A DNA stretch of 38,666 nucleotides from an uncultured Clostridia bacterium. Lineage in GTDB: Bacteria > Bacillota > Clostridia > Oscillospirales > Oscillospiraceae. How positions within the stretch are numbered: the stretch's first letter is position 1; each line of letters opens with the position of its first letter. Shown here piece by piece: positions 1 to 38,666 of this stretch. The position numbers were made by a program, and so were the translations under genes. The stretch covers positions 1 through 38,666 of the forward strand of contig CALERM010000103.1 in the NCBI GenBank assembly GCA_937907715.1. The letters run 5' to 3'. The notes below the pieces were generated by a model. It was not told the DNA's origin and made no database searches. It was given only the letters and a program-made list of their open reading frames with translations.

Positions 1-436
1 CCGCCATAAAATGCTCCGGATGAGCAGAAAGTCCGACGCGCTCATCCATCTGCATTTCCTTGAGCACGCCCAAATAATCCTGCATTGTCATGCCCTCCAC
101 CTGCATGATGCATTCGGAAACCTTCATCGGCTTATCCAGTGCGAAACCCAGCTGTTTCCACATAATATCGGCTTTTTCCAATGATTTTCCGTATTTTTCG
201 ACGATTTCCTTGCCGGAATAGCGGCTTCGCGTGTCAATCGAAATGCGCCATGCGTCCTGCATGGAAAGATAATCAATCGCATCATCATCCAGTTCGGTTT
301 CGCCGTCTAAAATGGCAATGCCATGCCGTTTCATCTGATGCAAAATATGCAAATTTCGCTCATACTCCAAACGCTCCAGCTGTGCGCCGCTCCAAGTCTG
401 ACCATTTAATGTAAATACACAGGTAATGTCTGCCAT
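1..436 (-). CDS. hypothetical protein, partial (runs off left edge), divergent from TetR gene
   Basis: Manual translation MADITCVFTLNGQTWSGAQLERLEYERNLHILHQMKRHG...GLSAHPEHFMA is open to the window edge. AAGGAG RBS at 444-449 (- strand). Alternative ATGs at 439/442. Absent from the ORF track because there is no stop in the window. Confidence 0.75.
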   Translation of the reverse strand, partial: MADITCVFTLNGQTWSGAQLERLEYERNLHILHQMKRHGIAILDGETELDDDAIDYLSMQDAWRISIDTRSRYSGKEIVEKYGKSLEKADIMWKQLGFALDKPMKVSECIMQVEGMTMQDYLGVLKEMQMDERVGLSAHPEHFMA

Positions 437-524
437 CATCATGCTCCTTTTCTTTTCCGACATCATGTTGTATGATTAGAATACAAGAATTCCAAAGAGA
501 TTACCACAACACAGGAGGCTGCAA

Positions 525-1061
525 ATGTCGGAATTACAAAAAAAGTCCTCTGCCCGCAGCGCACAAACCAAGCGAGCACTCAAAGAGGCGTTCTGTCGAT
601 TGTATCTGAAGCAACCCATCAACAAGATTGCCATCACGGAATTATGCCGCATCGCCGGATACAATCGAAGTACATTTTATCAGTATTATCTGGATTTAGA
701 TGATATTTTACTGGAAATTGAGACGGAAACGCTGACGTACATCGCCACCCATCGCAAAACCGTGCACACATCCGATTCCAATTTTATTTCCGAGCTAATG
801 GAGCTGTACGAACAGCAAAAGGTCTATATGGATGCCATGCTCGGCCCGCACAGCACGCCGCGGTTTCTCGACAATCTATTGCAGTTCGCCGTGCAGGGCA
901 ATTCGGATTTTGATTTGCGCCCGGATGATCCGTACTTTCCCTATCTGGTGGAATTTCGCTATCAGGGCGCCCTGTCTATCTTCCGGCTGTGGCTGCGCAG
1001 AAAGCGTGACCTGCCGTTTGCCGACCTGCTCGCCTTTATCCAGAAACGGTATCAGATATAA
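525..1061 (+). CDS. TetR/AcrR family transcriptional regulator
   Basis: N-terminal TetR HTH (TKRALKEAF...IAITELCRIAGYNRSTFYQYY); AGGAGG RBS upstream. Confidence 0.9.
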   Translation: MSELQKKSSARSAQTKRALKEAFCRLYLKQPINKIAITELCRIAGYNRSTFYQYYLDLDDILLEIETETLTYIATHRKTVHTSDSNFISELMELYEQQKVYMDAMLGPHSTPRFLDNLLQFAVQGNSDFDLRPDDPYFPYLVEFRYQGALSIFRLWLRRKRDLPFADLLAFIQKRYQI

Positions 1062-1097
1062 AACCATCTATTTTTGAAATCATGAGCAAGCACACAA

Positions 1098-1133
1098 ACA
1101 AAACCTCAGAGGTTGCAGCCTCTGAGGTTTTGT
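1098..1133. terminator. bidirectional intrinsic terminator between convergent tetR and parB
   Basis: Stem ACAAAACCTCAGAGG / CCTCTGAGGTTTTGT. Confidence 0.8.
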
Positions 1134-1189
1134 CTTGCATACATGCGCGTTTTTTCTCTTGTATCAGCAGGAACTTTCGCAATGATAGC

Positions 1190-2212
1190 TCACAGCTCCC
1201 CATACTTTTCCTTATACCGCTTCAGTTCCTCCATCGCCTTGACGAGATATTCTGAAGCGGCCTTCTGGTCTCCCCACAGCTGTTCCGGAATGACTTTCTG
1301 CAATGCCTTTTTGGTCGGCGCTTTGAACACGGTCTTTGGCTTCGTATCTGCAAACAGAAACGCGACGTCCTCTCGCGTCAAAACGTTGCTCTCCGGATCT
1401 TCCGCCGCCGCGACGCGCGTGTCATAGGTCTCTTTGAGGGCGCGCAGGGCGGCCGTGGTCAGCTTTTTCTTGCAATAGCTGGACAGCTCTTCCGGCTCGC
1501 TCGCCTGTCGGAGCAGTTCTATCAACCCGCGCTGGGTCGCCTTGTTCATGCGCGTCAGCGTCTGCGATGCCGCGGACACAGGGATACTTCCGCTGTCTGC
1601 CAGCGCGATAATTTCAGGAATGGCAATCGCCGGGATAAACTGTCGGGCACACTTGATAAAGGACGGCGAGGTCTGGTTCTGTTCTGCCAGCTGTGTGAGT
1701 GTGTCCTTTCCTTCCTTTGCCGTCTTTCCCTGATGCTTCTCCGCTTGGAACTGCATCTCAAACGCCATGCCCAATTCCGAGATCAATAATTGGTCTCTGC
1801 GGTGTACATTGGTCAAAACATAGGTCAAATCGCCCAGTGCAAAGGTGTTGGCCTTTACAGCCTGTAAATCCAAAATTGTGGCATTTAACGTGCTGCGCTC
1901 GGGATGTTTTTGCTGTACCAACCGTGCTGCGCGCGTGCGCTGCTTGCCGGACAACACCTCATACATGCCCGGCTGCTGTTCGGACGGGAACACAATGATG
2001 TTCTCTACCTGTCCGTCCCGCTCCAGGCTGTTCGCCAGCTGCTCCAGCTTGTCCTGCGAGTAATCACGGAAAATCGGATTGCCGTTCACATTCTCTCGAT
2101 GATACGGAATCAGCTTGTCCAGCGGAATCGAGTGGGTCGAACGGTTGCGCTGATCCTGAATGCGCTGGGCTGTGCCGCCTGTCGGAATAATCGGTTTGCC
2201 GCCTCGTGCCAT
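1190..2212 (-). CDS. parB: ParB/RepB/Spo0J family partition protein
   Basis: IPLDKL, LEQLANSLERDGQVENIIV, YEVLSGKQRTRAA (GxxRxxA CTP-binding patch), TNVHRRD; directly downstream of parA. Confidence 0.85.
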   Translation of the reverse strand: MARGGKPIIPTGGTAQRIQDQRNRSTHSIPLDKLIPYHRENVNGNPIFRDYSQDKLEQLANSLERDGQVENIIVFPSEQQPGMYEVLSGKQRTRAARLVQQKHPERSTLNATILDLQAVKANTFALGDLTYVLTNVHRRDQLLISELGMAFEMQFQAEKHQGKTAKEGKDTLTQLAEQNQTSPSFIKCARQFIPAIAIPEIIALADSGSIPVSAASQTLTRMNKATQRGLIELLRQASEPEELSSYCKKKLTTAALRALKETYDTRVAAAEDPESNVLTREDVAFLFADTKPKTVFKAPTKKALQKVIPEQLWGDQKAASEYLVKAMEELKRYKEKYGEL

Positions 2213-2213
2213 G

Positions 2214-2987
2214 TCACTTCACCGCCTTTACAAGCGCATCGACAAAGGCCTCATAATCCTTGAGCGCATTGTTCTTGCGATGCATCTGGAATACATTGGT
2301 GTGCATGGCTTCCGATTCACCAAACAATCCTTCTGCCAAGCGAATCCATTCCGGGAACACCTGACAGCCCATCTGCTGGGCGATGGTCTCCAATTCTCCG
2401 GCAATCGCCTTGCAGGCGCGCACGCGCTTGCTGGACATGGTAATCAAGAAGCCCAAGATGCGCAGATCCGGATTGGTGTTCTGCACATAGTACACCGTGT
2501 CAAAAAACGTCGGGATGCCGCGGATGCTCTGCGCGGTCGCCTTGGTCGGAATGACGATATAATCCGTCGCTTCCAAAGCTGCCGTTTGCAGCCAGCCGAG
2601 ATTTGGCGGCGTGTCAATCAAAATAAAGTCGTACTGTGCGCGCACCTCATCCACAATCTCCTTGATGGCAGACGTGCCGACGCCCAGCCGATCCATATCA
2701 TAGAGCAAAAAGGAAGCGGTAATCAAATCGCCGGACGTGGTATGTACGATGCTGTCCGGCACACTGAGATTCTCATCCATGATGAGATGATACAGCGAAG
2801 CCTCTCTTCCCTCTTCCTGCTGTTCAAAGTCAGGAACCATATACGAAGACGCAGTGGCCTGCGGGTCGGTATCAATCACCAGCACCGAATAGCCGCGGCT
2901 CAGCAGGCATCCGGCCGTTGCGACAACCGACGTCGATTTGCCCACGCCGCCCTTCTGATTGGAAAACGCAATGACAGAACAGCTCAT
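2214..2987 (-). CDS. parA: ParA family partition ATPase
   Basis: Deviant Walker A NQKGGVGKST, VIDTDPQ, FILIDTPP; 257 aa with no N-terminal HTH. Confidence 0.93.
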   Translation of the reverse strand: MSCSVIAFSNQKGGVGKSTSVVATAGCLLSRGYSVLVIDTDPQATASSYMVPDFEQQEEGREASLYHLIMDENLSVPDSIVHTTSGDLITASFLLYDMDRLGVGTSAIKEIVDEVRAQYDFILIDTPPNLGWLQTAALEATDYIVIPTKATAQSIRGIPTFFDTVYYVQNTNPDLRILGFLITMSSKRVRACKAIAGELETIAQQMGCQVFPEWIRLAEGLFGESEAMHTNVFQMHRKNNALKDYEAFVDALVKAVK

Positions 2988-3145
2988 CTTCCCACTTCCT
3001 TTTCTTCTATCGCGTCCATGCGCTCTTTCACGATCATACGAATGTAGCTCGCAACAGGTAAGCCCTTTTTCTCGGCTTCCCGTTCGATTTTGCTATATAA
3101 TTCAACCGGCCAGCGGACGGTCGTCAGCTTTGTATTGCCTGCCAT
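2984..3145 (-). CDS. small ribbon-helix-helix (CopG/Arc-like) DNA-binding protein, 53 aa
   Basis: MAGNTKLTTVRWPVELYSKIEREAEKKGLPVASYIRMIVKE has the RHH pattern. AGAGGTGA RBS before ATG 3145; stop overlaps the parA start. Confidence 0.8.
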   Translation of the reverse strand: MAGNTKLTTVRWPVELYSKIEREAEKKGLPVASYIRMIVKERMDAIEEKEVGR

Positions 3146-3168
3146 AAAAATCACCTCTTTATGCATCT

Positions 3169-3198
3169 ATTATATGCTGTTTGTCATCTATCCGTCAA
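3169..3198 (-). promoter_or_regulatory. sigma-A promoter for RHH-parA-parB
   Basis: TTGACG-18 bp-TATAAT on - strand; two ATAGATG direct repeats 21 bp apart overlap it (possible RHH operator). Confidence 0.7.
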
Positions 3199-3265
3199 GC
3201 AATACATGCAAAAAGATTTCAATGAAATTCAAAAGCATTCGTCACAGGGTGACATTCGTCGTGTC

Positions 3266-3400
3266 TATTTCCGTAATTTCGAAAATGGATATTACGGAAA
3301 TCGAAATTACGAAACCAGATACATATATAATATGATTTAGATATAAGACTCAGAGATATAATATTATTACTTACAAGAGATAGAGCATAGCTAGCTAAAA
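3266..3400. other. candidate replication origin (15-bp periodic iteron-like repeats plus AT-rich tract)
   Basis: TATTTCCGTAATTTC / GAAAATGGATATTAC / GGAAATCGAAATTAC / GAAACCAGATACATA in 15-bp register, IR ATTTCCGTAAT...ATTACGGAAAT, then an AT-rich run; lies between par and rep. Confidence 0.5.
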
Positions 3401-3405
3401 AAATC

Positions 3406-3434
3406 TTGACAAGTTATCAGACATCCGCTATAAT
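3406..3434 (+). promoter_or_regulatory. consensus sigma-A promoter for rep
   Basis: TTGACA-17 bp-TATAAT, perfect consensus. Confidence 0.85.
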
Positions 3435-3667
3435 GACAATACATAGTTATATTTGAATATTCTTTTTTTTCTTTTCTTGTTTTCTTATTTTCTTATTTTT
3501 TATCTTCTGCGCAATCAGTGCGTCTGCAAAAGCATACAGGACATATCGTATACATCATGTCCCCCTGATAGAAATGTATCCTTTTTGTATTGTAAGATTG
3601 TATGGAAGTGTTGTTGAAGAGTAACAGCACTTTTTTTGTGCAGAGATTACGATACGGAGGTGCCATC

Positions 3668-4642
3668 ATGGGTGTAGCAGTCAATTTAACTATCAATCGA
3701 ACAGAATATCAAACCGGTTTTACCAAGGTTCCGAACAGCCTGATTCATTCGCAAAAGATTTCTATGAAGGCGAAAATGCTGATGACCTACTTGATTGGTC
3801 AGCGCGACAGCTCGTTTACGCCTGTTTCGGAAAATGACCGGTGGACGATGACATTAAAAGGCCTGTCTCATGTGTTCAAAGAATCTATCGGCTGCATCAA
3901 GCGCTGCATGGATGAGCTCATGCGAGAGGGCTTTGTTGTACGTGTAGACGTGTTAAGCAAGCGAAATTTGCGCATTCGCAGCGAATATGTGGTCTTTGAG
4001 GAGCCAATTGCGAATACTGACGGCAAACCGCGCCGCATTCGGGAAGAAGAATTAAATAAGGGCGTAACCCTGCTGTCTGTCGCCAATCCGAACGGCGAGT
4101 TGTCTGCTGCACAGAGCAAAGAGCTGGAAAAAGACGCTTGCAGAGAAGTTGTCAAGGATATGATTGAAGAGGATACACTCAGTGAAGATTTCTCTCCGGA
4201 AGAGGCAGAAGAAGTGACAGATGCCATCTGTGATGCGATCTGCGACGACAAGACGATTTATATTGACGGAGCTTCCGTCACGCCGGAAGCGTGCAAGGAA
4301 GCCCTGTTTAGGCTGTCCCGTTGGGATGTCGAAAAGATTTTGGATACGGTACGACTGCGAAAAGACATCCGAAATCGCAAGCATTATGTTCTCGCCATGC
4401 TGTATCGAGCTGGCGTACATAAAAATTTCCCGACCGGAGAACGGTATACAGCCATGGATGAGATGCAGCTGCTGCTCGCTGCCGTGCGCCGTGGAGAACT
4501 GATAGACTGGTGGAACGATACCTTTGAACAACTGACGTCGCTGACCAAGTATTTGGCGCAGGCGTATATTTATCATGCGTATATGCATGACGAAACGTTG
4601 CTGCGCAGCATAGGACAACAGCTGAAAGGATTCGATTTCTGA
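3668..4642 (+). CDS. putative replication initiator (N-terminal HTH of phage/ICE replisome-organizer type + DUF6017-like C-terminal domain)
   Basis: FTKVPNSLIHSQKISMKAKMLMTYL...TLKGLSHVFKESIGCIKRCMDELMREGFV...EYVVFEEP; C-terminal VVKDMIEEDTL...KTIYIDG...DIRNRKHYVLAMLY. GGAGG RBS at 3656-3660 favours ATG 3668. Divergent from parAB. Confidence 0.75.
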   Translation: MGVAVNLTINRTEYQTGFTKVPNSLIHSQKISMKAKMLMTYLIGQRDSSFTPVSENDRWTMTLKGLSHVFKESIGCIKRCMDELMREGFVVRVDVLSKRNLRIRSEYVVFEEPIANTDGKPRRIREEELNKGVTLLSVANPNGELSAAQSKELEKDACREVVKDMIEEDTLSEDFSPEEAEEVTDAICDAICDDKTIYIDGASVTPEACKEALFRLSRWDVEKILDTVRLRKDIRNRKHYVLAMLYRAGVHKNFPTGERYTAMDEMQLLLAAVRRGELIDWWNDTFEQLTSLTKYLAQAYIYHAYMHDETLLRSIGQQLKGFDF

Positions 4643-4697
4643 GGGGGATACTATACCCATTTGGCTGTGTAACATAAAATGATTTTGCTGAATATAA

Positions 4698-4746
4698 CAA
4701 GAACCCACACGAGGTATACTAGGTATACTTCTCGTGTGGGTTCTTG
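4698..4746. terminator. long hairpin, probable bidirectional terminator after rep
   Basis: CAAGAACCCACACGAG / CTCGTGTGGGTTCTTG 16-bp perfect stem. Confidence 0.75.
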
Positions 4747-4753
4747 CGCTTTT

Positions 4754-4778
4754 ACTTCCGTTAATCATTAACGGAAGT
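4754..4778. repeat. solo copy of 25-bp palindrome (parS/iteron-like)
   Basis: ACTTCCGTTAA-TCA-TTAACGGAAGT perfect 11-3-11 IR. Confidence 0.9.
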
Positions 4779-4886
4779 GTATCGACAAGTTTCGAGACAA
4801 AGCAAAACACGCTATACAAGACACAATCGTCAAAAGTCTTGCACAGCGTGTTCCGCGTTTCTTATTTCTTTTTATCTTCTTCGAGT

Positions 4887-4915
4887 ATTATACAATGGAT
4901 TTCTGAAAAAAGCAA
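4887..4915 (-). promoter_or_regulatory. sigma-A promoter pointing left toward the rep 3' end
   Basis: TTGCTT-17 bp-TATAAT on - strand with AT-rich UP-like tract at ~4919-4945. Confidence 0.7.
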
Positions 4916-4990
4916 GCATTTTTTTTAATTAAATAAAAAAAATTTTCGACAGCACGCGACACAATAAAAGGCTGCTGTTTTTTCTGCCCT

Positions 4991-5522
4991 GCTTTCGTTA
5001 ATCGTTAACGGAAGTGAGAGTTCGCGCGTCTGCCCTGCCGGTACGGACTTTCGTTAATTGTTAACGGAAGTGAGGGTTCGCGTGTCTGCCCTACCGGTGC
5101 GGACTTTCGTTAATTGTTAACGGAAGTGGAAGTTCCCGCGTCTTCCCTTTCGGTGCGGACTTTCGTTAATTGTTAACGGAAGTGGAAGTTCCCGCGTCTT
5201 CCCTTTCGGTACGGACTTTCGTTAATTGTTAACGGAAGTGGAGAGTTAACGCGTCTGCCCTACCGGTGCGGACTTTCGTTAATTGTTAACGGAAGTGGAG
5301 AGTTCGCGCGTCTTCACTACCGGCACGGACTTTCGTTAATTGTTAACGGAAGTGGAGATTCGCGCTTCTGCCCTACCGGTGCGGACTTTCGTTAATTGTT
5401 AACGGAAGTGGAAGTTTCCGCATTTGCCCTACCGGTACGGACTTTCGTTAATTGTTAACGGAAGTGGAGAGTTAACGCGTCTGCCCTACCAGTGCGGACT
5501 TTCGTTAATCGTTAACGGAAGT
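4991..5522. repeat. tandem array of 10 palindromic cores, 56-57 bp period (candidate parS centromere or iteron array)
   Basis: Core ACTTTCGTTAAT(T/C)GTTAACGGAAGT starts at 4991, 5047, 5103, 5159, 5215, 5272, 5329, 5385, 5441, 5498; the 31-32 bp linkers are homologous but diverged. Confidence 0.95.
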
Positions 5523-5639
5523 TAGGCATTGCCGAAATCGCCGCTGCATTGGAACGGGGAGAGGTGGCAGAGCCGCATGAGGACGACGTGTCCGCGATTC
5601 ACATGGCGAGAAAAAATTTCACTGATTTATCAGATATGA

Positions 5640-6011
5640 TATAATCAAAGCAAGAAGAAGCTGTGCATTCATGAGCAGGATGAAGCGCATTATTTTTCCG
5701 CCGAGCTGTGGGGGACACTAGAGCGCACGCCGAAGGACAGCATCATTGTATTTTATTCCACCGAATATGATGAACACAGCGAGATCACCGATGTCGATTT
5801 CAATTTTGTCGCGCGGGGCGAGTTTGAGAAAACCTATGATGTAGTGGAAAGATCATCAGAGGAATCCCTTACAGTCAAAAAACTCCAGCCGTTCACACGC
5901 AGGAACCGCTGGAGTTTTCCGTTTCGCAAGTTTAGGAGGAAAATGGTATGTATGACGTTCATACAGATGCAAAAGTATTGTGGGAGTATCATCATCTCCA
6001 TCAGCCCTTGA
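5640..6011 (+). pseudogene. start-less gene fragment
   Basis: Open frame ...HEQDEAHYFSAELWGTLERTPKDSIIVFYSTEYDEHSEITDVDFNFVARGEFEKTYDVV... reads like protein but has no usable start codon or RBS (in-frame TGA at 5637). Confidence 0.4.
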
Positions 6012-6607
6012 AAAAGGCAGATGCTATTCTTGGTTTTGGCAGTCATGATCTGCATGTTGCCGAACGAGCAGCCGAGTTATATCTTGCCGGATATGGGAAA
6101 TACATTATTTTTACTGGTGGCTTAGGGCGTATTACAAAAAATATTTGGAGGAAGCCAGAAGCGATGGAATTTGCTGAAGTGGCAGTAAAAAGAGGCGTTC
6201 CTCGGGAGAAAATCTTTACCGAATCGGCATCGACAAATACCGGAGAAAATATCCGCCATACGAAGCTTTTGCTAAAGCAAAAACAGCTGTCGTTTTCCGA
6301 CTATCTGGTTGTAGATAAGCCGTTTAAGGAACGGAGAATCTATGCAACGCTCAAGAAACAATGGAGCGACTTGGATTTTCGCGTAACCTCTCCACAGAAT
6401 ACCTATGAGGAATATTACCGGTATTATCAGCAATCGGAGCAACTGCATGTCGAGGATTTTCTCAATATTCTGGTCGGTGATTTGCAGCGTATTAACCTTT
6501 ATGGGCGGAATGGATTTCAGATTCCGCAGGAGATTCCATCTGATGTATGGGCAGCATATCGGAGACTGGTAGACGCTGGATTTGACAAGCAGCTCATACC
6601 GGAGTGA
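5948..6607 (+). CDS. YdcF/DUF218 (SanA/ElyC-like) family protein
   Basis: ADAILGFGS, IIFTGGLG, ESASTNTGENI motifs; AGGAGG RBS. Confidence 0.88.
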   Translation: MYDVHTDAKVLWEYHHLHQPLKKADAILGFGSHDLHVAERAAELYLAGYGKYIIFTGGLGRITKNIWRKPEAMEFAEVAVKRGVPREKIFTESASTNTGENIRHTKLLLKQKQLSFSDYLVVDKPFKERRIYATLKKQWSDLDFRVTSPQNTYEEYYRYYQQSEQLHVEDFLNILVGDLQRINLYGRNGFQIPQEIPSDVWAAYRRLVDAGFDKQLIPE

Positions 6608-6629
6608 AGCAATACCGAACATTCTTTTT

Positions 6630-6656
6630 AACTTCCGTTAATCGTTAACGGAAGTT
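6630..6656. repeat. solo copy of the array palindrome, followed by a T-tract (may double as terminator)
   Basis: AACTTCCGTTAA-TCG-TTAACGGAAGTT then TTGTTTTTTT. Confidence 0.9.
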
Positions 6657-6728
6657 TTGTTTTTTTCTTTCAAAAAAACTTGAAACTTTCTCTTGTATAA
6701 TAGATGGGTTATCTGAGAGAAAGGGCGT

Positions 6729-7583
6729 GTGATGATGCGGCTATTGACAGAGCAGCAGCTAAAAGCATTTGAAAAAAGCCTTGTTCTAGAGGAGAAGAGC
6801 AAGGCGACGATAGAAAAATATATGCGCGATGTCCGCGCGTTTTATGCGTTTGTGTCCGGTCAAGAGGTGGAGAAACGGCAAATACTTGCATACAAACAGC
6901 ATATACTCGCGCAACAATACGCGGCGAGAACTGTGAACTCTATGCTGTGCAGTGTGAATCGGCTGCTGCGCTTTTTGGGGTGGAATGATTGTGTGGTGAA
7001 GGGCTTGCGGATCCAGCGGCAAGTCTATCAATCGGAACAAAAGGAGCTGACCAAAACCGAGTTTCAGAGATTATTACAGGCGGCAGCGCGCAAGCCACGG
7101 CTGCAAATGCTGTTGAAAACGATGGGATGGACAGGCATTCGTGTTTCAGAACTACAGTATTTTACGGTAGAGCGTGTAAGGACGGGAAGGATTTCCATTT
7201 CCTGCAAAGGAAAAATTCGGACAATTTTGCTTCCAAAGGTGTTGCGGAGAAACCTATTAAAGTATTGCGAGAAACGCAACATTGATACAGGGATTATTTT
7301 CCGCACGCGCAGCGGAAAGCCACTGGATCGGAGCAACATTTGGGCAGCGATGAAAAAATTATGTGCGGCGGCGAACGTGTCGAAAGAAAAAGTGTTTCCG
7401 CACAATATAAGAAAATTATTTGCCAGAACATTTTATTTTATGGCGAAGGATATTGCGCGTCTAGCTGACATATTGGGACATAATAGCATCGAAACAACAC
7501 GAATTTATATCATGACGACAGAAAAAGAAAATCAAAAGTTTTTAGACGAGATGGATCGCCTGCTTTTTCCATCGGGCGGATAG
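6729..7583 (+). CDS. tyrosine-type site-specific recombinase (Xer/integrase family)
   Basis: TGIRVSEL (R), CKGK (K), FPHNIRKLFA (HxxR), LGH, TTRIY (Y); N-terminal SAM-like domain. Confidence 0.95.
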   Translation: MMMRLLTEQQLKAFEKSLVLEEKSKATIEKYMRDVRAFYAFVSGQEVEKRQILAYKQHILAQQYAARTVNSMLCSVNRLLRFLGWNDCVVKGLRIQRQVYQSEQKELTKTEFQRLLQAAARKPRLQMLLKTMGWTGIRVSELQYFTVERVRTGRISISCKGKIRTILLPKVLRRNLLKYCEKRNIDTGIIFRTRSGKPLDRSNIWAAMKKLCAAANVSKEKVFPHNIRKLFARTFYFMAKDIARLADILGHNSIETTRIYIMTTEKENQKFLDEMDRLLFPSGG

Positions 7584-7633
7584 ACAGAAAATCAGAGGGC
7601 GTGCTGGGAAAAACAAAGCAGGACAAATATAGA

Positions 7634-7661
7634 TAACTGCATAATTTGGATTATGTGGTTA
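7634..7661 (+). other. left dif-like recombination site
   Basis: TAACTGCATAA-TTTGGA-TTATGTGGTTA, 11-6-11 architecture like dif (CATAA-N6-TTATG). Confidence 0.85.
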
Positions 7662-7743
7662 ATGATCTGACATAAGAGAAATTTGACACACAGCGTATCT
7701 GTTAAAGATATATTACAAATATTTAAATAGCTCCAATACGACC

Positions 7744-7772
7744 ATGATAGCACAGCATATTATGTAAAGCAA
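7744..7772 (-). promoter_or_regulatory. sigma-A promoter inside the invertible segment, currently pointing left
   Basis: TTGCTT-17 bp-TATCAT with extended -10 TG on - strand. Confidence 0.7.
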
Positions 7773-7919
7773 GGAGCTTTTTTCGTATTTTTGGATGCAT
7801 TTTGGGTGATTTACTCAAAGTTTGTTTTTGCTAATACAGTGACAGGATAAGGGGATTGCTATCTATCAATTTTTTCAAAAAATGCATATGTATTTCTATT
7901 TTATCTGGCTGTTAAAAAA

Positions 7920-7947
7920 GTACCACATAATCCAAATTATGTGATAC
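7920..7947 (-). other. right dif-like recombination site (inverted)
   Basis: GTACCACATAA-TCCAAA-TTATGTGATAC; spacer TCCAAA is the reverse complement of the left spacer TTTGGA. Confidence 0.85.
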
Positions 7948-8085
7948 ACGCAGCGCGTCACACCCGGACTTCATTTGAGAAACCCGCACACCAAAAATTT
8001 TCCCTCCATTTTTTCTCAAAAAATGTTGGCGTGTTGAAATCTGGTATGCTGTACTTGCAAGCCACAAAAGAAAGGACGATGACTC

Positions 8086-8460
8086 ATGATTGGACGACCC
8101 AGAGCAATAGGAAATACGAGATACGCTGTTTTGCAGCGCGAAGATCTGCTTTTGATCTATCAGTCGGGATATGATTGGCTGGAGGATAAGCGACTGAGCA
8201 AGTTTCCAGCTGATGCGCTGGTTTATGCGACGTGGGAGCAGGTGCAGCAAGCGGTTATCGCGCGATTTCACGAGCAAAAGCTGTATTGGAGTGTCATGCT
8301 GGACGAGCTGACGCCTGTTTATGGCGTGGCGGTGGACAAGCAAACATTGCTTGCTTATGGCTTTGAAGACATCCCTGACAATTGGTGCGGATGCCTGTTT
8401 CACGAGGGAGACCGGCTGCGCCGCGCGAAAATGTGGGAGCTGGGAATAGACTATTGTTAA
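8086..8460 (+). CDS. hypothetical protein, 124 aa
   Basis: AAAGGA RBS, protein-like composition; no motif recognised. Confidence 0.65.
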   Translation: MIGRPRAIGNTRYAVLQREDLLLIYQSGYDWLEDKRLSKFPADALVYATWEQVQQAVIARFHEQKLYWSVMLDELTPVYGVAVDKQTLLAYGFEDIPDNWCGCLFHEGDRLRRAKMWELGIDYC

Positions 8461-8502
8461 ATTCCACCAGAAAAAAAACAACAACTTTGTGCAAACTGCA
8501 CA

Positions 8503-8530
8503 TAAACCTTTTAGGCTTTTTTTACGTCTA
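8503..8530 (+). promoter_or_regulatory. ECF-type sigma promoter
   Basis: TAAACC-16 bp T-rich spacer-CGTCTA, matching the AAC/CGT ECF pattern; upstream of an operon encoding an ECF sigma. Confidence 0.65.
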
Positions 8531-8620
8531 GTATATAGAAGCAAACGATGGAAGATTTCTGCGACCTGTCGAGTAGAAATTTCACCATACATATTATTTT
8601 TATTGAAGGAGGCTTTCATT

Positions 8621-8674
8621 ATGAAGCTGAAAAAGACGATGCTTACGCTCGCAATGGCAGCAGTTGTTACATAA
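8621..8674 (+). pseudogene. truncated secreted-protein gene (signal-peptide stub, 17 aa)
   Basis: GAAGGAGG RBS then MKLKKTMLTLAMAAVVT*. Confidence 0.55.
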
Positions 8675-8766
8675 CGATTTCATTCGTTAACAGAAACAAG
8701 GACATACGCATCCTGCCGCGACGGAGCGATCTGTCGCGGTGGGAACACAAAAAAGGAGGAAAAACG

Positions 8767-9549
8767 ATGAGAACAGGACATAAATTCTGCATGTATTGCG
8801 GGCAGGCCATCAGTGAGGACGCGAAATTTTGCCCGCTGTGCGGAAAGAGCCAGAAGATAGACCGACCGGAAGAGACAGAAAAACAGGTGCCCTCTGCTGT
8901 ACAGGAAAAGGCGCAGACCATGACGCATACGATCAAGAACACCCTGTCGGATGTTTCGCAAAAAGTACAGGAGGCGGATTTGGCAGACAAGGCGAAATCC
9001 GCTGCGCATACTGCGAAAGCGACATGGGATCGTGCAGGGGAAACGAGAAAGAAAAATGAGAGAAAAAAGAAAAATCATCTGTTTGAGGAGACCACATTTG
9101 AAGGCAGAGATGCGGCGCAGGAGTTTCTCGACAAGAATGCAGCAACCATGAAACGAAGCAAGTTGGGATTACAGGTTGCTATTATTGCATCCATCTTCGG
9201 CGTGTTTTGCCTGCTGTTGGCTTTTGACGTGGTCTCGATAGATTTACCGATCCCGGTAGAAAATGCGATGCTGCTCATTTGTTTGGGTGGCTCTCTCGTT
9301 TCGTATATCATGGCAGGCGGTATTTTGAAATCCATTCGCTATTCGTTTCGCATTGCCGTCGTTGGATGGTTTATCGTTCCGGTTTTTCCGTTTGATTTGT
9401 GCATCGGGTTAATTGCTTTGATACTCTCGATTTTTGCGTTTATTTTTGTTCCGATTGTCAGCGTTGGCATCAATTATGTACAGACCAAAAAAGATATTGA
9501 GGATGCGGAGCTGTTTATCCGCATTTTGCAGCAGTCGGGGAGCTTGTAA
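8767..9549 (+). CDS. zinc-ribbon domain membrane protein
   Basis: FCMYCG...AKFCPLCG zinc ribbon and several C-terminal hydrophobic helices; AGGAGG RBS favours ATG 8767 over 8548. Confidence 0.85.
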   Translation: MRTGHKFCMYCGQAISEDAKFCPLCGKSQKIDRPEETEKQVPSAVQEKAQTMTHTIKNTLSDVSQKVQEADLADKAKSAAHTAKATWDRAGETRKKNERKKKNHLFEETTFEGRDAAQEFLDKNAATMKRSKLGLQVAIIASIFGVFCLLLAFDVVSIDLPIPVENAMLLICLGGSLVSYIMAGGILKSIRYSFRIAVVGWFIVPVFPFDLCIGLIALILSIFAFIFVPIVSVGINYVQTKKDIEDAELFIRILQQSGSL

Positions 9550-11562
9550 ATGGGAAGAGAAAACTTTCAGACGGAATGGGTGCAAAGAGCCAGAGAACAG
9601 GATCAAGAGGCGTTGGAAGCGCTATATGTGTTCTGTTATGGCGAGGTATACGCGACAATCCGAGAAGCAACCGGCGCGGATAGGGATACCATCAAGGACA
9701 TTTTGCAGGAAACCTATATCAGAGCCTTTACCAAGCTGGATACGCTGATAGATGACAGCAAGTTTCCAGAATGGATCCATTCCATTGCACACAATGCTGC
9801 GAAAGACTTTGTGCGAAAATACAAACCGCATCTGTTTGATTCGATTGATGCGGTGGATGAAGACGGCGTGCCGGAGTTACAGCTGGAAAATCAGGATATA
9901 GCGACCATGCCGCAGATCCAAATGGATCAGCAGGAGACCACGCGCCTGGTGCGGGAAATTCTGGATAGCCTGTCCGCCGGGCAGCGACTGGCGATTACGA
10001 TGTACTATTATGAACACATGACCATCGAGGAAATTGCGCGCCATTGCGGCGTGCGCGAAGGCACCATTAAGGCGCAGTTACATTTCGGCAGAGAGAAAAT
10101 GAAAGAAAAAGTGCTGGAACTGGAGAAACAAGGCACCAAGCTGTACGGTCTGCTTCCGTTCCCATTCTTTATCTTGTTGCTGCGCAATCTGGACAACGCG
10201 CAGATCCCTGTGGATTACACGCTGTGGAACCGGATTTTACAGCAATGCGGCATACAGGCAGCACCGGTACAGACGGCAGACACCCCGTCTTCCGATGCCA
10301 CGCCCAGCGCGCAGGAGGCTGGGTCTGCCGCGACGACTTCGGCGGCAAAAACAGCCGGCGCGACGGCAGGCAGTGCGGTCAAAGGAAAAATCGCCGCCGG
10401 ACTTGTCGCTGCTTTGATACTGGGCGGCGGCGGAACCGTCGCGGGCATTCAGTACATGAACCATCAGGCGCAAACGGGCATTGTACAGGAGCAGGAACAG
10501 ACCGCCTCGAATCCGGACGCGCCGGAACAGAAGGAATCTCCGACGGTCCCGACGCCGACAAGCAGTACCGATTCGCCGGAGGTCGAGCAATATCGAACGC
10601 TGCTGAACACCTTGCAGGAGGACGGCACGTTTCTGCAATATGCACACCTGAAGGATCTCAACGGAGACGGAACGCAGGAGCTGATTCTCTTACACGACAA
10701 CACCGACTTGACGATCTATCAGCTGAAACAGAATCAGCCGAAAGCGGTGTATGAGAAACGCGCGGTCAACGGATTTATGTGCTATGAAGAAGCGGTGACC
10801 GATGAGACCTATGAGCAGGCATACGAGGAGATGGGAAAAGAGGCTGCCGGAGTAAAAATTGACTGCAACCCGGCGGAGCATAAACTTTCCGTCACGCCGC
10901 TCGATGACAATTGGCTGGATGAGACGCATTCGTTTATCGTTGACTGCGATACATGGGACGAAGTGAGCGAGGAAGATTACGAAGATGGAAGCACCAGCGG
11001 CTATCAAAACATCGGTCTCGCAGGAACGTCTCAGGTACAAGGATTCTCGGATCAGCTCAGCTACCTGCTGGGAAAATCCGACACCATGGCGGCGTATGAG
11101 CGGTTCCTGCAAAGCGAAGATCGCTTTTTGGGCGCAGAGGCTTGTTATGAGTACATCTATTTGGATGACGACGATGTACCGGAGCTGGTTATTTCGGAAA
11201 ATTCCTCGTTTGGCGGACAAGTGACGCTCTATCGCTGCAAAGAAGGACTCGTCATACCGGTAAAGGATCAGCTCGGCTCCAATGGAGACATCTATTACAA
11301 GGAGCGGGGAAATCAGCTGCTCAGTAAAGTCAATAAAGATGCGGGAAAGGCTGTTCTGTATCAGCTGCAAGAGGATGCACTCGTTGCACAGCACACGTCG
11401 TCATTTTCCATGGACGCGGAGGGCAATCTGCTGTATGAGATTGACGGAAAGAGCGTGACGACGGAGCAGGGCGAAACATTCTGGGATATGGACGGCACAG
11501 CGTATTTGGCCGCCGGTCAGGACGGCAAAAATGCGGTGCATTTCCATGACAATGACTATTAA
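9550..11562 (+). CDS. ECF sigma-70 factor fused to a transmembrane helix and a large acidic extracellular domain
   Basis: Region 2 (DILQETYIRAFTKL...FPEWIHSIAHNAAKD), region 4 (MTIEEIARHCGVREGTIKAQL), TM IAAGLVAALILGGGGTVAGI, then DLNGDGTQEL / LDDDDVPEL motifs. Confidence 0.88.
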   Translation: MGRENFQTEWVQRAREQDQEALEALYVFCYGEVYATIREATGADRDTIKDILQETYIRAFTKLDTLIDDSKFPEWIHSIAHNAAKDFVRKYKPHLFDSIDAVDEDGVPELQLENQDIATMPQIQMDQQETTRLVREILDSLSAGQRLAITMYYYEHMTIEEIARHCGVREGTIKAQLHFGREKMKEKVLELEKQGTKLYGLLPFPFFILLLRNLDNAQIPVDYTLWNRILQQCGIQAAPVQTADTPSSDATPSAQEAGSAATTSAAKTAGATAGSAVKGKIAAGLVAALILGGGGTVAGIQYMNHQAQTGIVQEQEQTASNPDAPEQKESPTVPTPTSSTDSPEVEQYRTLLNTLQEDGTFLQYAHLKDLNGDGTQELILLHDNTDLTIYQLKQNQPKAVYEKRAVNGFMCYEEAVTDETYEQAYEEMGKEAAGVKIDCNPAEHKLSVTPLDDNWLDETHSFIVDCDTWDEVSEEDYEDGSTSGYQNIGLAGTSQVQGFSDQLSYLLGKSDTMAAYERFLQSEDRFLGAEACYEYIYLDDDDVPELVISENSSFGGQVTLYRCKEGLVIPVKDQLGSNGDIYYKERGNQLLSKVNKDAGKAVLYQLQEDALVAQHTSSFSMDAEGNLLYEIDGKSVTTEQGETFWDMDGTAYLAAGQDGKNAVHFHDNDY

Positions 11563-11585
11563 ATGAAAGATATAAGGAGCAAAAA

Positions 11586-12731
11586 ATGAAACATTGGAAA
11601 TTTGGACTGGGAGCAGGATTGCTCGTTACGGCGGCCATCGGCTTGAGCGGATGCGGGAGAACAACCATTGATTTACAGGATTATCTCACCTATGAATTTA
11701 CCGGTGTGAACGGGTACGGTGAGATTGACTACCGCATCCAGAGTGATTCTATGGTGGACAACAACCTCGGCGCGTTTGGCATCTCTGGCAACAGCGATGC
11801 GGAGATCTCGAGCAGCATTGACACCTATATGGATGTCGCAAACCTGCATGGATCCTGGGACAAAAAAGAAAATCTTTCTAACGGAGACAATGTCGTTTTT
11901 ACTTGGGATGAGGACACGGTACATACGATTGAAGAAAAGTACCACGTCAAGTTGAAAGACGATGCCATCAAAGCAACCGTCGATGGCTTGCAGGATGTGG
12001 AAACATATGACGCCTTTCAGGGCTTAAAGGTGAGCTTTGACGGGTATGCGCCGTCCGGTACAGTCAGTTTAGATAACTCGGATTGCGTCCTCTCCTCGCT
12101 GGAATACACGGCGAAACCGAGTGAACATCTGAAAAATGGCGACAAAGTAACCGTCACTGTCACGGTGCCGGAGGACTGCGCGAAACAGTATGGCAAGGTT
12201 CCGAAGGAAGTGTCCAAACAGTATACGGTTTCCGGTCTGGATGGCTTTGTCACCTCGGCGGCAGATATTCCGGACGACATCATGAATGACATGAAAAAGC
12301 AGGCTGAGGACACCTTCAAGGCAGAGTTTGCGAAATCCGCCGGTGAAGATGAGAAACTGGACAGCATGACCTATGTCGGCAATTACTTTTTGACGGAAAA
12401 AGAGGACGCGGTCAAGAGTTTCTGGTCTTTCAATGCTGGCAATGCCATCTATTTGGTGTATAAAACCGATTATGTTGACAATGGAAAATCCGTCAGCGGA
12501 TATTGGTATTGCCGCTTTAGCGATGTGAAGATTTTGGCAGATGGGACATACAGTGTAGATACTTCGTCGTATCGAACAACAAACACTTGGGATAGCACGA
12601 TTGGCGAAGAGCATGAGTACCCGGGCTATCCGGATGTTACTTCTCTCTTTAATCACTGTGTGACGGAAAATATTGAATCGTACAATTACGAAGACAATGT
12701 CGGAAAGGGAGATGGCAGCGCGCAGTCGTAA
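11586..12731 (+). CDS. hypothetical lipoprotein with two repeated beta-rich domains
   Basis: Signal peptide with lipobox LSGC; repeats FTGVNGYG...NLSNGDNV...TVDGL and FDGYAPSG...HLKNGDKV...TVSGL. Confidence 0.8.
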   Translation: MKHWKFGLGAGLLVTAAIGLSGCGRTTIDLQDYLTYEFTGVNGYGEIDYRIQSDSMVDNNLGAFGISGNSDAEISSSIDTYMDVANLHGSWDKKENLSNGDNVVFTWDEDTVHTIEEKYHVKLKDDAIKATVDGLQDVETYDAFQGLKVSFDGYAPSGTVSLDNSDCVLSSLEYTAKPSEHLKNGDKVTVTVTVPEDCAKQYGKVPKEVSKQYTVSGLDGFVTSAADIPDDIMNDMKKQAEDTFKAEFAKSAGEDEKLDSMTYVGNYFLTEKEDAVKSFWSFNAGNAIYLVYKTDYVDNGKSVSGYWYCRFSDVKILADGTYSVDTSSYRTTNTWDSTIGEEHEYPGYPDVTSLFNHCVTENIESYNYEDNVGKGDGSAQS

Positions 12732-12752
12732 AGCCTGCCGCGAGAATCCATC

Positions 12753-12806
12753 AAAAAAACAAATCCTCTGGCCGAGCCCTAATGGGACGGTCAGAGGATT
12801 TTTGTT
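12753..12806. terminator. bidirectional intrinsic terminator
   Basis: AAATCCTCTGGCCG / CGGTCAGAGGATTT stem flanked by A- and T-runs between convergent genes. Confidence 0.75.
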
Positions 12807-12819
12807 AGAATATTCTTTC

Positions 12820-14265
12820 TTACACCGAGTGACTTTGTACTTGCCGTTCCTTTTCCCGCTGTTCGCGTTGCTTGCGGGCGGCCTCCTGCCGCAGTTGGAA
12901 GTAAGCGGGATGCTCCATCGCCATGACTTTTTCCAGACTCAGCGGCTGAAACAGCGGCATACGCAGCTTGAATTTTGACCACAGTGCCGCATAAATTGCC
13001 AGAATCACAAAAATAACGGCGTCAATGGTCAAAATCGCGGCGCGCTGTGCGGGATCGGTAGAGATGTTGACCACCATGTACACCATACCGGCGATGCCGA
13101 TGAGCGGAATGACCGGCCCAAATGGCAGCTTAAACGTGCGCGGCGCCTTGGGCAGACGGCGGCGCAGCACCAGCAGATTGATGTGTGAGATGATATACGA
13201 GACCATCCAGAACACCGATGCCACCAGAATCATAAACGAGAGCGAGGATGCGCTTGCCAGTCCGGTCGCTTCGATGAGCAAAATCACCGTGCCGTAAATC
13301 AAAATGCCGATGTACGGCGCACCACGGCGATTGGTTTTTTGAAACAGAGAGGGAAGCATATTCATCTTTGCCATGCCATAGCAGATCTTTGTGATGCTGT
13401 TGATGACGGAATTCTGCGTGCTGATTGCGGCGAGCACCGTGACAAGACCGATCCATGCCTTGCCGACATTGCCGAGCAGACTGATGCCGTATAGAATATG
13501 CGGCGTGTCCGATGCGGCGAGCGCCGACCAGCCGGTGTAATGGTACAGACCCAACACCATGACGATCTGAATCACACAGATGATGCCGAGGCTGAGGAAC
13601 ATGCCGAGCGGGATGTTGCGGCGCGGATTGTCCACATATTTGGCAATCGGGATGATAAACTCGACGCCGATGAACAGCCAGAAGGCTGCAGCTGCCATGT
13701 TGACGCCGTCCATCACGTTGTCGGTCAGCGCAAACGACTGAGAGACTTCCGCGCCGGTACCGGCACCCACCGCACCGATGACACCGAGCAGCAGCAGCGA
13801 GCCGATGAGCAGAAACGCGACAACGTTCTGGATTTTGGCGAACATATCGACGCCAAATAAATTGATGACAATTAAAATCGCGGTCAGAGCCACGCTGATG
13901 ACCGATGCCGGAATGCCCACGCCGGTCAGCTCCTTGATGGCGAGGCCAAACATCGCACCTTCGGACGGAGCCATGAGGGCATTACAGACAATGTATCCGC
14001 CGACCATGGATACCAGCGTGACAAAGGGGCCGAGACCCGCGAGGGTATACTGCGCCAGACCGCCGGTCAAATTCGGCATGAGCGCATTCAGCTCCGCGAG
14101 CGAGGCGGCAGTAATCATATTCAGCGCGCACGCCAGCACAATCGAGACGATAAACATGCCGCCGATGGACGCAGCGCCCTGACATAGCGACATCAGGCAG
14201 GTTGTCGCAACGATCAGGCCGACACCGGTGGAGACGACGCTGAACAGGCCTAATTTTTTCTCCAT
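12820..14265 (-). CDS. APC family amino acid/amine permease
   Basis: ~12 hydrophobic segments, LAELNALMP...GG, FWLFIGVEF, NPRRNIP, PRTFKLP. Confidence 0.9.
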   Translation of the reverse strand: MEKKLGLFSVVSTGVGLIVATTCLMSLCQGAASIGGMFIVSIVLACALNMITAASLAELNALMPNLTGGLAQYTLAGLGPFVTLVSMVGGYIVCNALMAPSEGAMFGLAIKELTGVGIPASVISVALTAILIVINLFGVDMFAKIQNVVAFLLIGSLLLLGVIGAVGAGTGAEVSQSFALTDNVMDGVNMAAAAFWLFIGVEFIIPIAKYVDNPRRNIPLGMFLSLGIICVIQIVMVLGLYHYTGWSALAASDTPHILYGISLLGNVGKAWIGLVTVLAAISTQNSVINSITKICYGMAKMNMLPSLFQKTNRRGAPYIGILIYGTVILLIEATGLASASSLSFMILVASVFWMVSYIISHINLLVLRRRLPKAPRTFKLPFGPVIPLIGIAGMVYMVVNISTDPAQRAAILTIDAVIFVILAIYAALWSKFKLRMPLFQPLSLEKVMAMEHPAYFQLRQEAARKQREQREKERQVQSHSV

Positions 14266-14288
14266 AATGTATTCGTTCCTTCCAAGAA

Positions 14289-14636
14289 TCAGGTGAGGGC
14301 GTCCGCACCGTCTTCGCCAGTGCGGACACGGATGACATCAGTGACATCAGAGACAAAAATCTTTCCGTCTCCGATATGACCGGTGTACAGACATTTCTTG
14401 ACGACGTCCTCAATTTTGGGAACCTTTTCTGCTGGGACATACAAAATAATCATCTGCTTGGGCAGCAGCTCCATGATTTTATTCTCTTTGGTGGCAAACT
14501 CCATGGCACCCTTCTGCACGCCGCAGCCCAGCGCCTGCAGCACGGTCATGCCGGTGACGCCGACCTTGCTCAGCTCGATGCGCAAATCCTCCAATTTAGA
14601 CATGGATGTCACGATTTCTACGCGGGAAATAGTCAT
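14289..14636 (-). CDS. P-II family nitrogen regulatory protein
   Basis: GVTGMTV, GCGVQKG, LLPK, TGHIGDGKIFVSDV, IRVRTGE; AGGAG RBS favours ATG 14636. Confidence 0.92.
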   Translation of the reverse strand: MTISRVEIVTSMSKLEDLRIELSKVGVTGMTVLQALGCGVQKGAMEFATKENKIMELLPKQMIILYVPAEKVPKIEDVVKKCLYTGHIGDGKIFVSDVTDVIRVRTGEDGADALT

Positions 14637-14654
14637 AGTCAATGCTCCTTTCGG

Positions 14655-15797
14655 TCAGGCGAGTGCCGGATGATCCCACAGGTTCAGCTTGGTGCCGATG
14701 CCCTTTTTGAGCGCGTTGCGGTAGACAACCGTGCCCCATGCGACATCCTCGGTCGGCATACCGCCGACGGAATAAATGATAATTTCATCCTTCTTGCGGT
14801 GTGTCGGAATATTGCCGACGAGCACATCGCCCAGATCGTCGATGTCACCGCGCGTCAGCTTGCCGTCGTGAATGAGATCCATGGCGTGAACGGCCGGAAT
14901 CGGAATGGTTTCATACGCCGGATACGGCATTTCTTCCGCCCATGCCTCGTACAGCTTGATGTTGTCCGTGACGATGCGGGCGCGGTTGATGAGAAAATCA
15001 TCATCAAAGCGCGCGGCGGCAGGGCAGGCGATGATTGCGCCCGGCTTGATCCATTCCTCTGCAATGTACGGATAGGTAGAAATATCACCAGTCGGGGAAG
15101 AGGTTGCGATTTCTACAATATCCGCATCGCGCACGGCTTCCTCCTCGGTTTCCACAATCGAGATATTGGTCACCTGCGGAAAGCGTTCGCGGACAAAATC
15201 CGCAAATTTCTGTGCCGATGGGGATTTTAGGGAAGAGCCCTTGATTTTCAGCGTGTCAATGCCCGGACGGACAGCCATTGCGGCGGCAAAGGCGGTCTTG
15301 CTCATAACGCCCGGGCCGATGATACCGACAACCTTGGCGTCCTCGCGGGCAAAGTGCTTGAAGCCGACGCCCGGCACCGCGCCGGTGCGATACGCGCTCA
15401 AAATATTGGCGGACATATAGGCAACCGGTGCGCCGGTGTCCTTGTCATTGAGCGTCAGCATCAGGATGGAACGAGGCAGACCCTTTTTGCGGTTTCCGAC
15501 GTTGGAGCCGTACCACTTGACGCCTGCCATATCAAACTTACCGCCAAGGTACGCAGGCATCGCCATAAAGCGGCGGTCGGGGCCATCGGTCGGCATGTTC
15601 GGGAACGGAGAGTGCTCCGGGAAGCTGACCATACAGCCGTGGGAGTTGCCGTTGGCACCGCCCATGCGGTAGTCACCGACCTTCATCAGACGGAACATTT
15701 CTTCAATCGCATCGACACAGCCCTTCATGTCGCGCACGCCTGCCTGAATCATATCCGGTTCGCTCAAATACAGAAAATCTACTTTTGGTTCGTTCAT
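14655..15797 (-). CDS. ornithine cyclodeaminase/mu-crystallin family protein (tyramine oxidase subunit B-like)
   Basis: DFLYLSEPDM, DYRMGGANGNSHG, RRFMAMPAYLGG, GVKWYGSN, LSAYRTGA, IIGPGVM, SVGGMPTEDVAW; start at MNEPK with AAGGA RBS. Confidence 0.88.
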   Translation of the reverse strand: MNEPKVDFLYLSEPDMIQAGVRDMKGCVDAIEEMFRLMKVGDYRMGGANGNSHGCMVSFPEHSPFPNMPTDGPDRRFMAMPAYLGGKFDMAGVKWYGSNVGNRKKGLPRSILMLTLNDKDTGAPVAYMSANILSAYRTGAVPGVGFKHFAREDAKVVGIIGPGVMSKTAFAAAMAVRPGIDTLKIKGSSLKSPSAQKFADFVRERFPQVTNISIVETEEEAVRDADIVEIATSSPTGDISTYPYIAEEWIKPGAIIACPAAARFDDDFLINRARIVTDNIKLYEAWAEEMPYPAYETIPIPAVHAMDLIHDGKLTRGDIDDLGDVLVGNIPTHRKKDEIIIYSVGGMPTEDVAWGTVVYRNALKKGIGTKLNLWDHPALA

Positions 15798-15817
15798 GGT
15801 AAATCCATCCTTTCCAG

Positions 15818-15869
15818 AAAAAAAGAAAAAGGCGCTGCGTACCCGTCCGGTACACAACACCCTTGTTGT
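15818..15869 (-). promoter_or_regulatory. leader attenuator: terminator overlapped by an ANTAR-like hexaloop hairpin
   Basis: Terminator GGTGTTGTGTACC/GGTACGCAGCGCC + T-run; competing hairpin ACAAC-AAGGGT-GTTGT. Confidence 0.65.
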
Positions 15870-15896
15870 TCGTGCTTTGTTTTCTAAGTTGCCTCT

Positions 15897-15925
15897 ATTG
15901 TAGCAGAGATGCCTGCGTTTGTCAT
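15897..15925 (-). promoter_or_regulatory. sigma-A promoter for the OCD-PII-permease operon
   Basis: ATGACA-17 bp-TACAAT with extended TG. Confidence 0.65.
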
Positions 15926-15948
15926 TTTGCATGTTGTAAAAAATGAAA

Positions 15949-15971
15949 TGTCTATTTTTCGTCAATTTTGT
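15949..15971 (-). promoter_or_regulatory. putative operator, copy 1
   Basis: ACAAAATTGACGAAAAATAGACA on - strand; 22/23 identical to 17568-17590. Confidence 0.7.
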
Positions 15972-16020
15972 GCGCAGACGCAAAGCGTAATCCAATTGTA
16001 TGACAAGAATTGGCATATTA

Positions 16021-16049
16021 TTGACAAATAGGGGCGGCGGATTTATACT
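16021..16049 (+). promoter_or_regulatory. sigma-A promoter for the regulator gene
   Basis: TTGACA-17 bp-TATACT. Confidence 0.75.
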
Positions 16050-16084
16050 GGGAACAGAATATGACACAGAAAGAAGGGAAAAAT

Positions 16085-17554
16085 ATGACAGGAGAACGGC
16101 TCAGCTGGCTGATTCGGACGCTGGGCACATCCGGCAAGGAGCTGTCCGAGCGCATTGGGATTGACACCTCGACGATGAGCAAATGGAGAAAGGGCAAGCG
16201 TATCTTACGATATGATTCGGTGTACGCGCAGCGCATGGCCGCCTGGGCGATGGACAGCGACGTGGAGCGCAAGACCGGCGTGCTGACGCACATGCTGCGC
16301 GAATGGCAGCCGTCGCTGCCGCTGGACAGCCGCGAACAGCGCATAGATGCGCTGCGGCTGTGGCTGACGCTGACCGAGCAGCCGGACGTACAGGCGATAC
16401 CGGAGCGGCACGGCGTCCCCGCGCCGACGGAGCTTCTGATCGGCGTAGAGAAGATGATGGAGGCGCAGAACACAATGTTTCGCCTGCTGCGCGATCTGCC
16501 GGGACCGCAGGAAATGATTATGCTGGATTTCGGCGCGATTGATTGGAGCACATGCCCGCGCCATCTGGTAGAGACGTGCGTGCGGGAAAACCGCAGCGCG
16601 CTGGAGAATCCGCAGCACGCGATGGTCATTCTCGACCAGCTCACGGACACCTATCGCCCGCGGGAACTGATGTTTCAGTGGATGCCGATTTATTTGCAGC
16701 CCCATGTGCGGACGTATTTTTACCGCAATCCCAAGCCGCTGCCGCTGCGGCAGAACATTCTGCTCATTCGCGGCAGGGCGGCTCTGCTCATGTCCAGCAC
16801 ATCGACCCACCCGGACCAGATAGTATCGACATTTTCCTATGACCCGGAATATGTTCGGCTATATGAGGACATGGCGGACGCGCTGGTAGCGGACAGCCGC
16901 CCGATGATTGAGGTCATGGAGACGCGGCAGCTGATTCCGTTTTTGCAGCAGATTGGCCAGCGGATGCGCAGCTCGCACCTATTATATATGATTAACCAGC
17001 TGCCGACGTTTCGCAACATGCCGCCGGAGCTGCTGGATGAAATTCTGCGCGACAATCAGGTGAGCGGGGAGCAGTATGCCGAGTGCATGGCGGCAGGACA
17101 GCAGAGCACCGCGACGCGCACCCGCTGCGAGAGCCGCCAGCTGTACAATCTGGACGCGATTGAGGACGCACTGGAGCAGGAATATATCGTTGACGATGAT
17201 CTGTCCGCCGTTGTCGGACGGGAAATCCGCGTGACGCGCGAACAGCTCAAGCAGCAGCTGCGCTTTTTGCGCGAGCATCTGCGCGCGCCGCATTATTCGC
17301 TGACGATCTATCCGTTTTCGCGGCTGGAGGTGCACACCTCGCCGCCGTGCAATATGCTCGTGCAGGATGACAGCATGGCGGCGGCGTGGGATGCGGGGCA
17401 GTACATGCGCCGCATGTATTCGGAGGAGATGTCCGTCATCAGCGGATTTTACCAGTACGCGGACTCTCTGTGGGAGCAAATCTCCCCGGCGTGCCATGCG
17501 GAGGCGTGGTGTCGGCGCAGAATAGACGCATTATTGACAATCGAGCCGAAATGA
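16085..17554 (+). CDS. XRE-type HTH transcriptional regulator with a large uncharacterised C-terminal region
   Basis: LSWLIRTLGTSGKELSERIGIDTSTMSKWRKGKR HTH; sits between two catabolic operons; alternative start 16061. Confidence 0.8.
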   Translation: MTGERLSWLIRTLGTSGKELSERIGIDTSTMSKWRKGKRILRYDSVYAQRMAAWAMDSDVERKTGVLTHMLREWQPSLPLDSREQRIDALRLWLTLTEQPDVQAIPERHGVPAPTELLIGVEKMMEAQNTMFRLLRDLPGPQEMIMLDFGAIDWSTCPRHLVETCVRENRSALENPQHAMVILDQLTDTYRPRELMFQWMPIYLQPHVRTYFYRNPKPLPLRQNILLIRGRAALLMSSTSTHPDQIVSTFSYDPEYVRLYEDMADALVADSRPMIEVMETRQLIPFLQQIGQRMRSSHLLYMINQLPTFRNMPPELLDEILRDNQVSGEQYAECMAAGQQSTATRTRCESRQLYNLDAIEDALEQEYIVDDDLSAVVGREIRVTREQLKQQLRFLREHLRAPHYSLTIYPFSRLEVHTSPPCNMLVQDDSMAAAWDAGQYMRRMYSEEMSVISGFYQYADSLWEQISPACHAEAWCRRRIDALLTIEPK

Positions 17555-17567
17555 TTGACGCACATGG

Positions 17568-17590
17568 ACAAAATGGACGAAAAATAGACA
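17568..17590 (+). promoter_or_regulatory. putative operator, copy 2
   Basis: ACAAAATGGACGAAAAATAGACA. Confidence 0.7.
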
Positions 17591-17613
17591 AGAGCTTTTG
17601 TCCATGCCGCGCA

Positions 17614-17642
17614 TTGACGGAAAAAGGACAATGTCGTAAGAT
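17614..17642 (+). promoter_or_regulatory. sigma-A promoter for the dehydrogenase operon
   Basis: TTGACG-17 bp-TAAGAT. Confidence 0.6.
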
Positions 17643-17651
17643 AGACGTGTC

Positions 17652-17709
17652 AAGACAAAGAGGTCTTACCGAGAGAAAATCTCCTCGGTAAGCCTCTTTT
17701 TTTGTTTTC
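17652..17709 (+). promoter_or_regulatory. leader attenuator: terminator overlapped by an ANTAR-like hexaloop hairpin
   Basis: Terminator AGAGG.CTTACCGAG/CTCGGTAAGCCTCT + T-run; competing hairpin AAGAC-AAAGAG-GTCTT. Confidence 0.65.
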
Positions 17710-17741
17710 TAAGAAATATTACGGTTTAGGAGTGAACGATC

Positions 17742-18056
17742 ATGCGTATCCAAGAACACCCGATTTTGGGCACCTATGACAAAGGTCCTCTGGTAGAATT
17801 TACATTGGATGGCAAGACAATGACAGGATATGAGGGCGAGCCGATTGCCGCCGCGCTGCGCGCACAGGGCATTTTGCAGCACCGCCACACGAGAAAGACC
17901 GGCGAGGCGCGCGGCGTGTTTTGCGCCATCGGACGCTGTACCGACTGCGTCATGGTAGTCGATGGCGTGCCGAACATCCGCACGTGCATCACGCCACTCA
18001 GAGCGGGCATGAAGGTGCAGACACAGTATGGCGTGGGGCCAAAGGAGGATGCGTAA
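17742..18056 (+). CDS. (2Fe-2S)-binding subunit (HcnA/sarcosine oxidase alpha N-terminal-like)
   Basis: GEPIAAAL, RGVFCAIGRCTDCVMVVDG, IRTC. Confidence 0.9.
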   Translation: MRIQEHPILGTYDKGPLVEFTLDGKTMTGYEGEPIAAALRAQGILQHRHTRKTGEARGVFCAIGRCTDCVMVVDGVPNIRTCITPLRAGMKVQTQYGVGPKEDA

Positions 18057-19646
18057 ATGAAACGGTATGAATTGATTGTCATTGGCGCGGGCCCAGCGGG
18101 TCTTTCCGCCGCGATTGAAGGCGCAAAAGCGGGTATGCATGTCATTGTCTTTGACGAGAACGCGCGTCCGGGCGGACAGCTGTTCAAACAGATTCACAAG
18201 TTCTTTGGCTCGAAGGAGCACAAGGCAAAGATCCGCGGCTTCCGCATCGGTCAGATGCTGCTGAAGGAGGCGGAAGAGGTCGGCGTCACCGTATGTCTTA
18301 ACGCAACCGTGCTCGGTATTTTCCCGGAAAAGCGCGTGACCGTGCGTTATGCCGATCACATTGAGCAGTATTCCGGCGACAATATCATTGTGGCGACCGG
18401 TGCGGCAGAAAATATGATTTTGTTTGACGGCTGGACCAAGCCGGGCGTCATCGGCGCCGGTGCGGCGCAGACCATGATGAACCTGCACGGCGTGCAGCCG
18501 GGTCAGAAAATTCTCATGGTCGGCTCCGGCAACGTCGGACTGGTGGTCTCCTATCAGCTGCTGCAGGCAGGCTGCGAGGTTGTGGCGCTGATTGACGCCG
18601 CGCCGCGTGTTGGCGGCTACGGCGTGCACGCCGCAAAGGTAGCCCGCTATGGCGTTCCGTTTTATCTGCGGCACACGATTGTTCGCGCTGAGGGCAAAGA
18701 TCAGGTAGAGGGCGCCGTCATTGCAGAGGTGGACAGCAAGTTCCAGCCGATTCCGGGCACCGAAAAGCATTTGGATATTGACACGATCTGTCTGGCAGTC
18801 GGTCTGTCTCCGATGAGTCAGGTGCTCCGCATGTCGGGCTGTGAGATTGAGGACACGCCGGGCGGTTTGGTTCCAAAGACCAGCGAATACGGCGAGACGA
18901 CGATTCCGGGACTGTTCGCCGCCGGTGACGTGGCGGGCATTGAGGAGGCATCGTCCGCGATGATCGGCGGACGCATTGCCGGTCTGGCGGCGGCGCACCG
19001 CGCCGGATACCTGCCGGAGGACAGCTTCAAGCAGCAGGCACAGGCGGCGCGCGATTCGCTGTCCCAGCTGCGGCAGGGCATGTTCGCCAAGGAAAACCGC
19101 GGCAGAACCGATTTGACCGAGACCGAAGAGGGCTATGCGCTGTCCAAGAATCTGCTGGCAAAGGGCTATGTAGAGGAAGAGGAGCTGAAGGCGTTTCCGG
19201 CGGCGAACGCTTCGGTGCACGGCGTGCATCCGGTCATCGAGTGCACCCAGAACATCCCGTGCAACCCGTGTCAGGACGCCTGCAAGTTTGGCTGTATTCT
19301 GGTCGGCAGGCAGATTACCAATATTCCGGTGGTAGACCGCGACAGAAAATGTACGGGCTGCGGCATGTGTGTCGCCAGCTGCTCGGGTCAGGCGATTTTC
19401 CTCGTCAACGATGATTTTGAGGAGGGGCGGTCAACCGTAACGCTCGCCTATGAATTTTTGCCGTATCCGGAAAAAGGACAGACCGGCACGGCGATGGATC
19501 GTTCCGGCAAGCCGGTGTGCGAGGCGGAAGTCATTTCTCTGCGCAAGAGTCCGGCGACCGACGGCACGGCGCTGCTGACGATTGCCGTACCGAAGGAATT
19601 TTCGATGAAGGCGCGCGCCTTTCGACCGAATGGAGGGGACAAGTAA
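18057..19646 (+). CDS. FAD/NAD(P)-dependent oxidoreductase fused to a 4Fe-4S ferredoxin domain (HcnB/OoxA/proline dehydrogenase alpha-like)
   Basis: IGAGPAGL, PGGQL, ATGA, GSGNVG, FAAGD; C-terminal CTQNIPCNPCQDAC and CTGCGMCVASC. Confidence 0.9.
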   Translation: MKRYELIVIGAGPAGLSAAIEGAKAGMHVIVFDENARPGGQLFKQIHKFFGSKEHKAKIRGFRIGQMLLKEAEEVGVTVCLNATVLGIFPEKRVTVRYADHIEQYSGDNIIVATGAAENMILFDGWTKPGVIGAGAAQTMMNLHGVQPGQKILMVGSGNVGLVVSYQLLQAGCEVVALIDAAPRVGGYGVHAAKVARYGVPFYLRHTIVRAEGKDQVEGAVIAEVDSKFQPIPGTEKHLDIDTICLAVGLSPMSQVLRMSGCEIEDTPGGLVPKTSEYGETTIPGLFAAGDVAGIEEASSAMIGGRIAGLAAAHRAGYLPEDSFKQQAQAARDSLSQLRQGMFAKENRGRTDLTETEEGYALSKNLLAKGYVEEEELKAFPAANASVHGVHPVIECTQNIPCNPCQDACKFGCILVGRQITNIPVVDRDRKCTGCGMCVASCSGQAIFLVNDDFEEGRSTVTLAYEFLPYPEKGQTGTAMDRSGKPVCEAEVISLRKSPATDGTALLTIAVPKEFSMKARAFRPNGGDK

Positions 19647-19967
19647 ATGGATAAGCTGATGAATCGTTCCGAAGACATCGGTCCCTTTGTACCGATGCCG
19701 GATGATGATATGATTGTATGCCGCTGTGAGGAGATCACAAAGGGTGAAATTCGACGGGCGGTACACGATGGATTCCGTTCGCTGACAGAGATCAAGCGCG
19801 TGCTGCGCAACGGCATGGGCTTGTGTCAGGGACAGACGTGTTCCCGTCTGGTGCGTTCGATTGTCGCCAGAGAATTGGGTGTCCGTCCGTCGGATCTGCC
19901 GATGACGACATCGCGCGCACCGGCGCGGCCGGTGGAAATGAGCGTTTATGCAAAGGAGGTCAAGTGA
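19647..19967 (+). CDS. BFD-like (2Fe-2S)-binding subunit
   Basis: IVCRCEEIT...GMGLCQGQTC...RAPARP. Confidence 0.9.
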   Translation: MDKLMNRSEDIGPFVPMPDDDMIVCRCEEITKGEIRRAVHDGFRSLTEIKRVLRNGMGLCQGQTCSRLVRSIVARELGVRPSDLPMTTSRAPARPVEMSVYAKEVK

Positions 19968-19968
19968 T

Positions 19969-21117
19969 ATGGCGGTAACAGATAAAGCACAGGTGGTCAT
20001 TGTCGGCAGCGGCATTATCGGCAACGCGACCGCGTATTATTTGGCAAAGCGCGGCGCCTCCGTCATCGTGCTGGAGGGCAGTGAGATCATCGGAAACGGC
20101 GGTTCCTCCCGCAACGGCGGCGGCGTGCGTCAGTCGGCACGCGACCCGCGCGAGCTTCCGCTGGCGATGTATGCGGTAGAGCACATGTGGCCGACGCTCT
20201 CGGAAGAGCTGGATATGGATGTCGAGTACGCCAAGAAGGGAAATCTCCGATTGGGGAAGAGCGAAGCGCACCAGAAGATTTTGCAGGGTCTGTGCGATCG
20301 CTGTACGGCGCTGGGGCTGGATGTCCGGATGCTGTCCGGCGATGACGTGCGCCAGATTAACCCGTATCTGTCGGAAGAGGTGACGTGCGCCTCGTGGTGT
20401 CCGACAGACGGACATGCCAATCCGCTCAAGGCAACGCTGGCCTATTACCGCGCGGCACTGCGGCTGGGCGTGCACTTTTACACAAAGGAACAGGCGGTGG
20501 AGCTGGTGATGGAGCGCGGCAGGCTGCGCTATGTCAAGACCGCCTGCGGCGATGTCTTTGAGGGCGAGACCATTCTCGTGGCAGCGGGCTACAGCAGCCG
20601 CGCGCTGCTGCACACGGTCGGTGTCGATATTCCGATGAACAAGGCTCTGCTCGAATGCATCGTGACGGAGGCAGAGCCGCCGATGTTCGAGCAGATGCTC
20701 GGCGCGGCAATGGCGGACTTTTACGGCCATCAGACGCCGCACGGTTCGTTCGTCTTTGGCGGACACACTGGCATGGAGCCGTATTTCGGCGCCTATGCCT
20801 CGGAGAAGCAAAGCCCGTCACAGGCGATTTCCGCCCCGACAGCCGCCCGTGCGATTCTGGAGTTCTTCCCGCGCCTGAAGCACACCAAGCTGGTGCGAAC
20901 CTGGGGAGGCATGATGGACGAATGTGCGGACAAGGTTCCGGTCATTGATACCTGCGAGGAGGTAGAGGGACTGGCGATTGCCTGCGGCTTTACCGGTCAC
21001 GGCTTCGGCATCGGCCCGATTACCGGTCTGCTGCTGTCCGAGCTGCTGCTGGACGGCAAGACGTCAACCCTGCCGATTGATGCGTTCCGCTACGACCGAT
21101 TCGGCGCGCACAAGTGA
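19969..21117 (+). CDS. DAO-family FAD-dependent oxidoreductase (sarcosine oxidase beta/HcnC/OoxB/TynA-like)
   Basis: VVIVGSGIIG, GGSSRNGG, DGHANP, GFTGHGFGIGP; AGGAGG RBS favours ATG 19969. Confidence 0.9.
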   Translation: MAVTDKAQVVIVGSGIIGNATAYYLAKRGASVIVLEGSEIIGNGGSSRNGGGVRQSARDPRELPLAMYAVEHMWPTLSEELDMDVEYAKKGNLRLGKSEAHQKILQGLCDRCTALGLDVRMLSGDDVRQINPYLSEEVTCASWCPTDGHANPLKATLAYYRAALRLGVHFYTKEQAVELVMERGRLRYVKTACGDVFEGETILVAAGYSSRALLHTVGVDIPMNKALLECIVTEAEPPMFEQMLGAAMADFYGHQTPHGSFVFGGHTGMEPYFGAYASEKQSPSQAISAPTAARAILEFFPRLKHTKLVRTWGGMMDECADKVPVIDTCEEVEGLAIACGFTGHGFGIGPITGLLLSELLLDGKTSTLPIDAFRYDRFGAHK

Positions 21118-21136
21118 GAAAAATAGGTGAACAGAC

Positions 21137-21172
21137 ACAGCACCCCATCGAACCCGGATGGGGTGCTGTTAT
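21137..21172 (+). terminator. intrinsic terminator
   Basis: ACAGCACCCCATC / GATGGGGTGCTGT stem. Confidence 0.7.
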
Positions 21173-21260
21173 AATACCCCAAAATCCATTGCTTCTCGCT
21201 CCCAAACATGGTACGATAAACAAAAGAGAGAGCGAAAAAACCGCAAAGGAGGAGACCTGT

Positions 21261-21896
21261 ATGAACATCTTATTTTACGGCGATTCCAACACATGGGGCT
21301 TTCAGGGAGACAACCCGAAGGTCAGACTGGCGTATGACAAGCGTTTTACCGGCATCCTTGCCAAGCGCTTTCCGCAGCACCGCATCATTGAGGAAGGCCT
21401 GCCGGGGCGCACGATTTGTTTTGATGACCCGTTAGACAGCGGACGAAACGGAACCGAAACCCTGCCCATGCTGTTGCAGACACATGAACCGCTGGATCTG
21501 GTGGTCATCATGCTGGGCACGAATGACACGAAAATCATGTTTGGACATACGCCAATGACGATGCGTCTGGCAATGGAACGCATGATTCGACTGGTACAAA
21601 ACATCGAAGCGTGGTCGGATACCGGTATTCGACCGGACATTCTGCTGGTTGCGCCGCCGCGCATGGGAGACATTGAACGCGGCACGTTTTATGGTATGTT
21701 TGATGCGCACAGTGCAGAGATGATTCCGGAGGTTGCCGAACAGTTCCGCGAGCTTGCGGAGCAGTACGCCTGTATGTTTGTGGACGGCTCGCAGGTCGCG
21801 GCGGAGGGCTGCAGGGATTTTGTGCACCTGACCGCGGAAGAGCATGAGCAGATGGCAAAGCTGATTGGGGATGCAATTGAGGAAATGGAAGAGTAA
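21261..21896 (+). CDS. SGNH/GDSL hydrolase (arylesterase-like)
   Basis: FYGDSNTWG, EEGLPGRT, MLGTND, DFVH; AGGAGG RBS before ATG 21261. Confidence 0.9.
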   Translation: MNILFYGDSNTWGFQGDNPKVRLAYDKRFTGILAKRFPQHRIIEEGLPGRTICFDDPLDSGRNGTETLPMLLQTHEPLDLVVIMLGTNDTKIMFGHTPMTMRLAMERMIRLVQNIEAWSDTGIRPDILLVAPPRMGDIERGTFYGMFDAHSAEMIPEVAEQFRELAEQYACMFVDGSQVAAEGCRDFVHLTAEEHEQMAKLIGDAIEEMEE

Positions 21897-21934
21897 TGCG
21901 CTTTGAGACACAGCGGAAAGGAGATTTGCCTGTG

Positions 21935-23086
21935 ATGCATTCGGTTGTAAAAAAGAAAGCACGCCGTGTATCCATGCTGAGACGGATGACTATCTTCTTG
22001 GCTATCACGGCAATCCTTTTTCTGACCTATCAGAATCTTACAACCAATGTTTGGGGATTTCCGGCTTTTCTTTGCCAGCTTCTTGCCGTTATCGAACTTG
22101 CTTTCGGAATGCAGGCTGCTGAAGCAGAATTGACCGTCTGGATCGAACAGAAAGAAACAGACCAGCATATATCTGCATGTAAGAAATTCACGCCGACAAG
22201 AAAAGAACATATCCTGCGTACCTGTCTGATTACAATCATTCTGGCATACAGTACCTTTTTCTACGGTGCATGGTATGGAATCAACAAACGTGCAGGGTAT
22301 GCCATTCGGTACTATTTTGCTGAAATATCCGGTGTCTGTGTTTCCGTCAGCTTGTCCTGCCTGCTGATATGGGGCATGGTCTGTCTGTATAAAAAACAAA
22401 AAAGTATTCTTCATGGAAAATTAGCCAGATGGATGATCGTTGTTTTTGATACGGCGCTGACTCTTTTCTTACTGGCATTGATTGGCTGCACCTTTTTCAC
22501 GATCAGTTTTGGCATAGAAGGAACAGAAACCGTAACCGGACAGGATCAGCAGTATACCTATCTTTCTGTACAGCCTGATTATGGTACTGCCACACAATAC
22601 CGGACGAATAACCCGATTTATATGCAGAAAACAGGGGTGCTTTTACCGAATACAGACACCCAGACACAACCCTCTGTACCGGATTCTGAAACACAGGATA
22701 CTCATACCGCTGATTCTTCTGAAAATACGCCGGCACAAGAATCACAGACAACGTCACCGCCTCCGGACGAAATGCGTGCTGTTTATCAGTATATCAGACA
22801 ACAGAATACGCTTCCGGATATGAACGTTACGTATACGGCAAATGCAAAGGGAGAACAGTACGCCATTCTCTGTGAGACAACAGAAGAAAAGGACAGCACA
22901 ACGGTTCATGTCAAGTACTGTTTGTATGATAATGGCTCTAAAACGGACGAAAACAATACCGATTTCGAGGAACTGGTTTTGGAAAAAGTATATCCGGATG
23001 GTGGATATGAGACAGAACTGGTTGATTTCTATCTGGTCAATACGGAAACTTTGGAAGTGATAGATGAACAGAAATCGAGCTGGTAA
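21935..23086 (+). CDS. hypothetical membrane protein with a C-terminal extracytoplasmic domain
   Basis: ~5 hydrophobic segments, T/S/Q/P-rich linker, acidic C-terminal domain; AAAGGAG RBS; start uncertain (21896/21932/21935). Confidence 0.7.
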   Translation: MHSVVKKKARRVSMLRRMTIFLAITAILFLTYQNLTTNVWGFPAFLCQLLAVIELAFGMQAAEAELTVWIEQKETDQHISACKKFTPTRKEHILRTCLITIILAYSTFFYGAWYGINKRAGYAIRYYFAEISGVCVSVSLSCLLIWGMVCLYKKQKSILHGKLARWMIVVFDTALTLFLLALIGCTFFTISFGIEGTETVTGQDQQYTYLSVQPDYGTATQYRTNNPIYMQKTGVLLPNTDTQTQPSVPDSETQDTHTADSSENTPAQESQTTSPPPDEMRAVYQYIRQQNTLPDMNVTYTANAKGEQYAILCETTEEKDSTTVHVKYCLYDNGSKTDENNTDFEELVLEKVYPDGGYETELVDFYLVNTETLEVIDEQKSSW

Positions 23087-23093
23087 TTCGATT

Positions 23094-23130
23094 AGCAAAG
23101 CCTCTAGCAATTGCTGGGGGCTTTGCTTTT
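23094..23130 (+). terminator. intrinsic terminator
   Basis: AGCAAAGCCTCTAGC / GCTGGGGGCTTTGCT + TTT. Confidence 0.75.
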
Positions 23131-23160
23131 AACCTCTGTTTAAGGTACGCGAGGTATGCT
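23128..23160 (+). promoter_or_regulatory. response-regulator box + -10 (CiaR-type geometry)
   Basis: TTTAAC-N5-TTTAAG-N10-TATGCT. Confidence 0.65.
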
Positions 23161-23198
23161 ATACTTAACGTATCAATCAGGAAAACGGGGCGAAGGCT

Positions 23199-23876
23199 AT
23201 GAGATTATTATTGGCAGAGGATGAGCTGGCGCTGTCCAAGGCGCTGAAGGCGATTTTGGAGCGCAACAATTATTCCGTGGATGCTGTGTATGACGGACAG
23301 GAAGCATTAGAATATCTAAGCGCGGGAAACAACTATGACGGCGTCATTTTGGACATTATGATGCCGAAAATAGACGGCATTACGGTGCTCAAGGAAATTC
23401 GCGCACAGGGCAATTTGATTCCGGTCATTTTGCTGACGGCGAAATCCGAAATAGATGACAAAGTGCTGGGTTTAGACGCCGGTGCGAACGACTATTTGAC
23501 CAAGCCGTTTAACACACGCGAGCTGCTCGCGCGCATTCGTGCGATGACGCGCACCCAGACGGCGCAGCCGGATTCGCTGCTGCACATGGGCAATGTGACG
23601 CTGGATTGCGCGACCTATGAGCTGTCCACGCCGAGCGGCAGCTATCGCTTGGCAAACAAGGAATTTCAGATGATGGAACTGCTCATGAGCAATCAAAACC
23701 ATCTGATTTCCTCCGAGCGGTTTATGGAGAAAATCTGGGGCTATGACAGTGAGACCGAGATGAATGTCGTGTGGGTGTATATCTCGTATTTGCGCAAAAA
23801 ACTCACCGCCCTGCACGCCAACATCAAAATCAAGGCGATGCGCAACGCCGGTTACACGTTAGAGGAAATCGTATGA
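23199..23876 (+). CDS. OmpR/PhoB family response regulator
   Basis: LLLAEDE, ILDIMMP, LTAK, DYLTKPF, VWVYISYLRKKL. Confidence 0.95.
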   Translation: MRLLLAEDELALSKALKAILERNNYSVDAVYDGQEALEYLSAGNNYDGVILDIMMPKIDGITVLKEIRAQGNLIPVILLTAKSEIDDKVLGLDAGANDYLTKPFNTRELLARIRAMTRTQTAQPDSLLHMGNVTLDCATYELSTPSGSYRLANKEFQMMELLMSNQNHLISSERFMEKIWGYDSETEMNVVWVYISYLRKKLTALHANIKIKAMRNAGYTLEEIV

Positions 23877-25096
23877 TACAGAAACTGCGAACCAAGCTGA
23901 TTGTCGCGTCCATGCTGTCGCTGGTCTTGGTGCTGACGATTATTCTCGGTGCGGCAAGTGTGCTCAATTACCGCGATATTACGACAAATGCAGACCGCGT
24001 GTTAAGCATTTTACAGGAAAATGACGGCGAATTCCCCGCGATGATGGGAAAGAAGCCGGATAAGCATGATGCGCAGTTTTCACCCGAGCTGCCGTATGAA
24101 TCGCGCTATTTTACCGTGTTTCTAAAAGCGGACGGCACAACAAGCGCGGTCAACACCGGAAAAATCGCCGCGGTGGACACCGAAACGGCGATTTCCTACG
24201 CGCAGGATGTTCTCGCATCCGGGAATACCAGCGGGTTCCTCGATGATTATCGTTATATGGTATACACTGCGGGCGTCGAGACACATATTATTTTTTTGGA
24301 TTATGGCAGAGAAATGTCCTCGTTCCGCCGCTTTTTGTACACAAGCGCGGGTGTCTCGCTGGGCGGTCTGCTGGCAGTCTTTTTGCTGCTGCTGTTCGTC
24401 TCCGGCAAAATCGTCAAGCCGTTTGCGGAGACCTATCAGAAGCAAAAGCAGTTCATCACGGATGCCGGACACGAGCTGAAAACGCCGCTGACGATTATCG
24501 ACGCAGATGCCCAAGTGCTGGAAATGGATGTGGGCGAAAATGAGTGGTTGAGCGACATTCAGGCGCAGACCAAGCGGCTGGCGCAGCTGACCAACAGCAT
24601 GTTACAGCTCGCGCGGATGGAGGAACAGCCACAGGTGGAAAAAATCGCATTTCCCCTGTCTGATGTTGTACAGGAGACCGCGGAGACCTTCGGGACACTG
24701 GCAAAGACGCGCGAGAAAACACTGTCTATCGACATCGAACCGATGCTGTCGCTGACCGGAGACGAAAAGGCGATCCGGCAGCTGCTGTCGATTTTGCTGG
24801 ACAACGCGGTAAAATATGCCGACGAACATGGGAAAATCACGGTTTCGCTGAAAAAACACAAAAATCACATCCAGATAAGTGTCTACAACACCGCGCAGGC
24901 GATAGACAGAGACAGCCTGCCGCATTTGTTCGACCGATTTTACCGCGCAGATGCATCGAGAAATTCTCGCACGGGGGGATATGGTCTCGGTCTTTCGATA
25001 GCCTCTTCTATTGTCGCCGCACATAAGGGAAAAATCTGGGCGGAGACGGCGGACGGGAAATCGCTGCGCATCACGGCGAGTTTTCCGTGTGGTTGA
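23873..25096 (+). CDS. sensor histidine kinase
   Basis: Two TM segments, H-box DAGHELKTPL, N-box LLDNAVKY, FDRFYR, GGYGLGL; ATGA overlap with the RR stop. Confidence 0.95.
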   Translation: MIQKLRTKLIVASMLSLVLVLTIILGAASVLNYRDITTNADRVLSILQENDGEFPAMMGKKPDKHDAQFSPELPYESRYFTVFLKADGTTSAVNTGKIAAVDTETAISYAQDVLASGNTSGFLDDYRYMVYTAGVETHIIFLDYGREMSSFRRFLYTSAGVSLGGLLAVFLLLLFVSGKIVKPFAETYQKQKQFITDAGHELKTPLTIIDADAQVLEMDVGENEWLSDIQAQTKRLAQLTNSMLQLARMEEQPQVEKIAFPLSDVVQETAETFGTLAKTREKTLSIDIEPMLSLTGDEKAIRQLLSILLDNAVKYADEHGKITVSLKKHKNHIQISVYNTAQAIDRDSLPHLFDRFYRADASRNSRTGGYGLGLSIASSIVAAHKGKIWAETADGKSLRITASFPCG

Positions 25097-25134
25097 TGGA
25101 AAACAAATAGTTTGTTATTTTCTATATTTCTAAA

Positions 25135-25165
25135 AGACATCCATCCCTGCGATGGATGTTTTTTT
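25135..25165 (+). terminator. intrinsic terminator
   Basis: AGACATCCATC / GATGGATGTTT + T-run. Confidence 0.75.
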
Positions 25166-25177
25166 ATGCCCGAAAAT

Positions 25178-25232
25178 TTTAAGTTGAGTTAAGGTTGGCT
25201 TTAAAGTTGCTTTAAGTCAGCGCCGGTATACT
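25178..25232 (+). promoter_or_regulatory. four 11-bp-phased TTTAAG-like boxes + -10 (response-regulator-activated promoter)
   Basis: TTTAAG (25178), TTAAGG (25189), TTTAAA (25200), TTTAAG (25211), N10, TATACT (25227). Confidence 0.75.
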
Positions 25233-25273
25233 TGAGCCATACAAACGAGAACGAGACCAAAAGGAGTGAAAAT

Positions 25274-26002
25274 ATGGCATATCAAGCAACCTTTCAGCGC
25301 TATGAGAGCAAATATCTGTTGACGAGACAGCAAAAACACGCGGTTTTGCAGGCGATGCAGCCGTATATGCAATTAGATGCCTACGGGCGCACAACGATAC
25401 GCAATATTTACTATGACACACCGGATTATCGGCTCATTCGCCGATCGCTGGAAAAACCGGTATATAAAGAAAAGCTGCGTATTCGCAGCTATCAGAGAGT
25501 CACACCGAACGATCCGGTGTTTGTGGAATTAAAGAAAAAATATCAGTCGGTCGTATACAAACGCCGACTGACGCTGCCGGAAGCGCAGGTTATGCACAGC
25601 TTTCAAACAGGTCAGCCGCTTCCGGTGCAGTCGCAGATTGCCGAGGAAATTGCGTATTTCCGCGCGTATTACAAAAAGCTGAAACCAGCGGTTTTTCTGT
25701 CCTATGAACGCGAGGCGTTTTACTCGCTGGACGGCAGCGAGTTCCGCGTGACGTTTGACGAAAATATCTTGTATCGGGAACGCGATATTTCGCTGGGCAG
25801 TGCGATTTACGGCACACCGATTTTGTCATGCGGGCAGACGCTGATGGAAATCAAATGCGCAGGCGGTCTGCCGCTGTGGATGTGCCGCGCGCTGCGTAAG
25901 TCGCGCATTTTTCAAACGTCATTCTCCAAGTACGGGAGAGCGTATCAAGAGATCGTATGGCAAAAAACAAAAACACAAGAGGAGTATTCAAATGTTTGCT
26001 AA
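25274..26002 (+). CDS. VTC (polyphosphate polymerase) domain protein
   Basis: FQRYESKY, IRNIYYDT, KEKLRIRSY, FVELKKK, YEREAF, RVTFD, LMEIK, SFSKY; AGGAG RBS before ATG 25274. Confidence 0.88.
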   Translation: MAYQATFQRYESKYLLTRQQKHAVLQAMQPYMQLDAYGRTTIRNIYYDTPDYRLIRRSLEKPVYKEKLRIRSYQRVTPNDPVFVELKKKYQSVVYKRRLTLPEAQVMHSFQTGQPLPVQSQIAEEIAYFRAYYKKLKPAVFLSYEREAFYSLDGSEFRVTFDENILYRERDISLGSAIYGTPILSCGQTLMEIKCAGGLPLWMCRALRKSRIFQTSFSKYGRAYQEIVWQKTKTQEEYSNVC

Positions 26003-26687
26003 AGTATTTCAAGGGATTTTTGACACCGATATGACACAGGTCATTGCCCTGTCGGATTTTCTGCTGTGCGTGTGCAGCGCGCTGGTCATCGGACTGATTT
26101 TGGCGGGGTTCTATATGTACCGCACCAAGTACACGAAGAGCTTTGTCGCCACGCTCGTGCTGCTTCCGGCGGTCGTGTGCGTGGTCATTATGATGGTCAA
26201 TGGCAATGTCGGCACCGGCGTGGCAGTTGCCGGTGCGTTCAGTCTGGTTCGATTCCGTTCGGTGCCCGGCTCCGCGAAGGAAATCGGCGCAATTTTCCTC
26301 GCCATGGGAACCGGCTTGCTTGTCGGAATGGGATATATCGGCTACGCGGTTTTGTGTGCCGTGCTGCTCGGCTTTGTCAGTGCCCTGCTGAACGGCATCG
26401 ACTTTGGCGCCAAGAAGCACGGGGAACTGTACAAAACCCTGCGCATCACGATTCCGGAGGATTTGGACTATACCGATGTCTTTACGCCGATTTTGCAGGA
26501 GTACACATCTGCGCATGAACTGACACAGGTAAAAACAACCAATATGGGCAGTCTGTTCAAGCTCACCTACGATGTGACGCTGCGCCGTGCAGGCGAAGAA
26601 AAGCAGATGCTCGACAAGCTGCGCTGCCGCAACGGCAACTTAGAAATTACGATTTCCAACCAAGAGACCAACACCAGTGTGCTATAA
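25992..26687 (+). CDS. DUF4956 family membrane protein
   Basis: VIMMVNGNVGTGVAVAGAFSLVRFRS, LRITIPEDLDY, LRCRNGNL; usual partner of VTC-domain genes. Confidence 0.88.
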   Translation: MFAKVFQGIFDTDMTQVIALSDFLLCVCSALVIGLILAGFYMYRTKYTKSFVATLVLLPAVVCVVIMMVNGNVGTGVAVAGAFSLVRFRSVPGSAKEIGAIFLAMGTGLLVGMGYIGYAVLCAVLLGFVSALLNGIDFGAKKHGELYKTLRITIPEDLDYTDVFTPILQEYTSAHELTQVKTTNMGSLFKLTYDVTLRRAGEEKQMLDKLRCRNGNLEITISNQETNTSVL

Positions 26688-26703
26688 ATGAGGAGAATCC
26701 GAT

Positions 26704-28326
26704 ATGAAACGAACACGAGCGATGAGCCTGCTGTTAGTCGGCGTTTTGGCGCTGACGGGATGCAGCACAACCGGAACCACCGACACCGGAAGCGCGACAA
26801 CAACCGCGAGCAGCACGAGCACGGCACAAACCCTCTCGACGGCTGACACGACGGAACTGTTCTCCAGCAGAGATCTGGAAGTCGGATATGACGAGGAAAC
26901 CAGCACGAAAATTACGCTTTCCGGTGACAGCGCGTCCAGCGATTCGGACGCGGTACAGGTTGACGGCAGCACGATTACCATCACGGACGAGGGCACTTAT
27001 ATCCTGTCCGGCGCGCTGAATGACGGCCAGATTATCGTCAATGCAGAGGATACAGACAAGGTACAGCTGGTGCTGAACGGCGTCAACATCACAAGCGCCA
27101 CCTCCGCCGCGATTTATGTGGCGCAGGCGGATAAGGTCTTTGTGACAACGGCGTCCGGCTCGGAAAATACGCTGACAAATGGCGGTGAATATATCGCTAT
27201 AGACGACAATAACATTGATTCTGTGATTTTCTCTAAATCCGACTTAACGCTAAATGGAGAAGGTTCGCTGACGATTGACGCCAAGGCAGGACACGGCATC
27301 GTATCAAAGGACGATCTGGTTTTGACCAGCGGAACCTATACGATTACCGCGGCAAGTCAGGGCATTTCCGGCAAGGACAGCGTGTGCATTGCGGACGGCA
27401 CCTACAAGATTACCTCCGGAAAAGACGCTATCCATGCGGAAAACACAGACGATGCAAACAAGGGATTTGTCTATATTGCAGGCGGCACGTTTACCGTGCA
27501 GGCGGACGGGGACGGCATCAGTGCGAGCGCATCTGTGCAGATTGATGACGGCAAGTTCTCCATCACGACCGGCGAGGGCAGCGCGAGCGCGACCAGGAAA
27601 ACCGAGCAGATGGGCGACCCGAGACAGCAGGATCAGACCCAAACAGAAAACACCGATACCGACACGGATTCGACCAGCCAGAAGGGCATCAAATCCGGCA
27701 CGACCTTGACCATCAACGGCGGTACCTTTGAGACGGATACCGTGGACGATTCGATTCACGCGGGCGGCGATATTGCTGTGACAGACGGCACGTTTACGCT
27801 GAAAACCGGCGATGATGCGATGCATTCTGACGCTAATGTGACGATTCAGGGCGGCGCGTTCTCTATCCCAACTTGCTATGAGGGCATCGAGGGCTTGACC
27901 GTGACCATAGACGATGGCACGTTTGACATTACGGCAAATGATGACGGCATCAATGCCGCGGATGGCTCCGCGACCAGCAATCGACCGGGCGAAGCCAACG
28001 ACAATTGCGCGATTACCGTCAACGGCGGCGAGTTTACGATTGTCTCGGACGGCGACTGTTTGGACTCCAACGGCGCACTGACGATTGCGGGCGGTACGCT
28101 CAATCTGACCTGCAACGGAAACGGAAATACCGCGCTGGACTGTGACGGAACATATACCCATACCGGCGGTTCGGTCACGACAAATGACGGCTCGGAGGAG
28201 AACCCGAATGAGATGGGCGGCGGCGGTCAGGGCGCGCCGAACCATCAAAACGGACAGGGCGGCCCGAACGGCGGCAATCCGCCGAGCGATGGACAAATCC
28301 AACAGAAAGACGGTGAAACCACATGA
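26704..28326 (+). CDS. Cthe_2159/DUF4353-like carbohydrate-binding beta-helix lipoprotein
   Basis: Lipobox LTGC; GTYILSG, LVLNGVNIT, repeated DGI/DAIH-x-ITGG coils; G/P/N-rich tail. Confidence 0.85.
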   Translation: MKRTRAMSLLLVGVLALTGCSTTGTTDTGSATTTASSTSTAQTLSTADTTELFSSRDLEVGYDEETSTKITLSGDSASSDSDAVQVDGSTITITDEGTYILSGALNDGQIIVNAEDTDKVQLVLNGVNITSATSAAIYVAQADKVFVTTASGSENTLTNGGEYIAIDDNNIDSVIFSKSDLTLNGEGSLTIDAKAGHGIVSKDDLVLTSGTYTITAASQGISGKDSVCIADGTYKITSGKDAIHAENTDDANKGFVYIAGGTFTVQADGDGISASASVQIDDGKFSITTGEGSASATRKTEQMGDPRQQDQTQTENTDTDTDSTSQKGIKSGTTLTINGGTFETDTVDDSIHAGGDIAVTDGTFTLKTGDDAMHSDANVTIQGGAFSIPTCYEGIEGLTVTIDDGTFDITANDDGINAADGSATSNRPGEANDNCAITVNGGEFTIVSDGDCLDSNGALTIAGGTLNLTCNGNGNTALDCDGTYTHTGGSVTTNDGSEENPNEMGGGGQGAPNHQNGQGGPNGGNPPSDGQIQQKDGETT

Positions 28327-29366
28327 AAACCAGATGGATCGCGCTGATTCCGGCATACGAACCGACAGAGATACTTTGCCAATTGCTGGAACAGGCAAAA
28401 CAAGCGGGTTTTACGCTGATTGTTGTCGATGACGGCAGCAGTCCGGCGGCCAAGCCGATTTTTGCGCAGGCATCCCAATATGCAACGGTACTCCAGCACG
28501 AGCAGAACAGGGGAAAGGGCTGTGCGCTCAAAACCGGATTCACCTACATTCGCAACAACTATCCCGCATCCAGCATCGTCGTGACGCTGGATGCGGACGG
28601 ACAGCACCGCATTGCGGACGCGCAGCGCATCTGCCGCACGGCGGAGCAGCATCCGGACACCCTCGTGCTGGGCAGCCGGATGTTCAAAGAAAATGTTCCC
28701 CTGCGCAGTTTATTGGGAAATACGACAACACGTCTGGTGTATCATATTACCACAGGACAGAAGATACAGGACACCCAGACCGGCCTGCGCGCGTGCAGCG
28801 CAAAATTACTGCCCACGCTTTTAGAGATACCCGGGCAGCGGTATGAGTATGAGATGAATGTCCTACTGACTTGCTCCAAGGCAGGCATTCCGATTCGAGA
28901 GGTGGAGATTGAAACGATTTATATTGACGACAACGCAGGCTCACATTTTGACACGGTAAAGGACTCCTGCCGCATCTACAAGGAAATTTTAAAGTTTTCC
29001 GCGTCCTCGCTGACCAGCTTCTGTCTGGACTACGGATTGTACAGTATTTTGTCCGCGCTGACTTCCAGCATTGTGGTATCCAATATCGCCGCGCGCGTGG
29101 TCAGCGCATCGGTGAATTACACGATGAATCGTCGGTTGGTGTTCAAGAGCCAGTCGCATGTGGTGCAGTCCGCCGTGCAGTATGCCGTACTTGCGAGCTT
29201 GATTCTGCTCGGCAATACGGTTGTGCTCAGTCTGCTCATTCACTCGCTGGGCATGAACCGGTATCTCGCCAAATTATTGACAGAAATCCTGTTTTTCTGC
29301 ACGAGCTGGCTGGTACAGCGCAAAATTATCTTCCGCACCAAAAAGCCGATCGAAGGGAAGGGATGA
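28323..29366 (+). CDS. bifunctional glycosyltransferase family 2 / GtrA protein
   Basis: LIPAYEP, VVDDGS, NRGKGCALK, TLDADGQH, DTQTGLR; C-terminal four-TM GtrA region. Confidence 0.92.
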   Translation: MKTRWIALIPAYEPTEILCQLLEQAKQAGFTLIVVDDGSSPAAKPIFAQASQYATVLQHEQNRGKGCALKTGFTYIRNNYPASSIVVTLDADGQHRIADAQRICRTAEQHPDTLVLGSRMFKENVPLRSLLGNTTTRLVYHITTGQKIQDTQTGLRACSAKLLPTLLEIPGQRYEYEMNVLLTCSKAGIPIREVEIETIYIDDNAGSHFDTVKDSCRIYKEILKFSASSLTSFCLDYGLYSILSALTSSIVVSNIAARVVSASVNYTMNRRLVFKSQSHVVQSAVQYAVLASLILLGNTVVLSLLIHSLGMNRYLAKLLTEILFFCTSWLVQRKIIFRTKKPIEGKG

Positions 29367-29370
29367 GCGC

Positions 29371-30261
29371 ATGTTTTTCAAACGGCATTGGTGGGCGATC
29401 GTCTACACCTTGGCTTTGCTTGGGTTTACGGGTTATCTCGCGGTCGATACGTTTGCCATTTCGCGCGTGTACACGGTTGTGGAGGACACAGAACAGAACA
29501 CGGAAAAATCGTCAAGTTCTGACAATGTGGTATCTACGCAGACCGCATACAGCGATGACAACATCACGATTTCTCTGACGGAATACCGCGAATACGACAC
29601 GTCGATTTACGTGGCGGATGTGCAGGTTTCCTCGCCGGAATACCTGAAAACCGCGCTCGCACAAAACGCCTACGGGCGCAATGTGACGGAAAAAACCTCA
29701 GAGATGGCGGAGGACAACAACGCGATCCTCGCCATTAACGGCGATTACTACGGCGCACAGGAGAGCGGCTACGTCATCCGCAACGGCGTGATATACCGTG
29801 ATACCGCATCGGACGGACAGGAGGATCTGGTGGTCTATCAGGACGGCAGTCTCGGCATCATTCAGGAGGACGAAATCACCGCGCAGGAGCTGCTGGACAA
29901 CGGCGCGCAGCAGGTGCTGTCGTTTGGTCCCGATTTGCTGGAAAACAGCACGATTTCCGTCTCTCAGAGCGATGAAGTCGGCAAGGCAAAGGCGAGTAAT
30001 CCGCGCACTGCGATTGGCATGATTGACGATTTACACTATGTATTCGTGGTTTCGGACGGCAGAACCAGTGAGAGCACCGGCTTGTCATTATACCAAATGG
30101 CAGAATTTATGCAGAGTCTCGGCGCGGAAACCGCGTACAATCTGGACGGCGGCGGCTCGTCCACCATGTATTTTAACGGCAAAGTGGTCAACAATCCGAC
30201 CACGAACGGCAAAAATATACAGGAGAGGAGCGTGAGCGACATTGTGTACATCGGCGAATAA
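29371..30261 (+). CDS. phosphodiester glycosidase (NAGPA-domain) family protein
   Basis: AINGDYY, SFGP, NPRTAIG, VSDGR, AYNLDGGGSS. Confidence 0.9.
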   Translation: MFFKRHWWAIVYTLALLGFTGYLAVDTFAISRVYTVVEDTEQNTEKSSSSDNVVSTQTAYSDDNITISLTEYREYDTSIYVADVQVSSPEYLKTALAQNAYGRNVTEKTSEMAEDNNAILAINGDYYGAQESGYVIRNGVIYRDTASDGQEDLVVYQDGSLGIIQEDEITAQELLDNGAQQVLSFGPDLLENSTISVSQSDEVGKAKASNPRTAIGMIDDLHYVFVVSDGRTSESTGLSLYQMAEFMQSLGAETAYNLDGGGSSTMYFNGKVVNNPTTNGKNIQERSVSDIVYIGE

Positions 30262-30649
30262 GCAAACACGAAAAACCATCACAAAAACAGCATTTGTGTA
30301 TTTGATCGTCTCGATTGTCTGTGCGGCGTTCGGCGCGATTTATGAGCTGTTCAGCCATGAGGTCTATTCGTATTTTATGCTTTATGCGTTTTTATTTCCG
30401 CTGATCGGCGGCACGCTCCCGTTTTTTGTTCTGGCGTGCTCGCGCGTCCGCCTGCCGGACGAAATCGCCTGTAAATTGTACCATGCGGGCATCGCCGCGC
30501 TGACCGTCGGCAGCCTGTTCACCGGCGTGCTGGAGATTTACGGCACGACCAACCGCCTGACGGCGGTGTATTGGATTGTCGGTGCGGTGCTGGTTATGGG
30601 TGGCGTGGGGAAGTATCTATTTTCTCTGCGCGGCGCGGCAGAAACCTGA
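30242..30649 (+). CDS. hypothetical membrane protein
   Basis: Four hydrophobic segments (YELFSHEVYS, GVLEIYGT); overlaps the previous stop; TTG start uncertain. Confidence 0.7.
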   Translation: MCTSANKQTRKTITKTAFVYLIVSIVCAAFGAIYELFSHEVYSYFMLYAFLFPLIGGTLPFFVLACSRVRLPDEIACKLYHAGIAALTVGSLFTGVLEIYGTTNRLTAVYWIVGAVLVMGGVGKYLFSLRGAAET

Positions 30650-30721
30650 GTTAACGCTATTGTCCCGTTCGGTGCGGTGTGATAGAATAACAGAGAAAAC
30701 CGAAACAGGGAGACGAATGGC

Positions 30722-30922
30722 ATGAACATTCGATATGCAACAACCGAAGATATTGCCGCCATTGCCGACGCAAAACAGCAGGGCAGACGTGGTCTTGTCC
30801 TGACCTGCAAGGAAAGACTCATTCCGTATTATGCGAAATTGGGATTTTCCGATGAGGACGTGTCCGAGAAATCCACGCACGGAAACGTCACGTGGCATCA
30901 GATGCGGCTGGCGTTTTCATAA
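30722..30922 (+). pseudogene. GNAT acetyltransferase with an internal in-frame deletion
   Basis: GNAT N-terminus MNIRYATTEDIAAIA joined directly to the C-terminus DAKQQGRRGLVLTCKERLIPYYAKLGF; 66 aa, acetyl-CoA motif A missing. Confidence 0.7.
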
Positions 30923-30931
30923 ACAAGCGCG

Positions 30932-30976
30932 AAACCCCACCGGTGACATTTCGTCATGTCATTGGTGGGGTTCTTT
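30932..30976. terminator. intrinsic terminator
   Basis: AACCCCACCGGTGACAT / ATGTCATTGGTGGGGTT. Confidence 0.7.
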
Positions 30977-31077
30977 GTCTAACAACTTTGATGCTATTAT
31001 CATAGCGAAAGAGACGGGAAGTGGGAAGAACAGAACGCGCCATGGTATTGGCAATTCGCGCCAAGAGGGAAAACCGG

Positions 31078-31950
31078 TCACCGCTGCTTTCGATACATGC
31101 TCGGTGTCAGACCGGTTTTTTCTCGAAAGCATTTGCCAAAATGGCTGAGATGGGGAAAACCGACCTCTGCGGCAATGGTGCTGATGGAATCGTTGGTGGT
31201 GCGCAGGCGTTCTGCCGCCTGTGACAGCCGGTATTCGTTGAGGTATTGATACGGCGTGGTGTGCAGGACGGTTTTGAAGCAGCGCAGGCACTCGGATTTG
31301 CTTACATTTGCGCTTTCTGCGAGCGCGGACAGCGACAGCTTTTCCCCGAAATGCCGGGCGATATATTGCAAGAACACATGCATTCGCTGCTCCGCAATGC
31401 TGTGCCGTGTCGGTGTGTGCGGCGTCTGGATGATTTGACACAGCGCCAGCCATAGCTCGCATACAGTTGTCAAAACCGTATAGGGATATGCTGCGGACTT
31501 TTCTTCCCGTTCGAGTCGGGACAGCTTTTGCAAAACATGCAGCACCGCTTGATTGCCCTCGGTACAAAAAATGGGATAGAGAGGCAGTGCCGCACAGCTC
31601 GTGATCTGCTCGACAAAGCGCTCTGCCGGACTGCCGGCGTAAAATGTGAGAAAATGATCCGGAAAAATAAAGCTGTTGTAATGACAACGATTGGTCTGCT
31701 TGACCAAATGGACGACATTTTTGTTGATAAAGATGCCGTCGCCTGCTTGCAATGTCTGCTGATCGTCCAGCGTGACCACTTGAATTTCTCCGGACAGCAC
31801 ATAGATAAACTGTAAATCCTCATGCCAATGCATGACCTGAAAGCCGGGATTGCGCGGATAGCTTTGGTCGTTGATGACATCCAGCACCAAATAGGGGAAA
31901 TTGGTTTCCTGGTTGAGATTAACCGATTGTATATATGTTTGCTGATTCAT
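31078..31950 (-). CDS. AraC family transcriptional regulator
   Basis: Cupin MHWHEDLQF; HTH LSALAESANVSKSECLRCFK...IAAEVGF...FGKCFREKTGLTPSMYR. Confidence 0.93.
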   Translation of the reverse strand: MNQQTYIQSVNLNQETNFPYLVLDVINDQSYPRNPGFQVMHWHEDLQFIYVLSGEIQVVTLDDQQTLQAGDGIFINKNVVHLVKQTNRCHYNSFIFPDHFLTFYAGSPAERFVEQITSCAALPLYPIFCTEGNQAVLHVLQKLSRLEREEKSAAYPYTVLTTVCELWLALCQIIQTPHTPTRHSIAEQRMHVFLQYIARHFGEKLSLSALAESANVSKSECLRCFKTVLHTTPYQYLNEYRLSQAAERLRTTNDSISTIAAEVGFPHLSHFGKCFREKTGLTPSMYRKQR

Positions 31951-32060
31951 AGAAACATCCGCCTTTTTGCATCTATTATGATAGTTCTTGGAGATTTATG
32001 GATAGTATTGCCAAAATCTATGCGATATAATGATACCATCATCACAAAGGAGAATGCAAG

Positions 32061-32414
32061 ATGGCAGATATTATTGTATTATTTGAAGTCAAGCCGACCA
32101 AGGCAGGAATGAAAAAATATTTGGATCTCGCAGCCATGCTGAAGCCGATGCTGGCTGGATTTGAGGGATTTATTCGCGCAGAACGCTTTTCCAGCCTCAA
32201 CGAGGAGGGAAAGCTGCTGTCTCTCAACGTTTGGACGGATGAAGCGGCGGTTGCGCGCTGGCGCAATGTCATGCAGCACCGCATGAGCCAAAAAGAGGGT
32301 AGGGAAGTGCTGTTTGAGAGCTATCAAATCACAGTTTGCTCTGCCATTCGCTGCTATACGGACAAGGATCGGGAGCAGGCGCCGGATGATTCCAACGCTT
32401 TTTTTGAGGGCTGA
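32061..32414 (+). CDS. antibiotic biosynthesis monooxygenase (ABM) domain protein
   Basis: VLFEV, FEGFIRAERFSS, KLLSLNVW, WRNVMQHRMSQKEGR. Confidence 0.85.
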   Translation: MADIIVLFEVKPTKAGMKKYLDLAAMLKPMLAGFEGFIRAERFSSLNEEGKLLSLNVWTDEAAVARWRNVMQHRMSQKEGREVLFESYQITVCSAIRCYTDKDREQAPDDSNAFFEG

Positions 32415-33625
32415 TGGGGATGTACGATTTTACTACGATGCTGGACAGGCGCGGCCATGATGCCATCGCTGTCGATTTACAGGAAAACAATTTTTGGGCG
32501 CTGCCGCAGGGAGAAACCAAACCGGCATTTGACAAAATTTCCATGTGGATTGCCGACATGAATTTTCCGACGGCGCCCTGTGTCACGGAGCGCATCATCC
32601 AGCGCGCTGCGCACCCGATTTATGGCTATTTCGTCCCGTCGGAGGAATATAATACGGCTATTTTGACCTGGCAACGGGAGTCGTTTGGCGTCACAGAGCT
32701 ATCCGAACGACACATCGGATACGAAAACGGCGTACTGGGCGGCATTACCAGCGCCTTGCAGGTTCTCAATCCGGCACACGGCCCGGTGCTGGTGCACAGC
32801 CCGACCTATACCGGATTTACCACGCAGCTGGAACGCAACGGCTATCCGATTGTGGGCAGTCCGCTGCGCGAGGACACAGACGGCGTACTGCGCATGGATT
32901 ATGACGATATGGAACAAAAGATCCAAACGATGCACATTCACACCGTGCTGCTTTGCTCTCCGCACAACCCGAGCGGCCGCGTCTGGAAGCGTTGGGAGCT
33001 GGAGCGCGCCATGGAGCTGTTCCGTCAGTATGATGTCCAAGTGATTTCCGATGAAATCTGGTCTGATTTGACGCTGTTCGGCAATCAGCACATCCCGACC
33101 CAGTCTATTTCAGACGATGCTAGACAGCGCACCATTGCGTTTTATGCGCCGTCCAAAACATTCAATCTCGCCGGATTGGTGGGAAGCTATCACATTGTAT
33201 ATAATCCGAGACTGGCGGATCAATTGCGCCAATACGAGGAAAAATGCCATTACAATGACATGAATGTGCTGTCTATGCACGCCTTGATTGGCGCGTATTC
33301 TGCCGAAGGGCGCGCATGGATGCAGGAGCTCAAGCGCGTTTTAGAGACCAATATCCAGCTGGCGCATACCTTTTTTCAAGAACAGGTGCAGGGCGTAACC
33401 CTGCGGAAGCCGGAGGGAACGTATGTCATTGTGCCGGATTTTGCCGACTGGTGTGCACAAAACGCAACATCGCTGGATACTCTGCTGCGGGCAGGCGTCG
33501 AGGTCGGCGTGCTGTGGCGCGATGGACGGCAATTTCATATTCCGTATGGCATTCGCATGGCGCTCGGCTTACCGACAGCAAAACTGCAGGAAGCCTTGCA
33601 GCGCCTGAAAACCTATGTGTTATAA
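32414..33625 (+). CDS. MalY/PatB family PLP-dependent C-S lyase
   Basis: MWIADMNF, LCSPHNPSGRVW, ISDEIW, APSKTFNLAG, PEGTY. Confidence 0.92.
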   Translation: MGMYDFTTMLDRRGHDAIAVDLQENNFWALPQGETKPAFDKISMWIADMNFPTAPCVTERIIQRAAHPIYGYFVPSEEYNTAILTWQRESFGVTELSERHIGYENGVLGGITSALQVLNPAHGPVLVHSPTYTGFTTQLERNGYPIVGSPLREDTDGVLRMDYDDMEQKIQTMHIHTVLLCSPHNPSGRVWKRWELERAMELFRQYDVQVISDEIWSDLTLFGNQHIPTQSISDDARQRTIAFYAPSKTFNLAGLVGSYHIVYNPRLADQLRQYEEKCHYNDMNVLSMHALIGAYSAEGRAWMQELKRVLETNIQLAHTFFQEQVQGVTLRKPEGTYVIVPDFADWCAQNATSLDTLLRAGVEVGVLWRDGRQFHIPYGIRMALGLPTAKLQEALQRLKTYVL

Positions 33626-33640
33626 GGGGAGGATAGGGAA

Positions 33641-34174
33641 ATGGTATACACCTGTCGTTACATGTCACCGTTGGGAGGAATTTTTCTGGCGGCAGACGAC
33701 ATCGGGCTGACAGGTCTGTGGTTTGACGGAGAAAAATACTTTGCCGAAAATCTTCCGACAGAGCATATCGAACGAGAAACGCCGATTCTCACCGCGACAA
33801 AGCGTTGGCTGGATGTGTATTTTACCGGCAAAGAACCGGATGTTCTGCCGCCGCTGCATCCCATCGGTTCTGCGTTTCGGCAGGAGGTTTGGCAGATTCT
33901 GTTGCAAATTCCTTACGGAAAAACCACGACTTATGGAGAAATTGCGCGGCAGATAGCAAAAAAACGCCGCCTGATCCGCATGTCTGCACAAGCGGTCGGC
34001 GGCGCGGTCGGACACAATGAAATTTCGATTCTCATCCCGTGTCATCGTGTCGTCGGCACAAACGGCAGCCTGACCGGATACGCCGGAGGAATGGAGAAAA
34101 AGGTGCGGCTGCTGCAATTGGAACACGCGGATATGCACCGTTTGTTCGTTCCGACAACGGGAACGGCATTTTGA
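33641..34174 (+). CDS. ogt: methylated-DNA-protein-cysteine methyltransferase
   Basis: QIPYGKTTTYGEIA, AQAVGGAVG, IPCHRVVG, LTGYAGG. Confidence 0.93.
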   Translation: MVYTCRYMSPLGGIFLAADDIGLTGLWFDGEKYFAENLPTEHIERETPILTATKRWLDVYFTGKEPDVLPPLHPIGSAFRQEVWQILLQIPYGKTTTYGEIARQIAKKRRLIRMSAQAVGGAVGHNEISILIPCHRVVGTNGSLTGYAGGMEKKVRLLQLEHADMHRLFVPTTGTAF

Positions 34175-34237
34175 TTTTACTGAACAAAATAATGTTTTTG
34201 TTCAGTAACGAACACAGAGAGTAAAAACGCCCCCTCG

Positions 34238-34295
34238 AATTATACCCATTATCCCTTGCGTAATATGGGTATAATTGGGTATAATTGGGTATAAT
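34238..34295 (+). promoter_or_regulatory. promoter/operator: (TGGGTATAAT)x3 plus an inverted copy
   Basis: Tandem 34266-34295; IR AATTATACCCAT (34238-34249) / ATGGGTATAATT (34265-34276); TTGCGT-18-TATAAT. Confidence 0.7.
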
Positions 34296-34324
34296 AGATA
34301 CAGTATCAGCGAGGAGGTTTTGTC

Positions 34325-36091
34325 ATGGAGCGTATCGAAGAACTGGAACGGCAGATTGCACAGCTGCCAGCCGGCTCTGTCGCAAAGAAAACGGTAAACG
34401 GCAGAGAATATTTCTATCACCGTTGGACGGAAAACAAAAAACGACGGGAAAAGTATATTCCATTACAGGAAGTCGATGCCTTTCGCGCACAAATCGACCG
34501 GCGAAAGGCATTGGAACAGGAATTGAAGCAGCTGAAAAGACAACTGCTGCTCGCAAAGAAACCGCCTGAACCGCCTGCGTTTGCCACGTATATTCGAGCA
34601 GGCGCGGAACTGCGTGCGTTTTCCGCCAATGTCCGCAAATATCGAAAACGAGAATGCTTTGCACAGCTTCATGATTTTATCTATGGCGAGCCGCAGGACA
34701 AGGTATTGATTCTTTACGGCCTGCGCCGAACCGGCAAAACCACAATGATCCGGCAGATTCTTGCGGACATGGATGATACCATGCTGTCGCAGTCGGCATT
34801 TATACAAATCACGGCGAAGAATACGCTGGCTGATGTCAATCGGGACTTAAAGCAGTTGGAATCGCAGGGGTTTCGGTATGTATTTCTCGATGAAGTCACG
34901 TTGATGGAGGATTTTATTGAGGGTGCGGCATTGTTTTCCGATGTATTTGCGGCCTCTGGTATGAAAATTGTGCTGTCCGGTGCGGATTCCCTCGGCTTTT
35001 TATTCACAGAAGATGAACAGCTGTATGACCGCTGCCTATTCCTGCATACGACCTTTATCCCCTATCGTGAATTTGAATCGGTTCTCGGCATTCACGGAAT
35101 AGATGCATATATCCGGTACGGCGGCACGATGAGCCTAGGCGGTGTGCACTACAATGAAACCTCTACGTTTGCCAGCAAACAGAGCACGGATGAATATGTG
35201 GACACGGCGATTGCACGAAATATTCAGCACTCCCTTCGATGCTATCAATACGAGGGACATTTCCGCCATCTGCGCGACTTATATGAAAACAATGAGCTGA
35301 CCAGTGCCATCAATCGTGTGGTGGAAGACATGAACCATCGGTTTACTTTGGAGGTTTTAACACGCGATTTTCAATCGCATGATCTGGGTGTCGCTGCGAG
35401 CAATTTGCGCCGCGACCGGAACCATCCGACGGATATTCTCGACCGCGTGGATATAAACGCAGTGACAGACCGTCTGCGTGCGCTGTTAGAAATCCGCAAC
35501 AAAGAAGAACAGACCGTGACATTGGATGCCGTTCATGCGGCGGAAATCAAAGAATATCTGGACTTGCTCGACCTGACGCAGGAAATAGACGTTCTGCATC
35601 TTCCGCATGTCGGCACGGTGGGAAGCCGAACCATCATTGCACAGCCGGGCTTGCGTTATGCACAGGCTGATGCATTGATTCGCAGCCTGCTGCTGGATGA
35701 GACCTTCAGCGCGTTATCCCTGCCGGAACGCAATGCCGTACAAGAACGAATTTTGAATGAAATCAAGGGAAGAATGCTGGAAGATATTGTTTTACTCGAA
35801 ACAAAACTGGCAAATCCGAAAAAACAGGTTTTTGTCCTCCAGTTCCCTGTCGGTGAATTTGATATGGTTGTCTTTGACCCGAATGCCGCTTCGTGCCAAA
35901 TCTTTGAAATCAAGCACAGCGCGCGGGCAATTCCCAATCAATACCGCCATCTCGTCAACGAAGAAAAATGTGCACAGACCGAGCACCGCTATGGAACAAT
36001 TACCGGAAAATTTGTGCTGTATCGCGGCGAAAATCAGGTAATAAACGGAATTTCGTATCAAAACGTGGAGGACTATCTGCGGAGTATATAA
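34325..36091 (+). CDS. AAA+ ATPase (AAA_14-like) with a probable C-terminal PD-(D/E)XK nuclease-like domain
   Basis: Walker A YGLRRTGKT, Walker B VFLDEV, C-terminal GEFDMVV...IFEIKHS; basic N-terminal domain. Confidence 0.8.
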   Translation: MERIEELERQIAQLPAGSVAKKTVNGREYFYHRWTENKKRREKYIPLQEVDAFRAQIDRRKALEQELKQLKRQLLLAKKPPEPPAFATYIRAGAELRAFSANVRKYRKRECFAQLHDFIYGEPQDKVLILYGLRRTGKTTMIRQILADMDDTMLSQSAFIQITAKNTLADVNRDLKQLESQGFRYVFLDEVTLMEDFIEGAALFSDVFAASGMKIVLSGADSLGFLFTEDEQLYDRCLFLHTTFIPYREFESVLGIHGIDAYIRYGGTMSLGGVHYNETSTFASKQSTDEYVDTAIARNIQHSLRCYQYEGHFRHLRDLYENNELTSAINRVVEDMNHRFTLEVLTRDFQSHDLGVAASNLRRDRNHPTDILDRVDINAVTDRLRALLEIRNKEEQTVTLDAVHAAEIKEYLDLLDLTQEIDVLHLPHVGTVGSRTIIAQPGLRYAQADALIRSLLLDETFSALSLPERNAVQERILNEIKGRMLEDIVLLETKLANPKKQVFVLQFPVGEFDMVVFDPNAASCQIFEIKHSARAIPNQYRHLVNEEKCAQTEHRYGTITGKFVLYRGENQVINGISYQNVEDYLRSI

Positions 36092-36092
36092 T

Positions 36093-36794
36093 ATGATGAG
36101 CAATCCAATCAAAAATCTGACAAAAAAAGAATGGGCACTTTGGCTCATTTCTCTCAGCGCAGTGGTGTTATCTAACCTGCTGTCGGAAAATATTGACCTG
36201 CTGACGCTGTTTGCCGCGTGTATCGGCATCACATCGCTGATTTTTGCCGCCAAGGGCAATGTCTGGGCGCAAATCCTGATGATTGTGTTCAGTATTTTGT
36301 ACAGCATCATTTCCTGGCGGTTTCATTACTGGGGCGAGATGATTACCTATCTCGGCATGACACTGCCGATGGCGGTCTGGTCAATGATTACATGGATGAA
36401 AAACCCGTCGGAAAACGGCAATGAAGTGGCGATTCAAAAGCTGACCAAAAAGCATATCCTTGCCCTCGCCTTTTTCGGCACGCTGACCACCATTGTCTTT
36501 TTCCTGATTCTGCGCGCGCTGGACACCCCAAACCTCGCGTTCAGCACGCTTTCCATCGTGACGAGCTTTCTCGCGGCAGCGCTCACCATGCTGCGCACCT
36601 CGTATTATGCGCTGGGCTATGCGTCCAATGATCTCGTGCTCATTGTGCTGTGGGTCTATGCCTCGCTCGGCAATCCGATGTACATTCCTGTCGTTGTCAA
36701 TTTCATTATCTTCTTTTTCAACGACATGTACGGATTTGTCAGCTGGAAGCAGCGGGAAAAACAGGTCGAAAACCGCAAATATGCAGCCGGTTAA
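36093..36794 (+). CDS. pnuC: PnuC family (nicotinamide riboside/vitamin) transporter
   Basis: Multi-TM, LIFAAKGNVW, YWGEMITYLG, NDLVLIVLW, NDMYGFVSW. Confidence 0.8.
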   Translation: MMSNPIKNLTKKEWALWLISLSAVVLSNLLSENIDLLTLFAACIGITSLIFAAKGNVWAQILMIVFSILYSIISWRFHYWGEMITYLGMTLPMAVWSMITWMKNPSENGNEVAIQKLTKKHILALAFFGTLTTIVFFLILRALDTPNLAFSTLSIVTSFLAAALTMLRTSYYALGYASNDLVLIVLWVYASLGNPMYIPVVVNFIIFFFNDMYGFVSWKQREKQVENRKYAAG

Positions 36795-36810
36795 CTGCAT
36801 AACAAGTTTC

Positions 36811-36846
36811 TGCCAAGAGTGTTTACATGCTCTTGGCAGTTTTTTC
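36811..36846. terminator. intrinsic terminator
   Basis: CTGCCAAGAG / CTCTTGGCAG + T-run. Confidence 0.7.
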
Positions 36847-36955
36847 TTGCTTTTCTATGAAAAACTGGCGAGATACCGCTGCAAAACATCGATAAAGGCA
36901 CCGATATGAATGCCATAGACACTTTCTCTCCGTTCCTGTCAAGCGTATATCTGTG

Positions 36956-37531
36956 TCAGTCCGTCAGCAATCGACCGTTGTCATTCCATTCACCATACAT
37001 CACGCCAGCTTTCGTATGATCTAAAAGCTTCTGTAAACGCTTCTGAAACAATTCCGGCTGGTTTTTCTTGATCTGAATCGTGTCGATCCGTACTCGTTGA
37101 TACAAAGAAGGAAATTTTTGAAAATGATTCCAGATTTCCTCATCTGCCTGCAATGCCTCCAAAACAGCATGATCTATGACAAAGCCTTTTTCAGACATAT
37201 CCGGCAGCACAGCGCGACCAGCGTCTGTCATTCTCCCCAAGCGTTCCATTCTGCGACAGCGTTCTTTGTTCAACTCAGACCACACACTCCCCTTTCTTCG
37301 AGGGGCTAATCGTTGTGCAGAAATGCCATTGTCCATTTTCTTGACTGTACTGTCAATCCAGCCAAAACACATCGCTTCTTCCACAGCGTCTATGTACCAA
37401 AATGTTCCATTATCCACAGAGCGTCCGCGTTTTACTACCACCCAGCATTCGCTTTCTTTGTCGTGGTTTTCCTGTAACCATTGCCGCAGTTCCTCCCGGT
37501 TTTTAGCCGGTAATACATTCTTAAAATCCAT
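36956..37531 (-). CDS. YdeI/OmpD-associated family protein
   Basis: NREELRQWLQENH, DAVEEAMCFGWIDS, PRRKGSVWSELNKER. Confidence 0.88.
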   Translation of the reverse strand: MDFKNVLPAKNREELRQWLQENHDKESECWVVVKRGRSVDNGTFWYIDAVEEAMCFGWIDSTVKKMDNGISAQRLAPRRKGSVWSELNKERCRRMERLGRMTDAGRAVLPDMSEKGFVIDHAVLEALQADEEIWNHFQKFPSLYQRVRIDTIQIKKNQPELFQKRLQKLLDHTKAGVMYGEWNDNGRLLTD

Positions 37532-37611
37532 TTCTCTGTCCTCGCACCGTTCGATTTGCTCATAGCTCTATGATACCATGCTCGGTAAGGAAAAGATAGA
37601 CGTTGCTTTGC

Positions 37612-37652
37612 GAAAAAAACACTCCCCGCACAGCGTTCGCCGTGCGGGGGCA
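37612..37652 (-). terminator. intrinsic terminator after the iolH-like gene
   Basis: CCCCGCAC / GTGCGGGG stem with an A-run on its left (T-run on - strand). Confidence 0.7.
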
Positions 37653-37668
37653 ATCATGGTATTGGAAC

Positions 37669-38604
37669 TTATCTTGCGTAGATGCCAAAGCCTTCCGGCA
37701 TCGGCTCGGTGCTGCTCGGTACACCGACGAGGTTCTTCTCGATGAGCTCGCGGGTGCGGGTGCCGTCGGAGATGGCTCTCTCCGGGAATCCGAGCGGGTT
37801 AAAGGTTGCGATGGTGTCGTCCTGCTCATTGAAGCCGATCTCACGCAGCGTCTTGAAGATGCGGTCGAAATCAATGTCGCCTTCGCCCAGATGGCCGATG
37901 TGTGCATGGGCACGAACCGTGCCGTTTGCGTACAGCGGAGCCGGATTGATGTTGTAGCGGAACAGCTTGGTGTAGTCGTAGGTATCTGCGAACAGCACGT
38001 GCTTCAGATGCTTGCGCGCATACTTCAGGTTGTGCTCGATGTCGCCCTTGCCGCCGTCGTAATGGAACGTGTGCGGGATGGAGTACAGATAACCCAGAGA
38101 CGGGCTGTCGTAATAGCGAATGATGTCGTAAGCATCATTGTTGTGCTCGTAGAAATCATCCGGGTGTGCCTGAATATCCAGACGGATGCCGCGCTGCTCC
38201 ATGATCGGAACCAGCTCGTCGAGAGATTTCATGAGCTTTGCTTCGCACAGCTCCGGATTGTCTCTGCCAGGGCCAAGCTCGGTGTTGAACACGCGAACGT
38301 CCATCAGTTCACCGATCTCGAACATTTTCTTCCAGCAGTCTACCGCGTACTGACGAACGAATTCGTCCGGGTCCTGCCAGTGGAAGCCGGTGGTCAGAGA
38401 AGCGATCTTCAGACCGGCGTCGGCAATGGCCTTCTTGTGCCACAGAACCTCTTCCTTGGTAGCCTTCGGACGCTTCCAGAAGCCCGGGAAGTCTGCGTTG
38501 TACGGATTGATATATTCATAGCCTGCGCGAGCAACCGTGTCGTACTGTTCCTCGTATGTCATACCGGTTTCCCAGAATGCGCTGCCGTCAAATGCGATTT
38601 TCAT
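37669..38604 (-). CDS. sugar phosphate isomerase/epimerase (IolH-like, xylose isomerase-like TIM barrel)
   Basis: AGYEYI, QYAVDCWK, FNTELG, IQAHPDDF, PHTF, HVLFAD, HAHIGHLGEGDIDF; GAGGAG RBS. Confidence 0.85.
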   Translation of the reverse strand: MKIAFDGSAFWETGMTYEEQYDTVARAGYEYINPYNADFPGFWKRPKATKEEVLWHKKAIADAGLKIASLTTGFHWQDPDEFVRQYAVDCWKKMFEIGELMDVRVFNTELGPGRDNPELCEAKLMKSLDELVPIMEQRGIRLDIQAHPDDFYEHNNDAYDIIRYYDSPSLGYLYSIPHTFHYDGGKGDIEHNLKYARKHLKHVLFADTYDYTKLFRYNINPAPLYANGTVRAHAHIGHLGEGDIDFDRIFKTLREIGFNEQDDTIATFNPLGFPERAISDGTRTRELIEKNLVGVPSSTEPMPEGFGIYAR

Positions 38605-38666
38605 AGGTACTCCTCCTCGTATAATAAGTTTAAAAGTTAATAATTTCAGGTATTAGTAGGCTTTGA

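Follow-up and report, generated by a model that had tools for sequence, protein, structure and literature searches.

A DUF6017 protein, a par operon and a palindrome array as the probable basic replicon of a large plasmid of uncultured gut Clostridia

The window analyzed here, an entire 38.7-kb contig of an uncultured Clostridia bacterium, contains a partition operon that diverges from a gene of the DUF6017 family. Is this locus the replication core of a plasmid, or does it belong to an integrated element, a phage or a secondary chromosome? A preliminary description had taken it for the origin region of a megaplasmid or chromid that uses an initiator of the ICE or phage type, rather than for a typical ICE. 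Our analysis makes it probable that positions 1190-6656 are the basic replicon, that is, the replication and partition core, of a low-copy, probably circular plasmid of about 115 kb from gut Clostridia. To our knowledge, DUF6017 is a protein family studied by nobody, and the initiator reading, if true, gives it a likely function.

Organization of the module

The key features of the locus, in window coordinates, are the following.

1190-2212, minus strand: parB, 340 aa, ParB_N-type; PF02195, 26.6 bits (cut-off 26.3)
2214-2987, minus strand: parA, 257-aa Walker-type partition ATPase; AAA_31 at 131.5 bits, 4.2e-38
2984-3145, minus strand: ribbon-helix-helix (RHH) gene, 53 aa; CopG_antitoxin 5.2e-5, RHH_5 0.0049
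3169-3198, minus strand: par operon promoter, TTGACG-18-TATAAT, 11 of 12 consensus positions; kept in relatives
3199-3405: control region between the divergent promoters, candidate oriV, with inverted repeats and an AT-rich block
3406-3434, plus strand: promoter of the candidate initiator gene, TTGACA-17-TATAAT, 12 of 12 consensus positions; present in 5 of 5 contigs and recognizable in the distant relative L050
3435-3667, plus strand: leader of the initiator mRNA, about 230 nt; the 3' part, with the ribosome-binding site, is conserved in the alignment
3668-4642, plus strand: rep, DUF6017 family (PF19481), 324 aa
4698-4746, plus strand: terminator-like hairpin after rep, perfect 16-bp stem (inverted repeat I5); kept in the relative G064C3
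4754-4778: single perfect palindrome, ACTTCCGTTAAT-C-ATTAACGGAAGT (I11), at an equivalent place in relatives
4860-4991: AT-rich stretch adjoining the array, 29.5% GC; the unwinding element if the origin lay here (see below)
4992-5522: array of 10 palindromes, period 56-57 bp; TRF score 767, 9.4 copies, 88% matches
5948-6607, plus strand: DUF218/YdcF-family gene (PF02698, 6.4e-16), a conserved neighbor of the array
6630-6656: single perfect palindrome with a T-run; equivalent site at 78207 of the related contig G061C8
6729-7583, plus strand: Xer-like tyrosine recombinase; Phage_integrase at 79.4 bits, 3.5e-22

The divergence of RHH-ParA-ParB and the DUF6017 gene from an AT-rich spacer (3146-3667, 32.2% GC), as first described, is borne out by the Pfam matches, and so is the claim that genes mostly point away from this spacer: in the gene list compiled for the window, 25 of the 30 genes to its right are on the plus strand and 4 of the 5 to its left on the minus strand. 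By a Pfam scan of 38 window ORFs, the cargo is ordinary metabolism, and no conjugation, phage-structural or transposase family is matched. Because 10 of these ORFs have no match at the thresholds used (3 of the 10 resemble spurious overlapping frames), the early statement that mobility genes do not occur holds as 'none found' rather than 'absent'. Neither tRNA or rRNA genes nor flanking att-like sites were found in the window.

The par operon (54.3% GC) starts with the RHH gene. The ORF matched by Pfam as CopG/RHH was called at 2984-3166 on the minus strand, but the start is the second ATG, at 3145, which is preceded by a conserved ribosome-binding site, AAAGAGGTGA. The RHH protein, which matches an Arc-like repressor PHROG (3.1e-6) and is 91-100% identical in 9 relatives, is probably the repressor of the operon; an RHH-like ORF, judged by eye, is at the equivalent place in L050. 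ParA contains the KGGVGKS motif, lacks an N-terminal HTH and matches a ParA-like PHROG (3.9e-49) as well as NF041546 ParA_partition (6e-29, under the cut-off of that model). ParB matches a ParB-like partition protein PHROG (1.2e-13) and includes the sequence GKQRTRAA, a variant of the canonical ParB box, GERRxRA. Its identity is 97-98% in close relatives, 69% in G064C3 and 42% in L050.

The candidate initiator

The DUF6017 match was obtained on the ORF 3602-4642 of the plus strand (32.9 bits; Pfam cut-off 27); the conserved GGAGG ribosome-binding site and the lengths of the homologues (324-333 aa) place the true start at the ATG at 3668. A winged helix occupies the N-terminal part of the protein (residues ~14-118), and the C-terminal half is helical. 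The protein matches PHROGs of DnaD-like helicase loaders (1.2e-7) and replication initiation proteins (6.1e-6), and VIA-align of the AF2 model (pLDDT 83.7) retrieves the DnaB primosome protein 5wtn (Z 8.3), the RepA_N initiator 4pta (Z 6.7) and the N-terminal domain of DnaD, 8ojj (Z 5.8), so that the protein is probably a replication initiator of a DnaD/RepA_N-like kind. An N-terminal HTH_36 domain (PF13730) is found in 56 of 71 aligned DUF6017 relatives, whereas the window protein has no match to this family at E<=0.01, and PF06970 has no match at this threshold in the window protein or the 71 relatives. Despite a model pLDDT of 95.4, no solved structure is clearly related to the C-terminal half: no Z exceeds 5.2, and no Foldseek E falls below 1.

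The window subfamily comprises about 8 full-length representative clusters at identities of at least 34%, followed by a gap to E values of ~1e-13; it adjoins parAB and has external sites, and the window gene contains no internal tandem repeats by TRF and an inverted-repeat scan. The best PLSDB matches of the initiator are ICE copies (24.7-26.1% identity over 70% of the query), and no close relative is present in that database; together with the distant module relative on a phage-like contig, this agrees with the ICE or phage type of initiator originally proposed.

The spacer as the probable origin

The most conserved non-coding DNA of the module lies in the spacer, not at the array, and the spacer is probably the replication origin. 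Its control region includes inverted TTTCCGTAAT/ATTACGGAAA repeats at 3255-3322 (I1 and I3) and an AT-rich block at 3318-3400 (24% GC), TACATATATAATA..TAGATATAAGACT, that is nearly invariant across 4 lineages including L050, where the initiator is 34% identical; the ATATAAGACT motif forms tandem repeats in L050. The leader contains a length-variable 8-bp pyrimidine repeat (3460-3508; TRF period 8, 6.5 copies) and matches no Rfam family at the gathering score.

A GC skew switch had been predicted near 3.2-5.5 kb, and the sign indeed changes between bins 2501-3500 (-0.106) and 3501-4500 (+0.121), and a switch at the module is seen in each of 5 contigs; together with the switch in strand bias, it stretches over tens of kb on both sides. 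The switch coincides with divergent transcription, and the signal comes in part from gene orientation because the third-position skew of counter-oriented genes is near zero in the window and in the related contig G062C3 (+0.017, +0.019). In G061C8, third-codon-position skew keeps its regional sign regardless of gene strand in 3 of 4 regions, and the cumulative-skew maximum is at 40-57 kb, not opposite the module. No skew switch is seen in L050.

The palindrome array: centromere or iterons?

The array described 3' of the DUF6017 gene proved far denser than chance: the pattern CGTTAAYNRTTAACG, with at most one mismatch, matches 12 times in the window (at 4759, ten times at 4996-5517, and at 6636), with 0.03 matches expected and a maximum of 1 in 100 shuffles, and is absent from the other contigs of the 252 in this genome. 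When 117 of these 25-bp sites, drawn from 16 sources, are compared, conservation reaches 98% in the arms and 82.5% in the spacers; complete arrays of relatives contain 3-17 copies. In L050, there are 6 co-varied palindromes at a spacing of 57-67 bp (half-site ACTTTTGTTAA vs ACTTCCGTTAA). We consider the array a candidate sopC-like centromere (a parS array) and ParB the candidate binder of the palindromes.

The main competing account retains the same plasmid replicon but makes the array the iterons of the initiator, or an incA-like copy-control (handcuffing) locus, with the origin at 4860-4991 and the ParB centromere elsewhere, for example, in the repeats at 3255-3322. The location of the array is in accord with this possibility: it lies directly 3' of rep rather than beside parB, also follows rep in L050, and abuts the 29.5%-GC stretch, as in iteron origins. 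Winged-helix dimers can read palindromes, half-site-like sequences occur between the promoters (TTCCGTAAT in the window, TGTTAATAAC repeats in L050), and the highly variable copy number resembles that of incompatibility loci. However, the units are palindromic with a 56-bp period, not 17-22-bp direct repeats, and ICE-type relatives contain intragenic 15-bp repeats of quite different sequence. Perfect single sites are found in intergenic regions 1-7 kb away, and such dispersed sites suit parS better than iterons. Furthermore, G064C3 keeps rep and the module although it lacks an array and has only a single degenerate palindrome; the array is thus dispensable, and, as noted, it is the spacer that is best conserved. 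On balance, we rate the iteron or copy-control account as possible but rather unlikely, and retain the parS array as the favored reading.

The nature of the replicon

The module is found at 93-94% nucleotide identity on contigs of three other MAGs. Four GTDB contigs carry it, in groups of 93-94% and 73-77% nucleotide identity, as do 15 metagenome contigs with initiators 90-96% identical; the module-bearing contigs in other assemblies span 22-114 kb. Its genes are all intact and highly conserved, and its flanks vary among relatives. None of 43 further species in the genus was found to carry the module, and close copies reside in discordantly labeled bins ('bacterium', Eggerthellaceae, Anaerotignum), which indicates that it is not a lineage feature. 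The window contig itself is a compositional outlier: 51.2% GC compared to 58.1 +/- 1.5% for the 73 bin contigs of at least 8 kb, 4.6 SD below the mean, with the largest tetranucleotide distance of the 73 (0.0238; the other 72 have a mean of 0.0087 and a maximum of 0.0201) but a composition nearly identical to that of G061C8 (0.0055). The host assignment of the plasmid is uncertain, the carriers being uncultured gut Clostridia.

G061C8 (114,271 bp) encodes transporters, regulators, catabolic enzymes and an NRPS/PKS cluster among its 95 ORFs; at E<=1e-8, a Pfam-only scan, which left 27 of the 95 ORFs without a match, found no family for ribosomal proteins, conjugation, phages or any known Rep. 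In G062C3, a contig of a second assembly, the module is followed by homologues of the 103-108 kb part of G061C8 and then directly by homologues of its 5.5-33 kb part; this collinearity joins the ends of G061C8 and implies a circle. Given that none of the contigs has a terminal overlap and no circular or complete record of the replicon was found, we infer, rather than observe, circularity and autonomous replication. The plasmid is probably large (about 115 kb), low-copy and circular. Module conservation, accessory cargo, end synteny, skew and composition all support the original view of the origin region of a secondary replicon that is not a typical ICE; the large size holds as well, albeit at about 115 kb rather than many hundreds of kb.

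Could the contig instead be chromosomal DNA that contains an integrated non-conjugative island or decayed ICE, in which par and rep serve transient excised replication or are relics? DUF6017 is typical of ICEs and has several copies in genomes of the genus, the window carries ordinary metabolic genes as its cargo, no closed circular form was found, and a tyrosine recombinase with XerA/XerD-like matches under the cut-offs is encoded 2 kb from the module. This recombinase, reported from the start as following the array, is indeed present but is not a module component: it belongs to a 6.2-kb variable segment (6663-12820) in place of which G061C8 has ~470 bp, and no homologue is matched by tblastn at 1e-5 in 11 related contigs or loci. 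This insert is bounded on the left by the palindrome at 6630-6656, which may also serve as a terminator, and the DUF218 gene that precedes this palindrome is retained beside the array at 87-91% identity in 6 relatives. An island is also hard to reconcile with the lack of any core gene found in 114 kb, the synteny across the ends of G061C8, the extended skew and strand-bias switch, the outlying composition and discordant bins, the integrity and conservation of every gene, and the failure to find a tRNA or att-like flank in the window. We deem integration improbable.

A phage-plasmid, that is, a prophage maintained as a plasmid, appears more improbable still. The 132,660-bp phage-like contig L050 (initiator 34%, ParA 45% and ParB 42% identical) retains the full layout of RHH-ParA-ParB, Rep and palindrome array, plus the AT-rich spacer block, next to an endolysin, a tail protein and a reverse transcriptase, and three 'Bacteriophage sp.' records contain DUF6017-like genes (26-27% identity), as does an Atlas cluster labeled viral; nevertheless, no capsid, terminase, portal, tail or lysis family is matched by Pfam in the 38 window and 95 G061C8 ORFs. 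Least credible of all is a chromid or secondary chromosome with essential genes, the other half of the initial proposal: the metabolic cargo is not typical of plasmids and this genome samples only part of the replicon, but the failure to find core genes among the 95 + 38 ORFs and a composition unlike that of the chromosome leave it unsupported, as do the missing tRNA and rRNA genes of the window and the 0 of 43 species.

A model of replication and partition

Under the favored plasmid reading, rep would be expressed from its consensus promoter with the 230-nt leader, and the winged helix of its product would bind repeats located in the AT-rich DNA that separates the divergent promoters. The protein may then open the invariant AT-rich block and recruit the helicase-loading and primase machinery of the host, in the manner of DnaD and RepA_N-type initiators, launching theta replication, mostly bidirectional, from ~3.2-3.4 kb. 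The RHH protein would repress the par operon, and ParB is predicted to load on the 25-bp palindromes, both the 10-copy array and the dispersed single sites, and to segregate the plasmid copies jointly with the Walker-type ParA, with the array acting like sopC of plasmid F.

Comparison with known systems

In the F plasmid, sopC is a tandem array in which each unit contains an inverted repeat, and its partners are a binding protein of the ParB_N type and an ATPase of the Walker type. The window has tandem palindromic units, a ParB_N-type protein as the candidate binder and a Walker-type ATPase. Unlike in the Sop system, the units of the window measure 56 bp, including a 25-bp palindrome, the array lies beyond rep instead of following parB directly, the short ParA (257 aa) has no HTH at its N-terminus, the first gene of the operon is a separate RHH gene, and single sites are dispersed.

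The DUF6017 genes of Clostridia ICEs (DUF6017-PcfB-VirD4; Vescimonas, Pusillibacter and Monoglobus records) share the Pfam family and domain order with rep, but adjoin coupling-protein and T4SS genes, without parAB in the stretches viewed, and contain in-frame tandem 15-bp repeats in the linker, in contrast to the external sites of the window subfamily beside parAB.

The 'Hodor' conjugative megaplasmids of the human gut resemble the window family in being large gut Bacillota metagenome plasmids with ParA/ParB and an AT-rich putative oriV, but encode Rep_3, span 211-389 kb and are conjugative (PMC12934698), whereas the window family has a DUF6017 protein, a size of ~115 kb and no transfer genes found.

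RepA_N theta replicons of Gram-positive bacteria (pSK41, pTZ2162; PF06970) resemble the window in the architecture of the initiator: ~320 aa, an N-terminal winged helix, a linker and a helical C-terminal domain. The likeness extends to the DnaD-like N-terminal domain (window model vs 4pta_D: Z 6.7, 85 residues, rmsd 3.8), and the linker repeats of ICE-type DUF6017 genes recall the Rep boxes inside the pSK41 rep gene that are described in a review (PMC5703833). The window protein differs in lacking a PF06970 match, intragenic tandem repeats and a clear solved relative of its C-terminal half. According to the same review (PMC5703833), the N-terminal domain of the chimeric Rep of pPR9 belongs to pfam13730, and the rep region of this plasmid allows a mini-replicon to replicate. 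The HTH_36 N-terminus of most aligned DUF6017 relatives is reminiscent of this type, a likeness at the level of domain description, with the window protein below the PF13730 threshold; the C-terminal domain of pPR9 Rep is of the pSK41 type, not DUF6017.

Genes and control region of the module

We consider it likely that positions 1190-6656 represent a replication and partition core of the plasmid type. The evidence comes throughout from metagenome-assembled genomes (MAGs) and metagenome contigs: the window (contig C103) is the longest of the 252 contigs of a 1.81-Mb MAG that is 81% complete, and gene calls outside it are crude. The genes named in a preliminary description (ParB, ParA, CopG/RHH, DUF6017 and a tyrosine recombinase) are all supported by Pfam. 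The features are as follows.

Features of the module and its flank
1190-2212, minus strand: ParB_N protein (Pfam, 26.6 bits against a cut-off of 26.3, hence marginal)
2214-2987, minus strand: short Walker-type ParA (AAA_31, 131.5 bits; deviant Walker A motif KGGVGKS)
start at 3145, minus strand: CopG/RHH protein of 53 aa heading the par operon (Pfam; start reset from alignment with relatives)
3198-3169, minus strand: near-consensus par operon promoter, TTGACG-18-TATAAT
3255-3322: inverted TTTCCGTAAT/ATTACGGAAA repeats between the two promoters
3318-3400: AT-rich block, 24% GC, between the two promoters
3406-3434, plus strand: near-consensus DUF6017 gene promoter, TTGACA-17-TATAAT, divergent from the par promoter
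start ATG 3668, plus strand: DUF6017 gene, 324 aa (homologues 324-333 aa), with a conserved GGAGG upstream (start likewise reset from alignment with relatives)
4754-4778: single palindrome, directly past the terminator hairpin of the DUF6017 gene
4992-5522: palindrome array, 10 copies with a 56-57 bp period
5948-6607: DUF218 gene (Pfam)
6630-6656: single palindrome
6729-7583: Xer-like tyrosine recombinase (Pfam)

The ParB protein also has a TIGR00180 match of 29.5 bits, under the cut-off of 58.45 for that model, and a PHROG ParB-like match (1.2e-13) across residues 19-322; its translation reads GKQRTRAA, a variant of the canonical ParB arginine box. ParA has both hallmarks of the Walker-type short form, the deviant Walker A motif KGGxxK[ST] and a match to the ParA/MinD family, along with a PHROG ParA-like match (3.9e-49) and an NCBIfam ParA_partition match of 101 bits, under its cut-off of 180. 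The spacer between the divergent genes (3146-3667) is 32% GC. The leader of the initiator mRNA contains 6.5 copies of an 8-bp pyrimidine repeat, TTCTTATT (3460-3508), which differs in length and sequence among close relatives and is flanked by conserved sequence. The window has no Rfam match at gathering score and no tRNA.

A probable replicon separate from the chromosome

The module is missing from all 43 other species genomes of the genus. Close copies, with 93-94% nucleotide identity and initiators 97-99% identical, come from three GTDB MAGs, whose labels are 'bacterium', Eggerthellaceae and Anaerotignum, and a Butyricicoccus MAG encodes a version with a 75% identical initiator. The module is therefore not a feature of the lineage, and the discordant bins are as expected of plasmids. 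The composition of C103 also sets it apart from its bin: its GC content is 51.2% vs 58.1 +/- 1.5% for the 73 contigs of at least 8 kb, and its tetranucleotide distance, 0.0238, is the largest of the 73 (mean 0.0087 +/- 0.0025 and maximum 0.0201 for the other 72). Compositionally, C103 is almost identical to G061:C8, the 114,271-bp contig of another MAG that carries the module (tetranucleotide distance 0.0055), and the two have about 25 kb of cargo in common beyond the module. The bin has a second compositional outlier, C67 (23,189 bp, 52.9% GC). Megablast of the four related MAG contigs against all 252 contigs of the bin returned no match outside C103. Four sequencing runs, with word shares of 0.09-0.20, gave short assembled pieces, mostly at less than 95% likeness and low depth, and no informative joint.

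The preliminary description had proposed the origin region of a megaplasmid or chromid. The plasmid part of this proposal is supported by the discordant bins, the composition, the accessory cargo and the synteny described below, and the chromid part is not supported, with no core gene found and a composition so far from that of the bin. A crude greedy call of G061:C8, which misses ORFs across five 20-kb boundaries, gave 95 ORFs of at least 100 aa, including transporters, regulators, catabolic enzymes, a toxin-antitoxin-like pair and an NRPS/PKS cluster adjoining parB; at E<=1e-8, none of the 95 matched ribosomal, tRNA-synthetase, conjugation, phage, transposase or known Rep families. An integrative conjugative element (ICE) is made unlikely by a recombinase that is not conserved and by the lack of conjugation families: no relaxase, coupling protein or type IV secretion system was found among the 38 window ORFs or the 95 of G061:C8, in agreement with the earlier view that this is not a typical ICE. 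A chromosomal origin is rejected as well: the window lacks dnaA and dnaN, DnaA boxes are not enriched (12 vs 6.96 expected, none in 3167-5522), and the genome has a single, weak DnaA-family Pfam match, of 35.4 bits, on the 2,065-bp contig C147, so that dnaA is probably unassembled.

Probable circularity and GC skew

Terminal overlaps were found in none of C103, G061:C8 and the other three module-bearing MAG contigs, G062:C3, G063:C25 and G064:C3. In G062:C3, the module is followed by homologues of G061:C8 103-108 kb and then directly by homologues of G061:C8 5.5-33 kb. This collinearity implies that the ends of G061:C8 would adjoin each other on a circular map of about 115 kb, a circle deduced from synteny.

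The sign of the GC skew changes at the module in all 5 contigs, the switch that the preliminary description had proposed to look for; in G061:C8, the skew is negative at 57-81 kb and positive at 84-114 kb and 1-39 kb. Because the switch coincides with divergent transcription, we measured third-codon-position skew by gene strand. In three of the four regions of G061:C8, the regional sign holds regardless of gene strand (at 1-40 kb, +0.056 for plus-strand and +0.064 for minus-strand genes). In the window and G062:C3, counter-oriented genes are near zero, at +0.017 and +0.019, vs +0.11 to +0.13 for co-oriented genes, so that part of the skew signal reflects gene orientation. The skew of G061:C8 peaks at 40-57 kb rather than opposite the module; therefore, either the two replication arms would differ in length or the cargo has undergone recent rearrangement.

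The palindrome array

The site ACTTCCGTTAA-N3-TTAACGGAAGT occurs 12 times in the window, against 0.03 expected and at most one in any of 100 shuffles, and on none of the other contigs of the 252-contig MAG. We compared 117 sites and 78 units from 16 sources, using the inner 15 bases as the search pattern. The majority fraction is 98.3% in the arms, 80% in the three central bases and 82.5% in the 29-32-bp array spacers; on either side, the five outer bases, not covered by the search pattern, are 96-100% conserved, bar one position at 70%. The array thereby has the layout of a sopC-like tandem centromere, with a series of units that each have an inverted repeat, a conserved core and a freer spacer, and is a candidate for that role. 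The spacers (5017-5047 and its repeats) are themselves constrained, with a sub-motif of approximately CTTC..CCCT.CCGG.GCGG, many positions of which show 90-100% conservation between clades and which may represent a second binding site or a structural constraint.

The array numbers 17 copies in G061:C8 and 3 in G063:C25; G062:C3 has 4, its end falling within the array. Arrays in metagenome loci have 2-8 copies with a 54-55 bp period, some of them cut by a contig end. The diverged Butyricicoccus version (G064:C3) keeps rep and has a single degenerate palindrome, without an array. A check for an iteron-type origin found AT-rich elements at 3318-3400 and 4860-4991, and as repeats the palindromes with their 56-bp period.

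ParB seems somewhat the likelier binder of the array, because isolated perfect sites are dispersed between genes, as far as 7 kb from the array, in the manner of parS sites, because the units are long palindromes, unlike iterons, and because the Butyricicoccus version has rep, yet only one degenerate site. Against ParB, however, the array is placed after rep rather than after parB and abuts a stretch of 29.5% GC. Binding by Rep is a less probable but substantial alternative, and binding by the RHH protein is rather improbable.

A distant relative and the invariant spacer block

A 132,660-bp metagenome contig of 39% GC (L050) carries a distant version of the module, with 34% identity to the window in the initiator, 45% in ParA and 42% in ParB. 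The gene order is the same: an RHH-like ORF (identified by eye), ParA and ParB lie on one strand and the initiator on the other, followed by six palindromes, ACTTTTGTTAA-TT-TTAACAAAAGT, spaced at 57-67 bp. The half-site differs from that of the window at two positions, and the spacers between the palindromes are unrelated. A skew switch was not seen in L050. The neighbours of the module (1-20960) include genes for an endolysin, a tail protein, a reverse transcriptase, possibly from a diversity-generating retroelement, an NAD-dependent DNA ligase and an IS-type transposase; L050 is therefore probably a phage-plasmid.

A block of the spacer between the divergent genes, TACATATATAATA..TAGATATAAGACT, is invariant in four lineages, L050 included, and the ATATAAGACT motif is tandemly repeated in L050. 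Being better kept than the proteins, this block marks a cis-acting core, which we take as the best candidate for the origin.

The recombinase and the cargo

The preliminary description had listed a tyrosine recombinase after the palindrome array. The gene is not part of the module, given that a homologue is present in none of the 11 related contigs or loci compared and that the gene sits in a variable segment (6663-12820, 6.2 kb) in place of which G061:C8 has about 470 bp. The left edge of the segment is the palindrome at 6630-6656. The segment also encodes a 124-aa ORF, a zinc-ribbon membrane protein (8548-9549), a 670-aa fusion protein with sigma-70 regions 2 and 4 (9550-11562) and a 381-aa ORF. 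We regard the segment as variable cargo that may be a small integrated element or resolvase cassette, the recombinase perhaps serving this variant as a multimer resolvase.

Farther from the module, a conserved cargo cluster at 12820-21117, 95% identical in G061:C8, encodes an amino-acid permease, a 470-aa ornithine cyclodeaminase/mu-crystallin protein with an N-terminal extension, a 497-aa ORF without a Pfam match, and Pyr_redox_2 and DAO flavoproteins, joined in G061:C8 by a 2Fe-2S protein, a make-up that suggests a unit for opine or imino-acid catabolism. Another block found also in G061:C8 (23199-30261) consists of a two-component system followed by VTC-domain, DUF4956, Cthe_2159, GT2/GtrA and NAGPA genes. 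The hybrid PKS/NRPS cluster that directly adjoins parB in G061:C8 (85.5-98.8 kb; L026:5504-18832), with a PPTase, thioesterases, a KS-ACP protein, adenylation domains, a condensation domain and a nitroreductase fusion, is missing from the window.

The probable initiator and its family

The DUF6017 domain (PF19481) matches residues 153-249 of the 324-aa protein with 32.9-33 bits, against a gathering cut-off of 27, and is matched by all 71 aligned relatives. At the N-terminus, 56 of the 71 match HTH_36 (PF13730), with a best value of 5.6e-14; the N-terminal 120 residues of the window protein do not reach this family at E<=0.01, so that its homology to HTH_36 is traced via the alignment only. None of the 71 matches RepA_N (PF06970) at E<=0.01. 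Among PHROGs, the N-terminal 130 residues match a DnaD-like helicase loader (1.2e-7) and a replication initiation protein (6.1e-6).

In an AlphaFold model (pLDDT 83.7), the N-terminal winged helix resembles the primosome protein DnaB (5wtn; Z 8.3, 176 residues, rmsd 9.3), the RepA_N initiator 4pta (4pta_D; Z 6.7, 85 residues, rmsd 3.8), the N-terminal domain of DnaD (8ojj; Z 5.8) and domain 1 of RctB (Z 5.5). These predicted likenesses to DnaB, RepA_N and DnaD folds support the assignment as an initiator, short of proof, because the Z values are middling. Foldseek returned weak matches only, with the same proteins among the local hits. A PDB search by single sequence found nothing meaningful, and the best match by profile was a COMM domain at 0.015. 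A DDBH2-like C-terminal domain, guessed from an NxxxYxxxL motif, is not supported, although a distant relation may exist: the C-terminal half modelled alone (pLDDT 95.4) has no clear solved relative, with a best Z of 5.2 to unrelated helical proteins and Foldseek E values of at least 1.

Close relatives of the initiator, 71-97% identical, come exclusively from metagenomes and MAGs. A full HMMER search of 1.84 billion representatives gave 490 proteins at E<=0.001, of which only about eight full-length clusters are at least 34% identical, followed by a gap to E of about 1e-13; the window protein therefore belongs to a small subfamily within a large family. The name 'DUF6017' is absent from the papers of the literature library searched.

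In PLSDB, the best matches of the initiator are ICE-borne genes, at 25% identity, located within DUF6017-PcfB-VirD4 modules. These genes contain five to seven in-frame tandem 15-bp repeats, CCAACATTGGAAAAT-like, in the linker that joins the winged helix to the DUF6017 domain.

ICE repeats (4-5 overlapping copies)
L017:7298-7402, Monoglobus
L016:7298-7402, Pusillibacter
L015:7295-7384, Vescimonas

These repeats resemble RepA_N-type intragenic iterons. The coding region of the window gene (3668-4642) has no tandem repeats, only weak pairs of 10-12 nt. A scenario that we put forward tentatively, as one that may well turn out otherwise, is that the DUF6017/HTH_36 proteins are a large, unstudied family of initiators serving ICEs, phage-plasmids and large plasmids of Clostridia. 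In ICEs, in-frame 15-bp iterons within the gene would form the origin. In the subfamily of plasmids and phage-plasmids, it would have been relocated to the invariant AT-rich block between the divergent promoters, and that subfamily would also have been linked to an RHH-ParA-ParB cassette, with the array of 25-bp palindromes maybe serving both segregation and copy control.

Significance and comparison with known systems

Little is known of the plasmids that strictly anaerobic gut Clostridia carry, and their replicons are raw material for genetic tools where these are lacking, for example, in butyrate producers. DUF6017 gains a candidate function that is open to test, and one module is found to be common to a plasmid and a probable phage-plasmid. 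A plasmid would account for the presence of such contigs in the bins of unrelated taxa, with a practical warning for metabolic inference from MAGs, because the cargo next to parB in a relative includes an NRPS/PKS cluster and catabolic operons.

The family recurs in gut metagenomes, with 17 loci and one 90%-identity cluster of 436 member sequences, and has no counterpart among 72,556 PLSDB records, where the best ParB matches cover half of the protein or less. A plasmid replication and partition core is a known kind of system; this one has an uncharacterised initiator family, an oddly placed sopC-like array and no PLSDB counterpart. Relative to sopC of the F plasmid, the palindrome array is similar in kind but at an unusual place. 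The ICE-borne DUF6017 genes have the same intragenic-repeat layout as RepA_N, whereas the window gene is without such repeats. According to a review of staphylococcal plasmid replication (PMC5703833), the 319-aa pSK41 Rep binds Rep boxes within its own gene through a winged-helix N-terminal domain, both of its domains being DnaD-like, and the pPR9 Rep has a pfam13730 N-terminal domain, with a rep region that supports a mini-replicon. The 'Hodor' gut megaplasmids (PMC12934698) are based on a Rep_3 initiator, in contrast to the DUF6017 initiator of the present family, which would just reach the megaplasmid threshold of '>100 kb' used in a paper on gut isolates (PMC12056005).

Follow-up and report, generated by a model that had tools for sequence, protein, structure and literature searches.

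The window analysed here, the whole stretch of 38,666 nucleotides, contains a plasmid-like maintenance region in which the rep promoter faces an operon of RHH, ParA and ParB-type genes. The features of this block are as follows.

1190-2212, leftward operon with the ParA gene: gene for a protein with a ParB N-terminal domain
2214-2987, leftward operon with the RHH gene: ParA ATPase gene
2984-3166, leftward operon: RHH protein gene
3406-3434, plus strand: rep promoter, TTGACA-17-TATAAT, 12/12 in the consensus scan, conserved in 5/5 sequences
3441-3667, plus strand: rep leader, numbered from the predicted transcript start
3668-4642, plus strand: rep-like gene of 324 aa, with DUF6017 as the sole Pfam family match
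4858-4960: AT-rich stretch, GC 0.24, conserved in the most distant relative (L004)
4987-5522: tandem array of ten 56/57-bp repeats, each with a near-palindrome

On the 3' side of rep, the order is a 16-bp hairpin, a palindrome, a 21-bp stem, the AT-rich stretch and the tandem array, and beyond the array there follow a DUF218 gene, a twelfth palindrome (6633-6653) and a gene for a Xer-like recombinase. The DUF6017 gene is named rep, for a presumed initiator, from this context. NCBIfam holds no family for the protein, its profile has chance-level matches only against the PDB sequences (E 0.3-0.8), and no paper on DUF6017 was found in the open-access literature. The ParA/ParB operon beside Rep, a window of more than 38 kb and a Rep that by Pfam is not of the rolling-circle kind would together suggest a theta-type replicon. 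The AT-rich stretch, which is bracketed by two palindromes about 230-240 bp apart both in the window and in L004, may, as we infer, be the unwinding region of the origin.

Homologous loci were found via Rep in four genome contigs, named L001 (99% identity), L002 (97%), L003 (97%) and L004 (75%). All comparisons below thus concern five sequences including the window, which split deeply only once, between L004 and the others, and otherwise comprise shallow variants; the covariation counts are therefore low and lack independence. On the whole, the protein database contains 12 relatives of Rep, of which one is labelled as coming from Butyricicoccus; those known as proteins only have 71-81% and 42-45% identity, together with one 95%-identical fragment. 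The search of positions 3400-5600 with blastn against plasmid and phage collections gives no match, and tblastn of Rep against plasmids gives 19 records, none of which reaches 60% identity or spans 80% of the query. Two plasmid records that were inspected (L005 and L006) have a DUF6017 gene beside PcfB, and L006 also a VirD4-like gene; they present a conjugative-element context without the layout described here, and were set aside. The Rfam search suggested in a preliminary description of this DNA does not yield a family, with no match at the gathering score for Rfam 15 in the whole window. With permissive filters, 13 matches appear in 4400-5700, all with E of at least 1 and with scores of 13-22 bits where the gathering scores are 50-211; they belong to eukaryotic miRNA and snoRNA models and to VrrA on the wrong strand, and are noise.

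Between rep and the array, the preliminary description had placed a leftward promoter, TTGCTT-17-TATAAT with an A/T run upstream, followed by about 190 nt ending at a 16-bp hairpin and containing a stem paired 21/21 on the minus strand. These elements are present as described, and their positions are listed below.

4690-4880 (approximate), minus strand: predicted small RNA of about 190 nt, both ends inferred from consensus motifs (start at about 4880, 7 nt past the -10; end after the terminator hairpin)
4698-4746: 16-bp hairpin, arms 4698-4713/4731-4746, 100% complementary, with a 17-nt loop
4754-4778: perfect palindrome of the same kind as the array units, forming RNA hairpin 2
4802-4856, minus strand: stem-loop 1, a 21-bp stem 4802-4822/4836-4856, 4 of its pairs being G-U, and a 13-nt loop 4823-4835
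4857-4880, minus strand: 5' tail, RNA nt 1-24, purine-rich and unpaired in the centroid fold
4887-4892, minus strand: -10 TATAAT of the small-RNA promoter, identical in 5/5 sequences
4910-4915, minus strand: -35-like TTGCTT of the small-RNA promoter, with the A/T run upstream

The promoter points leftward, convergent with rep. Its -35 is TTGCTT in four sequences and TTGCGT in L004, and the 17-nt spacing is found in all five; a comparison of the window with L004 by hand shows that the hexamers are identical at 11/12 positions and the spacer at 12/17. Since TTGCTT matches the TTGACA consensus at 3/6 positions only, the promoter is absent from the list of the consensus scan. It lies within the most AT-rich 100 bp (GC 0.24), between two palindromes, and in L004 the whole AT-rich block is conserved rather than just the hexamers. 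These observations would also fit a transcript that serves the origin itself, for its opening or as a primer, with the match to the leader described below being secondary. We give this a slim chance, because the transcript, which is directed away from the array, stops after 190 nt at a strong hairpin, and because transcriptional activation needs neither an elaborate conserved fold nor a 5' tail matched to a target.

The region had been described as free of open reading frames; actually, two overlap it, one of 255 aa on the minus strand, running from a TTG at 4819 antisense through rep, and the other of 64 aa on the plus strand at 4734-4928. Both are lost or frame-shifted in L004, where indels break the frames. 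As neither of them is conserved, we reject the reading of the region as a gene for a small protein.

For the minus strand of 4680-4885 the folding energy is -87.3 kcal/mol, compared with -42.8 ± 3.7 kcal/mol for shuffled sequences (z = -12.1), with 0/200 shuffles as good, while the plus strand of the region folds at -73.6 kcal/mol (z = -7.9). The same three hairpins are folded by each of the five homologous sequences, and in the own fold of each sequence stem 1 is an uninterrupted 21-bp helix. Stem 1 is kept by compensatory changes: between the window and L004, 10 pairs of stem 1 are the same, 5 change on both sides, 5 change on one side and none is broken, the one-sided changes all staying standard or G-U pairs, and L001 adds one further two-sided change. 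The idea that G-U pairs mark the minus strand as the selected one holds in all five sequences, since 9 positions of stem 1 have G-U in at least one sequence and each of them would turn into an A-C mismatch if read on the plus strand. With the MAFFT register, stem 1 has 96.2% of its cells paired, compared with 29-60% when the partner is slid; the covariation score on this register, which misplaces the apical stem-1 pairs of L004 by one column, is reached by 17 of 500 shuffles, with three pairs changing on both sides. In addition, a covariance model built from the tail and stem 1 gives high scores (63-107 bits) at the five cognate sites alone. Its 13 other matches, at 35 bits or less, are on the reverse strand or are neighbouring or weak generic hairpins, so the model detects no second copy of tail plus stem 1.

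The 16-bp hairpin at the end of the small RNA shows two compensatory pairs relative to L004, and has U-rich tails on both strands. We propose from these sequence features that it is a bidirectional terminator common to the rep mRNA and the small RNA, which would close the rep transcription unit as well as the small RNA. The second hairpin has a different character. In L004, 3 of its 11 minus-strand pairs become non-pairs (C-A, U-U), and since the minus-strand helix is not kept there, the palindrome 4754-4778 is probably a site for a protein at the DNA level. It had been described as a perfect copy of the array palindrome; compared with 4756-4776, the array units have another base at one arm position (TTTCG in place of TTCCG) and a different centre. 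The added statement that the RNA is complementary to any array transcript is true, but it is true of any palindrome and is thus uninformative.

These results bear on two further functions that had been suggested, namely that the RNA is the partner of an array transcript through its palindrome, or that it is a type I antitoxin, and we regard either as highly improbable. The resemblance of 4756-4776 to the array units would speak for a partner of the array. However, L004 has the promoter, stem 1, the terminator and the leader complementarity with no tandem array, the number of array copies differs among near-identical relatives, and the palindrome degenerates as an RNA helix. Against an antitoxin, no conserved small ORF is found opposite the RNA, the interval from the rep stop at 4642 to the hairpin at 4698 is too short to hold one, and the convergent partner transcript is rep itself.

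The remaining suggestion, an RNA of replication or incompatibility, is the one that gains support, through a complementarity between the 5' tail and the leader of rep that co-varies across lineages. The parts of the leader that concern us are the following.

3480-3508, plus strand: target module a, a U-rich tract, leader nt 40-68, complementary to the 5' tail of the RNA
3509-3516, plus strand: target module b, GCGCAAUC, leader nt 69-76, complementary to the loop of stem 1 and abutting module a
3580-3660, plus strand: long leader helix, 3580-3595/3647-3660, in the 3' half of the leader, burying the rep Shine-Dalgarno sequence GGAGG at 3656-3660; in the consensus fold, conserved
3604-3637, plus strand: terminator-like hairpin followed by 7 U, within the long helix and about 30 nt 5' of the rep start codon

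Module a is about 1.3 kb from the small-RNA gene, and the leader segment that includes it (nt 40-79) has a mean P(unpaired) of 0.76. We scanned the tail against 5148 sixty-nt windows, on both strands of the whole 38.7-kb window. The best non-self match is the rep leader (3451-3510, -19.9 kcal/mol), the next being at -12.2 kcal/mol and the background having a mean of -4.1 and an sd of 2.1 kcal/mol. The leader is the top non-self target of the tail also in L001, L003 and L004, and ranks second in L002 (-14.8 vs -15.1). The predicted tail-leader duplex is -19.9 to -21.9 kcal/mol in the window and -17.6 to -25.5 kcal/mol across the five loci. For any of the five tails, the cognate leader is beaten by no non-cognate leader, with the tails of L001 and L003 tying on each other's leader. 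The blocks that pair in each lineage are given here.

Window: tail block AGAAGAUAAAAAG, leader block UUUUUUAUCUUCU
L001 and L003: tail block AGAAGAUAAAAAA, leader block UUUUUUAUCUUCU, the same as that of the window
L002: tail block AGAGAAUAAA, leader block UUUAUUCUCU
L004: tail block AGAGAAUAAG, leader block CUUAUUCUCU
Second block, in L001 and L003 only: tail AAGACAAGAA, leader UUCUUGUCUU

By these blocks, the predicted tail-leader pairing co-varies between lineages. Shuffled tails match the observed leader duplex in 18, 1, 49, 1 and 4 cases per 500 for the window and L001 to L004 respectively, so that by shuffles the match is only marginal in the window and in L002, a consequence of the low complexity of both partners.

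The loop of stem 1 offers a second module. Its match to the leader has 8 bp with 2 G-U in the window, 12 bp with 3 G-U in L001 and also in L002, 12 bp with 2 G-U in L003, and 9 bp without G-U in L004, where it involves an unrelated sequence further downstream (GAUAGAAGC with GCUUCUAUC). Between L001 and L003 there is a double change in this match, from U-A to C-G. Shuffles do as well in 151/500 cases in the window and in 9, 13, 0 and 7 in L001 to L004, and in none of the five loci does the loop segment have the leader as its best target; the loop is thus weaker evidence than the tail, being not significant in the window and never top-ranked.

At the DNA level, the matches of tail and loop are two short direct repeats, one pair on each side of rep, which are read in opposite directions. 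One protein binding direct DNA repeats could also make them evolve in concert. This leads to the reading that all these elements act as DNA, with the repeats flanking rep bound by one protein (Rep, a partition protein or a regulator), the stem and hairpins being DNA structures associated with the origin, and the promoter hexamers incidental to AT-rich DNA. It is in accordance with the position of the region between two palindromes flanking an AT-rich stretch, in the window and in L004, and with the palindrome inside the RNA behaving as a DNA site. Moreover, the real strand pair is better than its mirror image in 9/10 comparisons by only 0.2-4.1 kcal/mol. Nevertheless we assign this reading a small chance. 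The complementarity sets in at the very nucleotide where the transcript is predicted to start, and it takes up the loop of a hairpin supported by covariation; G-U is tolerated at nine positions on one strand only, and the promoter hexamers are better kept than their spacer. The modules, furthermore, come in swapped order, tract then loop-match in the leader and loop then tract in the RNA gene on the plus strand, which makes a single duplicated DNA block unlikely.

Stem-loop 1 might alternatively be a strand-specific signal of single-stranded DNA, for primosome assembly or single-strand initiation, used in lagging-strand priming when the AT-rich region beside it has opened. Such sites occur near theta-plasmid origins; the stem adjoins the likely unwinding region, and a tolerance of G-T but not of A-C would fit folded single-stranded DNA as well. 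We consider this very unlikely, for it leaves the promoter spacing, the U-rich tail of the terminator and the co-varying leader complementarity unexplained. A single-strand origin of the rolling-circle kind is not expected either, because by Pfam, where its only match is DUF6017, Rep is not of the rolling-circle (HUH) type. Taken together, sequence comparison indicates that the region is a real, conserved and strand-specific structured element with a specific predicted target.

As to what the binding of such an RNA could do, the leader has two conserved structures near the start of rep. The hairpin 3604-3637 (-12.5 to -13.3 kcal/mol, arms invariant in 5/5 sequences) is terminator-like in the predicted fold and is a putative intrinsic terminator 5' of the rep ribosome-binding site, which the consensus scan did not list. 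The long helix leaves the rep Shine-Dalgarno sequence with a P(unpaired) of 0.03-0.17 across the five leaders, and masking the target of the RNA does not change this predicted accessibility, hence no leader switch is predicted. In folds of the nascent chain, 3504-3516 pairs with 3596-3608, and a comparison by hand shows the helix retained in L004, where one of its pairs has a compensatory change. In energy, this antiterminator-like pairing is clearly better than shuffles in L004 (4 as good per 300), marginally so in the window (25), and no better in L001 to L003 (109, 69 and 113). The leader also contains a candidate cis-antisense promoter, TCAACA-17-TACAAT at 3617-3589 (9/12), which a comparison by hand shows to be poorly kept in L004.

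Overall, we consider it fairly probable that this region encodes a non-coding RNA, about 190 nt long, with a part in the replication control of the replicon. The best reading of the sequences would be a trans-encoded copy-control RNA, convergent with rep and having a common terminator with it. The small RNA would be transcribed from the conserved TATAAT promoter within the AT-rich stretch and would bind the rep leader, probably by a loop contact first and then by zippering of the tail. This binding would lower the synthesis of Rep, and the RNA would thereby be a diffusible determinant of copy number and incompatibility. Given the conserved 7-U hairpin of the leader and the helix that buries the ribosome-binding site, binding may favour premature termination, as in pIP501 and pT181, or may instead lead to cleavage of the duplex followed by decay, or may keep translation shut.

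Several known systems show parts of this design. In CopA/CopT of R1 and RNA I/RNA II of ColE1, which are fully complementary cis-antisense RNAs of Gram-negative plasmids, pairing occurs in two steps, with a loop contact and then a single-stranded tail. The RNA here likewise has a target-matching loop beside an unpaired, target-matching 5' segment, but its loop match is weak in the window and the kissing contact is only predicted. The c4 repressor RNA of phages P1 and P7 and SprA1AS of Staphylococcus aureus act as antisense RNAs via short segments outside the overlap with their targets. Here too, short complementary segments lie outside any overlap with a target on the same element, whereas phage immunity (c4) and a toxin (SprA1AS) are different biological systems with different genomic layouts.

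According to the passages on replication control in PMC5703833, rep of pIP501 and pT181 is subject to antisense-driven attenuation, and the countertranscripts of pIP501, pT181 and pAMbeta1 induce a terminator in the rep leader. As far as those passages describe them, these systems (RNAIII of pIP501, RNAI/II of pT181, and pAMbeta1) resemble the present one in having a small structured plasmid RNA complementary to the rep leader and a terminator-like hairpin in the leader 5' of the rep ribosome-binding site, and the role to be expected is likewise negative control of copy number together with incompatibility. Their RNAs come from the opposite strand of the leader and match it perfectly. Unlike in pIP501 and pT181, the RNA here is encoded about 1.3 kb away, past the 3' end of rep (4690-4880, against 3441-3667 for the leader, with the rep coding region between them), and matches by short segments that co-evolve, of 13 + 11 bp in the window, and an antiterminator overlapped by the target is not convincingly seen. 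What remains in accordance with a countertranscript is the complementarity to the leader, as top target in 4/5 loci and as second in 1/5, and the putative intrinsic terminator in the leader.

A closer likeness in layout is given by par of pAD1, for which PMC7472228, in the part that deals with its organisation, describes convergent promoters, a common bidirectional terminator, two direct repeats that give complementarity at the 5' ends, and an intramolecular helix that hides the ribosome-binding site of the long RNA. The locus here has convergent promoters, a predicted bidirectional terminator and two 5' direct repeats, all of them known from sequence only; as in that description, the repeats are read oppositely to give complementary 5' regions, and the ribosome-binding site of the long RNA is buried. 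It is this layout, as given for par in PMC7472228, that would favour an antitoxin. However, the long RNA encodes the 324-aa DUF6017 protein, no small hydrophobic toxin ORF is found in it, and there is no Fst-like peptide in this region. Compared with par as far as it is described there, the long RNA is a 1.3-kb rep message instead of a 210-nt toxin message, the small RNA has about 190 nt instead of about 65 nt, and the target is far upstream of the ribosome-binding site and not on it. In a search of open-access full text with a few terms, no rep-control RNA was described whose gene lies past the 3' end of rep, though an earlier case may be on record elsewhere; PMC8136791, which concerns the RepX RNA of pRSF1010, is not counted as a precedent here.

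A more far-reaching form of the trans-encoded control RNA may be considered, which we hold to be unlikely, with a small but appreciable chance of being right. The RNA would be born at the origin: of two palindromic protein sites that flank the AT-rich unwinding stretch with its promoter, one would be transcribed, so that the occupancy or opening of the origin would set the output of RNA. The RNA would then clamp both ends of the rep mRNA, holding the 5' leader via the co-evolving repeats and the 3' end via the common terminator hairpin, and would thus feed back from the origin to the synthesis of the initiator. If true, this would be a design not known from plasmid copy control, resting on the layout of a type I toxin-antitoxin locus.

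Control of plasmid replication by antisense RNA is a textbook mechanism. To our knowledge, the control RNA in the known cases comes from the strand opposite its target, which supplies the match at no cost. In the present locus, 1.3 kb separates the RNA gene from its target, one lying on each side of rep, and short repeats have to co-evolve if the match is to last. If confirmed, this would be a new layout for the control of copy number, and would link the par-type toxin-antitoxin architecture to replication control. It would also give a compact and tunable replicon part for genetic tools in bacteria that are hard to engineer, and would provide the incompatibility determinant of the uncharacterised DUF6017-Rep replicon family in gut Clostridia.

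The AT-rich stretch that contains the promoter of the predicted small RNA is flanked by a palindrome on either side, both in the window and in L004, the related locus whose Rep is 75% identical:

Window, 4754-4778 and 4991-5015: palindromes either side of the AT-rich stretch
L004, about 6074-6094 and about 6300-6324: palindromes either side of the AT-rich stretch

Measured between their centres, the two palindromes lie 237 bp apart in the window; for L004 the figure is 228 bp. Because this spacing is similar in both lineages, the sequence suggests that the palindrome-flanked stretch may be an origin core enclosing the small-RNA promoter. Next to it lies a tandem array:

Window, 4987-5522: 56/57-bp tandem array, one near-palindrome per unit
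L001, L002 and L003 (related loci with Rep 97-99% identical), from about 6320: the same array

The copy number of the array differs among these three and the window, and in L004 (5900-10966 examined) the array is not found, a single degenerate palindrome being retained at about 6300-6324. The layout is reminiscent of the F-plasmid sopC centromere or of iteron titration arrays. A twelfth palindrome copy (6630-6656) is located 3' of the DUF218 gene. With the T run that comes after it, this copy is scored as a terminator, and it sits immediately upstream of a Xer-like recombinase gene (6729-7583).

In the 16-bp terminal hairpin, the loop is 17-18 nt long (window 4714-4730; counterpart at about 6050-6070 in L001, L002 and L003) and includes a small palindrome, GTATAC...GTATAC. 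Relative to the window, the loop is the reverse complement in L001 and L002, as if the segment enclosed by the two inverted-repeat arms had flipped over; in L003, 9 nt of the loop have been lost.

Within the rep leader, a weak leftward promoter-like site, TCAACA-17-TACAAT (3589-3617, minus strand; 9/12), could by its sequence drive a cis-antisense RNA; the site is poorly conserved in L004, and no terminator is seen downstream of it. The interval that separates the par promoter from the divergent rep promoter holds repeated TTACGGAAATCGAAATTACGAAA-like motifs (3260-3320). They are invariant in all five loci and may serve the RHH or ParB-like protein as operator or centromere sites. The partition operon has three genes:

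2984-3166, minus strand: small RHH protein
2214-2987, minus strand: ParA
1190-2212, minus strand: protein with a ParB N-terminal domain match

Its small RHH protein has a weak CopG-type match, below cutoff, and the sole match of its 340-aa protein is a ParB N-terminal domain, at cutoff. Both are joined in one operon with a short ParA, an unusual three-gene set.

As to the hosts, contigs with Rep 97-99% identical are binned as Anaerotignum sp., Eggerthellaceae bacterium and 'bacterium'; L004 is binned as Butyricicoccus. Since near-identical Rep proteins occur under unrelated bin names, the discordant binning fits a mobile replicon, either mis-binned or of broad host range.

Follow-up and report, generated by a model that had tools for sequence, protein, structure and literature searches.

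Phase variation that works by inverting DNA is known in detail from Bacteroides, Escherichia coli and Clostridioides difficile and, to our knowledge, has received very little attention in the butyrate producers that abound among gut Clostridia. In E. coli, fimS is an invertible promoter segment of ~300 bp that lies beside the genes for FimB and FimE and governs type 1 fimbriae, a surface structure; when it is OFF, its promoter is aimed back at the gene for the recombinase, and inversion at its 9-bp repeats needs IHF and Lrp. Site-specific recombination between inverted sites generally leads to inversion, not to resolution or excision, and dimer resolution requires one site per replicon.

Several described systems come closer to the Clostridia or to Xer-type recombination. 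Upstream of cwpV, a tyrosine recombinase inverts a 195-bp segment before the gene for a cell-wall-anchored protein (~5% ON); this segment is described as promoterless and terminator-acting, and RecV as a master recombinase for several distant switches (PMC2784873, PMC5903667). In Mycoplasma agalactiae, Xer1 is encoded next to the vpma locus and is essential for the inversions that switch surface-protein expression (PMC2268961). Clostridial invertons linked to tyrosine recombinases have already been published: inverton group 139, associated with 'invertase group 35', lies no more than 5 kb from a tyrosine-type recombinase/integrase, flips in culture as judged by read counts, and is exemplified in Clostridium sp. 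D5 and Intestinimonas butyriciproducens by short repeats around ~206-228 nt (PMC11892184).

Here we analyse a locus in a 38,666-nt contig (CALERM010000103.1, referred to as the window) of an uncultured bacterium of the Oscillospiraceae. As in fimS, a recombinase gene adjoins a short segment with a (here predicted) promoter that in the presumed OFF state faces the recombinase, but the protein belongs to a different family, there is one recombinase instead of two, and the sites are dif-like with 11-nt arms. The locus shares with Xer/dif the 28-bp site, in which two 11-nt inverted arms, with CATAA/TTATG on their inner sides, surround a 6-nt centre (PMC2731167), as well as a recombinase that comes closest to Xer proteins among family models and solved structures alike; unlike dif, its sites are paired, inverted and adjacent to a gene, with a spacer that varies from locus to locus. 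With cwpV it has in common a clostridial tyrosine recombinase and a short segment, mostly OFF, ahead of a surface-protein gene, and it differs in that the recombinase is adjoining and the segment contains a conserved predicted promoter. The likeness to vpma, taken from its description, is that an Xer-like recombinase is encoded beside the locus, whereas vpma shuffles several genes in turn and not a small promoter cassette (PMC2268961). Compared by main-text description only, the two group 139 examples (~206-228 nt) fit the 204-318 nt of the family analysed below, to which dif-like 11-6-11 sites, private spacers and a promoter are features additional to those in the main-text passages on that group (PMC11892184).

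Results

The recombinase, its sites and the segment between them

The first-pass annotation of the window had described a tyrosine recombinase directly before two dif-like sites with reverse-complementary 6-bp spacers, and between them an extended −10 promoter pointing back at the recombinase 3′ end, and at the sequence level all of these elements were borne out (Table 1). The recombinase matched the Pfam families Phage_integrase (3.5e-22) and, at its N-terminus, the SAM-like Phage_int_SAM_1 (1.7e-7), and its catalytic residues (R, K, HxxR, H and Y) line up with those of the solved XerA-like chain 4a8e_A. Its pN/pS of 0.18 against a 94%-identical sister strain (L027) indicates that it is under purifying selection. 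Its best NCBIfam matches were XerA, XerD and XerC, each below cut-off (score/cut-off pairs for the four Xer equivalogs tested, XerS included, in falling order of score: 139.6/220, 110.1/329.6, 95.4/335.15 and 50.1/267), and the NCBIfam 'tyrosine-type DNA invertase' model reached only 20.4 bits (E 3.3e-4). The same genome has a separate XerD above cut-off (343.2 vs 329.6) and a XerC-like protein.

The left site lies 50 nt beyond the end of the recombinase gene, and its centre is 286 bp from that of the right site. Together they contain a perfect 20-nt inverted repeat (7640-7659 and 7922-7941, arms 262 nt apart), compared to a maximum of 14 nt for inverted repeats with a gap of 100-700 nt in 300 dinucleotide shuffles of 6400-9000, which excludes chance. 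The two spacers are exact reverse complements, and the arms within a site match each other at 9/11 and 10/11 positions. A 16-nt core of the site occurs twice in the window, at these two sites, and the same two copies were the only ones in the whole assembly (1.81 Mb) with up to two mismatches allowed. Both 28-bp sites are identical in L027 despite a segment interior at 93.7% identity.

The segment scored 11 for a promoter on the minus strand vs 9 on the other, with an expected start at ~7737. A generic promoter scan did not list this extended −10 promoter, since its −35 matches at just 3/6 positions. In 28 loci of the recombinase family (see below), an outward-firing promoter with a score of at least 12 was found in 75%, against 2% of shuffles, directed at the recombinase in 20, away from it in 7 and tied in one; the position and direction of the TGn −10 promoter relative to the nearer site are conserved in either orientation of the segment. 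The strong internal hairpin terminator of several relatives is absent from the window segment. Transcripts from the minus-strand promoter might, as the annotation had suggested, exert an antisense feedback on the recombinase.

Table 1. Features of the locus, with positions in the window.
Feature	Position	Strand	Description
Xer-like tyrosine recombinase, 284 aa	6729-7583	+	Presumed invertase of the adjoining segment
Left 11-6-11 site	7634-7661		TAACTGCATAA-TTTGGA-TTATGTGGTTA; spacer TTTGGA at 7645-7650
Invertible segment interior (putative)	7662-7919		Between both sites
Extended −10 promoter (predicted)	7744-7772	−	TTGCTT-N17-TGc-TATCAT: −35 TTGCTT 7772-7767, 17-nt spacer, TG 7752-7751, −10 TATCAT 7749-7744; would fire towards recombinase 3′ end
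Right 11-6-11 site	7920-7947		GTACCACATAA-TCCAAA-TTATGTGATAC; spacer TCCAAA at 7931-7936
orf124	8086-8460	+	First downstream gene; conserved small protein; likely regulated gene
Surface-protein gene remnant	8621-8690	+	First 17 codons (signal-peptide start), stop, then last ~20 nt
Zinc-ribbon protein, 670-aa ECF sigma fusion and 381-aa ORF	8767-12731	+	Assigned with Pfam and NCBIfam

Downstream genes

The annotation had named the 124-aa ORF, and possibly an ECF/surface-protein operon, as what the inverted promoter would serve. Twelve homologues of orf124 were found, with identities between 57% and 93%; one at 93% is named from Butyricicoccus intestinisimiae. The pN/pS of orf124, 0.16 against L027, indicates purifying selection on this protein as well. 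It matched no family in Pfam or NCBIfam and, in the protein atlas, unnamed clusters only, at 0.80, which is the chance level; an AlphaFold model built with seven sequences had a mean pLDDT of 56.8. Near 8042-8050 there is a weak predicted TGn-TATGCT element, which could give orf124 a basal expression independent of the switch.

In L027, the switch precedes orf124 and then a gene for a Big_2/SLH surface protein. This strain has 1137 extra nt between window positions 8663 and 8670, encoding a signal peptide, Big_2 (2.6e-15) and SLH domains (9.2e-25), and contigs of a ~94%-identical strain, when aligned to the window, show loose ends at exactly these two positions. By this alignment, the Big_2/SLH gene, the main presumed target, is deleted in the window, and the switch may hence be under weaker selection there. 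Control by the switch of the zinc-ribbon, ECF and 381-aa genes is uncertain, because they sit in a 12.4-kb stretch (8785-21185) with no counterpart in the compared part of the L027 contig. Of the proposed targets, then, orf124 is on sequence grounds a likely one and the surface protein a presumed one in L027.

Orientation of the segment

Six sequencing runs were listed for the locus, all of them as contigs, the best with 0.23 of the sampled words. In contigs from four of these runs (X1-X4; depth 3-7, from a strain ~94% identical to that of the window) we found no joints and no inverted form; a minority inverted form could not appear in such material, given contigs, this depth and this divergence. 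One contig (X1 record 5, 7114-8095) crosses both sites in the same orientation as the window, and so are the segments oriented in two other assemblies, L027 (94%) and L021 (98.7%).

A search for the exact 20-mer in contig collections, both metagenomic and genomic, yielded the sister strain L027, the near-identical fragment L021, one other metagenome-assembled genome (L025) that has the full module and the 16-nt core in common with the window, and three lone matches. The latter, in three loci that lack a recombinase, were taken as chance or simple hairpins. Three loci that have one repeat in common, two of them in one genome (L010, L016 and L014), were considered as candidates for the two orientations and proved to be strain variants in the same orientation. 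A DNA search with 7400-8500 against 41 related genomes gave a sole match of 114 nt, to the recombinase 3′ end of genome G002.

The recombinase family

Homologues of the recombinase (E≤1e-45) are present in 127/401 genomes of the same order, from 77/178 genera, and at E≤1e-20 in 10/44 genomes of the same genus; at least 7999 protein clusters match it at E≤1e-30. We inspected 43 family loci and found well-formed CATAA-N6-TTATG pairs in 28, starting 0-100 nt past the recombinase stop and enclosing segments of 204-318 nt. Another six show repeat pairs whose arms are of a different sequence or imperfect, five are at contig ends (the contig stopping <150 nt after the recombinase gene) and four have no convincing pair. 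The spacers are exactly complementary in 37/37 family site pairs, although the search did not require this, and diverse, with 21 different ones in 27 loci. Three loci in one genome (G086) have common arms and three spacers; many copies with the same spacer in another (G133) count against spacer privacy. Up to 15 recombinase/site loci occur per genome in relatives.

Inversion of the segment is apparent between orthologous loci. L031 and L037 are colinear on the recombinase flank (86% identity) and on the downstream flank (75%), and between these flanks the segment, 88% identical, is inverted. The segment is likewise inverted between colinear flanks in L036/L037, L031/L041 and L045/L057, and the bounds of the inversions fall exactly at the sites; in L045 vs L057 the inversion runs between the outer sites and a third site is carried along. 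G133 has paralogous loci in both orientations within one genome, and the same downstream gene families are found behind switches of either orientation. Of 70 loci, 16 have a contig end no more than 300 nt away on the switch (3′) side, compared to 2 on the 5′ side. The genes that follow the cassettes are unrelated and include those for surface proteins, lipoproteins, small HTH and TetR regulators and a Wzz-like protein.

The comparison across the family thus gives strong support to the core of the first-pass proposal, a recombinase-linked invertible promoter captured facing away from the downstream genes, but flipping at the window locus itself, which it had also proposed, was not seen: low-depth contigs, L027 and L021 have one orientation.

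Discussion

We conclude, with a probability of about 0.8, that the locus is an inverton, a switch in which a promoter is inverted by site-specific recombination and which encodes the invertase itself. Both 28-bp sites would be bound by the Xer-like recombinase, and recombination between them would flip the ~280-bp segment, because their spacers have the same sequence in inverted orientation. As assembled, the promoter would fire into the recombinase 3′ end, the OFF state for the downstream genes; once inverted, it would start on the plus strand at ~7844, fire across the right site into orf124 and, in the ancestral arrangement, also reach the gene for the secreted Big_2/SLH surface protein. The outcome would be phase-variable expression. 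As far as sequence comparison can establish them, the anatomy of the module, its conservation, the covariation of the spacers and, in other species, inversion from one orthologous locus to another are established. We infer that the window copy still flips, and that its promoter is active and drives the genes behind it. Since the surface-protein target has been lost, the switch in the window probably controls one small protein.

Loss of that target also suits a different reading, in which the switch is a relic or locked, with a fixed orientation, and no longer flips or matters in this strain. The single orientation in the window, L027, L021 and the aligned contigs agrees with it, but we consider it rather unlikely: the repeat is perfect (20/20), the sites are unchanged between strains with 6% divergence in the interior, the recombinase is intact with all catalytic residues and a pN/pS of 0.18, and orf124 is retained and constrained. 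Moreover, L027 keeps the SLH gene and has the same orientation, and hence a majority OFF state appears normal for the family (20/28 loci). The segment could also flip and yet act by setting the termination of transcription that enters it from elsewhere, such as read-through of the recombinase gene, with the internal promoter irrelevant, for which C. difficile cwpV is a precedent (PMC2784873). On the minus strand, the right site forms a hairpin followed by six T (−16.3 kcal/mol, z −2.3) that a scan flagged as terminator-like and that, inverted, would fall just past the recombinase gene on the plus strand. However, a T run at the promoter-distal site occurs in only 3/27 loci, two of them the window and L027, and a conserved orientation-dependent terminator made of site hairpin and T run was rejected for the family on this count; it is the outward TGn −10 promoter that is conserved in place and direction relative to the nearer site. 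We give this reading very little credence.

Even less probable is that the sites serve chromosome or replicon dimer resolution, which the annotation had mentioned as a further role, or belong to an Xer-mobilised element, in place of phase variation. The genome has its own XerD and a XerC-like protein, which makes such a role unlikely, and the recombinase, for all that its best family matches are Xer models, scores far below their cut-offs. The 11-6-11 layout and CATAA/TTATG inner arms are those of classical dif (PMC2731167), but here two inverted sites lie 286 bp apart, and in relatives sites with locus-private spacers come always as such pairs, at up to 15 loci per genome. We attach next to no probability to the view that the sites are palindromes arisen by chance, ordinary terminators or terminal inverted repeats that bound a miniature transposable element. 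Either site can be read as a hairpin, and the exact 20-mer occurs singly and without a recombinase in three unrelated loci (L020/L022/L028, L023/L026 and L024); yet the shuffles reached no more than 14 nt, spacers are complementary in 37/37 pairs, the pair always adjoins the 3′ side of a recombinase gene and is the only one in its own genome, and orthologues are inverted exactly between the sites.

The probable inverton at the window locus is unexceptional within a switch family that is very widespread and little studied, and its practical meaning for the window strain is modest. More tentatively, an Xer-derived recombinase, dif-like sites and an outward extended −10 promoter may together make up a very large family of 'plug-in' phase switches in gut Clostridia, with common arms and locus-private spacers of 4-6 nt. 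Such spacers could prevent recombination between different switches of one genome, and variants that have three or four sites would allow more than two states. The module of recombinase, dif-like sites and promoter is compact, sequence-defined and recognisable from assemblies alone; it accounts for frequent contig breaks in the genomes of gut Clostridia and marks surface and regulatory genes that these bacteria vary. If confirmed, the locus-private spacers would be a natural set of possibly orthogonal sites, useful for genetic tools in Clostridia.

A recombinase gene followed by paired dif-like sites and a predicted internal promoter

The recombinase gene, paired sites and promoter reported in the first-pass annotation are present as described there. 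The best NCBIfam matches of the recombinase are XerA, XerD and XerC, each far under its cut-off. Among solved structures the XerA-like chain 4a8e_A comes closest to it (1.2e-18), and their alignment shows a full catalytic set (Arg, Lys, His-x-x-Arg, His and Tyr). A repeat search returned a perfect 20-nt inverted repeat (7640-7659 and 7922-7941, with 262 nt between arms), and the spacer of the left site is the exact reverse complement of that of the right. A chance origin was ruled out: perfect inverted repeats reached at most 14 nt in 300 dinucleotide shuffles of 6400-9000 (gap 100-700), and the 16-nt core occurs only at the two sites, both in the window and in the whole of its own assembly (1.81 Mb in 252 contigs, 81% complete). 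Read on the minus strand, the right site (7920-7957) also folds into a 12-bp hairpin (-16.3 kcal/mol) with a run of six T behind it; inversion would put that run past the left site on the plus strand, where it could terminate the recombinase transcript. The feature is not conserved in the family, being found in three of 27 loci.

Features of the locus and its downstream region
Feature	Coordinates	Strand	Description
Tyrosine recombinase ORF	6729-7583		Just upstream of left site; Pfam Phage_integrase 3.5e-22, N-terminal SAM-like domain
Left 28-bp site	7634-7661		Arms TAACTGCATAA and TTATGTGGTTA around spacer TTTGGA
Predicted extended -10 promoter	7772-7744	minus	Inside segment; TTGCTT 7772-7767, 17-nt spacer, TG 7752-7751, TATCAT 7749-7744
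Right 28-bp site	7920-7947		Arms GTACCACATAA and TTATGTGATAC around spacer TCCAAA
orf124	8086-8460		First gene downstream of switch
Downstream stretch	8785-21185		Zinc-ribbon protein, 670-aa ECF sigma fusion, 381-aa ORF, amino-acid permease, ornithine cyclodeaminase-like gene, oxidoreductases

The predicted transcription start of the internal promoter lies near 7737. A generic promoter scan did not list this extended -10 promoter, since its -35 element matches at only three of six positions. From the geometry, the present orientation would yield antisense RNA against the recombinase.

Site pairs and predicted promoters across the recombinase family

Homologues of the recombinase occur in 10 of 44 genus genomes (E<=1e-20) and in 127 of 401 sampled order genomes (E<=1e-45), the latter from 77 of 178 genera and the window's own genome being counted in each set. 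In a large protein collection at least 7999 protein clusters match at E<=1e-30, and those that are named carry only the name 'tyrosine-type recombinase/integrase'. We studied 43 loci: that of the window, 11 in the genus, 29 in the order, L025, and L027 of a sister strain. Well-formed CATAA-N6-TTATG pairs were found in 28, with the first site 0-100 nt past the stop codon and 204-318 nt between sites. Repeat pairs with imperfect or different arms lie in the same place in six others (L006, L008, L010, L015, L016, L032); the contig ends <150 nt past the gene in five (L009, L011, L030, L047, L051), and no convincing pair was detected in the remaining four (L013, L040, L048, L052).

When all well-formed site pairs 150-600 nt apart were taken, complementarity not being required, the spacers were exactly reverse-complementary in 37 of 37 pairs (28 loci). 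Among 27 loci (L027, a near-duplicate of the window, being set aside) the arms are common to all and the spacers are of 21 kinds. Arm conservation is partly forced by the search pattern (positions 7-11 and 18-22), and at the free flanking positions the inner arm (TTATGT-tGTA) is more conserved than the outer. Covariation of spacers within conserved arms is to be expected of a tyrosine-recombinase crossover site under selection.

Some loci depart from the two-site plan. Three or four sites are present in L029, L043, L045, L053, L055, L056 and L057, where tandem sites spaced by 31-103 nt occupy one side or, in L029, both; such loci may switch among more than two states. L045 has two sites on the left and one on the right, L057 the reverse, and the two loci differ by an inversion at the outer sites that moves the middle site too. 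Genome G133, of the same family, has 15 recombinase copies (among loci L062-L087), several with identical sites and the spacer TTGATA, and in L078, L082, L084 and L087 identical sites lie at equal offsets, which suggests a repeated or mobile unit. Another genome, G086, has three loci sharing arms with three different spacers, and in G030 three contigs stop 58-84 nt past the gene, at the first site. The site pattern also matched a palindrome-like stretch, GCA[A/G]AA-TGGA[A/G]A-ATATGC, at -36 from the recombinase stop in L033, L039 and L055; it lies within the 3' coding end, is conserved in several recombinase genes and is probably just coding conservation.

In each family segment a single strong promoter of the sigma-70 type is predicted; it has a TGn extended -10, lies a few tens of nt in from one site and fires outward through that same site. 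Under a single scoring rule the better strand scores >=12 in 75% of the 28 loci versus 2% of shuffled segments, and the weaker strand never exceeds 11; because the score rewards TG, more weight is due to the shuffle control than to raw numbers. In 20 loci, the window and L027 among them, the promoter points towards the recombinase, and towards the downstream genes in seven (L029, L037, L041, L043, L053, L054, L057), with a tie in L039; that of L006, judged by eye, also points away.

Evidence for inversion

We oriented the segments by their own recombinase gene and compared them pairwise. Opposite orientations were found for L031 and L037 (90.8% identity over 207 nt), L036 and L037 (87.7%), L031 and L041 (82.7%) and L045 and L057 (75%). 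Over the whole loci, L031 and L037 are colinear on the recombinase side (86% over 1072 nt) and downstream (75% over 396 nt), and inverted between the sites (88% over 274 nt; 2365-2637 versus 2640-2368), so that they differ by an inversion bounded exactly by the sites. Related genes also lie downstream of both orientations: a small HTH protein (promoter towards the recombinase in L031 and L050, away in L037) and a ~373-aa uncharacterised protein family (towards in L042 and L044, away in L041). Both orientations also occur within one genome, at paralogous G133 loci with equal spacer and promoter.

Contigs tend to end on the switch side, within 300 nt 3' of the stop or in the 3' part of the gene at 16 of 70 homologous loci, versus two of 70 within 300 nt on the 5' side; by hand count of the order-level homologue list, 17 minus-strand genes have their 3' end <400 nt from the contig start and four plus-strand genes their 5' end. 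Mixed orientations in the sequenced populations would cause such breaks, as could repeated copies of the element.

For the window copy, a run search gave six runs, all as contigs and none of RNA, the best holding 0.23 of the sampled words. Contigs of four runs (X1-X4), from a strain ~94% identical, have no joints over 6400-8800 at contig depth 3-7, and one X1 contig (record 5, 7114-8095) crosses both sites in the window's orientation. Exact 20-mer scans located L027 (94.1% identity over 1979 nt) in that same orientation, and L021, a 1232-nt fragment (98.7%), which agrees with it at the right site. All copies seen in the lineage therefore have the promoter towards the recombinase. The window copy lies in the apparent OFF orientation named in the first-pass annotation, and its inverted form was not seen among these contigs and strains; as contigs drop minority forms, this is not evidence against flipping, which for the window copy is predicted from the family comparison.

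Downstream genes and strain differences

Inversion of the segment would place a transcription start near 7844, ~240 nt ahead of orf124. This gene has 12 homologues at identities from 93% (one named from Butyricicoccus intestinisimiae) to 57%, and a pN/pS of 0.16 versus L027. It matched none of the known families in Pfam and NCBIfam, and a protein atlas search and a low-confidence structure model gave nothing usable. In L027 the next gene (956-2227 of that locus) encodes a signal peptide, Big_2 (2.6e-15) and SLH cell-wall-binding domains (9.2e-25); it reads as two ORFs and may itself be frameshifted or mis-assembled. The window retains a remnant (8621-8690), its first 17 codons from 8621 and last ~20 nt; L027 has 1137 extra nt between window positions 8663 and 8670, exactly where the X1-X4 contigs have loose ends. 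The L027 gene and the remnant thus give an ancestral order of switch, orf124 and surface protein, the last lost in the window's strain, an order that resembles C. difficile cwpV in biology.

In the part of L027's contig that was retrieved, the equivalents of 8784 and 21186 adjoin and the 12.4-kb stretch 8785-21185 is missing; the difference reflects either an island specific to one strain or loss from the sister strain. Of the targets first suggested for the switch, orf124 stands as the first gene downstream, and the link to the zinc-ribbon and ECF genes and to those following them is doubtful given this absence. The ECF fusion (9550-11562) consists of a sigma factor domain of ECF type in its first ~190 aa and a C-terminal extension of ~480 aa that matches no family. 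The left flank (6602-6686) also varies by strain: ahead of 6686 the run contigs and L027 depart from the window, and contigs that match 6400-6602/6612 lead on into other sequence. With both flanks diverging, the conserved block is 6686-8663 (recombinase, switch and orf124). Upstream, L027 has Fic-like and TPR-like ORFs instead, as labelled by reading translations. Its record is labelled Eggerthellaceae, which looks doubtful; orf124 has its closest named homologue in Butyricicoccus, and relatives of the module carry the labels Lachnospiraceae, Dysosmobacter and Oliverpabstia. Downstream genes across the family are of many kinds; going by their translations, they encode lipoproteins, zinc-ribbon proteins, regulators of the HTH and TetR types, an acyltransferase, and proteins resembling Wzz and signal peptidase.

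Relation to known systems

In layout, the fim switch is closest to the window locus. The resemblance to classical dif sites, which as listed in PMC2731167 have the same 11-6-11 plan and CATAA/TTATG inner arms, is real. Dimer resolution, also raised in the first-pass annotation, is nonetheless unlikely, because the genome also encodes an XerC-like protein and an XerD above its cut-off (343.2 versus 329.6), no Xer cut-off is reached by the switch recombinase, and the sites are inverted pairs with locus-specific spacers at up to 15 loci per genome.

Clostridia invertons adjoining tyrosine recombinases are already published: PMC11892184 reports that, of its groups, inverton group 139 (33 invertons, all but one of them, 32, from Clostridia) has the most significant link to a tyrosine recombinase group, and its examples flip at read level in culture. 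These are similar in size to the present family, and are likened to it here by size, class and tyrosine recombinase linkage. According to PMC5903667 and PMC2784873, several switches are worked in trans by RecV of C. difficile and the cwpV switch is without an internal promoter; PMC2268961 describes Mycoplasma agalactiae Xer1 as an adjacent Xer-like recombinase required for surface-protein switching. In the literature searched, which lay outside subscription journals, we found no account of promoter inversion driven by paired dif-like sites that have private spacers.

Altogether, we consider it probable (roughly 0.8) that the locus is a recombinase-linked invertible promoter of a widespread family, assembled with the downstream gene switched off. 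This kind of switch is already known; what makes the family worth proper study is its combination of a Xer-like enzyme, dif-like sites and spacers varying by locus, along with variants of three or four sites and copy numbers reaching 15 in a single genome.
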